From Flectonema sp. DT1601 (Eukaryota): a stretch of DNA of 64,000 nt. Numbering within the stretch: the first letter of the stretch is position 1; each line of letters begins with the position of its first letter. Of the stretch, positions 1 to 64,000 are shown in pieces. The notes under the pieces were generated by a model, which was given only the letters and a program-made list of their open reading frames with translations, ran no database searches and had not been told where the DNA came from. The stretch covers positions 496,001 through 560,000 of the forward strand of contig OZ025805.1 in the NCBI GenBank assembly GCA_964019425.1, written 5' to 3'. The translations under genes were made by a program, and so were the position numbers.

Positions 1-1665
1 GTTCAATCACTTGTGCGAAAATAAAAAAATAAAAATAAAAGGTGAGGAAAGCGGAAAGGAAAAAGCGGTTCTACTTTTTCCTTTGTTTGTTTTTTTTTAA
101 TTAGTTTCTTCTCCCTCAAGAACTCTAATTTAAAAAATTTAATTATACTTTTCCTTCTCAACAAGTTGTTTGTTCGCAACCAGGGGTACAAAATCCTAAT
201 AAAGGAAAATAGGTTTGGTTACGCTGCACAACTTCTCCTCATCCCAATAATTTGTTTCTTGGGTGTACAAAAAAAAAAAAAAAGAGAACATCATCTCGCC
301 TGTGAAAGCCTCACGGTTGTGGTAATGAATGAGCTTCTCCAGAGGCTTGATTCCAAAATGAATAAACTACTGCGCATTATATGTTTTTTTTTTTTTTTTT
401 TTTATTTATTATTATTATTGAGCCTCGTCTTTTGAGTGTTTCTTTACTATCAATTGTGTAACAAAAAAAAAATATAAAAAAAAAAAAAATGTTTTTCTGC
501 ACAATATGAAAAAAAAAAAAAAAAAAAAAGAAAAAAGGAAAACAAAAAAAATCGAAGAGGCATGCAGCGGTGATGATAGTTTTTTTTTTTTCTTTTCTAT
601 TTTTTTCGGCTATGCCGAATGCTTTCTTCTTAGCTGAAGGCAAGAGGTGACAAAGTCTGTTCTGCATTTCATTTTATTTCTTTGTAAGATTGCGAAGGAG
701 ATTTGGGAGGGGGGGGGGATGGGAAAAGGAGGTGGGGAGGGAGGGGGAAATTCAACTATTCACTAAATAATAATACAACTTAATGTAGGGATGTCATCAT
801 ATTGTTTTTGTGTTACAGTAAAAAAAAAAAAGGGAAGACGATGTTGAAAATGAGAATAAACAAAGTACTCTGCCGCAGACTAAAGACAGACTTCTTGGGA
901 GAGTTACGTGTCTTTTGAGGATCTCGTTTATTCTGAACGCATTTTCTTTTTTCCACGTCATTCATCGTTGTTTCGATTCAAAAAAAAATTGTATTAAAAA
1001 AAAAAAATAAATAAATAATAAAAAAAAAACAATACTTCGATTCCTGTTTTTTGTTTTTTTTTTTTTTTTGTCCCCCTGTTTTTCCCAGCACCACCTCCCG
1101 AGGTTTGCGATTTTATTTTCGGTCTTCTACTACCTTTTTTTTTTTTTTTGTTTTTTCCAACTTTTTCTCAAAACCCACCTCTTCTCCCCAACTACCCCTT
1201 TTTTTTGGGTACTATGCTTTCAAAGCACTCTCTACCCACTGAACACCCTTCACTTTTTTGTGTGACAATTGCTGTCAAAAGTATTGTGGTTATTTTGTGA
1301 TTCGTTACTTTTTACATTTCATGCAGGTATCAGATGTTGATTAAAAAGTGTTTTGAAAGGAAGAGTCGTTATATTACCCTTAAGCAACAGAATGTATCGA
1401 TGACTGGTGCTCTTTGGAAGGTATTGTGACGTCGGTTTTGGAAACAAGTAATTCATTGTAAAACAGTATTCATCTCCCTTTACAGGAATCTAACAACATG
1501 TCGCATTCTTCGTAGTATTCGATACCCAGACATGATTCAATGTAGGGATCGTATTTATATAATTGTTGCCGCCTGGCGTTTGGAACACAACATCCACACA
1601 TTCTTTACACAGCAGCCATATATTAACACCCCACAGCAAATAGTATTTCAAAAAACTAACAAACA

Positions 1666-3606
1666 ATGCAAATTTTTGTGACGTGTCCTGATTGGGGACT
1701 CCCCGCAGTGACAGTGACGGCTGGTGCTGATTCAGTTGTGAGCGACGTGTTGACGGCGGCGGCTGGGGAGTGGGATGTGGATCCGGAGGAAGTTGAACTC
1801 TCGTTTGCTGGTGATACCCTTTGCGAAACTGATCGGCTGGCAGATCATGGAGTGGTTGCAAACAGCGAGTTTGAAATGTGGAAGAAGCAGTTTAGGATAT
1901 TCGGTAAATGCTGGTTTGTTGATGATGCAAAACGGGAGAAGCTGCTTCTTTGGATGAGAGACCATATTACGGAGTACTTATGTCTGGACACTCCGACATT
2001 CACAGAAGATGGTTGCCTCACTGTTGACCGTGACCTGCTTCCTTCAGATGCCAAACAGGTTGCTTTCCGCAATTCAAATTCCAACAGCACAGCCATGTCA
2101 TCAGTTACCACTATCGGAGATAAGTTCTTATATGGCTGTTCCCAAATCACTTGGGTAACGAAACTCGGACAGCGCGCCTCCTCGTGGTGTTGCCTGGATG
2201 CACCTTGTGTGTAACTAGAGTGCTGACGTATTGTTGTTGCTGTGTATTCTTTCACCCCCGTTTTATTTTCCGGTAGCCTAACCTTTAAAAAAAAAGGACA
2301 ACATAGCAGAAGGTCAGGTGATCCGGCCCGGGATACTCAGGCACCCAGAGCTCACAGGGGCCACCGGGTTTTTATTTTTTCCTTAGTGGCATGATTTCCC
2401 TTTACCCCCATTTCCTTCAAACTTCCCCCGTTTAGTCTTTTCACGCATGGGGGGATTATAAGTTCAGGTCGCCTGAAATGTATTAACAGTATCAGCCCCG
2501 CGAGTTACTCGGGGAGCTCCCATGCAATGTGTGGAGAAAGAGGCCATCCCTCCCCCTACCTCTCTGCTTTACTACGTCGTTTTTTGTGTGTGGCATTTCT
2601 TTTCTTATATTCTTTTCTTTTCAATCTTGTTCCTTCACACGCAGTTGTTCGAGCGGTTGTGAACCACCTTGGGTCTCTTACGGTCTCCAAGCTACTGTTG
2701 TGCGAAGAAACAAATCTGTTGGTGCGGTGGCCTTCCGACGCCACCTGGACCGCAACTCGTTCACAGTGCCCTACCCGGTTCTCCACCGGACCGCCTGAGC
2801 GACGGGATCCATGGGATTCAAACCCCTAAACACTGGTTAATTTTGGCTGTTCCCAAATCACTTCTCTTGACCTTTCCAGTCTTCATAGTGTCACAACTAT
2901 TGGATATGAATTCTTGTATTTCTCACGACTCACTTCTGTTGACCTTTCTAGTCTTCGTAGTGTAACATCCATTGGTTGTAGTTTCTTGTCCTATTCCAAA
3001 ATCACTTCTCTTGACCTTTCAGGTCTAAGTAGTGTCACAAGTATTGGTGGTAGTTTCTTGTCAAACTGTAAACAAATTACTTCTCTTGACCTTTCAGGTC
3101 TTGGTAGTGTCATCACTATTGGAGATAGATTCTTGAGTTACTGTTCAGGAATCACTTCTGTGAACTTCTCCGGTCTTAGTAATGTCACCACTTTTGGCAA
3201 CTGGTTCATGTATTCCTGTTCAGGAATCACTACCCTTGACCTTGCAGGTCTTAGTAGTGTCACCAGTATTGGATTTTTGTTCTTGGAATCCTGTTTGCGT
3301 ATCACTTCTCTTGACCTTTCAGGTCTTAGCAGCATCACCACTATTGGGAGTTGTTTCTTGTCTTCCTGTTCGCGACTCACTTCTGTGAACTTCTCAGCTC
3401 TTAGTAATGTCACCACTATTGGGAGATGTTTCATGTCTTCCTGTTCAGGAATCACTACTCTTGACCTTTCAGATCTAAGTAGTGTCACCACTATTGGTGA
3501 TTGCTTTCTCAGTAAATGCTACTCTCTCACATCTGTGCAGCTGCCTGAAAGTAATAGCGCTCTCTTTGAGAAGTCTGTGAAAGCAGCGATTGATCATTCA
3601 GGATAA
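1666..3606 (+). pseudogene. Ubiquitin-like N-terminal domain + BspA-type LRR protein, interrupted by a 691-bp retroposon insertion
   Basis: N-terminus MQIFV...VELSFAGDTL...LADHGV is ubiquitin-like. It is followed by LRR units of the form VTTIGxxFLxxCSxITSLDLSGLSS. Removing 2153-2863 (insert plus one TSD) joins ORFs 1666.. and ..3606 into one 409-aa frame. Confidence 0.85.
2153..2843 (+). mobile_element. Non-autonomous non-LTR retroposon-like insertion, oligo-T end, 20-bp TSD
   Basis: TGGCTGTTCCCAAATCACTT is duplicated at 2133-2152 and 2844-2863. The equivalent site in the paralogue (about 4903-4922) is empty. The last 100 bp recur at 5072-5171. Confidence 0.85.
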
Positions 3607-3711
3607 AGTGGTGAATTGATTCTTATTGTTTTGTTTTTTGTTTAACTCATTACCATCGTGTACCTTCTGACTAAAATATGAAAACTTCTTTTCCCTTTGA
3701 GGGAATGTAAT

Positions 3712-3853
3712 TACATGTCGCATCCTCGTAGTATTCGATACCCAGATGTCACTTGTACGAGTTCTTTCTAACAGCAAGTTTAGCGTTTCGATGAAATAAT
3801 TCAAAAGAAGCAACGCAAGTTTTAGTGACGTGTCCTGATTGGGGACTCCCCGC
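3712..3853 (+). repeat. Degenerate fragment of the upstream/5' region of the Ubl-LRR gene
   Basis: Matches 'acatgtcgcat..cgtagtattcgatacccaga' (about 1495-1530) and 'gtgacgtgtcctgattggggactccccgc' (about 1678-1706). Confidence 0.7.
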
Positions 3854-4443
3854 GGCACTCGCTATGATGATGATGATATCACTTCATGTGGCTCAGATAG
3901 CTCATAATTCATCATAAATTGTGACTTCATATAAAGAAAGTGTTGTACAAGTGTTTTCATTAAGTATCAAAGTAGCACACGTAGACCTCCTTTAATTTTA
4001 TCAGTTTCGGTTCACAGTTTCGTGACACAAACAAAAAATCACAGTAGTTGTTATATTATTATTCTCTGTATAGTGCAAGATAAAGCCAATTCTTTTTTTG
4101 TAAATATAAACCCATTGTTGTTTGGTAGAGCGTAACTAACCTATTCCTTTATTTATTGTTGCGCCAAAACAAAACAAAAATGAAGTGCAATTTGCCGATT
4201 CCTTTTTACCCAGGTACTTTTACAAAGAATGTAGAACCGAATTGGTTAAACATTTCATTACAGGAATCTAACAACATGTCGCATTCTTCGTAGTATTCGA
4301 TACCCAGACATGATTCAATGTAGGGATCGTATTTATATAATTGTTGCCGCCTGGCGTTTGGAACACAACATCCACACATTCTTTACACAGCAGCCATATA
4401 TTAACACCCCACAGCAAATAGTAATTCAAAAAACTAACAAACA

Positions 4444-5326
4444 ATGCAAGTTTTTGTGACTTGTCCTGATTGGGGACCCCGCAGTGACAGTGACGGCTGG
4501 TGCTGATTCGGTTTGATCGACGTGTTGACGGCGGCGGCTGGGGAGTGGGATGTGGATCCGGAGGAAGTTGAACTCTCGTTTGATACCCTTTGCGAAACTG
4601 ATCGGCTGGCAGATCATGGAGTGGTTGCAAACAGCGAGTTTGAAATGGCGAAGAAGCAGTTTAGGATATTCGGTAAATGCTGGTTTGTTGATGATGCAAA
4701 ACGGGAGCAGCTGCTTCTTTGGATGAGAGACCACATTACGGAGTACTTATGTCTGGACACTCCGACATTCACAGAAGATGGTTGCCTCACAGTTGACCGT
4801 AACCTGCTTCCTTCAGATGCCAAACAGGTTGCTTTCCGCAATTCAAATTCCAACAGCACAGCCATGTCATCAGTTACCACTATCGGAGATAAGTTCTTAT
4901 ATGGCTGTTCCCAAATCACTTCTCTTGGCCTTTCAAGTCTTAGTAGTGTCACCACTATTGGTGATTATTTCTTGTCTTTCTGTTCCCAAATCACTTCTCT
5001 TGACCTTTCAGGTCTTAGTAGTGTCACCACAATTGGCGATTTATTCTTTTATTCCTGTTCAGGAGTCACTTCCTGGACCGCAACTCGTTCACAGTGCCCT
5101 ACCCGGTTCTCCACCGGACCGCCTGAGCGACGGGATCCATGGGATTCAAACCCCTAAACACTGGTTAATTTTTTTTTTCCTGTTCAGGAGTCACTTCTCT
5201 GGACCTTTCAGGTCTAAGTGGTGTTACGAGAATAGGGAATAATTTCCTCAGTGTATGCGATTCTCTTGTATCTGTCCAGCTTCCTGAAAGTAATGTCTTT
5301 GAGAAGCCTTTGAAGGCAGTGATTAG
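4444..5326 (+). pseudogene. Second Ubl-LRR paralogue: frameshifted, fewer LRRs, carries a truncated retroposon
   Basis: 4259-4922 is near-identical to 1481-2152, with small deletions (ggggacccc vs ggggactcccc) that break the frame after the ATG at 4444. Insertion at 5072-5176. The C-terminal cap remnant ...QLPESN is present. Confidence 0.85.
5072..5176 (+). mobile_element. 5'-truncated copy of the same retroposon, oligo-T tail, 20-bp TSD
   Basis: Identical to 2744-2843 plus a longer T tail. TTCCTGTTCAGGAGTCACTT is duplicated at 5052-5071 and 5177-5196. Confidence 0.88.
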
Positions 5327-5644
5327 CTGAACCATATCTATTGTTCTCTTATTGAGTTCCTGATCTCACCCCCACTTCCCCACTTCCCCACTTCCCAGAA
5401 CTGTACAGATACTTCTTTGTTGTGGATTTCTGACTTGTTTAATCTGAACTCTTAATTATAAACTATATTTCTTTATCAGGTGCATCCAGTGAACTAACCC
5501 CCCGAATCCCCAAATTGGACAGCACGTATGGGATTTTGTCGATACCAACTGTTGGTATTTTTACGCGTGAGTGACGCTAACTTAGTTTACTCCAAATTTC
5601 GAGTTGTTTTATATTTAATTACTTTATCAAGGTAACCTCAAAGA

Positions 5645-6135
5645 ATGTATCGAGGTACTCTTAGTAGGGGATTGGTACGTCGGTATTCATCATCATCGGC
5701 AACTGAGCGGTTTTGGAAATGGACTTCGCAGTCGAGGGAACACAAGAAATATTCCAGTGGATGGTGGACTGAGGGATTAATAATCTGTACGGTATTCGCT
5801 GTAACTGGTAGTTCGTCACTGATGTTCGTGAGACCTGCGCTTAGGACTGTAGGTGTTGAGGGTGATATGTGGAATGGTCCATGGTCTTACCGGATAGCGA
5901 GCTTGTTAATTGTAACTCCTATCTACTCACTAATCCTTCTCACTGTCGGTACTCTCGCAGGAAGACACAAACAATTTGCGAAACAGACGCTCAAAATATG
6001 GGGAAGAGTTCTTCCTAAGAAGGTTTGTGTGTTACTATTACTATTAACAAAATAAAAAACAAAAACAAATTTTAATAAAATAAATAACAGACGCGGCAAA
6101 AACTGATTTGCAATCCGGCAAAACGGCTGCAGTAG
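5645..6135 (+). CDS. DUF6787-like small two-TM protein; exons 5645-6022 and 6091-6135
   Basis: VFAVTGSSS..VRP motif and two hydrophobic helices. The Arg/Ser-rich N-terminus resembles a mitochondrial presequence. A 68-nt GT..AG intron (6023-6090) gives the in-frame tail TRQKLICNPAKRLQ*. Confidence 0.7.
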
Positions 6136-6615
6136 GTAACTTTTATATTATAACAAAATTAAAAAAGGGTACTTGCACAAGACAGCAGTCAGGTGTTTCT
6201 GACACTGAGTTTGGCTTAGTCCTACTCTTTTAGTCATTAAAGACTCCTCTCTGAAGTGAATTATTATTGTTTTAGTTATTGTGTATCTCTAGTGCCAATA
6301 GCTACTACATCGCGAGGACTGCTGTCCCCACTCATAGCGACAGCGGGTTTACATTATTATCAATTGAGAGAAATGACTCTGCAGTCTCGGTTATTTCAAT
6401 GAAAGGAAAAAAACAAAAAAATAACAATAAAGGCAGAGTACTATGAAGCAATGCGGCTGTAGATTTAAAATTCTTTCAACTTAGCATTCCACGATCACGG
6501 TCTCTATCGGCAAAGGATATACATCCCTCGTTACACTTTTTGTGGACTGCTGGTTCACCCTCTCTGGGATTCTCTCAGACAGATCAAAAAAAAAAAAAAA
6601 AAAAAAAATGAAACG

Positions 6616-6646
<31 letters not shown>

Positions 6647-7211
6647 GATTTTTTTTTTTAAAAAAACAGCATCAATATTTTCTAAACTGTATTGTATATA
6701 ATCACAAAAAAAAAGAGGAAATTTATTTATTTTTTGTTTTGTTTTTTTTCAGATAAGCCAAAAAAAAAAAAAAAAAAAAAAAACGCCGAATGTCACTCTA
6801 ATTTTCTTTTCAAAAAAAAAAAAAAAAAGAAAAAAACATCTGACTGTCCTCCAAGTGACTTCGGCAGGCTTTATTAGGTATAGCCAGGTATACTTTGCGA
6901 GTATTAAGGTTGGTGTTGTTTTTGAAGTTGGTGTTAGTTTTTTTTTCCCCCGACAGCGACATATGGGATTTTTTATCGATACCAAACTGTTGATTTTCTT
7001 ATATTGCAACCAGGTTATTGGCCGAACCCTATTCTCGTTTTAGTCAGTTTTAGCAAGTTGCTTTATATTTAATAGTATCAAGTTACCCCCCGACAACAGA
7101 TATCAACTGTTGGTCTCTGACGGATGGTTAAAATTATCGTTTTTTTTTTTTTATGATTAATACGATACTGTTGGTATTTTATACATTTTTTCCTCTTTTT
7201 TAAAAAAAGAT

Positions 7212-9194
7212 ATGAGATTTCTCACTACATGTATAAACTTATTCATCGCAATAGTCGGTAGCTTGCTGACAGTTGGAGAAGGATTACAGATACGATACGT
7301 CAGCCCAATGGTTGCGGCCACTACCACATTTCAGGTGTCATCAATTGCTGGATTGCAACATGACGTTGGAGGAAAAAATTTTCAAATGCTGTTAATTGGT
7401 TCTCAGACGATCATAATATCAAACCCTGAGTGGAAGTGGAATGCGTCAGATGTTTCATCGGTAACCCTTACTGCCTTACTCGGAGGGTTAATTATCCTTC
7501 CAATTAACTTAACTGTTGAGGTAGAAAACTCAAATGGAGGTTGGGATCTTTTCTATTCAGCTCCAGGTACTCACGAAGCAATATTCTACTTGGGATCGAC
7601 TATTACATATCGAAGGACGTGGCCGTTGGTTTCTATTCCGACAGAGGTTCCAACAGGTATCCCTAACACAAATCATCCAACTGCTGTACCAACACTGATG
7701 CCAACAACTGAAATTCCGAAAACAGTTATTCCGGTAACGCCTCTCCCTCTCCCGACTACATTCACTCCGACTACAGCAGTTCCTTCAGCTGTTCCACAAA
7801 CTTTGGTACCAACACAAATGGGTGTCGATGATACTTTGATACCAACAACACTACCGATGAGTAACCTTCCGGATGGTACTGCTCAACCTCTTCAAGTGAT
7901 TACTACGACTCCTATCCCGACTCTCGTGTCAGAGTTACTTCAAACTACTAAAGATGTTGGATTCGGAACAGCACTCTCTTCAATATTAACAGGTAGTGGT
8001 ACTGCTGGGTCTACAATGAGATTGATTGTCGTGTCAGGTGGATGTCAGTTGACTGGTGTTCGTAGACTGCCTTCGATATTTAATCCAACTCAACTTATTA
8101 TCGATCAGTCTGAACCTCTTGGAGCTCTCATCGCTAACATCTCAATTATATTTGGAATTATTATTATTTTAGTTACCTTGTCAAAGTTACTAACGATCAT
8201 CTCACCGAAATCAACATCATTCTTCAACGCCAACGATCCAAATGGGTTTCTCAGGTTTCCTTCAGGTCCTCTTTTTATCGCTCAATGGTTTTATCAGGGT
8301 CTAGTTTTTTCAACTTTTTTAGTAATTTATCATGCGCAGTCTGTTGGTATTGCTGTTGTTGGCGGTGTTGGTGGTGTGTTTTGTCTTGTTTTGCCTATTG
8401 GAGCAGTCAATCTATCGAGTGGAGGAATTCCAACACGCGGATACTACAAACCCGTTGGTGGCAACGAGAGCAGCAGTTCCCTCTCCAGAAACATAAAAAA
8501 TGCTATGTTAGGAAGGGGTGAGTGGATTTCGAGAACCAGAAATGATGATTGGGTGCAAAAACACGCATCAATTGTGCGCAAGTTCGAACCTGGGTATACT
8601 TGGTTTTTACTGTTGGATGCTGCAGTTCAATTCTGCATTGCTGTTGTTGCAGCTTTACCAACCCCGAATCATACCGCATGTGCGCACACTCGCATTGCAC
8701 AGTGTATAGTGTTAATGACTTACATGTTGGCTATCTGTTTCTCGAGACCTTTCGCACGCGTCCGTGACACTTGTTTTGAACTCGCCTCAACTGGAGGGCA
8801 ATCAGCTGGACTTTTGTTGTCTGCGATGTCATTTTACAAAGTTAAAAATGATAACTTTCGGGAATCGAGCCTGAGCAGTTCTTCAGATATATGCTACACC
8901 CTAACAACTGCGATAGTGATATTGGGAATACTGTTGGAACTGTTGTCGGAGGGATTTGTTTTTTTCACTTCACGGAGAAGTAGACTTCAAGAGGACGTTT
9001 GGAAACGGCAGCCGAGGGGTGACCGACCGCCGTCTTTTGCGAATGTTTCGGACGTACGCGATGATGGAGCAACGACGTTGGAATCGCTGTCTTGTTGTTT
9101 GACACCATTCCCATTTGGAAATAATAATTACCTGGATATCGAAATAGAACACAAATCTAAACAAAGTGATTCCCCGATGGATGTCGATCTCTGA
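7212..9194 (+). CDS. Signal peptide + Pro/Thr-rich stalk + multi-pass (about 7 TM) membrane protein
   Basis: 660-aa ORF with a hydrophobic N-terminus, a PT-rich segment and several hydrophobic helices. The architecture resembles euglenozoan 7TM surface-protein families such as bodonins (inference). Confidence 0.8.
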   Translation: MRFLTTCINLFIAIVGSLLTVGEGLQIRYVSPMVAATTTFQVSSIAGLQHDVGGKNFQMLLIGSQTIIISNPEWKWNASDVSSVTLTALLGGLIILPINLTVEVENSNGGWDLFYSAPGTHEAIFYLGSTITYRRTWPLVSIPTEVPTGIPNTNHPTAVPTLMPTTEIPKTVIPVTPLPLPTTFTPTTAVPSAVPQTLVPTQMGVDDTLIPTTLPMSNLPDGTAQPLQVITTTPIPTLVSELLQTTKDVGFGTALSSILTGSGTAGSTMRLIVVSGGCQLTGVRRLPSIFNPTQLIIDQSEPLGALIANISIIFGIIIILVTLSKLLTIISPKSTSFFNANDPNGFLRFPSGPLFIAQWFYQGLVFSTFLVIYHAQSVGIAVVGGVGGVFCLVLPIGAVNLSSGGIPTRGYYKPVGGNESSSSLSRNIKNAMLGRGEWISRTRNDDWVQKHASIVRKFEPGYTWFLLLDAAVQFCIAVVAALPTPNHTACAHTRIAQCIVLMTYMLAICFSRPFARVRDTCFELASTGGQSAGLLLSAMSFYKVKNDNFRESSLSSSSDICYTLTTAIVILGILLELLSEGFVFFTSRRSRLQEDVWKRQPRGDRPPSFANVSDVRDDGATTLESLSCCLTPFPFGNNNYLDIEIEHKSKQSDSPMDVDL

Positions 9195-9964
9195 GATCAG
9201 CTGCTGTGATGTTCATCTCAGTTCTGGTGTTTTGTTTGTCTTCCTCTCTTTTTATATTTCTTGTTAAAGGCTTAACTAATGTGAGTTAGTCTGGGGGGTC
9301 AATTACCTTGTCGTCCTTTTGTAGCTTCACAACCAAGGTCTTCTTATCTTCCGTTACTTTTATTTTTTTTATTTTTTTGCTCACCGAGAGCCTCACGATT
9401 TTATTTTTATTTGTCTGTGAAGTTTTTATTTTTTTTTTTTGCTCAACCGGGTTTGCCCATGCCATATTTAGGTTACAATTATGTTTCCCGTTTTTTTTTT
9501 TTTTTTTTTTTCTCTGATGAATCCATTACAAAGAATCGATACGTTCTGTTTGATTTTTGATCAATAAGCGTGCAGACTTTGCCGTTTTTTTTTTTGTAAA
9601 AAAAGAACAAAAGGGAGAACAAAAAAAAAAAAAAAAAATAAAGAAAAAGTTTCTGCGGTTCGTCCGGGCAATCATCAACAACTCCCCTTTGCCTGAGTTA
9701 AGTTATTTGCTTGGGTTTTACTCACGTTTTTTTTTTTAATTTTTTTGTTTTTTTTTTTGGAAAAAAACATTGAAACCTATAGAAGTAATGTTTTTGAACA
9801 ATTGGAAAAAAAAAAAAAAAAACATCTGCCAGACAACCTACTGAGTACTTTAGTTCTAAAGACGGAGTGGAGTGATCGGAAACAGAATAGTGACAGCTAT
9901 TTTATGGATTGCACAAGTGTTTATTTTATTAGTATCCAACGTGAATATTATCAGCGCGTGTTTT

Positions 9965-9999
<35 letters not shown>

Positions 10000-11183
10000 T
10001 TGTCTACTTAAGAAATAAAAGAATAAGAGCATTATGTCAGCTGCTTTTATGTTTTTTTGAGTTTGGACTCATTTTCCCGAAGCAAAAAAGAAAAAAAAAA
10101 AAAAGAAAAAAAAAAATCTACTTCAACTGTTGTTTCTTTTGGCGTAATTATAAGCCAGAGGATTGTTTGTTAATTTGTGTGGCATGATTATTTTATTATA
10201 CACTCTTCCTCTGCTCTTCTTTTCTTCTAACTACAGTCCCAAGTCTAGCGGTTGGTTTTTTTTTATTTTTTATTTTTTTCCTGCTAGTGATCGATTATTG
10301 AATAATTAAATTCAGTATTTGGTTGGACTCTCTAAACAAGCTATCTGCATCTGTAATTTGGTTTTGGTGTTCTTGCAATTTGTTTATTTATTTTTGGGAC
10401 AACCTCTAATTCCGCACAAAGTTTGTTCAAAATTCCTGATTTCAACACAAAGTTTGTAAAAAACCGCCAGCTCCACACACAAAGTTTTGCATCAAAAACA
10501 CGAAACTTTCAAAAACCGCCAGCTTAGCTGCGGAATTAGGGAGTTTTCCCTTTATTTTATTTGAACTATTTTAAAGGTTCTTGTTGGATATTTTATTATT
10601 TTTCCAATTTTATATCTGTTCTTCTTCTCCTGGCTATTCATAACAATCCTAAACAAGATTAGACAGGTTGTTGTTGCCCTCGTCACAGTTAATTAAATCT
10701 AGTTTGATGTATCAGTGATGGGCAAGTAAGGTACCGTACTTCCGTATTCGTCTACATCAGGGAACTCGTTTAAAGTCTACCAGTAGTTTGGCATCTGTCA
10801 ATAAATAGAAGACTATTGTACTTACGATTTCACCGTTTCGAACTTTTACACGTTCTGTGTTTTCTCTTCTTCTTTCTTTTTTTTATTTTTTTTTTTTTGC
10901 AGTTTGTGAAACTATCATTTCTAGTTCTCAATGTTAACCAACACCGACACACAATTGTGATTACGTTATCGCCTTTGGGTGGAAAAATAACATCTTATTT
11001 TTGTACAAAAAAAAAAAATGAGAAAGCAAGGCTGCAAAAAATAAGAATTTAACAAAAAAAAAAAAAAAAAAAAGAGTATGAGAAGACCCACTTCGGTCAC
11101 TTCAGTTGCATCTTTAAAGAAAAAAAATCAAGGTAATCTCCTTTTTTTTTTGTTAACAGCAAACAGTATATACAAAACAAGAA

Positions 11184-11719
<536 letters not shown>

Positions 11720-11767
11720 AAAAAAAAGGGGGGGGAAAATAAAATAATTTTTTTGAAAAAAAATACC

Positions 11768-11799
<32 letters not shown>

Positions 11800-14700
11800 T
11801 TTTGTTTCCCAAACTTATTTTACTGAGACAATATATGCTCAAAAAAAGGTTAATGCTCCACACAAAAAGTTGGGAGCGATCTTACTTGAAGAAAATGCCT
11901 TTTATTTGAGTCGCACTTACTAAGTTCGTAGCATTGATCATCAGTCATCCGAGAGAAAAAAAATTTATTTTTATCAAAATGCGATTTAATGGGAGAGAGA
12001 GAGAGAGAGAGAGGACTCGTTGTTATAAAAAAAAAAAAGGTACATCACTCAGGCTATTCCGAAGAAGGTCTTTGGCAATGGTTTTTTTTTTTTTTTTTTT
12101 TTTTTTTTCTTTTCACAAATATCTTGCGTTTGTTCTTGACAAAAAAAAACCCAATTTTTTTTTCCTTTTTTTTTTTTTTCTTTTTTTTTTTAAAAAGATG
12201 GCGAGAGAGAGAGATTTTAGTGTCCGAGAATAAGAAAAAAAAAAAAAGCTGGACAACAAGCACTGTAGGTGACCCATGTGTGAATATCCCCACAAATCGA
12301 AAAAAAAAAAAGGACTAGAGGGTTGCAAGTTAAATTCCGCAGGGCAATTTCTTTTTCCTTTCCTTTCTTTTTTTTTTTTTTTTTAAATATAAGAAAAGAA
12401 CGTTTCTGGCAGCATATGCAAATCTCTTCTGGATCACAGCCTGACTGGATAACGGTTTCAGTGCAGTCAATTTCTTTTGTTGTTGTTGTTTTTATTTTTT
12501 CAGGTTTTGGTTTTCGCAAACGAAACAAACCGAAAATGAAAAAAAAAAAACCTCAAAAAAAAAAAAAAAACATCTTATTTTCTCTTAAAGACCCCTTTTT
12601 TTTTGAAGTCTGCTTTTTTTTTTCGCAAACAAATAAGAAAAAAAAAAAAAGAATGAAAATAAAAAGTGTTTTTGACAACATCAGTCAGAGTTGTCACACG
12701 CGAGAAAGAAATAAAAATAAAAATAAAAAAGAAATAAAAAAAGGAGCAGCTTTATGATAGTTGCTCTCACTCAGCAGATTTGGTGCGAGCTTTCCGCACT
12801 GATTACGTTTTTGGAAACTTTTTTTTTTTTTTTTTTTCTTGGCAATTGGCAATGCCGTTGCCTTTGCTCAACGAAAAAAGGGGGGAAAAGAAATAAGGGG
12901 GCCGTTTCCTCCCTTTTTTTTCCCCCTTTTTTTTTTTTTTTTTCTTTTTTTCTTCAGTCTCTAAAAACCCTAAAAAAAAATAAATCAAACGGTTTTTTTT
13001 TTTTTTTTTTTTAAAAGGATGTTTTTTTTGTGAGATCGCCGTTAAAAAAAAAAAAAAAAAAAAAAAAAAAGCAAAAAAAAAAAATAAAAATAAAAATAAA
13101 AAGCAAATAAACGGTCAACTGAGTTGAGGACATTGACGTCGATGTTTTAATCTGCTGAATCAACGATGGCTTACCATTGCGGTGTTGCATTGACTTCGAC
13201 ATCTTTACTTTCTCCCTGCTCACAGTAGCAGGCCTGCTCAGGTTTTTTTTTTGCAGCCGAGTCTTGTCTGTAAAAGGTATGTTGAAAGAAAAGCACATTG
13301 TGTATGGAAACAGCAGATTGCGTACAAAGAACAAAAAAAAAAAAAAAAAAAAGAAGTGTGATGCACCTGTAGTTGTTTTTAGCTCTATTGGTGAGAGTTC
13401 CCTCCCTTTCCGTGACCAACTCAAGAAAACTACTCAGGCCGTACTGAAGGAACGGCCTTCGGCAACGGTTTTCCCCCATCCCAATGATTTAACAATTACA
13501 GTATCAAGTTACATCCCCCTCTCCTGATCACTTTTTCTTTCTTTTTTTTTCCCCCTACAACGTAACAAGTAGGCTCGGAAAAACAAGGGAAAAAAAATAA
13601 TTCAAAAAAAAAAGAAAAAAAAAGAAGAACGCGAACTGTCTTTTTGCCCACATAAAAAGAAATGAAAAAAAAGGGGGAGAGAACGTTTGGTATTAAAACA
13701 AAAATTAATATCAAAAGTACTTGATTGAAAAAAGTATTTGTAGTTGTTAATCAAAAAAGAAAAGGTAACGTTTGTTAAAGGTAAAGTTGTTTGTAAGACA
13801 ACAAGACAACAAGACAAAAAAAAAAAAAAAAAAAAAGAAATTGCGCGTTTTTTTTTTAACAATCAACGCACATATTTCTTTTTTTCTTCTTATTACCTTT
13901 GCTCAAATAAAAGGAATGAAGAAAAAAAAACGGAAAGGACGCCGCCTTCAAACGCCGACGGGGAAAAAGAAATGTTGGCGTTTGGAGACTGCAATGGAGG
14001 GATCAAAAGTGTACAAGAGCAACACCAATTTTTTCATTTTATTCAGTGTTTTTCCTCTTTTTCTTTAAGAGAGGGGGAAAAAAAAAAAAAAAAAAAAACC
14101 AAGGAATAATTACTTTCGAATCGGGTAAAAAAAAATTAAATTATTTTTTTTTTCTCTGTGCGTTGCTGGTTTTTGCAAGGTAGCTTGCATGCAATTTTTT
14201 TTTTTTTTTTTTTTTAAATCCACGTGCCTCTGACTCGTGGATTACCTATACGAATGTTATTCTTCTGTTGATGTACGACTTTAAGGCAAACTTCCCAGTT
14301 TAACCAATCGTGTTAACCAATGTTGGTCGGTGGTGTAGCTGTGAAATAGAAACATAATAATAATAATAAGATTGAAAATTTCATATGAAAAAAAAATTTC
14401 ATAACACACCCTCACTAAGGTTAAGTTAATCCCATCCGGTTTTTTTAATATAAAAAGTTATTTAAGTACACACACCCCCCATTCTGAATAACAAGAAAAT
14501 TGAACCAACACTGTTGGTATGTTATGTTTTTTTTTTTTTTTCCCCTCTTTTTTTTTTTTCTTTCTTTTTCTCACCCTTTCCTTCCATGTTTGTTATTCAG
14601 TAGAAGTCCATAATTTGAGCTTTTTTGTCAGTCGTCACCTACCTCTGGGAGATAGTTTTATTAGAGAGCAGTACTTGAATGCTGCCGTGAAGTTTTCAAC

Positions 14701-15028
14701 GTGTGAAGAATATGCGAGTGAGCTCCACCTCAGATGAAAGCAAAGAGTCACTCAAACATACTACTAAAGGGAGTCTGTCGGCTGACCAGACAACACACAC
14801 AACTCCCGGGTCTTTAATTTTTCTGTACAATTACCTATGAATTGGTTGAAGTCATGCATTCAAGTCGAACTCACTTGTAAAAGAGACTGATTACGTCGTT
14901 CGCCAAGCTCAACGGTCTTTCGACCAGATTCAGATAGGATACAAGATTGAAACATATTTTTATGTTACCATAATTTTTTCTATACTATTTACAGTGAAAA
15001 AAGAATACTAAAAAAAAAAAAAAAAAAA

Positions 15029-15208
15029 GATAAGATAAGATAAGATAAGATAAGATAAGATAAGATAAGATAAGATAAGATAAGATAAGATAAGATAAGA
15101 TAAGATAAGATAAGATAAGATAAGATAAGATAAGATAAGATAAGATAAGATAAGATAAGATAAGATAAGATAAGATAAGATAAGATAAGATAAGATAAGA
15201 TAAGATAA
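15029..15208. repeat. (GATAA)36 microsatellite
   Basis: Perfect pentanucleotide run directly following a poly-A tract. Confidence 0.97.
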
Positions 15209-15961
15209 GGTTGGTAGAAATTTTTTTTTTTTTGCGGGTTTTTCCTTTTTATGTTTTTTCTTTTTTTATTACTCTATTGCTTGCTAATTTTTTTTTTTTT
15301 TTTTTTTTGCAGCAAATCTAATATATCAATTGGAAAAGAGTTACAACCTTCAGTGGATATCACAACGACGTTCGTGGTTCCCAACACGTTCTTATAAGCC
15401 TCACTGTTAACCCTTTTTTTTCTTCTCAAAAACTTGAAACTGCTGCATACCACTCACTGCTGTTGTAGTGAAGTATGTGGAGAAAATTTGAGTTCTCTCT
15501 TTGGTTGATCGACAATGACCCTTTTGACCTTTGACTTGACGCAAATGGCACCAAAAGAAGAAAGGGAAAATAGAAAAAAAGAAAAAAAAAAAGAAAAAAA
15601 AAAGAAAAAAAAAAGGGATTACCGCAATTCAGTTCAGGTTAAAATCCTTTACATGCCACCACTGTTGTGGTGAGGTAAGTTTTGGAGTGATTTGAACGAC
15701 CTTTTTTTTTTTTTTTTTTTGTTGTTGTTGTTGTTGTTCATTTATTTTATTATAGACAACCTAACAAAACAGTCGAGTTATATTTTTTTGAGTACTTTCA
15801 TGTGCTTCTTCTTTTTTTTTTTTTTCCTTCTTGCACCCTATTTTTTTTTGCATTCCTTACTTAATAGGAATGTTATATTTCAACTACCCTCGGATACGTG
15901 TAATCATCAGAGGGAACGTAGCCGTATTTCTTTTTTTTTTTATCTATTTTCTCATGGACTG

Positions 15962-15995
<34 letters not shown>

Positions 15996-16152
15996 ATTTC
16001 TCTCCGTTAACCTGATCTCTCAGCGTTCCATACATGGAGGACTGACTGCTGACACCATACAAAAAAAAAAAAAAAAAAAAAAAAAAGAAGAAAGCAAAAA
16101 TAAAAAAAACAAAACAAAAATTTAAAAGCTTTCCCCAATTTTTTTTTTTTTT

Positions 16153-16188
<36 letters not shown>

Positions 16189-17253
16189 AATTGTAAATTT
16201 ATCGTCATGGCAGTAATTAAAAACGCTGTTTGTTTGTTATCGAAATTTTCTGAATTCCCTGACTTCCGATATATTATAATAAAAAATAATTATTTTTCAG
16301 TTTGTCGCCTAACTACCTACCTACTTCACTAACGGTGTGCTTTTTTTTTGAGAAATAAAGAACCCCTTTAAGGTCTAATCACAAGAAGGGCGTATCAATG
16401 TACCCCCAGGGGGAGGGAATTTAACAACTTCTTTGCCCTTGAAAAATGCTGTAGGGGATAGAAATAAAGAAAGGAAAGAAAGGGGAAAAAAAAACGAATA
16501 ATAAAAAAAAAAAAAACACCACACCGCTTTCCCTTGATTGTTCTTTTCTGTTTTGCAATTTACAGTACGGAAACTGATTTCCTGACTCATGCATATTTTT
16601 TTCCTTTCTTTTTTTTTTTTTTTTTTTTTTTTTTTTGTAACCGGTTCTCTCGACTCCCTTTTGCTCCATTTTGTTAATTTCATTATTTCCTTCTCAGCCC
16701 CATTAGTTTGTTCGTGTCGAAAAATGTTATCGGATTAAAAAAAATAATTTTATACTCCAACAAAAGGGTACACTTGTCTGATTATATTTTCGATAACTTC
16801 TGTTTAAGTATGCTGATGTCGTTTTTTTTTTTTCCTTTTTTTTTCTCTCAAGCGTTCTGTTGGTTTTTATTTAGGGGGTTGAAGTGTTTGCTTTGTTTTT
16901 CTCTCTTCAACATGAGTATCTAGTTACCTTTTTGTACTCTAACATATTCAACATGGGTGCAACATGATTTTTTTTTTTTAAAAAAAAATGAAAGAAGGCA
17001 AAAAAAAGAATGAAAAAAAAAAGGGGGGGGAAATAGTCTCGTGAGGAGGATCCGCGAGAATTTCAATTTTTTTTTTTTTTTTTTTGATGTATTTATTTTT
17101 GGGTTGCATTTTTGTAGCTTTCCATTCAACACCCACCCAGTTGCGATCACTGGTTCTACTCAGCGGTTGGTCGAAGAAGATGTGAATCGAACCTTCGTCC
17201 CGACTAGCTTTTTCTTCTTTTTTTTTTCCCCACGCATATTAAAAAACACAAAA

Positions 17254-17296
<43 letters not shown>

Positions 17297-20200
17297 AAAA
17301 AAAAAAAACAAAAAAAAAAAAAAATATAAAAAAATTTGCCTAAGTTCTATCATAATGTATCAAGTTAGTGTGTTGTAGTTCTGTGGACGTGTCTAACCAC
17401 ACGCATTGAAATCTTTGTGGGCGAGGCTTTCACAAAATGAAATAATTATTATTGTTAGTGTATGATGGCCTATTATTCAAAGAGAGAAGAAGTCTCCTCT
17501 CTTAACACGTCTTTCCTTACTTTTTTATTTTTTCTTTTTCTTTTTGCCTGCTGTGACATAATGGCTCTATTTTCGTAGTTGAATTTTTTTTTTCTTAGTT
17601 ACCACCTCTGAATCCTTGTCTTTTTTTTTTTTTTTTTTTCTTTTTTTCCTTTTTTGCTTTTTTCAACGAGGAAATCCAATCAAAAAGTCACGTGTACCTA
17701 CGAAAGTAGTGCCCACAAAACATGTGCTTCTTCTGTAGAACCGATTGGCTGAGGGTGTAGCAAGATACTGTTTTTCAATTTTTTCCCCTCTCTTGTGAAA
17801 ATTACAAAAAACAAAAAAAAAAATTAAAAAATTAAAAATTAAGATAAGGATTCGGTTGGCGGTGAAACGTCGTCATATGGCAAAACTTATTTCGTGAAAC
17901 ACATAAATTCTTGCGGTGAGAATCTTTTTTTTTTTCCGTCAAGCTGAAACTACAGAGTTATGCCTGCAGGAAGCACATACATTCTTAACCGGAGTACGGT
18001 TTTTTCGGCATAAGGGGAAAACCTTTTTTTTGCACCGACGATGTCGGAGAAGAAACTATTCAGATTAAGAGCCTTGTGCCGTCTATATTGCTCTCTCTGG
18101 GATTTAACTGAAATGTGAAGGCTTTATCTGAATGGTTTTGGATCATATTTCGTTAAATAAATTTTTTTTTCTTTTTTTTTTTTCTTAAGGTTATTTTGTG
18201 ACAGATTACCGCAAGACATGTGTGCGATTGAAGGCCATGATGATATCCCTTTCAATCAAAAGAGGGTGTCCAGAAAAAAAGTGAACAAACGAAAGAAAAC
18301 GAAAACAACTTTTCCAGCAAGGCTTTTATTTGTTTTTTTTTTTTTTTTAATCTTTGCGCAAACAAAACCCAGAAACTCCTTTTTTTTTTATATCTTTAAT
18401 AAAGTTTATTTTTTTTTTAATTATTTTTTTTTTTTGTTTTTTTTACAGCAGTTGCTTCGCCGGTCAATTTTACGCCTCTTAGCACCTACCGAATGGTACA
18501 CCGCGTGAGCTTCCTGGGAAGATTGACTTCGCCCTGACTTCGATAAATAAATAATGGTTTTTTTTTTTCTTGTTCCTTTTTTTTTAAATTGGGAACGGGG
18601 GGGGGGGGGAGATGATTGTGGAGAACACAATGTTGAATGAGGAAGAAGGAAGAAAGGAAAAAAAAAAAAGAAAAATTCAAGAAAAAAAAAATAAAATAAA
18701 GAAGGGGTTTATGTGTTTGAAAAAAGCGAAGGAACAACATATTAGCTTAAAGGTTGATTTCGTGAGGACAACCCTCTCCCGCTCCCTTAGACTGCCCCAC
18801 ATATTTGACCCCCCAGACCACTCACTTTCCTAAAACCGCGAAATATTCAAAAAAAAAAAAAAAAAATAAGGGAAAACCCACAAGTCCACAAAAGTTGGGA
18901 ATTTTTTTTTTTTATTTATTTATATAGTATGTCATACTTATTTTATTTATTTTATTTTTTTGTGTTCCTTTTTTATTTTTTTTTTATTTTTTTTTGTCCT
19001 TGTACCTTTTGTTACTACTATTTGTTTGGGAACTGCGCTCACTGCGTGGTGACACAGTTCACATTTTTTTAAAGAGAGGGAACACAGCAAGTAGAGAGAA
19101 AAAAAAAAAATAAATAAATAAATAAAAAAAAACAACAAAATTTCACGATTATTATTTTAAAGCATTTTTTTTTAATTGCAACTAACAATTGTTTAAATAG
19201 AATAAAATAAAATAAGAATTCAATTTTTTCTTTCTTTTTCTTTTTCTTTTTTTCTCTTCTCGATTTTTAAAATGGTATGTACAGAAGTAATGACTGGTGT
19301 ACTGCTTCACCGATGATGAGAATAGAGGTAAAGAGGTAACTTGGTAGTTCACTTTCACAAAGACCATACAGAACAGTTTGTATTTGCAAAATCAAACAAC
19401 GACAATTTCCTTTCTTTGATGTTTTACAGTTTGTTCCTCTGCATTGAGTCGCCCCTCTCACGTACTTCACTTGGATTTTTTAATATTTTTATTCATTTAT
19501 TTTTTTTTGGGATGATTGTTTTTTTTTTTTTTTTTTTTTTTTTTGTTATTTAAAAATGATCTCGACTGATATCTCTGGGGGGGGAGAAATCAGTCGGCTG
19601 CTGTGACGACGTTCCTATTTGGTCGGCTGTTGATGATTTTTTTTTTTTTTTAATATTTCTTTTGGCGAAAATTGACATTATCAGCCTCCTCTGTCGCCAC
19701 ATCTTGGAAGCCCTGGAGTTTTGATCTCTTTGACTCCTTTGATGCATCTACCGATGCCTTCGTGTTTATTCTTGCTTTTTTTTTTTTAATTTTTTTTTTT
19801 TATCATCTTAATTTACAGGCAGTTTGCTTCCAGTTTCCTGGGGGAAAAAAAAGAAAAGGGAAAAAAAATGCTACTCACATAAAAAAGTAGTCAACAAGAA
19901 CATGTTTTTTTTTTTTTTTTTTGTTATTTTATTGCTGCGGTTGAAGAAAATTGGAGAAAAGTCTTAAGAAAAGCAGTAGTAGGACTTTTAAAAAAAGAAT
20001 CGGCAAACTTCAGTTTTTTACTTACTCACTTCACAATTTTATTTTGTTTTGTGCGCAACCAGGTAGAAAATCCTAATAAAGGAAATAGTTAGTTTCCGCT
20101 GACAACAATTCTCTTTTCTGCCGAACGTCCAAAAAAAAAAAAATAAAAAAAAATAGGGGTTTGGTTTTTTCATCAAAATTGAAATTATTATGTTCTTCAA

Positions 20201-21108
20201 TTGCACGCAGGACCCAGCAGGTCATAATACCTGAATAGGTCAAAAAAAAAAAAAAAAAAAAAGTAAATGCAAAGTGCTTAATTTTTCACGTTTTATATAT
20301 TTTCTTATTTTTTTTTTCAAAAAAAAATAAATATTTGAAATTTAAACAGCTGAAACGGACTGTAGGACGCTCAACCTGTAGTACGTGGCACTCGACAACA
20401 CGCGTATTAGATTTTATCGATGACCACCTGTTGGTGTCTTTTTACATGGCAATCAAACCCTATTTTGGTTAATATTCTTACAGTAATTATGTTTGCCACC
20501 TATTTACTTGCATTCAGTCTTCCTGTTCTGTAATTTCCAACACTTTTTTTTAGATTCTTTCAGCTGTTCTGACTTACTCTCAAGTAAGAAAAAAAAAAAA
20601 AAAGGGGGGGATCTATCTGTGATTAGCTAACTCGTGTTTAAAAAAAAAAGGTTAAAAAATAACCAAAGCGAGTAACTTCAAAACAAAAACAGGAAAAGAA
20701 TAAAGAAAACAAATGATCCATCCCTTTTTTTGCTCCTTTTCGTATTGCGTTACCATGTGCACGTTTGTGATATTCGCACTAAAACGCTACCCGTCTTGAA
20801 AACACGTACCAGACAGTTCTTATCTTCACACTATCTTGGTAATTCTCACAGGTTAAGTGTTCATCGTTTCTTGGGCAAGAGCAGTCCTGTAACTTTTTTT
20901 TTTTTTTTTTTTGTTCTGAAGTCGGCATTAATCGGGGAGTCTCTCTCTGATCTTTGGTTACCTTGGTGAACTTTTGCTAAATATTTAAAAAAAATGAAGA
21001 AAAAAAAACAAATAATGTTTATCTGTAGTGGTGTTCTATTGTTGACTACTAAGAAAAAAGAGAGGTGATTCCCGCGTGATGGTCACTCGCGAAAAGTCCT
21101 TAAAATAT

Positions 21109-21148
<40 letters not shown>

Positions 21149-21853
21149 CAGGTGACTGGAGCAACTGCCCAGTTGGTTACTATACAAAATCGTATTTTTT
21201 ATAATTTCTTTATTTTTTTTTTTAAATAATATCGTTTTTTTTTTTTTTTTTTTTTTTTTTCCTGCTAAAAATATTTCAACCCTGTTATGAACTACAGTCA
21301 TCTAAAAGAGTAAAGAAACTAACTGCGATGAGTAGGACGGGCCTGACACTGCAGTATCCACCTTACTTTCTTCACAGAAGAAGGCTAAGTAAGATATGGT
21401 CTGAAAAACCAAACTATTATTTTGTTTGATGTCCTTTCTATAATTTGCTTTTTGTTTGGCTTGCTATTTATAGATTATTCCTAGCTACTAAACTGTTTTT
21501 AGGAACATATATCTGCGGAAGCTTTTTTTTTCTACTTTCTCTGATGTTTTTATTTAAAAAAAGGAACATTTGAGAGCCGTAGGAAGTATAGTGAGAAGGA
21601 AAAAAAAAAAAAAAAAAAAAAAAAAAGAAATTACTTTTTTTTTATCTTGTGTGTGTAATCTCAATTTAGAACAGCTGCCTCAAAAACAAAAGGGTCTCTG
21701 AGGGTCTGAAAAAGTTATATTTAAAAAAGTTTTTTTTTTTTTTTTTTTTTTTTTTTTGACTATTAGGTACCCGCCGTTCATGTTATTTATTTTTCCAATA
21801 ACAGTTCAACGACATCATTTTGGGTATTGATTGCCTTCAGAATTGTGAATTCA

Positions 21854-21887
<34 letters not shown>

Positions 21888-22053
21888 TTTCTAATTTCTA
21901 AAAAGTATCTATTCTCTCATTTCAGTCAACACTCACAACAACATTGCAATTAAAGGAATGAAACTACGAATTCCAGGGGAGGTCATAGTTAAACGTAATG
22001 TATTATTTCATATCTTCACACTTCTTATCCAGTTCATCGGTTCGAATAATAAA

Positions 22054-24599
22054 ATGTCTGAAGATGAACCGGAGGAGGTTGTAAAAGTGATGTATCCAAA
22101 AACTGGCAAAAGAAATAATTCTCCTTCCCCGACACCAAGCGATGAGTACAATCCGGAGAAGGTGACTCCAGTACCGGCAGTAAAGCCTCCTGCAGGAGGT
22201 CCTGCGGGAGGTCCAGGATATGGAAATGCAGCACCTCCTCCTCCTCCTTATCATGGATACCATGCATATTCAGGTAGTGTTCCTACACAGCAGAAGGCGT
22301 GGGCGGATTACTATGCGCGCTATGGAGAATATTATAAACAATACTACGCTGCGACAACAACTGCTACTGCTGCTGCTGCTGGAGGATACTACCCTGGGTA
22401 TGGTCACCCTCCTGGGGCTATGCCGACTGCCTCAGCAGCTCCGCCACCTACTCCAGCAGCACCTCCAACTGGAGGAGTTGCGAGAAAGTTGGGAGATGCT
22501 GAGCCACGTGCTGGTAGCTCTCCTCAAGACTCTCCTGGTCAGAGTTATGTACCGCAACCTATAACTGTTTCTCCTTTGAAATCTTATCAAAGTACTGCAC
22601 CTGCGTATACCAGCACAGCTCCTCCAAATCCGAAGATACCAAATGCTTCTCTAACTCCAGCATACTCTGCGTACACTCCAACTCAATTAAGACCTTCTCA
22701 ACCTACAAGACAGCATCCTCGAGTTGTCCCTCAAGTCTCAAGAGATCCAAATCAAGTAAAGTTCTTAGTAACAGAATGGGTGACGAAGTGTATTGATCTC
22801 GCGAAGAACAAACCTCCAGCAGTCAGAACTGCTGTTGAGAATGCAGTTCGTAAAGAGATGCCTCCTCAATCACATTGGGGTCGAATCGATTGGATTAATA
22901 AATTAATACCTGAGAGCGTTCTAAGAGCTGTCGCGTCAGACGGTAAAGACCAACGACGCAGGAGGAGGTACAGCAGTGATAGTTCTAAACAACGTAATAG
23001 AGGAAGGAGATATCGAAGACAAACCTCATCATCATCATCACTTGATGAACGAAAGCAAAAGCGAAAACCTGCAGTCAGCGGTACCCCGACATACTTTGGA
23101 CAGGTAACAGGAGGAGGATCACCTCCAAAGGGGAGAGAGTTCAATGCGAAGCAACCTCGTGATAATCTGACTCAACTACCAAGCCTTCGAGATGTCAGAA
23201 ATGCGAAAGAAAAGAGAAAGCGACGAGCTTCTTCTTCTTCTTCTTCCTCCTCTTCCTCCTCAGATTCGATTGTTGTCCGTCGTACTCAAAGAGGAGTTAT
23301 TAATATTGACATCCCTCAACCCAATTCATACGCTCATCATACTGCTCTCGCAATAGAGAGATCTCGAACAAAGGATAAGAAACTTCAGAAACAATCAAAG
23401 CTGCAGTCTCAGTTCAGCAGTCTCGATAATCTCGGTAAGCGTGAAGACCGGTTGGCTCGCTTTGAAAGGGCTGGTGGTAAGAAAACATTCCAAAAACCAA
23501 CAAACTTAACGATGACGAGTAATTTATCCGGGGGACTTGGAATGGGTAAATCTGGAAATGAATTTGCCGAAGATGAGTGCGCTCCGATAATTGGAATTTG
23601 TGAAGACTTGGAAAAGACGTTTACCAGATCTGCCGCAGGTCTTGAACACGATCCTCGAGATGTTCGTCCAGAGCATGTTCTTAGAAAGTCACTACAACAC
23701 ATCTGTCGTGTGAGGCTTCAGAAGGAAGGTGATGATCAAAGGATTTACTGCTATGAGCAATTTAAGAGTCTTCGTCAAGATCTAACTGTTCAACACATCT
23801 ACACGTCTTTTACTACCGAAGTGTACGAAACTCATGCGAGACTTTGTCTTGAACACGGGGATTTAGGAGAATTCAACGCCTGCCAAGCAAAACTTCGTGC
23901 CTACCACAAACGAAACGACATGATTGTTTCTGCTTCTAACGTTAGAGAGTTCACAGCTTATCGAATATTGTATTGTGCTCTTACTAAGTCACACGCTGAT
24001 CTTTCTGCTGAGATGGAGAATTTATCTGCCGTAGATCGTAAAGATGATGTAATAAGACACGCTCTATCAATCATTACGGCCTTAACACCTCTGAATACTT
24101 ACTTATTGGATAAGTTATATAATAATGCTCCTAACTTGGGGGCTATGCTTATTGATTTGTTCTTACCTCCACCGAGGGGTTTGAGGATGCAGGTATGGAA
24201 TCTTTTTTTTTTTTTTGAAAAAAAAACACAAAAACACAAAAAAAAATGAAAAAGGACAAAAAGAGTAGTTTCCATTTTATCTTCCCGGAAAAAAAAAAAA
24301 AAAAAAAAAAAAAACAGATGTACATACAGTTATTAAAGGCTTACCGACCTGGTATCCCTTTCAAATTTTTAAAGCAATCGCTGTTGTTTACTGAAGAGGA
24401 TAACCCTGATGAACAAATCTCTGATAAGTCTCCTGATCCTTCAACCTTCAGAGGATTTCTTGCATACGCAAAAGCAGTAATAAAAGGAGATTCCATTGAC
24501 ACTGTGCAATCCTTAGCAGGATTTAGCGTGGTACAAGCATATCTTGATGAGAGACAAGATTTTAATGGACAGTCTCCATCTCCAACTCCAACTGTTTGA
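22054..24599 (+). CDS. SAC3/GANP/THP3-family (LENG8-like) protein; exons 22054-24192 and 24318-24599
   Basis: Motifs IIGICEDLEK, DVRPEHVLRKSL, EQFKSLRQDLTVQ, VYETHARLCLEHGDLGEFNACQ and EFTAYRILY. An in-frame GT-AG intron at 24193-24317 leads to ...LLKAYRP. Confidence 0.9.
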
Positions 24600-24987
24600 G
24601 AGATGATATTTTAAGTAGTAATTGGATGACAAAAAAATATAAAAAAAAGAAGTCAAATGTTTTTTATCACTGCTGCTCTCTGCGTGTTGCTTCACCAGCC
24701 GTGTGTACACAAAAAAAAAAGAGTAGTGACTTTGGAATAATCAACAACAAAAAAAAAAAAAAAAAAAAAAAAAAAGCTGTATTCTGTTCAGTTCTTTGTT
24801 TTCTTTTTTTTTTTTTTTTTTTTTAGTTGATTCGTGTCGACAAAACGAGATCTCGACCCTTCAGTAGGGGACCTCGTTGCTTAGGTCTTAGGCGTTCTAC
24901 ACGTCTTTTTTTCAAAAATGTTAGTTAACCTCGTGGATCATTAAATCAGTTACTTTTTCCCCTGTTTTTCAACATAAATATGATTCC

Positions 24988-25021
<34 letters not shown>

Positions 25022-25720
25022 GTGTTGATGCCCGATTGGGGCATCGATTTAACAAAAAGAGAGGGGGATGGATTTAGAAAAACCCCACTTTTAACTACCA
25101 CAAGCAAAAAAAAAAAACCTTTTTTTGTGGACAGGTTTCTTAATCATAATAATTAAAAAAAAAGACGGGAAAAAAAAAAAAAAGTTTTTGTCAAAAGGAG
25201 CAAACATGACAAAAAGGAGAGTGCCGTTCAGCATGTTTCATACGTTTTTAATTTTAAAAAAAAAAAAAAAAAAAAATTAACTTATGTTTATCTGAACAGA
25301 TTACACATCCCCTTTCCCCCATCAAACGATGGCCGGCAATGCCGTGAAAGTAAAAACGATAAACGGAAAATTAGTAGCTGAACACATGGCAAACAGAGAA
25401 GGAACGAACACCGCAACGATTGTACGAAATAAAAATATAAATCAAATTGAGAGGCAGGGATTACGACAATGGGAAGTAAATCCTTTTCGGATCGATGCCG
25501 TTGGATGGTCGCCATGAAAAGGAACAAACTAACTAAATGACAACCAACAACGTTGAGGTTACCTCTCTTAACTGCTGTATAGCTGTTAACCCGATGTGTC
25601 TTTTTCAATGTAAAGAAAAAGAGTCAAAAAAAAAGACAGGTACACTGACAACCACAACATCACCACCACTCAACAAACACTACCTTAACCCACCTCTTCA
25701 CAGAACACACAATATTAATT

Positions 25721-27644
25721 ATGAAAGGCCATAGATTACTAACTCGAAGGTTATCACCGACTGTTTGTAGATGGAGTAGAAGATGGAACACTTCAGTACC
25801 GGAAACTGAAACCGACTCAGAGAGGAAAGCAAGACTCAGAAGAGACAGTGGTGTAAAAGTCTATACAAAAGGTAAAGAAGAACTCAGAGTTGATGATTTG
25901 AGGAGGAGTTACAGAAAAGGTGAGACTTCAGGAGATCCAGACTTCCACGGGTCGGATGAACAAGTTAACAAATCAGGAGCAATCCTCGCTAGCATTGCTT
26001 TGATGTCATTGGGTTGTACTATGTTAGCTGTTCCTTTATATAAATTATACTGTTCTTCTGCCCCACAAGTTGCTGGTTCTGGGGCATCTACTAAGGCTAA
26101 GTTTGCTGCATCAGTGTTCGAAGATGACAGTAATAAACCTTCTATATCGAGTCTTATTCAGGTCCTCTTTAGAGGTTCCTGTGGTACAAAAGATAATCCT
26201 GTTTTGTTTGTTCCTTTACAAACCTCACTTGATTGTCTTATTGGAGAACCAACTCTCGCATTCTTTTCTGTTTATAATCAGACAAAGAAAACTCTTGTTG
26301 GTCTCTCAACTTATAACATCTCACCTCCTGAAGCTGCTCCTTTTTTTAATAAGATTCAATGCTTTTGTTTTGAAGAGCAGCGAATCAAACCTCACGAACT
26401 GATTGAGATGCCGGTATTCTTCTTTATTGATAAAGAGTTTCTTGACGTATGTTCTTTTTTTTTTTTTTTTTTCAATTTCTTATATTTTTAATAATTCGCT
26501 TTCAATCACAAAATGCACCTGAGAAAGAAGTATAAGTTAAGAATGAAAGTAAAGGCAAACACTCCACAACAAGGAAGTATCTACACTGTGAAGGGGTGCA
26601 GATTACTTCTGCGTAGGGGTTGTGTCAGGCCCGATTCGGTTCGACGGGACAGCGGCACTACCACCATGACGCGAGTTAAAGAAAGACCTCAACGCAAGTT
26701 CAACCTTCGCCCTCGTTCCATGTGAGACTTCCTCTCGAGAAGGAATCAATAAACACTCGTTAAGAATGTGTGAGCGAACACACATCTTTTTTCTAAAAGC
26801 ACCACAGACCGTAGTCAGATGGAAAGATGATCAGCCTTCTTGATACACTTGAGCGTCTGCCCGAGGACGTCAGGTTCAAGAACATTAATATCGGTTCACC
26901 TCGTCCTCACGCCGTTGGATGTTCTGTTCTTGTTGAGTTAGTTGATCTCGCAGTTGGAGTTCTAGTCTCTCTGCTGACTTTTCTTTTTGCATCTCGTCTT
27001 CCTTCTGTTAGAGTCTTTGTTGGAGTTGTACTTATCCAATCTGCTCCTTGAGCTTCTCTTCCTTTGGAGTCCCTGTTTCTGTTTGACTATCTCTCGGCAT
27101 TCAGTTGTTGGTATTCCACAGGTGGTAGGAAAAAAATTGGTTGATTTTTTTGTTGTGTAAGGCATCCAAGTGTACCAGCAGAAAAATACAGCTTGAAAAA
27201 GAAAATCAATCCTGAGCAGCGGTGGAATATACTACTGCGTGAAAAAATTTAGTGCGGTTTTTTTTCCACGCAGTCCAGTTGCAGTAACATATTCTTATTG
27301 TAGTGTGAACATCTCGCGATATCATTTTTCCCCATCAGATTCTGTTCCTACTTTTCTTACTCCAACTACGACTATTAGATAAGAGGCATCTTGGCCTAAA
27401 AAAAAAGTTAGCAGAGAGCACCTCTACCAAACCGCACTAATTTTTCCACGCAGTAATATTTCCAGTAGCAGTATATGAAAAAATTATCGCCGACAGCAAT
27501 TGTTATTTTTTATTTTTCTCTCGGGGCGGTGTTGGTGACAAATTACCTGACGAGAACTTTGGTATTTAAACATAACAACAACAGGACCCTGCTACGGCTC
27601 TTATAAACAGCGTCTTGTTGAACTACACTCTCTTTGTGATGTGA
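25721..27644 (+). CDS. COX11: Cytochrome c oxidase copper chaperone COX11; exons 25721-26446 and 27585-27644
   Basis: AVPLYKLYC TM segment, FNKIQCFCFEEQ copper motif and MPVFFFID. Exon 2 encodes DPATALINSVLLNYTLFVM*, which matches the COX11 C-terminus. Confidence 0.93.
26492..27562 (-). mobile_element. Internally deleted YR-retrotransposon derivative inside the COX11 intron, both termini retained
   Basis: The minus strand starts CCAAAGTTCTCGTCAGGTAATTTGTCACC (like the start of repeat A). It carries decayed RNase H coding (DINVLEPDVLG, MCVRSH..IPSREEVSHGTRAKVE) and ends with a B-like repeat and GAAAGCGAATTA. Confidence 0.85.
27235..27453. mobile_element. MITE-like element, about 26-bp TIRs, flanked by TA
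   Basis: TA-CTGCGTGAAAAAATTTAGTGCGGTTT ... AAACCGCACTAATTTTTCCACGCAG-TA. Confidence 0.65.
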
Positions 27645-28001
27645 GAGAGAGAGAGGAGAGTTGGTTGACACTCCGAATTGTGATTCCGAAGAGGAGTTCC
27701 TGTGATGGAATAACTCAATCCTTTCGGGAGAGGTGGATGGATGTTTTTATTATTATTATTTTTTTCTTTTTTGATTTTTTTTCAATTCCCGTTACGTTGT
27801 CGTACCAAATACAAGTTAAAGACATTCATCGTCTGAACAGTTTGGTTTACATTCTTATTTAACGACGTGATATGATTATTATTATTTGGTTTTCATCTTC
27901 TCTCCCCAACTAGAAGACAGATGATGTGGGTGACCAGGTAAAGGTTTTCTTTTTGGGTAACCGTGTTTATGTTTTTTATTTTTATTCTCTCTCTTCAGAA
28001 T

Positions 28002-28037
<36 letters not shown>

Positions 28038-28064
28038 CACAAAAAAAAAAAAAAAAAAAAGAAA

Positions 28065-31000
28065 ATGATACGAAAAGCGGTGCTTCTTATTATCGCAATC
28101 GTGAACTGCTTTGCTCTGTCTCCAATTGGTAGTCGCGGCACTAGTTCCGAAGAAGGAAATTCAATAGCACTTCATGGAGGAAACGCATATGTGTCTGGGA
28201 AGAGTCCTTTTTTTATAGATGTGAGTAACCCGAGTACTCTTTCATCGAAATCAAAGAATTCCATTCCACTTTCTGATACTTTTGACGTAACCCGTTCGAA
28301 TGGGTTTTTAATATTTGGTGACGACCAGTCAATCAAATCAGTGATCTCAACTCAAGTAAGTAAAACTAAAAGTGTTCCGTACGATTGTACGTCAGTTGCT
28401 TCTGATGGTAGCAGTGCGTTGTTTGCTTTGTTGTTGAAATGCGAGGTTAGGAGATACAGTGTTTCAACAAATGGACAGCTCTCTCAACAAAGTAACATCG
28501 TGATTAATGATAAGTTTGGTTACGACATCGCTGTTGATGGCAATGAGATATTCTTAGCATGTGAGACAGCTACTCACATGGTTGATTTCGGCAGCGGATC
28601 TCCGTCAAAAATCTGGACCATCACAACAGATAAGAAATCACAAGCTGTAGACGTCGATACCACAGGAATCTATGTCGGTGATGAAAAACAAGTTAAAATC
28701 TACAACAGACTGTCATCTGGTACACCTCCTCAAACTGCCATACTAAACGGCTTTGATGACATCAAAGACGTCTTAATCAGGGAGAGTATTCTTTTTGTTG
28801 CTAATAAAGGTTCCCCTGGTTTCAAAGCCTTTGAAGTTACCTCCATCTTCACTACTCCAACATTAATATTCACATTCAGCAGTTGTTCTGAAGGGTATGG
28901 GATAGAAGTGGATGAGAATTATGTTTATTTAATTTGTAAGGAAAATTTTTACATTTTTGATTTCGATGATTTTCGTGTACTGCGAACCCCAACAGCGATG
29001 CCGCCCACTGCGATTCCAACTGCAATCCCGACAGCTGTGCCAACAGCGATCCCGACTGCTGTACCGACTGCTGTTCCGACAGCTGTGCCAACGGCGGTTC
29101 CGACTGCTGTTCCGACAGCTGTGCCAACGGCGGTTCCAACTGCTGTACCGACAGCTGTGCCAACAGCGATACCGACAGCTGTCCCGACTGCTGTACCGAC
29201 TGCAGTGCCAACTGCTGTACCGACTGCTGTTCCGACAGCTGTGCCAACTGCGGTCCCGACTGCAGTGCCAACAGCGGTCCCAACTGCTGTGCCAACGGCG
29301 GTTCCGACTGCGGTCCCGACTGCAGTGCCAACTGCTGTACCGACAGCTGTGCCAACAGCGGTTCCGACTGCTGTTCCGACTGCTGTACCGACAGCGGTCC
29401 CAACTGCTGTACCGACAGCTGTGCCAACAGCGATTCCGACAGCTGTGCCAACAGCGGTTCCGACTGCTGTTCCGACTGCTGTACCGACAGCGGTCCCAAC
29501 TGCTGTACCGACAGCTGTGCCAACAGCGGTCCCGACTGCTGTACCGACTGCTGTTCCGACTGCAGTGCCAACAGCGGTCCCAACTGCTGTGCCAACGGCG
29601 GTTCCGACTGCTGTTCCGACTGCAGTGCCAACTGCTGTACCGACTGCTGTTCCGACAGCTGTGCCAACTGCGGTCCCGACTGCTGTACCGACAGCTGTGC
29701 CAACAGCGGTTCCGACTGCTGTTCCGACTGCAGTGCCAACTGCTGTTCCGACAGCGGTCCCAACTGCTGTACCGACAGCTGTGCCAACAGCGATACCGAC
29801 AGCTGTCCCGACTGCTGTTCCGACTGCTGTGCCAACGGCGGTTCCGACTGCTGTACCGACAGCTGTGCCAACTGCGGTCCCGACTGCAGTGCCAACTGCT
29901 GTACCGACTGCAGTGCCAACTGCTGTACCGACAGCTGTGCCAACAGCGGTTCCGACTGCTGTTCCGACAGCTGTGCCAACTGCGGTCCCGACTGCAGTGC
30001 CAACTGCTGTACCGACTGCAGTGCCAACTGCTGTACCGACAGCTGTGCCAACAGCGATACCGACAGCTGTCCCGACTGCTGTTCCGACTGCTGTGCCAAC
30101 GGCGGTTCCGACTGCTGTACCGACAGCTGTGCCAACTGCGGTCCCGACTGCAGTGCCAACTGCTGTACCGACTGCAGTGCCAACTGCTGTACCGACAGCT
30201 GTGCCAACTGCGGTCCCGACTGCAGTGCCAACTGCTGTACCGACTGCAGTGCCAACTGCTGTACCGACAGCTGTGCCAACAGCGGTTCCGACTGCTGTTC
30301 CGACAGCTGTGCCAACTGCGGTCCCGACTGCAGTGCCAACTGCTGTACCGACAGCTGTGCCAACAGCGGTCCCAACTGCTGTACCGACAGCTGTGCCAAC
30401 GGCGGTCCCGACTGCAGTGCCAACTGCTGTTCCGACAGCTGTGCCAACTGCGGTCCCGACTGCTGTACCGACAGCTGTGCCAACAGCGGTTCCGACTGCT
30501 GTACCGACAGCGATTCCGACTGCTGTTCCGACAGCTGTGCCAACAGCGGTCCCAACTGCTGTACCGACAGCTGTGCCAACGGCGGTCCCGACTGCTGTGC
30601 CAACAGCGATACCGACAGCTGTCCCGACTGCTGTACCGACTGCTCTGCCAACGGCGGTCCCGACTGCGATCCCGACTGCTGTACCGACAGCTGTGCCAAC
30701 TGCGATCCCGACTGCTGTGCCAACGGCGGTCCCAACTGCTGTACCGACAGCTGTTCCAACAGTTGTGCCAACGTCGATTCCAACTGCGTTACCGACAGCT
30801 GTGCCAACATCTCCACGGTCATCACCGACTGCGACTCCGCGGCCATCACCAACTCCACAGCCATCACCAACTCCACAGCCATCACTAACTGTTGCTACTC
30901 CACGACCACCAACCGTTGCGACTCCACAGCCATCACCAACTGCGACTTCAACTGCGACTCCACAGCCATCACCAACTGCGCCTCCAACTGCGACTCCACA

Positions 31001-34000
31001 GCCATCACCAACTGCGACTCCAACTGCGACTCCACAGCCATCACCAACTGCGCCTCCAACTGCGACTCCACGGCCATCACCAACTGTTGCGGCGCCTCCT
31101 ATTAGTCAGCCGCCTCCTGTTGTGATGCCTTCAGTACCTTCGACAGCATCACCTGCTCCTCAGACATTTGAAGTACTCGACTGTTATCCCAACCCTTGTG
31201 AAAATAATGGAATCTGTGAAGATCAACCAACTGGTTTTAGTTGTAAATGTCAACAAGGATACGGAGGAACAATTTGTCAAGAACGTCCACTGACTGTGGG
31301 GTCATTTGGTATTGCTAGAGTTGGAAGGAAGGTGTTCGTTCCGTCATCAGAGTTTGAGATCCTTCTCGAAGACGATGATGTCTCTTGTGATTCGAGTGCT
31401 TCTATTTTAATTATAAACAACAAGACGGATATGGAAACCCGTCCTGGAGTTTGGTATCGCATCGCCAAGCGACAATCACTTTCAACTACTCGCACGGCAT
31501 GCGGTTCTGTTGTTATTATTTGGACTGAAACAAAACTTTTATTCAACACAGACGTCCCTGGTAGTTGCAATGTAATAATCCCAAATTGGAACATATCAGA
31601 ACGAGACAACATCCACTACGTCGTATTAGTCGATGGTAGGATGTGGTATTCCGGATTGAATCGAAATATAGTAATCGCTCCGTTATCAGCAGGAATCCAT
31701 TTGATCACTCTGACGGTGGAATTTAAGTCAAATGAAGACTTACCAACAAACCAATACGCGATACAAGTATGGGGAACTGCTTCAGCAGTTAAGATCCCAA
31801 TGTTGAATTCACTTGGTGACGATTCGATCTATTCTCTTACTGAGATGGTATTCCAGGCAACTCAATCATCATTTCCTGGTGAGAGAACCACAGTTATCAA
31901 AGAAGGAGCTGCTTTACTTCAAAATATCGTAACCGCGACTACAGTTCTGTCTCCTTTCAGTATTGATACACTTTTAGATAGCGTCACATCACTTCTCACT
32001 GTTACTTCAACAGCTGATCCGTCTCTGTCTTTAGAAGTCTTACAGTCATCTGGTAAAATATCATCACGAGCGTTGAATGAAAAAAAATTTCTCAAGTTCG
32101 ATTCCGGAGGAGATTTGATTGTGAACGTTGCTGTTGATACTTCTGAAGTGTCGATTGCTGGAGCTGCGACTGCTGACTTCGGTGAGATAACGATAATGAC
32201 TTCGAAACCGATTAGTGTTGGTGTTGAAGTTGTTAAATCAATTAGATATCCAGGAAGTGAAAACAACACTGGTCTGGTGACTACTATTCAGATGATAGGA
32301 GCCTTACACACGACTGTTAGGATTACTATTCCTGTTCCGAGAGTCCTTCTCAGACCAACTCCTTGTAGGATGACTTGGAAGAGTTTTGATCCAATCACTG
32401 AGATGTGGATGACACCATCTCATCCTGAAGTTAAATTCAATCGAAGAACTGTTTTTAATTACAACAACAACTCAACTGAAATGACATCCGACAGATGTTT
32501 GCCTTCGACATCTGAAAGAGGTATTTCAAACCTTGAAACTGAAACAGACAACACCATCACTATCGATGTGGTGTTTAAATCATCAGAACAGAAGACGATT
32601 GGAATCTTTACTGACGGGTCTTTATTACCTTCTGAGGATGTTACGTCTTCTGATCAAAACTTTGATATCGATGATGAACCAGACCTCACGAATACCTTTC
32701 CAATTGCTGTAGTACTTTGTGTTCTTATTATCGCTCAAATCAGTTCTGTTTTAGTACATAATTGTTATGTCAGTCGGATTGAAAATCTTCACAGCAATGA
32801 CGAGTATGAACATGAGAACACATCGAGTGTACCAATCGCATGGGCTGATGATGTCAGCGTCAGAAGAAGTTTTCGAAGCTCAATTAGTGTGACGACCCCT
32901 CAGGGGAGTATGACGACACCTCAGGGAGGAGGATGTTCTATTGGTCGTTCACCTGATTCGAGAACTTCAGGTTTGAGAGGATCGCCTTCGATGAGGAGAT
33001 CACAAAATCGATTATTTGAAATGGGAAACAACGCGATGACGTTACCAAACAGTGAGAGTGATATCGAATCGACTATCGCAGGTAGTCCAGCTACTGATCA
33101 TCACCTCCTCGCATCGTTAAGGAATCCTTCCATTAGATCATCAGCTGCATCGATGGGAAGAATAGCAGTCGATATGCTCTCAGACGACGTTTCAGAAACT
33201 TATTCAGAAACTCAAATTGGGAATTCCGCTGTCAAAATCACAACATTAGTCCGAGAATGTCATTGCCGTATTGATTCCATACTCCAGTGGATGTGGTCTT
33301 ATCACTTGTTGCTTTCGTTGTTTATTTCTTCATCAAAGATGTCAATCTTAAACTACAACAGACCAAAAAGAATGGCCGCCTTCACAGTTTTTGTTAACTT
33401 CGCAATTTTCAGTCAGATCGGAGTAATTGAATTGCGAGGAGAAGACGTGAGTTTGGAATTTTCAATTTTCAGTAGCATTGGAAGTGTGTTTGTTGGGATG
33501 ACTTTGGCTGGTTTTTGCCAAGTTGCTTTTCAAAGTAAAATAACAGATTCGAAGCAAAACGATCTTCTTCCGGTTAAGAAGATCGCTTTCACGACGGTTC
33601 ACATCAAATCATATTCCGGTATCGATTGTCAGAGTATGAGGGAAATAGTTATTTCATCATCCTCAACAAATGAAAAAACACTAAAATCCAACGCAAACAC
33701 ATCCAACAAACTGCAACCTGTTTCTCTACCAGTGATGATAGACTCTGACGGCATTCGTAGTACTCCGGTTAGAATACAGCTAAAGGATGAATCTCAAGCC
33801 ACCACTCACGAAGTTGATTTGAATATGGATTTATTAGTTAGGAATTACGGAGCTACGACTCCCGCTGGAGGTCATTTTAGTATCCTGCGGTGGTTTCATT
33901 TGAAAAAAACTGTGGAATCGAATTCCAAGGCGACCCCTGCCATTTTATTGGCCATCGACTTCAACTATCACGTTAATGATATTTCTCCTCGAAATAACAA

Positions 34001-34856
34001 CAAGTTCGATTCCCTCAGAGGCAATTTTTCTGATCGGTTTAGATCTGAAAAAACATTAGCTGTTTGTGTTTGGCTTGTTGGTATTTTGTTGGGAATTGGT
34101 CTTTCAACTGCTGTGTCGCTGTACTCTTATGGTGGAGGTGTAATGATGTTGTTTGTTGTCGTAATGTGTAATTTCATTTTAGCTTCTGATCGTTTTTTTA
34201 GTGAATTAGTTCCGCTGTTTGTTTGCGGATTGCCTGCTGGAGTGCTTGCGATTACTTTGTTTCACTGGTATCAATTATCAACCAGCTGGACATGTGCTCA
34301 CGCTGTATCATCCTGGGCTGTGGGTATGTTGTTGTGGACAACGTCATCTCACAAAACTATAATAAGAATGATCCTTTCCGTAATATTTGTGTTGCTTTGG
34401 GGGACCCAATTGGCTCTTGTATTGCATTTTCACGATTCGCTTAAAAAGAATAGCAACGTGCCATCAGTTGGCAAGTTCGATTCCGTGTGGATGCCCATAT
34501 TATTGTCAATTCTTGGGATAATATTGACATTGAGATATTGGATGTCAATCTGTTCAGGGAGGCTACCTCTAGAAATACCTTCTTTCATCTATAAGTTTGG
34601 TTGGTTTGTTTGTTTTGCTGGGTTTGTTATTGTTGCTGTGGCAGCTTTGATTCTCCCATACTGGTCTAATGCTCAATGTGATGGATTACTGCGTGGGATG
34701 GGTTTGGTTATGGTTGTCACACTAGTGGTGGCTGAACCTCTCAAACAAATTGTTTTCTATTCCAATTCCCCAGCTGGTGATCACAATTCTGTTGCGTCTG
34801 CTTTGGGTGTCTTCTCCGAGGTAATCGGGTTGTCTTACGTGGTTCTGAATTTTTAA
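28065..34856 (+). CDS. Giant surface membrane protein: signal peptide, beta-propeller-like N-terminus, about 150 PTAV repeats, EGF domain, multi-pass C-terminal region
   Basis: 2263-aa uninterrupted ORF. EGF motif CYPNPCENNGICEDQPTGFSCKCQQGYGGTIC. Many C-terminal hydrophobic helices. Confidence 0.88.
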   Translation: MIRKAVLLIIAIVNCFALSPIGSRGTSSEEGNSIALHGGNAYVSGKSPFFIDVSNPSTLSSKSKNSIPLSDTFDVTRSNGFLIFGDDQSIKSVISTQVSKTKSVPYDCTSVASDGSSALFALLLKCEVRRYSVSTNGQLSQQSNIVINDKFGYDIAVDGNEIFLACETATHMVDFGSGSPSKIWTITTDKKSQAVDVDTTGIYVGDEKQVKIYNRLSSGTPPQTAILNGFDDIKDVLIRESILFVANKGSPGFKAFEVTSIFTTPTLIFTFSSCSEGYGIEVDENYVYLICKENFYIFDFDDFRVLRTPTAMPPTAIPTAIPTAVPTAIPTAVPTAVPTAVPTAVPTAVPTAVPTAVPTAVPTAVPTAIPTAVPTAVPTAVPTAVPTAVPTAVPTAVPTAVPTAVPTAVPTAVPTAVPTAVPTAVPTAVPTAVPTAVPTAVPTAVPTAVPTAVPTAIPTAVPTAVPTAVPTAVPTAVPTAVPTAVPTAVPTAVPTAVPTAVPTAVPTAVPTAVPTAVPTAVPTAVPTAVPTAVPTAVPTAVPTAVPTAVPTAVPTAVPTAVPTAVPTAVPTAVPTAIPTAVPTAVPTAVPTAVPTAVPTAVPTAVPTAVPTAVPTAVPTAVPTAVPTAVPTAVPTAVPTAVPTAVPTAVPTAVPTAVPTAVPTAIPTAVPTAVPTAVPTAVPTAVPTAVPTAVPTAVPTAVPTAVPTAVPTAVPTAVPTAVPTAVPTAVPTAVPTAVPTAVPTAVPTAVPTAVPTAVPTAVPTAVPTAVPTAVPTAVPTAVPTAVPTAVPTAVPTAVPTAVPTAVPTAVPTAVPTAIPTAVPTAVPTAVPTAVPTAVPTAVPTAVPTAIPTAVPTAVPTALPTAVPTAIPTAVPTAVPTAIPTAVPTAVPTAVPTAVPTVVPTSIPTALPTAVPTSPRSSPTATPRPSPTPQPSPTPQPSLTVATPRPPTVATPQPSPTATSTATPQPSPTAPPTATPQPSPTATPTATPQPSPTAPPTATPRPSPTVAAPPISQPPPVVMPSVPSTASPAPQTFEVLDCYPNPCENNGICEDQPTGFSCKCQQGYGGTICQERPLTVGSFGIARVGRKVFVPSSEFEILLEDDDVSCDSSASILIINNKTDMETRPGVWYRIAKRQSLSTTRTACGSVVIIWTETKLLFNTDVPGSCNVIIPNWNISERDNIHYVVLVDGRMWYSGLNRNIVIAPLSAGIHLITLTVEFKSNEDLPTNQYAIQVWGTASAVKIPMLNSLGDDSIYSLTEMVFQATQSSFPGERTTVIKEGAALLQNIVTATTVLSPFSIDTLLDSVTSLLTVTSTADPSLSLEVLQSSGKISSRALNEKKFLKFDSGGDLIVNVAVDTSEVSIAGAATADFGEITIMTSKPISVGVEVVKSIRYPGSENNTGLVTTIQMIGALHTTVRITIPVPRVLLRPTPCRMTWKSFDPITEMWMTPSHPEVKFNRRTVFNYNNNSTEMTSDRCLPSTSERGISNLETETDNTITIDVVFKSSEQKTIGIFTDGSLLPSEDVTSSDQNFDIDDEPDLTNTFPIAVVLCVLIIAQISSVLVHNCYVSRIENLHSNDEYEHENTSSVPIAWADDVSVRRSFRSSISVTTPQGSMTTPQGGGCSIGRSPDSRTSGLRGSPSMRRSQNRLFEMGNNAMTLPNSESDIESTIAGSPATDHHLLASLRNPSIRSSAASMGRIAVDMLSDDVSETYSETQIGNSAVKITTLVRECHCRIDSILQWMWSYHLLLSLFISSSKMSILNYNRPKRMAAFTVFVNFAIFSQIGVIELRGEDVSLEFSIFSSIGSVFVGMTLAGFCQVAFQSKITDSKQNDLLPVKKIAFTTVHIKSYSGIDCQSMREIVISSSSTNEKTLKSNANTSNKLQPVSLPVMIDSDGIRSTPVRIQLKDESQATTHEVDLNMDLLVRNYGATTPAGGHFSILRWFHLKKTVESNSKATPAILLAIDFNYHVNDISPRNNNKFDSLRGNFSDRFRSEKTLAVCVWLVGILLGIGLSTAVSLYSYGGGVMMLFVVVMCNFILASDRFFSELVPLFVCGLPAGVLAITLFHWYQLSTSWTCAHAVSSWAVGMLLWTTSSHKTIIRMILSVIFVLLWGTQLALVLHFHDSLKKNSNVPSVGKFDSVWMPILLSILGIILTLRYWMSICSGRLPLEIPSFIYKFGWFVCFAGFVIVAVAALILPYWSNAQCDGLLRGMGLVMVVTLVVAEPLKQIVFYSNSPAGDHNSVASALGVFSEVIGLSYVVLNF
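28988..31085 (+). repeat. Coding tandem repeat: 12-bp PTAV units followed by PQPSPTA(T/P) units
   Basis: CCNACNGCNGTN repeats with synonymous variation, and a higher-order 264-nt duplication (29787 vs 30051). Confidence 0.97.
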
Positions 34857-37800
34857 AGTTTTTTTTTTTTTTTTTCTTCTGTTTCCCAACTTACTGCTTA
34901 GTGTCTTGTTACCCACATAATAATCACTTCAAGATCGAAGCCTTCGTTCGTTATGTTTGCCCTGTTTAAAATATTTCTCTATAATAGTATATGTAGTTAA
35001 TAAGTCAGAAAACAAAAACTTAAGTTGATTCCCCTCTTTTTGTGGTCTCACAGGTGTTTACTCGACAACCTCCTTCAAATTCAGATTTAAATAAAATAAA
35101 CTGATATTTCTAATGGTCCTTTGCCGATTAGGATTATTGTCTGCGATCAAAGAAGAAACGGAACTACTCTTGAGATGGTTTTTTCTTTTTTTATACCATT
35201 GATTTGAAAAGTGTTGTTTAATATTGATCATTCCCTTTCTTTTCTTTTCTGTTTTTCTTTTTTGAGTTTAGTAATTTAATATAACCTTACTACTGGTACT
35301 ACTATGTTCGATATTCGTTCTGTTTTTTTTTTTTTTTTTTGTCTCAACTTCATCTCAAAGTGAATGTTAGTACTTCCCTTCTCAAGTTTGTGCAACCAAA
35401 TATGAGGAAGTTTTTTTTTTTTTTTTTTTTTTCAGATTGAGAGCCGATTTTCTTGGTGATGCTTGTTCTTCTCTCCATCCTCCCCTTCATCAAGTTTTAC
35501 CTCCCCCCTGTGCGGTTAGTTTTTTTTATTGTTTTTTTCGGGCAGCAAATAATTTTAAGGCTCACTCTGAATTTTAGTTTTTTTTTGTTTCTAATCTGCT
35601 CAAATACGATTGGCTTTTTAGGGAAAACTCCTATTTTCTACACGAAGTAAAAATAACGAATTTCAGGCCAAATCATCACATCCAAAATGACTGTTTGTGT
35701 GGACACGAAGCACAAACCTTTTTGTCATACGGAAGTGAAGAGTTTTTATGACCTTCTTGGGCTTCGGTACAGGTTTCTTGGACTTTTTTTTTCTCCGAAT
35801 TATTGGGCTTTCATCCTTTACGGATTCATGTTTAAGCTGAACAATACTTTAGTATCAGTGTCAGGGATCCCCGTACCTGTGATAAGATCTTTCACCTTTG
35901 GCAGCTGTGCAACTCCCTCTTCACCATCTATGTAAGAAATTCAGTCCCTTCTGTATTGCCCCAAAAAGAACGTTTTTTTTTTTTTGCAGCAAACTTTGTG
36001 TTGCGATCCGTGTTTTTTTGAAAAAAAAACTTTTGTGTGGACATAGAAGTTTTCCCAAAAAAAAAAAAAAAAAAATATTATCAAAGCAAGTCGAAACGTT
36101 GGATTAAATAACTCATATTATTACCCTGACTGAGTTTCTTTTTTTTTTTTTTTTTTTTTAAATAAACTTTTGTTTGTACCGCAGCGTTGGGAATACCCGA
36201 AGAGTTGTATTCTCTTTGAGAGTTTACCTGATTTGGTACTATCGGTGACCTGTTTGAGTTCACCAAACTAATTATCTCGTCTTTCTTGATCTCAGTTTCT
36301 AGTTTAGAGGAAGACATCTTTTCTTAAATAAAAAGCAGCCTGTCCTCTTAATTATAACTATTAATTTATTTTATCTAAAACTCAATTTTCTTTTTTTTTT
36401 TTTTTTTTTTTTTTTTCTTTGGAAGCAAACCTTTTTTTTCCAAAAAAAAAAAAAAAAAAAAAAAAAGAGAGTTGTGCAAAGATTCCTCTTATTTCATTCT
36501 TTCCTCGGATTTTTTTTTCCGTTCATTTATTTTTTTTAATGCATCGATGAAGACGTAGGAGGAAACTATTTCAGATTAAGGAGCCGTTTATTTATTATGG
36601 TCAACTTGGCGTCTCAAACACTGTCTGTTTGTGCAGCCGGTGGTTTAGGTAGTCGTCTGGTTCAGGTTGTTCTACGGCTGTTATCGTCAGAGAGTCTCGT
36701 GGTTGGATTTTTTGTTTGCGATCACTAAAAAAATAAGGCTTTTTTATCTGAATGGTTTTTTGTTTTTGTTTTTTGTTTTGTTTATTATTACCCGCAGCGC
36801 GCATGTTGTTGCAGTTGTGAAGTTTTGAGAAGCGACTTTTTTTTTTAGACCTCGTCGTGCCAACGTCTTGATGCGGGTACTCAGTAAACAAGAAAGCTGG
36901 CATTTTATCTATTTTACCTTTTCCAATTGAACTCTCCTTGGAGAATGTGGTTACGTTACTCTATAGAAGCAGTTCATTTATTTTATTTATTGTTTTGATT
37001 CTTTTTGTTCTCCTCCAACAATTCTAAAGCAAATATTACTGCTGCAGAGAAAGTAGTTAAAAATGCAACTACAGTCAGCCGGGTCTTTTGATGAAGCCCC
37101 CGGCTGAGGGGAAGGCATGAGAGACCAGCAGTGAAGCAAGACTTCCTTATCAATATCTGTCTATTTCCTTTTTTTATATTTTGAATTAGTGCGCATTCTC
37201 TTATAATAATTTCTTGTGTTTTTTTATCGATCTATCCTCCGTAGTCGTTTAGTGCGGATAACTTCTACGGATGTTGTTTTTGTTATATAACTTATGATAT
37301 GACGAAGTGATGGAGTCTCTCTCTTCTTATGTGTGAGAGTCATCATGGTTGTGAATAATAACTAGCATTCCTCCCGGAATAAAGAAATAATGGAAACAGT
37401 TGTCTGTATCGAAGGTTTTTTTTTTTTTTTTAAATAAATTCCTTCGATGGTGGACGTTGGATGTCAAATGTCGACTCTTCTTTTTCAGATTGTTCCCACC
37501 AACAGGGATGGAAGACTCTGTCCTCGGAACGTTGTCCTCGCGCGATATTTATTTTCTTCTCCTTCTCTTTCTCATATAGTCCGGTACAGTTAAGACCTAA
37601 AACTGACTGTCTCATCAGTGCTTTCTCACAGATTGGTATAGTTACTCCTGTTGTTGTTTTAAAGCCTTCACGAAATGAAAGGTTTTCTTTTTTTGGGGGA
37701 GTCCCCCTCCCGCGGGATCTACTTTTTCTTTTTGGGAGACGATCCTCCCGTCAAATAGTTGTTTTCATTAGTTTTGGTATTAGTTAGTCTTCGTCACCTA

Positions 37801-38024
37801 TTCGGTTAGTACTCCGTGCGAGGGGGTCGTTCATAGTTTTAGTTACTTCTGAAACAAAAAAAAAAGAAAAAAAAGGGACATGTCTTTTGGTGCTGCGAAT
37901 GGCGAATTTCCGTACAAGATTGACTTGTAGTAACCAAAAAGAAAAAAAAGAAGAAGAAGTTTTTTCCTGTTTTTTTTCTTTGTGATTATAATGTTGTACT
38001 ACTCTTCAAAAACAGGACAACAAG

Positions 38025-39893
38025 ATGAGCGAATCCCGACGAGTTGGTATGAAGAAGAAGACTCGCAATGAAAAGAGATACAGCAACATATTGGATTACT
38101 TGGATGGTGTGGACGCCTATTCTGTCAGTTCTGTTTCAACTGTTGAGCAGTCAGGTTTCCTTACGAAGTCAGCATTAGCTAATCACATCGAACTGATGGA
38201 TACCTCGTCAGTATCTGGTGAGACTGAGACACTAACTGTTGGAGGTACTGTTAATGATGCTGAGTCTGTCTTCACAGGTGTGAAAGCAAAGATTGATAAA
38301 CTTCATCATGAGAGCAGACAGAAAGATAAAGTAATCGAAGAACTTAAATTGGTAATCAAAAAGAATGAAACTCGAGAACACAACAGGATAGCAGAAACAC
38401 AAGCTGCTAATGAAGACCACACTCGGATTCTAAAACAAGATTACGAGAATGTTGTTAAAAGAAATGTTACACTACTTAATCAACTTCTCGAGGATAAGGA
38501 AAGACTCACAACACAACTCATTGACACTCAAGAAGCTCTACAAAAACAAGAAGACACCACTGAGAGGAAGAGTAAGAAGACCGAACAACAACACCTCTCA
38601 CAGATTGCTAATATCAAAACGCAACTGACTACAACAGAAAAACAAAAACGAGCTCAATGGATCGCTTCGGAAACAAAGAAAATAAAAGCAGCTGCAGTCA
38701 AAGCATTAGAACCCGACATCGCAATGTTATTATCAAAACATAAATCTGAGATCAGACGAGTTGAGGAAGAACACAATACAGAACTCAGACGTAAAGATCA
38801 AATATTAAACGACCGAAACAGAGAAATAACAACTTTAACATCGAAGGCGGCATCAGACAGAGAGGACGCGTTATCTAATGTAAGAGAAAGTTTTCATGAC
38901 AGACTAAATGACCAATCGAGGAGACTTGAAACTCGGATGGATGAAGAGCGAAGAACTCATCTCCGGGAACGTCAACTTCTCGAAGAGTCGATTGAAGAAG
39001 AACGCCGGTCTTATCGAATGAAAGTCCAGTCGTTGGAACAATCCCTCACTGAGAGTAGAAATAATGAAGACAACGCTCAAAGAAGTCTGCATCATTCTCT
39101 TGAAGATCATAAAAAAGAAATTCGACAGGCGAAGGACTCAGAAATAGCTGCCCTGCGTACCCAACTTGAGTCTGATAAGAATATGGAAATTGAACTTTTG
39201 AATGAAAAACTTCGGAGAGAAGCATCTGATTTCCTCAAAACAAAAGAAGAAGACCTCACAGCAAAACTAACATCCCAAAGAGATTTAGAAGTTAATAATA
39301 TCATATCGAAACTCGAGGATGAAACTTTGCGAATGAACGATGAAAGCAGACATCAACAACGACGGCTGCAGGAACTTTTGACAAACGCCGAACGAGAACG
39401 AGACGTTCAGACGTGTAAGTTGAAGAATTGCGAAGAAGAAAATCGAGAACTGAAAAATATAATAAACGAAAAGGATGATTTACTATCTGACCAGTCTTCT
39501 CGTATCCGAAGAGAGAGAGAACGTTGGGAAGCAGAACGAGATGATGTCGAAGGCGGGTTTGCTTCTCGTCTTCGGTCATCTGAAGTGATGATCGAATCTC
39601 GTTTTGAATCTCGTCTTTCTGAAGCTGCTGCAGCTCAAAGATCACTCGAAGCTGAAATAGAAAAGTTCCACCAGCAGTTTGTTCGTCAAAAACAACAAAC
39701 TTCTGATCAACTAGACGACCGCGATGAGAAACATGGAGAAGAACTAGAAGCTGTTCAACAACGTGTGGTCACAACAATCACAAAGAAGGATCAAGAAATT
39801 GCTGTTCATCGCGAGACTATTCGAAAATTAGAATCAAAGATCCGACAGCACGATGACCTCCTACTCAGACAGAAACATCTCATATCACCTTGA
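38025..39893 (+). CDS. CEP131: CEP131/AZI1-like centrosomal coiled-coil protein
   Basis: Long coiled coil. EKQKRAQWIASETKKIKAAAVKALEPDIAMLLSKHKSEI resembles the conserved CEP131 block as I recall it. Confidence 0.7.
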   Translation: MSESRRVGMKKKTRNEKRYSNILDYLDGVDAYSVSSVSTVEQSGFLTKSALANHIELMDTSSVSGETETLTVGGTVNDAESVFTGVKAKIDKLHHESRQKDKVIEELKLVIKKNETREHNRIAETQAANEDHTRILKQDYENVVKRNVTLLNQLLEDKERLTTQLIDTQEALQKQEDTTERKSKKTEQQHLSQIANIKTQLTTTEKQKRAQWIASETKKIKAAAVKALEPDIAMLLSKHKSEIRRVEEEHNTELRRKDQILNDRNREITTLTSKAASDREDALSNVRESFHDRLNDQSRRLETRMDEERRTHLRERQLLEESIEEERRSYRMKVQSLEQSLTESRNNEDNAQRSLHHSLEDHKKEIRQAKDSEIAALRTQLESDKNMEIELLNEKLRREASDFLKTKEEDLTAKLTSQRDLEVNNIISKLEDETLRMNDESRHQQRRLQELLTNAERERDVQTCKLKNCEEENRELKNIINEKDDLLSDQSSRIRRERERWEAERDDVEGGFASRLRSSEVMIESRFESRLSEAAAAQRSLEAEIEKFHQQFVRQKQQTSDQLDDRDEKHGEELEAVQQRVVTTITKKDQEIAVHRETIRKLESKIRQHDDLLLRQKHLISP

Positions 39894-40278
39894 GAGTCAG
39901 ACAGAACTCATTCTCCCTTTTTTTTTTTAAGAAAATATTTTTGTTTTCCCTACGAATAGCAGGGGAAGTTTTTGTAATTTTCCTTTCTTCTTCTTTTTTT
40001 TTTTTTTTTCCACTTTAAAATTGTTAAACAAAAAAAGAAATCACACATAGAAAACACATTAGAAAAATAGAATTAACTGAAGTCAGTCTCTTGTGGAGTT
40101 CCATTTTATTTTCTTCTTTTCTGTCAGTAAACTCAAATAGATGACAACACAGATCGCAGTAATGTTTTCAGATCCGACCTGAAGTCTGAACTCTGATGAT
40201 GAGAAACAAGTTGAGTAAAGTCTGTTAGTAATGTAAACTAATTCTTTTTTTTTACATCAGATTTATTGTTTTTATTTT

Positions 40279-40899
40279 ATGTCCGACAAGACTGCCATCG
40301 TCATCCGACACGCTGAGTCAGAATTTAATTATGAACTCGACGGTGATAACGATAAGAGATTCGATGAGAAGATGAAGAAACTAGTCGACTGTGGTATTAC
40401 AGAAAAAGGAATTCAAAAATGTAAAGAAATGACCGGAACTGTGACAGCAGATATTGTTGTGATCAGTCCTTTGAGGAGAGCAATTGAAACAGCGATGTTA
40501 ATATTTCCTGGAATAGTGACTGGAGATGTTCCGCATGTAATCCAACCTCTCGCTGCTGAACACCTTCTTGACACCTGCGATATTGGAAGTGATCGAGAGC
40601 AGCTTAAGAATAGATTTCCCTGGATAAACACTTCCCTTTTAACAACAGATCGATGGTGGTATTCTGGAAAAGATCTCAACGACATTTGGAAAGACATGCA
40701 ATCCCCTCCATTTGAACCCGAAGAACACTTCGAATCTCGTGTTTCAAAACTCCGACAATACTTGACCACCCTAACCGATGATAAAATAGTTGTCGTCGCT
40801 CACTCAAATGTGATCTTCTGTCTAACTCAGTATGAGAAAGAAGGAGAGATCTTTGGTCAATGGGTCGACAACAACGCTTGTGTTGAGATACCACTTTAA
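40279..40899 (+). CDS. Histidine phosphatase / phosphoglycerate-mutase family protein
   Basis: IRHAES, SPLRRAIET and VVAHS catalytic motifs. Confidence 0.9.
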   Translation: MSDKTAIVIRHAESEFNYELDGDNDKRFDEKMKKLVDCGITEKGIQKCKEMTGTVTADIVVISPLRRAIETAMLIFPGIVTGDVPHVIQPLAAEHLLDTCDIGSDREQLKNRFPWINTSLLTTDRWWYSGKDLNDIWKDMQSPPFEPEEHFESRVSKLRQYLTTLTDDKIVVVAHSNVIFCLTQYEKEGEIFGQWVDNNACVEIPL

Positions 40900-41061
40900 T
40901 GTGATTTATATTAACAACGAATGGTTCTATCCGTTACCTAACCTTTAGGATGGAAACCTTTTCTTTTTTTTTTTTTTTTTTTTTTTGTAAAGTGTCCCAT
41001 GAAGTTCTTTACAACAGAAAAATAAAATAACAACAACCATGAGAATGTCAGAACACAAACT

Positions 41062-41766
41062 TTGATGAGCTGTCGAGTTCCGAGTTTCTATTTTGACAAG
41101 ACCAGCACGAGGAGTCAGAGAAACAAGTCATCTTCGAGAACTGGACATAATCAAGGGAATGACATAATGTACGATATTGAAAACAACATCAGCGACCACC
41201 GAAAGATTCAAATGTCAATCAGAAGAACAGGACGAGGAGATAAGATGAGCGGCAATCGACTGTTGGACTCACAAATGAACACAAACAACCTCTCATACAA
41301 CGTCGAATGGTCGACTCAAGAGAAGAAGACTCACGGATTTATTGACATAGCGAGATCCCTTCCCAGTAAAGGATTGAATAAAAAAGTATTCTTAAAACCG
41401 ACGGGAGGTACTATCGGATGTGCTTACGAAGATCCGGCAATGAAATACATACCTGGACCGTTTATTAAGAAACAGATTTCTCGATGTCAAAGAAATCGAG
41501 TTGGATATGTTGTTTCTGATTGGCAATCAGTAGAATGGAACAGCCAACAACATCCTCTCAATGTGAAGTATCAGCTGACTGATAAACGACGAACAGATAA
41601 GTTTGCTACATTTGCTAAACTTGTTCCAAAAGTCTCATTTAAAAATCCGACTGATCTTTCATTCGCAAACTCCGAATGTACTTCACAAATTGACATCTCA
41701 TTCAACGCCACAAAACGACCAATCAGCAGATCAATAAGACTCGGACCTGGTCTTCGAACTCGCTGA
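41062..41766 (+). CDS. Hypothetical protein
   Basis: 234-aa ORF with coding-like composition. The start is uncertain (TTG in the track; first in-frame ATG at 41065). Confidence 0.55.
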   Translation: MMSCRVPSFYFDKTSTRSQRNKSSSRTGHNQGNDIMYDIENNISDHRKIQMSIRRTGRGDKMSGNRLLDSQMNTNNLSYNVEWSTQEKKTHGFIDIARSLPSKGLNKKVFLKPTGGTIGCAYEDPAMKYIPGPFIKKQISRCQRNRVGYVVSDWQSVEWNSQQHPLNVKYQLTDKRRTDKFATFAKLVPKVSFKNPTDLSFANSECTSQIDISFNATKRPISRSIRLGPGLRTR

Positions 41767-41893
41767 ATATATTATTTTGGAGTGAACTTACGTTCTCTCT
41801 GAGGGAGGAACTTGGTAATAAACTTTTTTGAAATGACTCTCTTCTCTCTCTGTGTTTTTCAAAATGATTTGTTTGTACAGTCAAACAACATAA

Positions 41894-42484
41894 ATGAGTT
41901 TTCATCTTCTGGTTGAGAACACCAAAAGGGAAATCGACGAGGAATTAGTTATTAATGAAACCCCTTCAGAGTCTGATGTTCGACTACCGCGATCTGTATT
42001 TCAACAGAATAGAAATTGGGCTCTTGTCGCTATCGAGAATGCGGATATAACAGCGAGGGAGTCGCTGTTGTTGTACAACTCATCATCACGGTTATCACCT
42101 CCTCAAGGGATTACTGTTGGAATTGTTCATAAAGCCCCTCCATTAGCTAGTCACATCCCACCTAACCTAGTACCTGGGCAGTGGGACGTTGTGAGTCATC
42201 ACAGGATTCCTCCACCGAGAACGAGGCAATTGGCACTGGCACCTACAAGTGCGAGGACAGCACTGCGAGAAATATTAAAACAGCCGAGGTGTCCTCCTGG
42301 TATTCGACTGAAGAAAGTGAAACGAGGATTTATTAATAAAATGAATTTTTATAAAGCAACCGCTCCCACTATCGCAATAACTATTCCGAAACCACCTCAG
42401 GATCCTCCTCCTGGAGCTGGCGATTCAATCCCACGTCTGAACACAAATCGAAGTTTTCTAAAACGAAAGCGACTTAAACGATAA
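41894..42484 (+). CDS. Hypothetical Pro/Arg-rich protein
   Basis: 196-aa ATG-initiated ORF preceded by an AG acceptor-like site. Confidence 0.6.
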   Translation: MSFHLLVENTKREIDEELVINETPSESDVRLPRSVFQQNRNWALVAIENADITARESLLLYNSSSRLSPPQGITVGIVHKAPPLASHIPPNLVPGQWDVVSHHRIPPPRTRQLALAPTSARTALREILKQPRCPPGIRLKKVKRGFINKMNFYKATAPTIAITIPKPPQDPPPGAGDSIPRLNTNRSFLKRKRLKR

Positions 42485-42675
42485 AAAAAATAAAAAAAGA
42501 AAATTATATATTTACACGCAATTCATATTTCTCATTATGAAGATCGTTTTTTTTTTTTTTTTTTTTTTTTTTTCAAGTTAAAAACAGTTTTGATGATAAT
42601 AAAGTCCTCAAATTATTAAAAAATAATATAATTTCTTTTTTTTTTTTACCCACAAACAGTAAACAACAACACCCA

Positions 42676-44205
42676 ATGTTCAAAACATATTTCGTTGTTG
42701 TCACTTTTATTCAGATAGCTGTGGCAGAGATGCTGACGGATATCGTCCCTGTTGGTGAAGGTTTGATAGGGGATAAAACAATTTTAAAAAATGACATGAA
42801 AAAAGGAGAAGTAGTTTTTAAACAAAAATTAAGTGACATAGTTCATGCAGATGGCGCTGCGGAAATTGTGTTTGGAGAGAATGGTGGGAGTGAGAAACAC
42901 GAAATATCATCTATACTGTCATCTTCGAGGGGTGAAGATGAGAACGAAGAAACATCGACGGCTTACACACCTCCTCACTTACTTATTCATGATGATGAGG
43001 CAACTGAATTGGCAATCGCAATGCTGCTGATCGATAAGTACAATGAATGGTATCATGATCATTTTATATTTACAACAGAAGACGTTAGACAGCTCTCACC
43101 CGGATTTCAAAGAGAATTCTCTTTAATAACAAAGAGAGCTGACAACTGGTTTTCAACATTATCGAAGTTGAAATCTTCGTCTTGGAAGTCACGGATGTCA
43201 ACCGATGATCAAAAATTAAAAATAAAAGAAATACTACTTTGGGTATCCCTAACACTTCGTCAACGTGGTCTGCTATCTCCATTTGGTACTTTAATCTCAC
43301 CGATCATGATATCTATGAGGCAGGCTCACAGTAATTGTAATGTACTCACTCTTCACATGCCAGACGACAATACGGTAATTGGAGTTCTACAGAATGACGC
43401 AAAGAAAGGAAGTGAAGTTTGTATCGCTTACTCACCTTCATTATCAAGACAAGAGCTACTTGTCAGATATTACGTTTGGGATGAAAAGATTCCAATTGGA
43501 ATTCATTACTACGTACCTGAAGCTGAAGAGGAGGATCTTATTTTAAAACATTTCGGATGCGAGTCTGGAGAGATATTTCTGTCTCAGAATGGAAAGTTAT
43601 CTGATTCAGCAGAATTATGTTTTCGGTTGGCACAGCTTCCGTCTAATGTACGATCAGATCACAGAGAGCTCTTTAAAAGTAAAGAAGCTCAAAACGAAGC
43701 CTTTGCGGCTCTGGGAACGCTGACTCTGACGGCATTGGATTCGTACTACGGGGTTTCCGACGGAGGGAACTTCAGTTTTAGCGAAACTTTAACTGACAAC
43801 GTTGAGTCGATATTCGACTTCGTTGATCAACGAGGAGACGAGGGAGATATGCCCCCAGAACTCATTGCTTTAATTAAGGAACGGGAAGGTCAACAAAAAG
43901 GAGCAGCAGATCCACAACAGGAAGAAGAAGAAGAAGAAGAAGAAGTAGAATCGATTACAGAACTGGAGTCCGAAGATGTTATCGACATTGTTCCGACACC
44001 TAAGTTTATTATCCAACTCGATGTCCTTCTTCACTCAGTTGTACCAGAACTGATGGTATTCTTAAGCAACACTCACAACAGTTGGAGTAACGGAATAAAG
44101 AACATCATCAAGACTCGCCTCTCCTATGATCAGGCTGAGGCTGAGCGAATACGCGAACAAGTTCGAAGGAATCTCGAAGACTATGAACTGAGTAGCGATC
44201 CTTGA
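42676..44205 (+). CDS. Signal-peptide protein with a divergent SET / Rubisco-LSMT-like fold
   Basis: 509 aa. NDMKKGEVVF, AHSNCNV, NDAKKGSEVCIAYS and ELLVRY resemble SETD3/LSMT motifs, but the NH catalytic motif is degenerate. Confidence 0.65.
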   Translation: MFKTYFVVVTFIQIAVAEMLTDIVPVGEGLIGDKTILKNDMKKGEVVFKQKLSDIVHADGAAEIVFGENGGSEKHEISSILSSSRGEDENEETSTAYTPPHLLIHDDEATELAIAMLLIDKYNEWYHDHFIFTTEDVRQLSPGFQREFSLITKRADNWFSTLSKLKSSSWKSRMSTDDQKLKIKEILLWVSLTLRQRGLLSPFGTLISPIMISMRQAHSNCNVLTLHMPDDNTVIGVLQNDAKKGSEVCIAYSPSLSRQELLVRYYVWDEKIPIGIHYYVPEAEEEDLILKHFGCESGEIFLSQNGKLSDSAELCFRLAQLPSNVRSDHRELFKSKEAQNEAFAALGTLTLTALDSYYGVSDGGNFSFSETLTDNVESIFDFVDQRGDEGDMPPELIALIKEREGQQKGAADPQQEEEEEEEEVESITELESEDVIDIVPTPKFIIQLDVLLHSVVPELMVFLSNTHNSWSNGIKNIIKTRLSYDQAEAERIREQVRRNLEDYELSSDP

Positions 44206-45149
44206 GCTGGTTTTAAAAAAAAAAACATGAAAATAATGTTAGCGAGTTTTTTTTTTTTTTTTTTTTTTTAGACATTTTTTTTAACAATTTAATATTATTA
44301 TTTACCTAATTCATTTTTTTTACGTTTTTTTTTTTTGGCAGAAAGTTTTTCTTAATTAATTCCATTTTGTCAAAAAAAAACAGATTTCAAAGAATGTTTC
44401 CAATCGAACCACCTTACAGTTGACAATTCGAATCAGACGTTGATCTTATTTATTCCATTCAAACAGATAATTCATTGTAAAACATTATAAGTACTTACAC
44501 ATTCACATTAAGTTTGGAGTCGCTTTTGTTCATTTTATTCATAATTAGGGATACAAGCTATGTCCTAATTGGAAAAATATAAGTATTGTGGCATCATCAC
44601 GTGTTCGTGATGTATTTTAAATTTTTTTTTCTAGATTCATGGTGTTTCAATACGCAGCAGCGATAGATAGGAAAGAACTACGAAGCAAAGGAAGCACTTG
44701 CACATTTGACTAGTGGGGAATACCTGGCAAAGCAGCTATCCGCACTCAACACTGGATCACGGCAGGAGATGGTGGAGTTGCGGGAGGAACTGAATGATAG
44801 ATTTCAAGAGCTGTGGGCAAGGATTCCACGAAAGCTATGCAATTCATGAAATTTATAAACAACTCAAGCCAAGTACTTCCTTTGCTTTGGATGCCATTTT
44901 CTAAGATTCCAAGAACCTAATCAGGTTGTGCTCTGTTATGCTCAGAGAAGGGGGAGTGTGCTCGTCGAATGCAACATATGTTTTGTTTTGATTGGCTGGG
45001 TGGTGAAGTGAAAATAGAAGAAACAATTAGGGACAGCCTCTCCCCATCCTCCCCCACGTCTTCACGTTTTATTAATATTATTACTTATGTTAGTATTATA
45101 AAGTTTATTACTGTTTCTACATTGTCAAACTATCACCATTCAGCAAACA

Positions 45150-48006
45150 ATGTCTCACCCAAACATGGATGAACACTTTGCGGGTTTAGCGGAGAGTGAA
45201 AAGCTGGAGACCCGCATTGCACGATTGCAGGAGGAGCTGAATTGAAGTTTACAATACGCAGAAAAGAGAGGGACTCGGGTGAACGTGTAAAAGCTGAGAT
45301 CCGCAAGGAAATTGTTGAAACCAACATCGTCAAAGCTGAGAATCAGAAAAATTTCTGGAAATTGAAGGAAGAGAATCAGAAAAATATCCGGAAATTGGAA
45401 GAAGAGGAGATGCAGGTCAGGTTCGGAAAAGGTATTTTGGTATCACTGCAAAAGAGAGGGGTTTCTACCTGAGTCGGCTGGAAACTGCAATCGCCGATGC
45501 TAAAGCTGAGAAAACACGACTCGCACTCGTTGGATCACAAGTATGCTTTTTACTTTTTTGAATTGGGGAAAAGGGGTAGGGGCTCGGAAAGGTGGTGTGA
45601 CAAAGTGAACCGCCATTGTTTTATATGTCAGGTTTATGACTCTAACAATATTAATAAGATACCGAAAAGGTGTTTTATTAAAGATGGCTCCAAAATCATG
45701 GAAAAAACCATAGACTTTGAGCACAAGACCAATGGAAACAAGGCATGCTTTAACGCCTCTCAAAAGATCAAACATTATCAGATTGATCCAAAAAAAGAAC
45801 ACTTTAAGAAAGCTCAAGTTTTAACCCGAGTATTTCATGGAAGGATAAATTTTTCAAGAAATGGGAATAAAAAGGTTACGATGGATAATTCGAATATTTC
45901 AAAGAATGTCACCAATAAACCCAGCCAGGTTGCGAACTAGTAACAGCATGAGGAATGTTTTTTTTATATACATGCATGATAACAAAGTAACTGCATCCTA
46001 GTAACTTAGGTTGTGACTTGTTTTCTACTTTACCATGAGTTTTATTGAAAAGCTGTTTTACTTACCGTTTAGTTAACCTTCCCAACACTAAAACAGGGTG
46101 GTCACAAAGTGGAATATTTGTTAGAGTGTGATAGTGAAGAAGGAAATGCGATCTTGAAGAGATGGGAACACCTAAAGTTCGATCCTTACAATCAGGAGTT
46201 GATTTGTCGCGAAAGTGCAAAAGAAATAATCCTTGACTACGCTAAGAAGGTGGTGCAGAAGGACGAGAAATATTGGACTCAAGACGATAAATCAAAGTTG
46301 CTGACTTCGTATGGAGTGAAAGGTACGGGCAAAACAGCAGTCATGCGAGCAATGGTCGGATTCGATGGGAAGCCAGGGTGGGTTCAGGCAGCTGACCCAA
46401 ATGCAAGGGCCGTGACGTCTTCATTCAATGAATGTGGTGGCAAGGTTGATATGTTCGGAAATGATTGCGAGAAACTAGGTTTACATCGGACAGACATTGC
46501 ATTCGGTAGGCACATCTTAAGGTACAATGGAATGTGTGAAGAGGATGTTCAAAGGGTTGGAAGCTTCAAAACTGCTGTGTTCCTCCTGCGGAAAAAGCTT
46601 GGGCAAACAATCCCAGGCACCCTGGTCATTGGTATTGATGAACTCGCAATGATTGAGGGAGAAGCTGCCAAAGTGGTGAGCAGTCTTATGCAGCAGCAGG
46701 ATTATTCCATTGGATATCCCGATGCATACGGAGGTGCGGTCATTTTTATCTTGTCCGCATTAACTGAATCTTTCGCTTCGAAAGTGCAAACTGCTTCAGG
46801 TCGCCCTATCCTGACAAACATTCCCCTCCATAACTTGCCACAGGCTGAAGCGTTCGATCTCCTCCCTGCTGACATCAGAAGTGCTGCAAAGAAAGATGGA
46901 CGGATTCAAAAGCTGATTAACCAATGTGGTGGGAATCCACGGGCTTTGTTTGAAGGTGTCATGAACTCAGAGACTACCTTGTAAAGGGGGACCAAGAGGT
47001 GTATGATAGCGATATTGCCAAAGCCCGATCGACAATTCTTAAGGACTGCAAGATAATAAGTACAATTCAGGGTCACACTCTGATGGACATTGTTTCTACT
47101 TGGTTCGCGGTTCAAGAACCCACTGAAGAATGGAGGGATACCATGCGTGGTGCAGGATTCCTCCAACCTGTTCAGGGTAAGGATTCCAATGAGATATTTT
47201 TCCCGCTGATGCTTGCTGAGTGGTCAAAAAGAAAGCAGTTGGGTTCTCTCATGTCGCACCACATTGCAGGCTGCTATGACAGCGACGATCAGATAATGAC
47301 GGGACAAGAGAAGAGGGTCGAGCATCTGTTAATGCACTATGAGATAGTTCGAAAGGTGGCATACCATCATCTGAAAAAGAAGCCACCGATCGGTGCATTC
47401 TTCAAGCACTCAACTGTCAGTCCTGCAACAAAAGCTACCGATCGTAAATGCGACCTGCTTAGGGCTGAAGATACGTTCCTGATCGAATTTAATGATTTAT
47501 CTACAAACTTAGTCAGTCATGTTTCGAAGTTTAAGGAGCTTACTGACGGTGATTGGAAGTCATTCAGCTATGGGCACACTCTCTACTCCGATCTCTCCAA
47601 CGAAAAAGGAATTGAATACATCACACCCCACTTTCGTCTGATCAATGGAAAGTCAGTCCTCACAGCAGAAGTGTGCCAGATCAAATATACACAGTCGGCT
47701 GATTGGCCCAATTGGCAAGAGAAGCTCAAGACATCACCTGGGGTGAAAGCACTCAACAAGAAGAAGATCCCCTGGTTTGCTGTGTACTATGTTAGCCATT
47801 CCCCTATTCCCCAGACATACAAGACCGACTGTATTCATTTTCCGAAAGACGCCCTGGACAAGTTCACTGCTCCGTTAGGGATACTGCACCTTGAGAAGGA
47901 AACACTGAAATCCCCCCTTTCTGGGGCAATGTTGAGACATCGCCCATGGGTGTCACCTGCTAAGCTACCTTCTCGGATCCCGCGAGTTCTTTTGAAAATG
48001 TTCTAA
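45150..48006 (+). pseudogene. Crinkler/RHS-like P-loop NTPase + restriction-endonuclease-fold gene, frameshifted
   Basis: Walker A GVKGTGKT and Walker B LVIGIDE lie in 46109-46984. A one-base frame change near 46970 continues into 46999-48006 with KGIEYI...EVCQIKYT (PD-(D/E)xK-like). Whether the frameshifted coiled-coil 5' exon from 45150 belongs to this gene is tentative. Confidence 0.6.
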
Positions 48007-49480
48007 TCTGCCGCTTCTAACGTCTTTTGTTATTCCCGTTCTTCCATCCTTTCTTCTCAACCATTTGAATGTGTGGAATCATAATTTGTTTTGGTATCGT
48101 TATGTTATGTCAACGATGTGCCAACACAAATAGAATTCCTTTGCTCTATGTTCCTTTTTTTTTTGAAATAAATCACGCTGGTGCCAACCTGTATGGTTGG
48201 TCTGCCCCTGCAAATCTTATGACTTCGTTCACAAGGGATGAACTGAACCTGGTGTCGGATTTGAACGTCCACATCCAGAAATAGTGATAGCAATAGTAGT
48301 CATTGTTGTATCTCAATGGATGGGTTTTATAGAACGTCGTTCTTTAGCAAAACCAAGTATCTATTTTATCTAACATACAAGACCGACTGTTAGTACAGAA
48401 GTTACAGGTGATAAGCATATTGAGGTCCCCCCTATTCCCATGAAGGACAATTCTGTAAGATCTCTTGTAGTTCTCGCATAGAACTTAGAAGGACACAGGA
48501 GATGGTATTATTTCGGTAAAACCTCCCCACCCTGGACTTTGCCCAACATTTAATGTTGAACTATGTAATTGTTGCTAACAACCCTGTTATTCCAAACTTA
48601 TTTTGGTTTTTATGTGTTATTTTTGTTGTTTTTATCTTTTTTTATTTTCTTATTTGCAAAACTTAAATGAGATTATTCGAGTCCGTGTCATGCGGTCTCG
48701 TTCTCCTTTTGCAAAAATTCTTCACAAAGCTTTTATTATTTGTGTGATGTAGGTTTTTCCTCCTTGTTTGGCAGTCTTGCTTTTCTCTTATGTTCACTTT
48801 AAGTAAAAAAAAAAAAAGATTATTATTTTGGTAATCAAGTCGTTTTAATTGTCAACTCTTTAACAGGGAATGGATATTATTAATTTGGTGATTTGGTATA
48901 TTTCAGATGTCTTTTTTTTATATTAGTTGTCAAAAACAGGTCGTAGAAAATATAAAAAAAATTGATTCAAAATTTTGATACTCAAAAACTGCCCACTCAG
49001 AAGTGACATTGTTTCCTTACAACTCATTAATAAAGTCAGAGAAGATGTTTTTTTGTGAGAGGATGAGATAGACAAACATTTTTCAGCTTTTTCTTAGTTG
49101 CTCATTTTTTGGTAGATGGCTCAGATATCTCACCTACTAGCTTCATTCTTTCTACAGTCTTATGTTATTACTTTGCAAGTGTGTTGTGTGTTGGGAGATT
49201 TCACCAGACTAAAAAATATAATCAAAAGGAGAGTCCGGGGGACAACGACAGGAAGCGGCGAGCACGGTGAGGGATGGAAATGATGGAGGCCCGACACCAA
49301 CTACCAACAACAAGAAACCCACTCTGCCAGAGTGGTACATTCACGCAGCGTGGGCTAAAGCAACACCTACGCTTAAATTCTCAGAAGCAATCGATGCCTC
49401 CAAAAACAACTCGGACGGACTCGTGGTCATCAGCTCAAAGGCTGATTATGAAGCACTGAAGCAAACACGAACGAAGGGCG

Positions 49481-50572
49481 ACTGGGCTTCCATGTTACTC
49501 CCGCTTCCTTAGCAAATCCATCCATTCTTCTTGTCGCCGCCTCTACATCTTCCTTCTTACCAAACAACCTTATGTTGTCAACCCACCAATGAATACCAAC
49601 ATGTTTCTCAGCAAACTCCTCCCTCACAAACATTGGATCACCGGCCACAACTGCTGCAATGGTGTTCATGATTTCCGGTGCACAAACATGTCCCATTGGC
49701 AATCGTGTCAAAGCAAAAGTCCTTCCAGATGAATCGAAAAATGTAAAGAACTTCTGTGACTGTTCTGGTATTTGGATCTGAAAGAAACCAGTCTTGAAAT
49801 CCCTGCATGAAGCCACCTCAGAACGAACTGCATCCAAGTAGTATGAGATTCGGCTCGTATAGCGGAACATTCGGCTCATATCCAAAATCTGTCAGGTTTT
49901 CATTTGCTTCTCGCGTCCATAAAATGAAGCGTTGCCAGCCCCTCTCCTCATACACTGTAAAAGGTATGTTCTCAGACAAAGGGGCCGTGCCAACAGGTAC
50001 CGCAATCCCACAGTTTACAAATTCTTCTGCGTGTTCAGAGCTGAAACGTGATTTCTTCCTTCCAACCCGGTTCATTTTCTAGAATTCATTCAGGTAATTT
50101 TCCACCAAGCTTAGCACCGGAAAGAAATAATCAAAGGAATCAGACAGAAAAGTGTATGATTCCGAAGTTGGAAAAATGAACAAAACAACAGACATTTTTT
50201 ATATATTCTTTAGCCTTCTATTTTTCAAAAGAAATTCTTTATACAGCTCGATCACTTCTTTCTCTCACACTCACGTTTTCGAAGTGGAGCTGAGTCCAAC
50301 GAAAACGGACTTCAGTTACCCCGCCGCAGCGAGCCACCTCGAACCAGGGTGTTCTTGCAATCGCGCGTTCTAGTGTAATCGCTTGTTTTTGGTGCGTGTG
50401 TAGTTTTTAAGTTTTATTATTTCGACAGGTGCAAAGCATGGAAGGGCAATTACTCCTTTAACACAGGGAACGATAAAGACAAGACATGCTTGAACCTCTC
50501 CAAGATCGCTGGATGCATTCTGTCTTGAACCATCTCAAGATCCAGAAACTGGTTTCAGTTGAGGCAACATGG
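49481..50572 (-). mobile_element. Decayed RT fragment of a related YR retrotransposon, interrupted by a mini-element
   Basis: Translates to HVAS..LDLEMVQDRMHPAILERF, HAEEFVNCGIAVP, DFKTGFFQ, LPMGHVCAPE, WWVDN and TWKPS, collinear with the RT of 52037-55144. It is frameshifted. Confidence 0.9.
50078..50452 (+). mobile_element. About 375-bp non-coding mini-element with YR-family termini
   Basis: The start TCTAGAATTCATTCAGGTAATTTTCCACC..AGCACC resembles the start of A. The end CAGGTGCA..GGAAGGGCAATTA resembles the end of B. Removing it rejoins the RT remnant. Confidence 0.75.
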
Positions 50573-50584
50573 TAATTAGCCTTC

Positions 50585-50843
50585 TCAAAATTCCATTTAG
50601 GTAATTTGCCACCGAAACTGAGCACCAAACAAAAACCGCCGTCAGCGGGTTTTGAACCCTCGACCGCCATTCTCGCAGACCGGCGTTCTATCAATTGAGC
50701 TATGTAGCCACATAATCGACGTTTCTTTTATTTCTATAAGTCAATGTCTCTATTAGTTTTCTGACGATATCAAATATTTCTATCCCTTTATCAGTTCTCA
50801 CACCCCTGTCTTCATCACAAGAAAACTTATATTTAAATTAAGT
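50585..50843 (+). repeat. Split direct repeat A1 (259 bp)
   Basis: Identical by eye to 55226-55484. Confidence 0.95.
50636..50709 (-). ncRNA. tRNA-like (degenerate) Pol III-type unit within repeat A1
   Basis: GGCTACA TA GCTC AATTGATA GAAC G CCGGT CTGCGAG AATGG CGGTC GAGGG TTCAAAA CCCGC TGACGGC GG, then TTTTT. Canonical tRNA spacing with A- and B-box-like motifs, but the stems are mismatched. Confidence 0.7.
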
Positions 50844-50849
50844 TAAATA

Positions 50850-52106
50850 ATGACTCGTGTAAATTTTGAGTTCCCTGAGTTCCTAGTGGAGATTTGGAAG
50901 GCACGAATGGGTGAGGAACCGCCAAAGAAGTTGGATAATATTAACTTGGATGAGCTGATTGCATGCATCCCCTTTAGCATCGATCTAAGTACATTGAGAT
51001 CGGACAAGGAGACGAGGAGGTTGATCCAAGGCACACTGGCTATGTGTCTTGGGATCTCAAGCGACGCAGCCAAGACACTTTCGATGAATAAGTGTCTAGT
51101 AATACTGGGGGTTCTATCAAGGAGCCGCTTGCAGTTGGTCAACCAGAGCGCCGCCCGGATGAGCGAGCGGATATCCAAGGGGGGGTCGGATAGGTTGGTG
51201 ACACACGACGAGGCGGAGGATGCGATGGGATCGCTGCAGCAGGGCACGGACACGCTCCGAAGCGACACCAAGCAAGGATTCGACTCGTTGAGAAACGAAT
51301 GTCAGAAGGAATCCCAATCGGTGAGGAGAAGGGTTGGGGAGGCCGCCGAGAAAGCTGAGAACATCGGGGGCATGTGGGAAGCATTCAAAGAGCAACAGGT
51401 TCTACAACAGCAACAACAAGATAACATCATCCAGCAGCTCACACAGCAACAACAAGATCAGCAGGACCAGAATACTGCATTGTTCCAGAGCATCAGTCAA
51501 CAACAACAGGTCCATCAGGAACAACAGGCAGCCGTGATACAAGGTATCATGCAGGAATTAGCAGGTCTGAAGAAGAGGTCTACCACAACTCAGCAAGGGC
51601 CAGTACCTCAAGCACCAAAGACGGAAGAAGAAGAAGCAACACAGGAGGTGACCGACCCATCTGCAGCCAGAGATGTAAAAAGATGGGCAGCAGTAATGAG
51701 TTCGGGAAGGACCGAGGCCCTGGTACACGGGATCAGAGAGAGGTATGTTAACAGCCTCGAATACAAAGTTGGGGGAAGCCAACTTCTCAGTTATTTCAAG
51801 CAATTGAAAAACTTTATACTCGGGTTCGAATATGTAGTAGCGTGGGAAGAAAACCCCCACTTCGTAGAGCTAGGCAACGATTTGTTGGAGCAGCTGCGGA
51901 TTCAGCATTACTTCTGCAAGGATGGGACGAAGAGATCCGAGCTGGAGATGATAATGAAAGTGGCATCGGAAGACCCGTTGGAGAAGGCAAACGCCATAGC
52001 TAAGAGGAACAAACATGTGAAGCTGCAGCAACCAAAATGGAAAGGAGGGAAGGCGTCTGTTTCCACATACCCAGCATCGGGAAACGGGAGAGGGTTCGCG
52101 AAGTGA
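50850..52106 (+). CDS. Gag-like ORF1 of the YR retrotransposon
   Basis: First ORF, 6 nt after A1. Coiled-coil/Gln-rich with a basic C-terminus. A homologous fragment lies at 55790-56470. No CCHC knuckle seen. Confidence 0.8.
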   Translation: MTRVNFEFPEFLVEIWKARMGEEPPKKLDNINLDELIACIPFSIDLSTLRSDKETRRLIQGTLAMCLGISSDAAKTLSMNKCLVILGVLSRSRLQLVNQSAARMSERISKGGSDRLVTHDEAEDAMGSLQQGTDTLRSDTKQGFDSLRNECQKESQSVRRRVGEAAEKAENIGGMWEAFKEQQVLQQQQQDNIIQQLTQQQQDQQDQNTALFQSISQQQQVHQEQQAAVIQGIMQELAGLKKRSTTTQQGPVPQAPKTEEEEATQEVTDPSAARDVKRWAAVMSSGRTEALVHGIRERYVNSLEYKVGGSQLLSYFKQLKNFILGFEYVVAWEENPHFVELGNDLLEQLRIQHYFCKDGTKRSELEMIMKVASEDPLEKANAIAKRNKHVKLQQPKWKGGKASVSTYPASGNGRGFAK

Positions 52107-55100
52107 CCAGCCGACCGGACCCTGCAAGTAACAACAGTACTCCCAAGACGAAGGTTAGAGTACAGGAATATGCAAGTATTAGAAACACTCCCATTACCAA
52201 GGTTGAAGTATTTAAGGAAACCAGCAAGACTTATGCAGAAGCGCTCAAAACAGGTATTGAAGGACGGCCGACTACGAACAAGGTTAAGAAGATCCATAAG
52301 TTCGATCGTTCGAGGCCCGGACAACAATATAAAATCCGCAGTCCGAGGATCCCCCAGCGGAAGGGAGATGGAAGCAAATTCAGACAGAGAAACGGGAGAG
52401 ATAAATTCCACACCAATCACAGTCACAACGGATACAATGCCCTCAGAAGAATTAGGAAAAAACATAGTTGGAAGAATTCTGCTGAACATGATGGAGGGAT
52501 GCCCCGAGGGGGCAAAGAAGCGGCATGCGGAGGATTCCGTTACATACATAGAAGCGACGGAAAGACTTCAAGAAACACTAGAGAAGATGTGGGCCTCAAA
52601 GACAACAGCAAGCAGGCGGAATCTGTGGAGAAGATTTCGGGCCTGGGCAAGGGAAAAGGAGAAACCAGCAAACGCAAGCTCGGCTGTTCTGTTCGTGATG
52701 GCGACAGGTGTGGCAGTGCAGGGGCTTCTCTCTTATGCAAAGAGTCTATCTGCAGTGATGGGGAGAATCGGAATAGAAAACGGACCTCTGTTGAGCTTAG
52801 CTGCAGCACTGAGGGCGAACGGAGCGGCAATACCACTAGAACAGGCAACGCCAATGACAAGTTTCGACCTGGTGGATTGGGCAAGGGGGCAAGAATTAAA
52901 GACCCACTTGGCAATGCTAGTGTGCTGGAAGACTGCATCAAGATGGGGCGAGACCGCAGCGCTCTCAAGGGACCAGTTCATCTCTGTAAGTCCGTCAGAG
53001 ATCATTATCGATTGGTTCCGCACGCCGAAGGGAAGGAGGGCAAACCCTTACTCGCCAAGCAGATGGACGGTGATAAAGGGGAATCACACAGAAGAGATAA
53101 AGATCTTGCTGGATGCGATGGGGGAGTTCAAAAAACTACACCCGTGGGACACGTCAAAATTAGTGAAAACGTTCCAGCAAGACGGCAGGATGAAAAGATA
53201 CACCGCCCACTCAATAAAAAGGGGTGCGATAAGTCATCTGTTGGAAGTTCTGGCATCCGACCAAGAGCAGCAAGGACTCACAGAAGGGCTGATAAGCAGG
53301 CTGGCCAAGCATGCAGGAGTGTCGGCTCTTTCGGACACCACGCTGAGGTACGGGGGGAACCCAATTGCAATGGCGAGGGCGTTAAAGACAGGGGATGTCA
53401 CCTGTTTCCTGTAGTTGATAGATCAAAAAATGCGAGCGAACGGGATGTGATGCGGAGCGTAGCAGCTCAGTTCACACACAGAACAAAGAGCACGCGCATT
53501 CCCATAACGAAGGAGGAGATATCTTCACCACTACATGTGGCCCCTACACCTAAGATGGATGTTTCAGCTGTGAGGGGGAGGATGCTGCCATCGGTCCTGA
53601 AGAGGTTTGATTATGTTTGGGACCTCACCTTCTTTCCTAAGGATTCTTCTGTCAATGCACGGCTCTCGAGGAGGGCAACTTCGAAGTTGGCAGGGAAACA
53701 TGCAAGAGAATTGGTTGAGTGTGGTATTGCAGTGCCGAGTGATTCTGTACCGCTGTCTCGGAATGTACCATTTACAGTGTATGAGGAGAGGGAGACGGGG
53801 AACAGACAGCGGTTCATCCTCTGGACAAAAGAGCAGAACGAACTGATCTCGTCTGGGGGATATGAACCATTCGTTCCACTGCAGCACATTTCTTGTTACC
53901 TGGATGCTGTACATTCGGAGGTGGCATCCTGCAGGGACTTCAAGACTGGATTCTACCAGGTCTGCATACCTGAGGGGTCAACTTCACTCTTCAGTTTCTC
54001 TGATTCAGCTGGGAAGGTTTACTCTTTGACTCGACTTCCGATGGGTCATGTGTGTGCCCCAGAACTGATGAACACCATCGCTGCAGTAGTTGCTGGTGAC
54101 CCGCTGTTCGTTAAGAAAGAATTTGCGGAGGAGGAAGTTGGGATTCACTGGTGGATTGATAACATTAGGTTATTTGGTCCCAAGGAGAAGGTTAAATGCG
54201 CAGCTGAGAGGATGGACTCCTTTGCCAGAATGGCAAACATCACATGGAAACCAAGTGATACTGTGGATCTCTCTCCGAAGTATGAGTTCTTGGGGGTCAC
54301 CTTTGATCACCATACAGACAGGGTGAGCTTGGGGACCAAGATTGGGAGAAAAATCAAGAACACCAACCTTGATTCATTGACTGCATCGGAGTTGGAGTCC
54401 TTAGGAGGTCGCCTGTTGCATGCCAGCTCCATTGTTGGAGTTCCACCTGGGAAGTACTGGTTTAGCTTGAAGTATCTTCGCAGAGTCACAAATTACTTGA
54501 ACAAGGGAACCCTACAAGTACAGCAGGTACTAAAATTGCCCCGTTCAGTAAGGAAGGAATTAGAAATGTGGATCGGTGCTGTGCAGAAGGAGAGAATAAT
54601 TATGCCTGAGCAGAAAGAGGGGAGGACTGCCGAAGTGTTTGTAGATGCCTCATTGCAGGGATGGGGAGGTGTCATTGTTTGGAAAACAGGTGAGTTGGAA
54701 ATTCTTGGTGCGGCATGGCCTGCTGGTGAAGACCGACATATAAATATCCTTGAAGCGGACGCTCTTGGGAAGACACTCAAAGGAATTGCAAAGGCCGACC
54801 ACCTTTCCATCTGGGTTGACAACACTACAGTTTGTGGTGCTTTTCGGAAGAAGATGTGTGTTCGCTCACACAGTCTCAACAGGTGTTTGATAACTGCGAT
54901 TGAATGCCTTTTAGTTTTGAAATGTTCCTACTCCCTTGCCTGGGTAAGCACGAAGCTAAACCCAGCAGACATTCCTTCTCGAGAGGAAGTCTCACACGGA
55001 ACGAGAGCGAAGGTTGAACAAGCGTTGGGGTCGTTCTTTAACTCGCGTGGTGGTGGTGGTGCCGGTGTCCCGTCGAATCGAAACGGCCCGGTACAACCCC

Positions 55101-55144
55101 TACGCAGAAGTAATCTGCACCACAGTGTAGATTCTTCTTTGTGA
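52037..55144 (+). CDS. Reverse transcriptase-RNase H ORF with a long N-terminal extension overlapping the YR gene
   Basis: RT motifs DFKTGFYQ, RLPMG, WIDN and FLG. RNase H motifs VFVDAS, INILE, WVDN and NPAD. The recognisable RT region begins at about 53450. Confidence 0.93.
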   Translation: MERREGVCFHIPSIGKRERVREVTSRPDPASNNSTPKTKVRVQEYASIRNTPITKVEVFKETSKTYAEALKTGIEGRPTTNKVKKIHKFDRSRPGQQYKIRSPRIPQRKGDGSKFRQRNGRDKFHTNHSHNGYNALRRIRKKHSWKNSAEHDGGMPRGGKEAACGGFRYIHRSDGKTSRNTREDVGLKDNSKQAESVEKISGLGKGKGETSKRKLGCSVRDGDRCGSAGASLLCKESICSDGENRNRKRTSVELSCSTEGERSGNTTRTGNANDKFRPGGLGKGARIKDPLGNASVLEDCIKMGRDRSALKGPVHLCKSVRDHYRLVPHAEGKEGKPLLAKQMDGDKGESHRRDKDLAGCDGGVQKTTPVGHVKISENVPARRQDEKIHRPLNKKGCDKSSVGSSGIRPRAARTHRRADKQAGQACRSVGSFGHHAEVRGEPNCNGEGVKDRGCHLFPVVDRSKNASERDVMRSVAAQFTHRTKSTRIPITKEEISSPLHVAPTPKMDVSAVRGRMLPSVLKRFDYVWDLTFFPKDSSVNARLSRRATSKLAGKHARELVECGIAVPSDSVPLSRNVPFTVYEERETGNRQRFILWTKEQNELISSGGYEPFVPLQHISCYLDAVHSEVASCRDFKTGFYQVCIPEGSTSLFSFSDSAGKVYSLTRLPMGHVCAPELMNTIAAVVAGDPLFVKKEFAEEEVGIHWWIDNIRLFGPKEKVKCAAERMDSFARMANITWKPSDTVDLSPKYEFLGVTFDHHTDRVSLGTKIGRKIKNTNLDSLTASELESLGGRLLHASSIVGVPPGKYWFSLKYLRRVTNYLNKGTLQVQQVLKLPRSVRKELEMWIGAVQKERIIMPEQKEGRTAEVFVDASLQGWGGVIVWKTGELEILGAAWPAGEDRHINILEADALGKTLKGIAKADHLSIWVDNTTVCGAFRKKMCVRSHSLNRCLITAIECLLVLKCSYSLAWVSTKLNPADIPSREEVSHGTRAKVEQALGSFFNSRGGGGAGVPSNRNGPVQPLRRSNLHHSVDSSL
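52170..53414 (+). CDS. Tyrosine recombinase
   Basis: Catalytic set TASRWGE (R), TPK (K), HSIKR (HxxR), KH (H) and TLRY (Y). Confidence 0.93.
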   Translation: MQVLETLPLPRLKYLRKPARLMQKRSKQVLKDGRLRTRLRRSISSIVRGPDNNIKSAVRGSPSGREMEANSDRETGEINSTPITVTTDTMPSEELGKNIVGRILLNMMEGCPEGAKKRHAEDSVTYIEATERLQETLEKMWASKTTASRRNLWRRFRAWAREKEKPANASSAVLFVMATGVAVQGLLSYAKSLSAVMGRIGIENGPLLSLAAALRANGAAIPLEQATPMTSFDLVDWARGQELKTHLAMLVCWKTASRWGETAALSRDQFISVSPSEIIIDWFRTPKGRRANPYSPSRWTVIKGNHTEEIKILLDAMGEFKKLHPWDTSKLVKTFQQDGRMKRYTAHSIKRGAISHLLEVLASDQEQQGLTEGLISRLAKHAGVSALSDTTLRYGGNPIAMARALKTGDVTCFL

Positions 55145-55225
55145 TCTCAGACTTGTTAACTGCATGTTCATTCAATTAAGTATACTTCTCTTTCCCAGGT
55201 GCATACAGTATAGGAAGGCTAATTA
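55061..55225 (+). repeat. Split direct repeat B1 (165 bp)
   Basis: Matches 55503-55667 with one mismatch seen (55220 T vs 55662 C). Confidence 0.95.
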
Positions 55226-55484
55226 TCAAAATTCCATTTAGGTAATTTGCCACCGAAACTGAGCACCAAACAAAAACCGCCGTCAGCGGGTTTTGAACCC
55301 TCGACCGCCATTCTCGCAGACCGGCGTTCTATCAATTGAGCTATGTAGCCACATAATCGACGTTTCTTTTATTTCTATAAGTCAATGTCTCTATTAGTTT
55401 TCTGACGATATCAAATATTTCTATCCCTTTATCAGTTCTCACACCCCTGTCTTCATCACAAGAAAACTTATATTTAAATTAAGT
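55226..55484 (+). repeat. Split direct repeat A2 (259 bp), containing a second tRNA-like unit at 55277-55350 (-)
   Basis: Copy of 50585-50843. Confidence 0.95.
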
Positions 55485-55502
55485 CCCACCCACCCTTCCC
55501 CC

Positions 55503-55667
55503 GCCGGTGTCCCGTCGAATCGAAACGGCCCGGTACAACCCCTACGCAGAAGTAATCTGCACCACAGTGTAGATTCTTCTTTGTGATCTCAGACTTGTTA
55601 ACTGCATGTTCATTCAATTAAGTATACTTCTCTTTCCCAGGTGCATACAGTATAGGAAGGCCAATTA
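55503..55667 (+). repeat. Split direct repeat B2 (165 bp)
   Basis: Copy of B1. Confidence 0.95.
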
Positions 55668-56500
55668 CTATACTGTATGCACCTGGGAAAGAGAAGTATA
55701 CTTAATTGAATGAACATGCAGTTAACAAGTCTGAGATCACTTAGAATAATCTACACTGTGGTGCAGATTACTTCTGCATAGGGGTTGTACGCTTGCAAAG
55801 GAAGCGGCGCACAACAAGAAGAACCGTAACTGCCTCAACAAATTACCCCCCAACTTCACCAAGTGAGGAACCTGCGTCCAGCCTGTCACTCTTTCCATAC
55901 CAAAAAGGAAGTTTGAGAGGTTCTCAAATTTTTCAACCAGACCATATTTTAGACCGGAAACATATCGGCCATCAAGCTTCATCACTACGTGTCGCCCCCT
56001 TCGCTTCAAGGATTTCCTCCCATGCCTTGACCCTTTGCACATGACAGGTCAGTTCTAGGTGCTCTTCATGATCAGGTTCAGGCTGAGTAGTCTGTTGTAT
56101 CACCGGTGGCTGGAATGGCTGAGGTGGCATCCCCACTGGTGGCTGATGTGATAGTGGCGGTGGTGGTGGTGGCATCGGCATCTTCACTGCTTCGTGTTGC
56201 TGTGGTCGTGTCCCTTGTCTTTCTACCCGTGTTTTTAGCGAAACGAGTCCCGCCATTAGCGACTGCATTGCAGCCTCGGTTTGTTGTTGCTGTTGCTGCT
56301 GTCTCATTGTAAAATCTTCGATGGTTGTTCTTATCGACCCCATCTCTTCAGCCGTGTTTTCCCTGTGCCTGGCAACCGATTCAAACCTCTGACCCACTCC
56401 AGAAAAGGTTGCCTCTGTCCGACTTTCTAACACCCCATGGCCTTCCCCCCACCACCCACGTATCAACCACAACCTGAATGCTGTTCTGCACTTGCCGCAA
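55668..56500 (-). mobile_element. Deleted related YR element (divergent gag fragment fused to a partial B repeat), tail-to-tail with the intact copy
   Basis: 55668-55790 is the reverse complement of B with about 4 mismatches. Minus-strand ORFs give RYVSGLKY..NFLFGMERVTGW..PHLVKLGGNLLRQLR, compared with gag RYVNSLEY..NFILGFEYVVAW..PHFVELGNDLLEQLR. The 5' boundary was not found. Confidence 0.85.
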
Positions 56501-56570
56501 GGTCTGCATTTAGTTAGTTAGTTGGTATTAATAATTATTAGTCAATCAGAAAAAAAGAAAGAAAATTTTG

Positions 56571-56752
56571 TGGACAACAAACTTGGTTTCGGGCTAAGAT
56601 TAAAAACAATCTGTCTTCGGACCATTCCTTACCTGCCAAAAGAAGGGAGAGGGTGGGAAAATTCAATTGAATGCAAAAGTTCGCAGGACAACAAACAAAT
56701 AATAATGGTTGATTTCGGGCTAAGATTCAACAATATTTCTTCGGACCATTCC
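56571..56752. repeat. Imperfect direct repeat (two copies of about 55-65 bp)
   Basis: ggacaacaaac...tttcgggctaagatt..aacaat...tcttcggaccattcc occurs twice. Confidence 0.75.
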
Positions 56753-57432
56753 CCCTTAGGTAGTTAGAATATGAATTTTTATTATAAAAAGTGCACTAAA
56801 ATAAAATATAAGAAAGAAAAGTTATAAAAACACATTGTTCTGCCGTTCCATAATACACTGTGGAAGTTTCAGGCCTTAATCTTATACTACTGACCACATA
56901 TCCCTGTGCCTAATTTTACAGATCGCACCCTCCCCGATTCCAAAAAATCGAGCAAAAGTATATCGTGTAACCTTCTTGCTCAGGCGGTGAGAAAATGGTG
57001 TTTTTTGTTCGCAAAAAAAAGGAATGACTGATATATTTTTTTTTTGTATTTTAAAAAAAACGATGACATCACACAATACACAACAAACACAACAAACAGT
57101 TGGAACAACGAATGTCGATTCTGTAAAGTATCGATTAATGAAAAAGACACTGGATCTGTGATGGTAATGGACTTAGACCAGTTACTACCAACACTCGCTG
57201 GTAAGGACGCCACAAAAGCAACATTCGTACAGGCGATGGAATTGTTTGAGGTATGTTTTGACACCTCAATGCTTCAGCCGTGACTAATGAAAGAATAGGG
57301 AAGTTTCATACAGAAGAACTTGGGAATTGCCTACCCAGAATAGTTTGTTGTCGCATGGCACAAGCTTTGGGTGTCAAGCAAATTTTGGTTGCCACCTTTC
57401 TTCCTGGGCTGAGAAAATGCTTGTGATTGTTT

Positions 57433-57897
57433 TTATCAGACTCTTTTATGACTTTCCTTTCAACAGTACTTCACTGAGAATGCCGAGCGGTTCTGAGAAT
57501 GCCCAGCACTGACTTATAATATTTACCTTTTCATTTATGTTAAACGGTGTTTAAGTATTATTTCTGTTCTCTTATCATTATTTCATTGTACTCATTTATT
57601 CAGGCTAGGAAGGGTCTTAACACAAAGCGTTTTCCCACCCAGCTGATTTTAGGCTGTGGTCGAACATGCGGTGCCGTTTTCCCATTACCCCTTCGTGAAT
57701 GAGTTGCTTCATGTTAAGTTGGTTCCCATTTGTCTTTCTCACCATCAATTTCTTCAGCTGAGAAAATGGGAAAGCTTGGACGACATGAGCCTTATGATGT
57801 TAGTATCTTGTTATGTGGTTAATATGTGTGTTATTATCAGACTCTCTTTTATTACTTTTCCTTTCAACAGTACTTCACTGAGAATGCCGAGCGGTTC
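57433..57897. repeat. About 60-bp direct repeat pair
   Basis: ttatcagactc..ttttat.actttcctttcaacagtacttcactgagaatgccgagcggttc at about 57433-57493 and 57834-57897. Confidence 0.75.
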
Positions 57898-58038
57898 CCC
57901 GCAAACCTGGGATGTTATCAGTCAGCCATCCTAAGACAGTAAGAGACTGCTACACAACCATTCCTGCTCCCTCTCCTTTCCACATTGTCTTCTGCATCAA
58001 GAAAAAGGTCACCTGACAATCAACAATATTCACTGGCC

Positions 58039-59236
58039 TTAAGGCTGTTCATGCCTTGGATGATTTGGAACCCTCTGCTCTTGGAACAGGGTGGAATCGA
58101 ACCAAACAACTACAACATCTCTAGTCGATAGTGTGGCTATCTCTGCTTCATAAGCAGGATCTTGAGTTTCAGCAATCCACACTCCCTTTTCAGTTACAGG
58201 GGCAACCGTCGGAGTCATCGCGTTCGCTGGTGATGTGATCCACAGCAAGGCAACCAACAGCGGACAAATCATTTTTTATTTTTGCTCCAGAGAACTGATA
58301 GACAATAAAGTGACAGGAAGTTGCTACGCTTGCAAAGAACACACATATGTGTTAAGAAAATAAAATACAAAAGATACAAGTACAATGATAAATACTAATC
58401 CCAGACCTGGAAGGACAGATCGAGGCCCTCATTTAGATAAAAATAATTTTGTAATTTGCATGATTCAAATACCACGTGGGCGTTGGATAACTATATGGTC
58501 GCAAACATCATTTTGTAGTGCAGCGTTTTCCGTTGATAATCTTTCTCCTTCAGTTGTTGTTTTACATAATAACTTTGCCTGTTGTGTGTTCTCAGTGAAT
58601 GTGTCATCACTTTCTTGTGTTTTACGAAGAATAATGTCTTGTAGGTTCTTCACTTCACCATGTAGAGCTTCCTTTATTCATGGCTAAGTTATAATGAGTG
58701 ATTGCACATGAGTACTGCCTTCTTCTAACATACACATACTAGACCCCAAGGTACTCCGGATGCACACTTGGATCAGTGGGAACTCTGCGATCAATGCTTG
58801 AGTAAAAGGGTGTTTTCAGCAGCCATTGGATAATTCTTTCAGAACCGTTAGCATCAGAAACACCATACGTAACTGAGAGACCCGAAACTTGGTATCTGGC
58901 TACCGCGAATCCCGAAGTTCCCGCCAGATTCCTGACATCATCAGCCACAACGTGAGCTCCGATACATTCAAAAGCAAAATTGAACACGCGAACAAAAACA
59001 GAATCCTCCATAATACCACTTACAGCAAACCAATCAGTTCCAACTACCGACATACCAACGAATGGGTATGCCGCGTACATTGCTGTTTCTAATGTACCTC
59101 CCTGCTTTTTAATGGTGATGTCCCCACCCAATCCGAACACCATGTAAAGTTGGCATTCGACAGCAGCGAAAACAGAACCAGCTTGCGCGTAGCAAACAAC
59201 AACCAACATCAAAATTGAAGAGGCGCAAGGAGTCAT
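58039..59236 (-). pseudogene. Two short signal-peptide ORFs (58739-59236 and 58039-58272), probably fragments of secreted-protein genes
   Basis: Both start with ATG and a hydrophobic leader. They are short and no domain is recognisable. Confidence 0.3.
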
Positions 59237-60358
59237 AAGAACTGAGCTTATTTTTGTCTTTGGTGGGGTTTTCTTTTGTTCTGTTCACCCCTTAGTTGTG
59301 AATGTGTTTGTATTTTTAACGGGCAGGCAATAGCGGCTCACTTTGTCACATCACCTTCCCGAGTCGCCCTACCCCTGTTCCCCGTTTGCTCTTTTTTTCA
59401 AAAAAGAGTGTCAAAAACCCGGGTTTTACCCCCGTCCGTAATGGGTTAACTTCTTTTTTAATGTTTTCTTAATTTTCTCGGGATAGAAAGAAGGTGAGGA
59501 ACCAGACATAACTAAATCTTTTCAAAACAGATGACACACAATTTTTGAAGAAAGAGACAGGAAACAGGCCAGAGATTTTTTATTCTCTGGACTGAGCAGA
59601 ATGACTTTATTTCTGCCAAAGGTTATGAACCCTGCAACATATTTCTCATTACCCGAGTAGCCTCCCACTCAACAAGGTACGTACCATCAAATACGTGGAA
59701 GGCCACTCACTGCAGAGATTGTTCTCAACAGTGAACCCGTAGCGACATCAAATCCAAAAAAAAGAATACTGAAGAGAAATATTCTCGCGGATTCGGGAAT
59801 TTTTTTTCAAACTCGCGGGTTTTTCCCACAAGAATATTTCCCTGCCACAGAGGATTTTTTGCGAAAGTTTGTCAGTGGATCAAGAATGTGAGGAATCCTT
59901 GTATTTCCATCAAGTGCAAGCTGGAACAAATAATTATTTACTGAGCAAACACAACTAAAAACAACTATACTGCATAATGAGAATAATTTTTGCTGTCGTA
60001 ACACATGTATTTTCTTCACAAAAAGGAACTAAAATAAAATGTATGTTGGCAGGGTTTAATAAAAAAAAGAAAATCTCTGCCTACTGGGTTCTTGCATATT
60101 GCCAACCTCCGATGCCATTTTACGTTAAGATTGGACTTTCCGTTGAAGTGATAGTTAACATTTGTGTTGGTCAGTTGTGATGTAACATTTTTGTCCTATA
60201 AACTGATGTGTGAATTATAATGAAATTGGAATTATGAAAAGAAATTGCATGCCTGAACAAATTTAGATCATAAAGTTTATGAGAGAGGAAGTGTAAATAC
60301 TGCGAAGGGGAATAATACCTACATGAAATCACAATAAGTGTGATAAAAGTGTGGCTTG

Positions 60359-61372
60359 CTACGTGGTCCCGCCCTCCTCCCCAAAAAGAAGGTCGAATGC
60401 TGAAGCAACAGAATAGTCTGGGTTCCCAGGATGGGTACCGCGACCATTGCGACGCTCCTTGTAGAAAGTTCCTTTTTTATATGAAGGAAAAGCCCCATCA
60501 ATGTCTGCTACGTAATTAGTCTCTCTGTAATGACGACGTTTAATTGGGAAGTGAAGGGGTATTCTGGGATCAGCAGGACAACTCAAATCGATACCATCTG
60601 TTGAAAGAGAAAGCATGGCAAAACGCATGTCTGTTTTTTTCGGAGGCATCGCACAAGGTTTGGACCTTGGGTCAGGAGTTGCATTCTTGTCAGCCCACAG
60701 CGAGATTGCTTCACTTCCCATGTTTTTAATATTCTTAGGAACGTCATAAACATAACGTGGTTCCAACGGGTTGCTAGGTTGATGAATTCTTCCCCTCTGT
60801 TTCTGTCTGCCATTAATACTTTTTGCATCGAGTAAATAAGAAGTCTTAGCAGCTGGGGGTGCAGGCCGTGGCTTAGATCCTTCCACATCAATCTTCTTTG
60901 CGTTACAATTTGTCTTTAGCTGAGGGCGATATGTTGTAATATCACTGCAGTATGGAACGTTTCTTAATTGCTTTGGTGGCGATGCCTGTTCGTGATCATA
61001 AGAAGGAAGTTGGTATGATGGATCCACTGGATTCACTCTTCTCCTCGTTGCATTTCTCCTTGTTGGCATTGCCCCTCTGATATCGCTGCAATTCAAGTGA
61101 AAATCTCTCCGTTTGTTGGGGGATTTGGGTATCAGCACTGTTGGTCTGGCACCGTCGATATCTGCTGTTGTCAAACTGCTGAACTGTCGGTTAGTTTTTT
61201 TCCTTCGTCTCCAAGTTCCTGCTTGCGCACCCTCAATGTCAGAAGTGAGTAAGCACCGCGATGTGTGTCCAGCTGCCTTCCTCTTTACTCTCTGCCCCGC
61301 ACTTTCAATTGTACTTAACATACTCCTCACCATCGTATCAGCAGTGTTCGTTTCCGATGCCAACACCGTCAT
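60359..61372 (-). CDS. Basic protein with DI(E/D/R)GAxP repeats and NPxxPxY motifs
   Basis: 337 aa, with LLTSDIEGA, LTTADIDGARP, LNCSDIRGAMP, VNPVDPSY and SNPLEPRY. Possibly cilium/microtubule-associated (inference). Confidence 0.75.
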   Translation of the reverse strand: MTVLASETNTADTMVRSMLSTIESAGQRVKRKAAGHTSRCLLTSDIEGAQAGTWRRRKKTNRQFSSLTTADIDGARPTVLIPKSPNKRRDFHLNCSDIRGAMPTRRNATRRRVNPVDPSYQLPSYDHEQASPPKQLRNVPYCSDITTYRPQLKTNCNAKKIDVEGSKPRPAPPAAKTSYLLDAKSINGRQKQRGRIHQPSNPLEPRYVYDVPKNIKNMGSEAISLWADKNATPDPRSKPCAMPPKKTDMRFAMLSLSTDGIDLSCPADPRIPLHFPIKRRHYRETNYVADIDGAFPSYKKGTFYKERRNGRGTHPGNPDYSVASAFDLLFGEEGGTT

Positions 61373-62151
61373 GTTGTGTACAACTTCAAGAAGAAGAATT
61401 CAAAAACATGATTGCAACGGACAGCACAGAAAGTATAACCTTCCAGGATTCCAGATAATAATTCTCCTCCACTTGTTCGGAGTCCCTGAGATATTAAAAA
61501 AGCAGAATCCCTACAATTATAAAGGAGAGAAATAGAGAGGATAGCCTTGTACATGTCCACGAAGTTCCGTTTTTTTTTTTGTCTGGTGTTGGTAGTGAGT
61601 TAGACAAAAAAATGTTCAATTCCGTCAAATATAAAAAGAAAGGGAAAAAAAAGGCAAAACTTCATTTTGTGACTGCAAGTTACCCCACGTCGGAAAGCAT
61701 GAGAACTACGTACTTTTCCACACGTGTTTGCTATTCACAACAGGAGGCAACAGGCAACAGACTCAAATCGCTGGTCTGTCTGTGCAAAAAAAAGAAGTTC
61801 CCAAACTAATAGGAATATACCTTATGTTTTATCATACCAATTACTTTTACGATATAAAAAAGAAAATAAATAAATAAATAGAGAGAGCACCATGTACAAG
61901 GACATTTAATTGCCAGACACCATGAGTTTCGTAGTGTAAGGTGGAAACAAGAAATCAAATAAAAGCAAAAAACATATTACGTTGAATATGACTGTAAGAA
62001 CAGAAACAAAAAGCAGATGTTTGCCTAACACGGAGTGTTAGTACAGTTCGGTCTTGCACAGCGATATCGTAATACCGATGCGGCGTATTATTTCAATTCA
62101 AAAAATATTTTCAAAGAGGAATGAAAGGATTGGAGACTTTAGTCGCAAAAC

Positions 62152-64000
62152 TCAAATCCTTTCCACAGAAATCTGTGCCTCTTGAAGTTCTTCTTTTGGG
62201 TTTTGTTCGAAGTCACAGAAGCTCAATTCATTGACGTTCTCAGCTGAAGATCTCGTTTTCAGGATAGCAACTCCTACACCTCCAGCACAGAGTGCTCCCA
62301 AGACACTAATGAGTGCATATAACCAAGTCTTACTACTGTTATTATTAACATTCATTGGTTGCTTATCTTCTACAGTCATTCCTTCCCCAACAGGTTCAAT
62401 GAGATATTTGTACCCCTCTTTGTTTTCCAGAAGTGACGGATCCGCATTGCCAATTTTTGACGAGATCTGATCAACAGAAACATCTTCAGACGTAGCCTCA
62501 ACAAAGATTCCTTCAGTTCCAAGAGTTGTGTGTGAATTAGTTGACTGAACTCCAAGAGCCTTCGCGGCTCTTGAACGAGTGCCAGCGATGGAATCTAAAA
62601 TGCTCTTCAGCCCCATCTCTTCTTCCGCGTTCTCGTCATTCCACAGGTCCGGAATAGGGATTCCCCAGTTGTCGATCTCATTTTCCGACGGGAACGAATT
62701 GTTGCCTGCCTTCAACCAACCTATGAAGGAAACTCTCAACGAAGTCGGATTCTCCTGCAGTGCGTTGGAAGTTGCGATTAGCGCCATTCTGACTCCCCTC
62801 AGGAACTGCTTCGGGTTGAGTTCGATCTCCGATTTGCTTCCCTTCATTGCCAGGCGGAAGTTCTTTTTTCCAGCAGCCGTCGCAAGGGTTCTGTCCTTCT
62901 TCGGCTGTTCCGAGGAGTTGCACTGAAGTCCCTTGAGCACACAACACTCACTTCGCTGGGAAGTGCTGGCACTCCTCATTGTGCAGTCAGTGGCACAGCC
63001 AGCGTTTTCTCTTGTGCAACACCAACTCTGCTTCTGGCCATCCCAAGATGATCCTTCAAGACAATTATGTATTTTCGCCTTGCATCCCAATCCAATCTTC
63101 TGACAACATTTTGCTCTCAGTTCTTCGTCAGCAAATTTTTCTACCTGACACTCATTGAGGAGCTTCTTCTTATCTCCATTAACATCTGCATCTACTTTTC
63201 TGTTACAAGCAACATTTTCACGGCGGCAGCATTCCTGACGCCTTATCGCAGACCAGATCGGAGCGTTTTCAGGGAAGCTGCAGTCGAATTCTTCCGCTTC
63301 ACATCCAATTTGAAACTGATTACAGCAGTAGCTCTTCTTCTCTTCAGACCAACCGACAGTTCCATCCACAGCGACATTTACACTGCTTCGCGATCTCAGG
63401 ACTACTGAGTCCGCGACAATGCTGCAGTCATGATCACCGACTGGGCACCCTACTCCTTCGTTCACACAACAATGCTGTCGCTGTTGGAAGTTCCACCTGC
63501 TTGGCTCAGAAAGGCAGTCAAACTTCGATTTTCTGCACCACCTCCAAGTTGGGAACATTTCGCAACAAAATTCTAACTTTTGTTTAGAAATAACAGAATT
63601 GTCCATGCAGTCGAACACCTCACATCCAATCTGTTCCTCTCGGCAGCAGTACTCCCTTTCCGTTGTTGATAAGTTTTCATTGGAATCACACATAACAGAC
63701 GGTCTTGGCAAACACCTTGGCAATCCTCGTAATATTTCACACTTCATGTTGGACCCACACTCGATCGTATCACAATTCCTATCAGCAGATACACAGACCG
63801 GAATACCAAACTTCATCTCACACTTCATCTTGTCAGAACACTTAATCGTCGAACAACTTTTAGACTCATTTCCAGGAATACACTCAGGGAATCCTCTGAT
63901 CATTGTACAGTTGGTTCCTGGTGGGCACCACTTGTTCCAGCAAGTTGAATTGGTCTGGTTGTTCGAAATACACTCAGGGAACCCTCTGATCATTGTACAG
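62152..64000 (-). CDS. Cys-rich repeat type-I membrane protein (5' end beyond the window)
   Basis: CxxxxGxPxC repeats, then about 7 W..xxxCCxxxxxGC repeats, and a C-terminal TM helix WLYALISVLGALCAGGVGVAIL. The frame is open to the window edge. Confidence 0.85.
   Translation of the reverse strand, partial: CTMIRGFPECISNNQTNSTCWNKWCPPGTNCTMIRGFPECIPGNESKSCSTIKCSDKMKCEMKFGIPVCVSADRNCDTIECGSNMKCEILRGLPRCLPRPSVMCDSNENLSTTEREYCCREEQIGCEVFDCMDNSVISKQKLEFCCEMFPTWRWCRKSKFDCLSEPSRWNFQQRQHCCVNEGVGCPVGDHDCSIVADSVVLRSRSSVNVAVDGTVGWSEEKKSYCCNQFQIGCEAEEFDCSFPENAPIWSAIRRQECCRRENVACNRKVDADVNGDKKKLLNECQVEKFADEELRAKCCQKIGLGCKAKIHNCLEGSSWDGQKQSWCCTRENAGCATDCTMRSASTSQRSECCVLKGLQCNSSEQPKKDRTLATAAGKKNFRLAMKGSKSEIELNPKQFLRGVRMALIATSNALQENPTSLRVSFIGWLKAGNNSFPSENEIDNWGIPIPDLWNDENAEEEMGLKSILDSIAGTRSRAAKALGVQSTNSHTTLGTEGIFVEATSEDVSVDQISSKIGNADPSLLENKEGYKYLIEPVGEGMTVEDKQPMNVNNNSSKTWLYALISVLGALCAGGVGVAILKTRSSAENVNELSFCDFEQNPKEELQEAQISVERI

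Follow-up and report, generated by a model that had tools for sequence, protein, structure and literature searches.

The window, a 64-kb stretch of DNA from Flectonema sp. DT1601, a marine protist and likely diplonemid, contains two paralogous Ubl-LRR genes, each interrupted within an LRR unit by a copy of the same short element. The features are the following.

1666–2152, + strand: Ubl-LRR gene 1, 5′ part, encoding a ubiquitin-like head, a linker and the first BspA-type LRR unit
2133–2152, + strand: left target-site duplication of copy 1, exact match to 2844–2863
2153–2843, + strand: copy 1, non-autonomous element, full length, 691 bp, no protein family found
2841–2843, + strand: T tail of copy 1, 3 T
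2844–2863, + strand: right target-site duplication of copy 1, exact match to 2133–2152
2864–3606, + strand: Ubl-LRR gene 1, 3′ part, nine further LRR units in an open frame (LRR_5, E 1.8e-23)
4445–5330, + strand: Ubl-LRR gene 2, broken upstream of its LRRs by 2-, 1- and 6-nt deletions
4902–4921, + strand: empty site in gene 2, with the sequence of the copy-1 duplication
5052–5071, + strand: left target-site duplication of copy 2, in the third LRR unit, exact match to 5177–5196
5072–5176, + strand: copy 2, 5′-truncated, 105 bp, including an 8-T tail at 5169–5176
5177–5196, + strand: right target-site duplication of copy 2, exact match to 5052–5071
5199–5205, + strand: 7-nt microhomology with the copy-2 truncation point (5073–5079)

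The reading frame of gene 1 enters the element and terminates at a TAA (2212–2214), and the 5′ part of this gene corresponds exactly to protein P0131 of the protein collection. Rad60-SLD matches in three paralogues (E 0.0008–0.004) lay below the cutoff. The original prediction had placed one element in both paralogues, as copies of 691 and 105 bp with a shared right end, and the final 100 nt of the longer copy are indeed 100% identical to 5072–5171 (E 9e-48). The copies lie in different LRR units, as had also been claimed, and the gene-1 site is empty in gene 2. No third copy was found in the window, where the next BLAST match was T-rich (E 0.036).

Exact duplications with a maximum length of 20 bp flank both copies, the only two of the family whose duplications could be read completely, so that the predicted 20-bp duplications stand as observed, with less certain edges than had been assumed. 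Since each duplication starts with T beside a T tail, the left edges of both are uncertain by 1–2 nt, and the right edge of copy 2 is a microhomology junction that gives no independent measure of length; copy 2 can be read equally well as having a duplication of about 29 bp with a 1-nt slip. The truncation point of copy 2 is the sole element site with a 7-nt match to the target just past the duplication (4 of 671 offsets tested, all one site). The proposed common codon register was borne out: each duplication opens on position 3 of a Tyr codon and closes on position 1 of the Ser codon in C-S-x-I/V-T-S. There are 13 in-register LRR sites in the window (10 in gene 1 and 3 in gene 2), of which each copy occupies one.

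Reverse transcriptase (RT) and endonuclease coding capacity is absent from the six-frame translation of the 691-bp element, whose longest plus-strand ORF (144 aa) has no Pfam match; ARAGORN returned nothing, and hence no tRNA-derived head was called. The homopolymer T tail differs between copies, and 5′-truncated copies exist, further cases being proteins P0143 and P0147, which begin inside the element. The 691-bp unit is thus likely a non-autonomous non-LTR retroposon. It is very hard to credit that the insert did not arise by target-primed reverse transcription and is instead an intron-like or DNA-based sequence removed from RNA. A GT at 2155 and polypyrimidine-AG sites at 2275, 2434 and 2643 would suit such an insert, but its 3′ end lacks an AG, joining 2154 to 2644 produces a stop within six codons, inspection by eye showed no terminal inverted repeats, and the variable T tails, 5′ truncation and ribozyme head described below all fit target-primed reverse transcription. 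No support was found for a rescue of the gene, whether by splicing or through the polypyrimidine-AG sites inside the element.

The 691-bp copy can be specified further as a full-length unit headed by a predicted ribozyme. The start of the element is predicted from its sequence to fold as an HDV-like self-cleaving ribozyme with the following parts.

2153–2225, + strand: predicted HDV-like self-cleaving ribozyme, from element base 1 (descriptor match)
2153–2159 / 2189–2195, + strand: P1
2170–2175 / 2220–2225, + strand: P2
2176–2178 / 2186–2188, + strand: P3
2179–2185, + strand: L3
2196–2197, + strand: P1.1 GG
about 2198–2212, + strand: P4 hairpin
2215, + strand: candidate catalytic C

A descriptor of the nested double pseudoknot P1/P2/P3/P1.1 from G1, written after the fold had been spotted by eye, gave a single match on both strands of the window, at element base 1, with none in 5000 element shuffles or in 40 window shuffles. 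Rfam returned no ribozyme family and only three weak, unrelated matches. The P3/L3 core (2177–2187) reproduces exactly the R2 core motif as given in PMC5035012. In J4/2, C2215 is followed by TAGA, one base more than the consensus, and the spacing is the same in the long element introduced below. The element was contained in one run of a sequencing-run search (X1), with no RNA run listed; X1 may be the window's own source, and its depth of about 2 is not taken as a copy number. Substitutions in X1 preserve pairing (T-G to T-A at 2192, C-G to T-G at 2170). In the two subfamily-2 copies readable in this region, an X1 record and P0143, the candidate catalytic C is lost by different deletions. A 34-bp X1 match at 2289–2322 was treated as unrelated to the element, and the 3′ motif of the element had no match in metagenome_contigs.

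The claim that LRR-coding repeats are the target of the family, with truncation of the genes, was well supported by a census of 72 Ubl-LRR proteins, sampled via LRR proteins so that element copies in other flanks are invisible to it; the flank-unbiased cases are only the two window copies, two X1 junctions and two fusions found via ORF1 of the long element. Short-element junctions at one register were found in 17 of the 72 proteins, on 12 contigs as told apart by their length, and long-element junctions at the identical register in four, on four contigs. Short-element junctions off the register occurred in two, so that one register accounts for 21 of 23 recognisable 5′ junctions. Two further proteins stop right after Thr and were not assigned to the element, 36 are intact and 11 are other, and the paralogue ends P0022, P0023, P0025, P0133, P0142, P0146, P0151, P0158 and P0163 were excluded from the insertion count. 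The junctions fall in different LRR units on many contigs. Both X1 contigs that reach an element end continue into LRR units, one of which differs from that of the window, and no loose element end was found at an X1 contig terminus. Every insertion seen truncates its host gene, and the suggestion that LRR genes are diversified finds no support.

Without any repeated targeting, gene duplication, unequal crossing-over or conversion could have carried one or a few insertions from unit to unit and from paralogue to paralogue. The LRR units are mutually 70–85% alike, five junction genes share one contig, and some of the 17 junction genes may be gene duplicates or haplotigs. Against such copying, each duplication in the window repeats the sequence of its own unit on both sides, which also argues against conversion from one event, and 15 distinct target peptides occur among the 16 in-frame short-element cases. 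Two element subfamilies, the long element and a second species share the site. A tree built from the N-terminal domains requires 12 changes to accommodate the 17 junctions, at least six of them forced by well-supported branches, and a single clade for the junction genes is rejected (p-AU 2.6e-81); conversion between units would, for its part, not track this tree. Spread by copying is accordingly considered very improbable, and repeated insertion at a fixed register is preferred.

The long element encodes an ORF1 of about 980 aa in frame with the host LRR gene. When its 5′ end is reconstructed from two frames, the ribozyme core recurs, with P1 and P2 strands that differ and still pair; three long families share the offset at which the core begins (background, 7 of 614 windows). 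ORF1 comprises a Q-rich coiled region and two predicted RRM-like domains (pLDDT 82.5), whose modelled folds gave a best Z of 7.7 (rmsd 4.1, 72 aligned), a Z below 8 that may reflect a common arrangement; Foldseek gave no match to the ORF1 fold at E 0.001. Neither a 2A, APE, RT or RNase H Pfam domain nor DxExNPGP (sequences read by eye) was found in ORF1, which had no relatives in JGI metagenomes or IMG/VR. A distant relative, P0078, carries OTU, APE, RT and zf-RVT (E 1.5e-6; 1.6e-9 by profile); it had no match in a PDB sequence search. The ESM Atlas gave a single match, at 0.76, which was uninformative. Because they share the site, the GG start and the ribozyme core, the long element, which is known from proteins only and whose family's own ORF2 was not sighted, is the likely helper or partner of the short one.

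Related families use this site and others. A sister element of a 41%-identical family occupies the same LRR register in a (chimeric) Flectonema neradi transcript, another lies at one site in cathepsin genes of the same protein set, and family C was found in two different target genes. These families bear on the possibility, rather unlikely in our view, of a loosely specific retroposon abundant throughout the genome, for which LRR genes are no more than a hot spot where insertions are tolerated and a preferred cut motif occurs, as RHS genes are for ingi/RIME and L1Tc/NARTc, most copies lying elsewhere. The LRR-selected census, the two genes used by family C, the four of six ORF1-cluster members in which no 5′ end is visible and the merely relative site specificity of L1Tc/NARTc (PMC5814959, in the part available) would all agree with a loose hot spot. 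The 64-kb window has no copy outside LRR units, however, both X1 element ends lie in LRR units, and the register is kept by the 41%-identical F. neradi family, which together favour a fixed target.

A motif resembling the cleavage site of toti-like viruses precedes the first Met in all three elements. The pattern N-x-x-A/V-H-x-x-N/H-G-N is present in all seven ORF1 proteins examined, preselected by a looser pattern, and in none of 14000 shuffles; the looser pattern itself occurs in only 6 of 74 ORF1-search matches. The motif lies about 60–73 residues into the element and the first Met at 93–290. All four family-target pairs seen as fusions are in frame, in-frame fusions being the only ones that protein searches can show. 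We tentatively propose, as one possibility, a diplonemid LINE clade specialised on protein-coding multigene families, in which the codon phase of insertion would put ORF1 in the host frame. The uncleaved co-transcript, borrowing the host cap and start codon, would give a host-ORF1 fusion severed at the NGN motif, and the ribozyme-cleaved RNA would be the insertion template. If so, targeting would solve transcription and translation at once. Two observations go against the fusion: in P0042 the ribozyme core is out of frame with ORF1, and relatives without a host fusion also have an NGN-type motif. R2-like ribozyme-linked initiation without an AUG would explain the in-frame pattern too. The targets seen in the proposed clade are BspA-type LRRs (two species), cathepsins and one unnamed ORF.

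We consider it very probable that the element is a non-LTR retroposon of a fixed BspA-type LRR position, excised from host transcripts by a predicted HDV-like ribozyme and inserted by a likely sequence-specific endonuclease and the RT of the longer same-site element. Observed are the duplications and tails, the empty site, a register common to many paralogues and a 5′ end shaped like a ribozyme; from these we infer the following course. The element would be transcribed by polycistronic read-through out of the LRR gene and the ribozyme would cleave before G1, a cut that would account for the 17 junctions beginning at the same base. The partner endonuclease, probably of APE type, would make one nick close to the Tyr codon, in the bottom strand, and another some 20 nt further downstream, in the top strand, target-primed reverse transcription would begin at the U-rich 3′ end, and incomplete cDNA would be joined via microhomology, as in copy 2. 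Since each unit throughout this large multigene family carries the target, there is no shortage of sites, and an insertion truncates no more than one paralogue.

What these elements target is a particular codon position within coding repeats, and two diplonemid species share it. About one third of the Ubl-LRR family as sampled (23/72) is cut by elements, so the size of the family is shaped by them. Closely related elements with different targets (LRR, cathepsin) form a natural set for studying endonuclease retargeting. Should the fusion and the cleavage at NGN prove real, they would explain how ORF1 is translated from a promoterless, ribozyme-headed LINE in a trans-splicing cell, and would offer a cellular setting for testing a poorly understood viral cleavage motif.

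The original prediction knew of no described case, a view that published precedents correct: ingi/RIME in RHS genes (PMC7563717) and REP in Tetrahymena (PMC6564038), as far as the available parts of these papers go. The literature covered, which excluded most subscription papers and Repbase, held these precedents and no diplonemid case, and seven supplements of PMC10161547 had no match for ribozyme, BspA or site-specific. The available text of PMC7563717 describes RHS coding genes as a hot spot for ingi/RIME insertion, with truncated pseudogenes as the outcome, and the parts of PMC4035085 and PMC5814959 at hand place an HDV-like ribozyme at base 1 of ingi/RIME and L1Tc/NARTc. These pairs, of T. 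brucei and T. cruzi respectively, are likewise a euglenozoan LINE with a short non-autonomous partner, a base-1 HDV-like ribozyme (predicted here) and one constant insertion site within the protein-coding genes of a multigene family. In contrast to the poly-A tail and the single ORF with 2A, APE, RT and RNase H of the ingi/L1Tc clade, the present system has a T tail with a 20-bp duplication and a separate ORF1 without APE or RT, and where L1Tc has 2A as its in-frame cleavage signal at the N terminus, it has an NGN-type motif. RHS insertions cause nonsense or frameshift, whereas here ORF1 is in the host frame and each LRR unit again contains the target.

Tetrahymena REP is likewise a LINE with a strong association to LRR genes that form a large family. 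Its insertions favour LRR-gene introns of the germline nucleus, 76% of Tt.REPs colocalising with LRR repeat units, and the genes stay functional (PMC6564038, same part), whereas here one codon position in coding units is used and the gene is truncated. R2 and its non-autonomous derivatives also insert site-specifically into a multicopy gene, with the co-transcription and ribozyme processing that we propose here, share the 11-nt ribozyme core noted above, and show variable 5′ junctions through microhomology (PMC3774820), like copy 2; R2 differs from the present system in that its endonuclease is of the RLE type, it has a single ORF and it targets rRNA. The target-specific APE LINEs of the Tx1 and R1 clades resemble it in being, as is likely here, two-ORF, APE-type families retargeted to different repeats (PMC4640811, in part); in a two-ORF APE LINE of the L1/Tx1 kind APE and RT belong to the element, and here both were seen only in P0078. 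The targets of site-specific LINEs listed in the available portions of PMC4640811 and PMC5035012 are rRNA, tRNA, snRNA, SL exons, microsatellites, telomeres and transposons, without the coding repeats targeted here, and the CRE/SLACS clade targets the spliced-leader RNA gene rather than LRR coding sequence. The cleavage motif NKxMHxxNGN of the toti-like viruses IMNV and OmRV (PMC7968656, as excerpted) has an apparent counterpart, judged by sequence resemblance, in a retroposon ORF1.

The two insertions, a 691-bp full-length copy of the element in the first Ubl-LRR gene (2153-2843) and a 105-bp 5'-truncated copy in the second (5072-5176), lie where the original prediction placed them, and the two-insertion observation is real. 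Exact 20-bp target-site duplications stand on either side of both inserts, the shorter copy equals the last 100 nt of the longer one plus a longer T run and shares the element's right end, and gene 2 has an empty copy of the site occupied in gene 1. Beside these features, an intron-like insert is a highly improbable reading. No third copy of the element was found within the 64-kb window. Both genes encode a ubiquitin-like head and BspA-type LRRs (LRR_5 match), Rad60-SLD matches in the paralogues being weak, and in gene 2 small deletions upstream had broken the reading frame beforehand. The second copy is truncated at the sole point of the element with a 7-nt match to the target just beyond the duplication (4 of 671 offsets, all one site); microhomology therefore probably fixed its 5' junction, and the end of its duplication is no independent evidence for the cut site. 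At 3686-3853 the upstream and 5' region of the Ubl-LRR genes occurs a third time, in part (84-90% identical). Within the 691-bp element, AG follows pyrimidine-rich tracts at 2275, 2434, 2643 and 2652; these sites could serve the truncated host mRNA as trans-splice acceptors or polyadenylation signals.

Among its named relatives, the host gene is closest to one of the diplonemid Flectonema neradi (38% identity), so that the window is likely of diplonemid origin. The truncated gene 1 protein is present in the ENA protein set. Under the assumption that the ENA paralogues represent one assembly, N-terminal-domain searches (281-2000 aa, 34 matches; 88-280 aa, 24 matches), all multi-member clusters, expanded, and two ORF1 fusions yielded a census of 72 ENA family proteins, excluding the F. 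neradi match. The peptide C-x-x-I/L-T followed by W/G-VTKLG, the latter encoded by the element's first bases, ends 16 of the 72 (by script), and a shifted-frame version in one further protein gives 17 in total. These 17 junctions, the window's own protein among them, are spread over 12 contigs and the first to about ninth LRR units, with 15 distinct target peptides among the 16 in frame, and each insertion truncates one paralogue within 6-20 codons. A different, longer element had entered at the same codon register in 4/72, the short element off register in 2/72, and a stop directly after Thr (2/72) was counted apart; the C-terminus was intact in 36 (33 by pattern, 3 by eye), leaving 11 others. 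In four paralogues (P0022, P0133, P0142 and P0151) the family sequence breaks off at the target register or close to it and gives way to unassigned sequence or a stop; these may be further truncated insertions.

On a tree of the N-terminal domain with 59 rows (17 short-element, 3 long, 2 off-register, 36 intact and an outgroup, the remaining 14 census proteins being left out), the 17 needed 12 changes, at least 6 of them forced by well-supported branches, and a single clade was rejected (p-AU 2.6e-81). Spread of the insertions by duplication or conversion is very unlikely. In the public sequencing run X1, of low depth and possibly the source of the window itself, one contig runs from an internal-type LRR unit into a diverged 5' end of the element, at the same base, and a second joins the element's 3' end, in register, to a different LRR flank. 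The census is biased towards LRR flanks and its counts cover copies in LRR genes; that the register is a loose hot spot and most copies lie elsewhere is a rather unlikely reading, compatible with target-primed reverse transcription.

An HDV-like double pseudoknot is predicted at 2153-2225, starting at the element's first G. A descriptor, composed from the general HDV-like topology after the fold had been seen and permitting one extra J4/2 base, matched solely there on both strands of the window, and matched none of 5000 dinucleotide-shuffled elements and none of 40 shuffled windows; an Rfam search gave no relevant ribozyme match. The core (2177-2187) has exactly the sequence that PMC5035012 quotes as the best-conserved motif of R2 ribozymes. 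Two substitutions in X1 preserve pairing, and one of these two makes the stop found in 13 of the 16 junction proteins. The candidate catalytic C2215 was lost through separate deletions in the X1 contig with the diverged 5' end and in P0143, so either inactive copies exist or the assignment of C2215 is incorrect. HDV-like ribozymes are described as freeing R2 and L1Tc/ingi from host co-transcripts (PMC3774820, PMC4035085, PMC5814959).

The longer element at the identical register is represented by LRR genes on three contigs (P0021, P0035 and P0040) whose reading frame continues into a single ORF that starts at the first base of the element, with 977 aa in P0035, 995 aa in P0040 and an earlier frame shift in P0021; a fourth copy, P0154, is read in another frame. 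Of the first 75 bases, the intersection of the two frames left 3 open, and the resulting putative 5' end has the ribozyme core and J4/2 spacing of the short element, with 6-bp P1 and 6-bp P2 helices whose strands differ from those of the short element and still pair. The ORF has a coiled, Q-rich region, and its structure prediction (pLDDT 82.5) shows two RRM-like domains (Z up to 7.7), with no Foldseek match at E 0.001. A coiled region with RRM-like domains is a known layout of LINE ORF1 proteins, and a distant ORF1 relative, P0078, also carries OTU, APE, RT and zf-RVT domains. We infer that the partner, which these sequences cover in its 5' end and ORF1, is a putative APE-type LINE.

An ORF1 search (74 matches) revealed two sister families. 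P0043, from the F. neradi transcriptome, is 41% identical to the partner ORF1 and is fused at the same register to a different BspA-type LRR, in isoforms of one locus. Family C (45% identical; 10 cluster members) is fused to cathepsin genes at C-N-G-G-L in three members and to an unnamed ORF at W-Q-G-E-L in four members of one contig, and three have no visible 5' end. In those four (P0117, P0118, P0122 and P0123) the leader has 33-34 residues and no Pfam match, and would be a second target unless the four form a tandem array. In each of the three long families the junction peptides are compatible with the ribozyme core at the same offset (background 7/614). All three also contain N-x-x-A-H-x-x-N-G-N, 60-73 residues past the junction and ahead of the first Met, the strict form of which occurred in 0/14000 shuffles. 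It resembles NKxMHxxNGN, given in PMC7968656 as the cut site of toti-like virus polyproteins. Translation of ORF1 as a host fusion, subsequently cut at this motif, is a tentative possibility, and it is weakened by P0042, in which the core lies in another frame and a host part is not visible, and by distant relatives that have the motif without host fusion. OTU-like protease domains are seen in the distant ORF1 relatives P0078 (Pfam) and P0080 (by eye), with L-x-G-G ahead of APE in P0078 and a similar motif after ORF1 in P0049; deubiquitinase-type processing is a possibility.

The most likely overall mechanism, of which we infer the steps beyond the anatomy, is that host read-through would transcribe the element, the ribozyme would release its RNA at G1, an LRR unit would be cut sequence-specifically with a stagger of about 20 nt, and target-primed reverse transcription would proceed from the U-rich end.

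Elsewhere in the window, a DIRS/Ngaro/TATE-like element was recognised by eye at 50582-55790:
50847-52106, overlapping ORF
52004-55144, overlapping ORF, weak RT match (E 0.001)
52107-53414, overlapping ORF, recombinase-like by eye, no Pfam match
50582-50843 and 55223-55484, split repeat; 55061-55225 and 55503-55667, split repeat
55533-55790, inverted pair
A stretch at 55270-55350 is tRNA-like by eye, with no call from ARAGORN. At 26448-26891, the Cox11 ORF has an apparent break at GT near 26448, beyond which lies inverted, decayed sequence related (74-79%) to the 3' end of the 50-55 kb element. A 2272-aa ORF at 28038-34856 has a long P-T-A-V repeat, an EGF-like stretch and several hydrophobic segments, and two overlapping ORFs at 46073-48006, the first of 303 aa (weak ATPase_2 match, E 0.0014) and the second of 350 aa, are possibly one frameshifted gene.

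The earlier statement that no described case was known was too strong: RHS genes, a coding family, contain a hot spot at which ingi/RIME inserts (PMC7563717), and REP of Tetrahymena has a preference for the introns of LRR genes (PMC6564038). The literature covered, with subscription papers, Repbase and bioRxiv supplements, which may hold precedent, outside its scope, describes neither this diplonemid family nor a case of coding repeats being targeted at a codon register, and mentions no NGN motif in a retroposon; the D. papillatum genome paper and seven supplements (PMC10161547) have solely LINE, SLACS and TATE gene models. The element resembles ingi/RIME and R2 in its way of working, whereas its T tail and separate ORF1 set it apart from ingi, and its different target from SLACS-type elements.

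Follow-up and report, generated by a model that had tools for sequence, protein, structure and literature searches.

The split repeats of an autonomous YR retrotransposon, found in the 64,000-nucleotide stretch of DNA analysed here (the window), carry on the strand opposite to gag a full-length derivative of a tRNA, the stems of which are broken and the box B core of which is intact. As far as seen, this unit appears to be confined to a single subfamily of the element. The reading preferred here, albeit tentatively and with somewhat less than even confidence, is that a tRNA gene was captured and may now offer Pol III initiation factors an optional site to land upstream of gag, where it would open chromatin or stop read-through.

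The element spans 5.1 kb (50585-55667, + strand), with its split direct repeats arranged as A1 ... B1 A2 B2. Its parts are the following:

50585..50843, + strand: repeat A1, 259 nt
50850..52106, + strand: gag-like ORF, 418 aa, so named on the basis of position only
52107..53414, + strand: tyrosine recombinase (YR) ORF, 435 aa, given as a stop-to-stop frame
52004..55144, + strand: RT/RNase H (RT/RH) ORF, 1046 aa, overlapping the YR ORF
55061..55225, + strand: repeat B1, from repeat comparison
55226..55484, + strand: repeat A2, identical to A1
55503..55667, + strand: repeat B2, with one difference from B1

Such split repeats, together with the gag-like, YR and RT/RH ORFs, bear out the YR-retrotransposon setting that had been proposed in the first-pass annotation of the window, and both the repeats and the order of the ORFs match the layout of VIPER/TATE elements given in PMC6681497 and PMC12278014. 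The three ORFs, namely a gag-like frame followed by the overlapping YR and RT/RH frames, exceed the size limits used in PMC6681497. No meaningful Pfam match was obtained for the gag-like ORF. The domain evidence for the YR ORF is weak (PHROG integrase, E 0.007; Phage_integrase look-alikes, 0.98), and the RT/RNase H ORF matched RVT_1 at E 4e-4, below the cut-off; the domains of these two ORFs are weak but consistent with a VIPER/TATE-like YR retrotransposon. Among the 80 matches listed, the named relatives were Diplonema papillatum proteins, at ~40-51% identity, such that a diplonemid host is likely. No named VIPER/TATE protein was found among the matches from the RT protein searches, and the RT tree, built by a quick method from 37 rows, included no VIPER/TATE reference.

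The RT of the window element, whole or in pieces, accounts for three 90% clusters of 20, 12 and 3 records (35 in total), and the 7 RT records of the subfamily that were tested are 98-100% identical to that of the window. The subfamily is young, multi-copy and recently amplified. A contig from a sequencing run (run X1) is identical over 50585-51001 and may be from the source sample; the sequencing runs yielded no coverage of the solo A'B' unit at 50080-50452. A collection of viral contigs contained neither a relative of the element nor a match to the pattern of the tRNA-like unit.

The unit itself comprises the following features:

50637..50709, - strand: tRNA-derived unit in A1, 73 nt with class I spacing (G1 at 50709, N73 at 50637)
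50691..50702, - strand: box A (T8-19), with G19 changed to A
50648..50658, - strand: box B (52-62), with the GGTTC core and C61-C62 intact and A at 60
50631..50635, - strand: T5 run, Pol III terminator-like, two bases after C72
55272..55350, - strand: second copy of the unit and T5 run, in A2 (unit 55278-55350), identical to the copy in A1

The existence of a tRNA-shaped minus-strand unit in two copies had been proposed from the letters alone, and each of the bases then listed was found in register, namely, T8, A14, G18, C32-T33, A37, C48 and G53-TTCAA-C61. Likewise, the nominal anticodon GCG, the orientation antisense to gag and the distance of 140 nt between G1 and the gag ATG at 50850 could all be read from the sequence; no CCA is present. 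The GGTTC core of box B with C61, a feature of type 2 Pol III promoters, is retained. The terminal GG of box A, which is invariant in tRNA genes (PMC2695483) and is listed as variable in snRNA-linked tRNA-like units (PMC4950102), is changed by G19A; position 11 of box A is invariant in trypanosomatid tRNA genes (PMC2695483). Because six of the 21 pairs are broken (2-71, 4-69, 5-68, 11-24, 30-40 and 50-64), three of them in the acceptor stem, the unit is not a working tRNA, in agreement with what had been concluded earlier. When pairs were counted in the same fixed register in 40 real tRNAs, 36 broke 0-2 and the other four broke 5-8. The minimum-energy fold of the unit contains no cloverleaf (z -0.58), and ARAGORN made no call on the unit at default settings; with a lowered threshold, the program returned 205 calls in the window and was uninformative.

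Similarity to covariance models of tRNA, which had been named as a check, was observed. The Rfam tRNA model aligned with the unit over its full length (1-71 of 71) at 16.8 bits, below the gathering value of 29. The chance of such a score is ~1e-4 per repeat A for that one family and ~0.03 per 64-kb window; therefore, Rfam alone provides only moderate support. A second covariance model, built from 32 plasmid/phage tRNAs with BLAST-matched tRNAs excluded, scored both copies of the unit at 38.0 bits (E ~2e-10, by a rough calibration), with the next site in the 64 kb reaching 10.9. The same model yielded 59 matches scoring 20-83 on tRNA arrays, training members included. When the 79 nt were compared with phages by blastn, 34 of the 40 records listed (of 99) coincided with an annotated tRNA gene, in most cases the same redundant tRNA-Ile (E 2-8), while all eight of the matches fetched from phages and plasmids fell on ARAGORN tRNAs. 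The best of 113 prokaryotic/phage tRNAs aligned with the unit ungapped, with 53 of 73 positions identical. A protein search with the antisense frame gave 19 matches, three of which were other copies of the element; among the remaining 16, the 13 inspected look like tRNA genes or tRNA-derived repeats in the same frame. At least 15 of 21 pairs were formed in 0.1% of shuffles, and the chance of a T5 run starting no more than 8 nt from the unit is ~0.014. At the level of sequence, the unit was shown by these comparisons to be a full-length tRNA derivative. A mere chance resemblance, as might be supposed from the score below Rfam gathering, the silence of ARAGORN and the fold lacking a cloverleaf, has a negligible probability, being refuted by the gap-free alignment and by the 38 bits against the 10.9 of the next site; that every fetched BLAST match is a tRNA likewise speaks against it.

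As the unit has a T run and lacks CCA, we infer that it was captured from a tRNA gene or an unprocessed precursor. Insertion of a tRNA-derived SINE does not fit, given that the T5 run comes directly after the tRNA part, with neither body nor tail, and that the sequence beyond is the start of A common to the sister subfamily. Among the 113 prokaryotic/phage tRNAs, the nearest isotypes were Asp, followed by Ala, Trp, Gly and Ile. An xCG anticodon together with G73 would presumably fit Arg in terms of identity elements. A second tRNA-like unit suspected by eye at 50320-50385 was rejected, with 27/1000 shuffles reaching its score and a rank of 12 among window segments; this region aligns better to B (1/1000 shuffles), and Rfam and both tRNA models found nothing there. 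Elsewhere, ENA contigs from another organism (P0207 and P0213-P0217) contain ~250-nt tandem repeats in which a tRNA-like unit shows up through recurring spurious ORFs; one of the clusters comprises 20 members.

Retention of the boxes relative to the stems was also considered. In our own tally, deviations affect 1/19 or 2/20 positions in the boxes versus 7/40 outside (Fisher p 0.19 or 0.36). When only positions with a conservation of at least 70% among 40 prokaryotic tRNAs were counted, 3/19 were mismatched in the boxes versus 3/15 outside, with two of the three being purine swaps. The polymorphism outside the boxes in five other copies gave p 0.20, or p 0.44 for the two shared changes. Each of the six broken pairs can be attributed to a base that lies outside the boxes. 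Every one of the box-versus-stem tests leans weakly to box retention, and none is significant.

Through spurious antisense ORFs, the unit was detected in five other copies of the window subfamily, four containing it whole and one from position 40 on; the flanks of at least four of the five differ from those of the window. Four changes are visible as amino acids in these copies, namely, one in the acceptor stem and three in the anticodon arm, of which two are shared and the third is a deletion of one codon. The box codons (8 of 24) show no amino acid-visible change, and 17 codons of the A end are likewise unchanged, in a comparison that is blind to silent changes and in which sequencing error is possible. 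The expectation that the boxes would recur in other autonomous copies thus held within the subfamily and failed beyond it, where a sister A repeat and all five distant loci considered lack the unit. The sister repeat lies just upstream of the element:

50080..50452, + strand: solo A'B' unit of the sister subfamily (P0138 cluster), tRNA-like unit absent

This solo unit resembles A at its start (score reached by 0/1000 shuffles) and B at its end (1/1000), with the B part encoding the last 18 residues of RT P0138. In the RT tree, two sister lineages are nearest to the window element, and P0138 represents one of them (67% RT identity; 22 records). Six tested long members are 99.1-100% identical, and the P0138 subfamily is, on sequence evidence, as young as that of the window. 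At the place of the unit, A' holds an unrelated A-rich sequence with no Rfam or covariance-model match, an absence seen in one solo copy rather than in a gag-linked A1, such that loss in that copy alone is possible. At the five distant loci (28-42% RT identity), the unit was absent in each case, with a best score of 10.6 bits, where L002 offers a complete B1-A2 stretch and L004 no repeat region. No match to the unit (Rfam, tRNA model) was found upstream of a gag-like relic at 55842-56517 either. Being absent from the sister solo repeat and from the five distant loci, the unit is therefore not a family-wide requirement, and the conservation across related loci known of snRNA-type divergent promoters was not seen.

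As a possible account of these observations, a tRNA gene or unprocessed precursor would have been captured antisense into repeat A, with the unit then being inherited through A2, which would regenerate A1 in each replication cycle in split-repeat elements. The boxes may still load Pol III factors, giving rise to an antisense RNA of ~75-80 nt, while the cleared 5' side of the unit would face the pyrimidine tract (~50780-50820) and gag and could favour Pol II entry for synthesis of the sense RNA. The module would accordingly represent subfamily-specific promoter turnover and not a core replication signal. The observed base for such an account consists of the tRNA derivation, the broken stems, the intact box B, the position and orientation of the unit, its occurrence in further copies of the subfamily and its absence from one sister repeat.

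Precedents for a promoter or boundary role come from trypanosomatids, not diplonemids. The analogy to divergent tRNA-like promoters of trypanosomatids drawn in the first-pass annotation holds, in that snRNA genes are driven and flanked by transcribed tRNA-like sequences in which box A is loose and GGTTC is conserved (PMC4950102). In T. brucei, a nucleosome-depleted region is found directly upstream of tRNA genes and Pol II termination often occurs at tRNA genes (PMC5359979), and peaks of acetylated H3 follow internal tRNA clusters (PMC2695483). In D. papillatum, transcription is polycistronic and trans-splicing occurs (PMC10161547). Against a Pol III-factor site stand the change of G19 in box A, the solo repeat of the young P0138 subfamily that does without the unit and, as stated in PMC5359979, the fact that no TFIIIC orthologue has been identified in T. 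brucei. Of the functions raised earlier, the looser forms of promoter and of regulator or insulator, that is, a boundary or a site of open chromatin, would offer the best functional reading. A bolder version, according to which a YR retrotransposon re-invented the euglenozoan divergent tRNA-like promoter by capturing a tRNA gene backwards into that part of the split repeat which is regenerated, with the boxes setting the element's own start or boundary in a genome lacking gene-specific Pol II promoters and new copies being expressed wherever they land, is doubtful, and rather unlikely to be correct.

The alternative that comes close behind a Pol III-factor site, accounting for the data almost as well, is that the copy of a tRNA gene entered repeat A of one master lineage and has since hitch-hiked, decaying without a role, with the boxes being intact by chance. 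This is a serious possibility, if short of probable. It agrees with the absence of the unit from the solo repeat of the sister subfamily and from the five distant loci, with the loss of G19, the six broken pairs and the codon deleted from the anticodon arm in one copy, and with the lack of significance in the box-versus-stem tests. It agrees less readily with the full length, box B and T5 run all having been kept after at least 8 substitutions, or with all of those tests leaning, weakly, to box retention. More remote is the idea of a Pol III transcript of 75-80 nt that, by pairing with A2 in the genomic RNA, would feed RNAi and limit the element. Here, complementarity is perfect as A1 equals A2, the boxes and T5 run would permit a discrete RNA, and Dicer-like, Argonaute, Piwi and RdRP homologues exist in D. 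papillatum (PMC10161547). Such regulation is nonetheless improbable, given the recent amplification of the subfamily (35 records in three clusters, with 98-100% identity in the 7 tested) and given that the tRNA shape beyond the boxes would be left unexplained.

Two further proposals are less probable again. In its strict form, the suggestion of a captured promoter has Pol III synthesize the genomic RNA from a divergent start, as in trypanosomatid snRNAs, at ~104 nt from box A, near 50806. This position (T8+104) is still within A1, 44 nt upstream of the gag ATG, and fits a split-repeat RNA starting within A1; moreover, no T5 occurs along 4862 nt of the sense strand. The spacing is, however, a prediction rather than evidence, as every position 104 nt away lies inside A. 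The scarcity of T runs is not significant in block shuffles (p 0.055 and 0.11) or relative to the element's own codon use (p 0.11); T-run depletion was discarded as a signal since it reached significance only against host codon use (p 0.004, 0.013), a comparison confounded by a GC3 of 0.54 versus 0.36. The sense strand contains seven T4 tracts, the first at 50864, only 58 nt past the predicted start, and in L. major Pol III terminates at T4 (PMC2695483), making Pol III synthesis of the genomic RNA very unlikely. The other proposal, a self-encoded primer, in which reverse transcription would start from the antisense RNA annealed to A2, is geometrically possible. The primer of DIRS-type elements is described as unknown (PMC7192593), and a whole circle could in principle be restored if synthesis began in A2 and then jumped from A1 to A2. 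Yet, the sister subfamily appears to prime without the unit, B2 has been kept nearly identical to B1 although such a cDNA would not include it, the element offers no further site of complementarity above 10 nt, and the tRNA-like units of Helenus were judged not to be primers (PMC10886601). As such, a role as primer seems the least likely of the functions considered.

Several known systems come close. In the TRIMp3 elements Helenus (tRNA-like) and Cassandra and Ajax (5S-like), a derivative of a small-RNA gene likewise resides in the terminal repeat, with conserved boxes and a non-working RNA structure, and is copied with the element (PMC10886601). TRIMp3 are, however, short non-autonomous LTR elements with a PBS and PPT, whereas the window element, a YR element of 5.1 kb, is autonomous and has three ORFs as well as split repeats. 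Moreover, the TRIMp3 unit is proposed to make the template RNA (PMC10886601), implying a sense orientation (not stated for Helenus), whereas the window unit is antisense and has its own T5. The tRNA-like sequences upstream of trypanosomatid U2 snRNA genes are, like the unit, divergent and euglenozoan, with a loose box A, a conserved GGTTC, a T tract and no cloverleaf (PMC4950102). They are conserved across 19 species and drive a short Pol III RNA that starts 104 bp away from box A (PMC4950102), whereas the window unit faces a coding unit of 4.9 kb, in which a T4 is reached after 58 nt, and occurs in one subfamily as far as seen. A role like that of trypanosomatid tRNA genes serving as Pol II boundaries would provide read-through termination and open chromatin by a transcription unit; those genes are intact host genes at fixed loci (PMC2695483, PMC5359979), whereas the unit is a decayed copy on a mobile element.

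In the descriptions of VIPER, TATE and SIRE repeats given in PMC6681497 and PMC12278014, no tRNA-like unit is mentioned, unlike repeat A of the window element; a count of the term 'tRNA' in the main text of PMC6681497 gave 0. Likewise, no description of an antisense tRNA-like unit in an autonomous YR element was found in the open literature, covered mostly through titles and the starts of abstracts. What was already known are small-RNA-gene units in terminal repeats (Cassandra, Helenus, Ajax) and divergent tRNA-like snRNA promoters; what is new, in that no description was found, is the antisense unit in an autonomous YR element.

The unit bears on how VIPER/TATE-type elements are transcribed and primed, and euglenozoan retroelements face polycistronic transcription. 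Two young sister subfamilies, apparently in one genome, one with and the other apparently without the unit, offer a natural experiment on a captured tRNA box module. If functional, the unit would extend small-RNA-gene capture from non-autonomous LTR to autonomous YR elements, and to an antisense layout. If a passenger, it would be a multi-copy source of tRNA pseudogenes for annotators of diplonemid genomes and little more.

Examination of the ends of the element and its surroundings yielded additional observations. At the junctions of both the full element and the solo A'B' insertion, CT is found, with TT to the left (50079-50080, 50453-50454, 50584-50585 and 55668-55669), a hint of a crossover core of 2 nt and of a preferred target; according to descriptions of VIPER/TATE elements, no target duplication is made. 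Not every copy may follow this rule, as three of the five other copies seem to have another base to the left of A. An inverted copy of B (96%) at 55665-55790 forms a 126-bp hairpin with B2 and would, if transcribed, yield long double-stranded RNA; the Rfam miRNA matches correspond to nothing but this hairpin. The last 12 nt of a B end lie inverted at the left junction (50573-50584), and the target of the full element seems to have been the B end of a copy on the opposite strand. The B ends of three relatives (55180-55225, 50420-50452 and 26486-26530) share a pyrimidine tract, CAGGTGCA and a terminal AATTA, where the pyrimidine tract with AG resembles a trans-splice acceptor.

Older remains were also noted. 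A minus-strand element at 49430-50572, with an RT fragment 98% identical to P0138, is interrupted by the opposite-oriented solo A+B of its own subfamily (50080-50452); solo AB repeats have been described for Cafeteria Ngaro (PMC8547959) and as SIRE. The gag-like relic (55842-56517, - strand) is frameshifted and 36% identical to gag over 58 aa, and upstream of it, at 56588-56755, two ~40-nt direct repeats recognized by eye match neither A nor A'. A decayed RT end with a B repeat, 74-79% identical to the window element, lies at 26486-26891 (- strand). Apart from mobile elements, a 2272-aa ORF (28038-34853, + strand) with long Cys/Ser/Asp-rich repeats probably encodes a secreted or surface protein. 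Finally, two overlapping ORFs in different frames at 46073-48006 (+ strand), the first with a weak ATPase_2 match (E 0.0014), are one gene with a frameshift or an intron.
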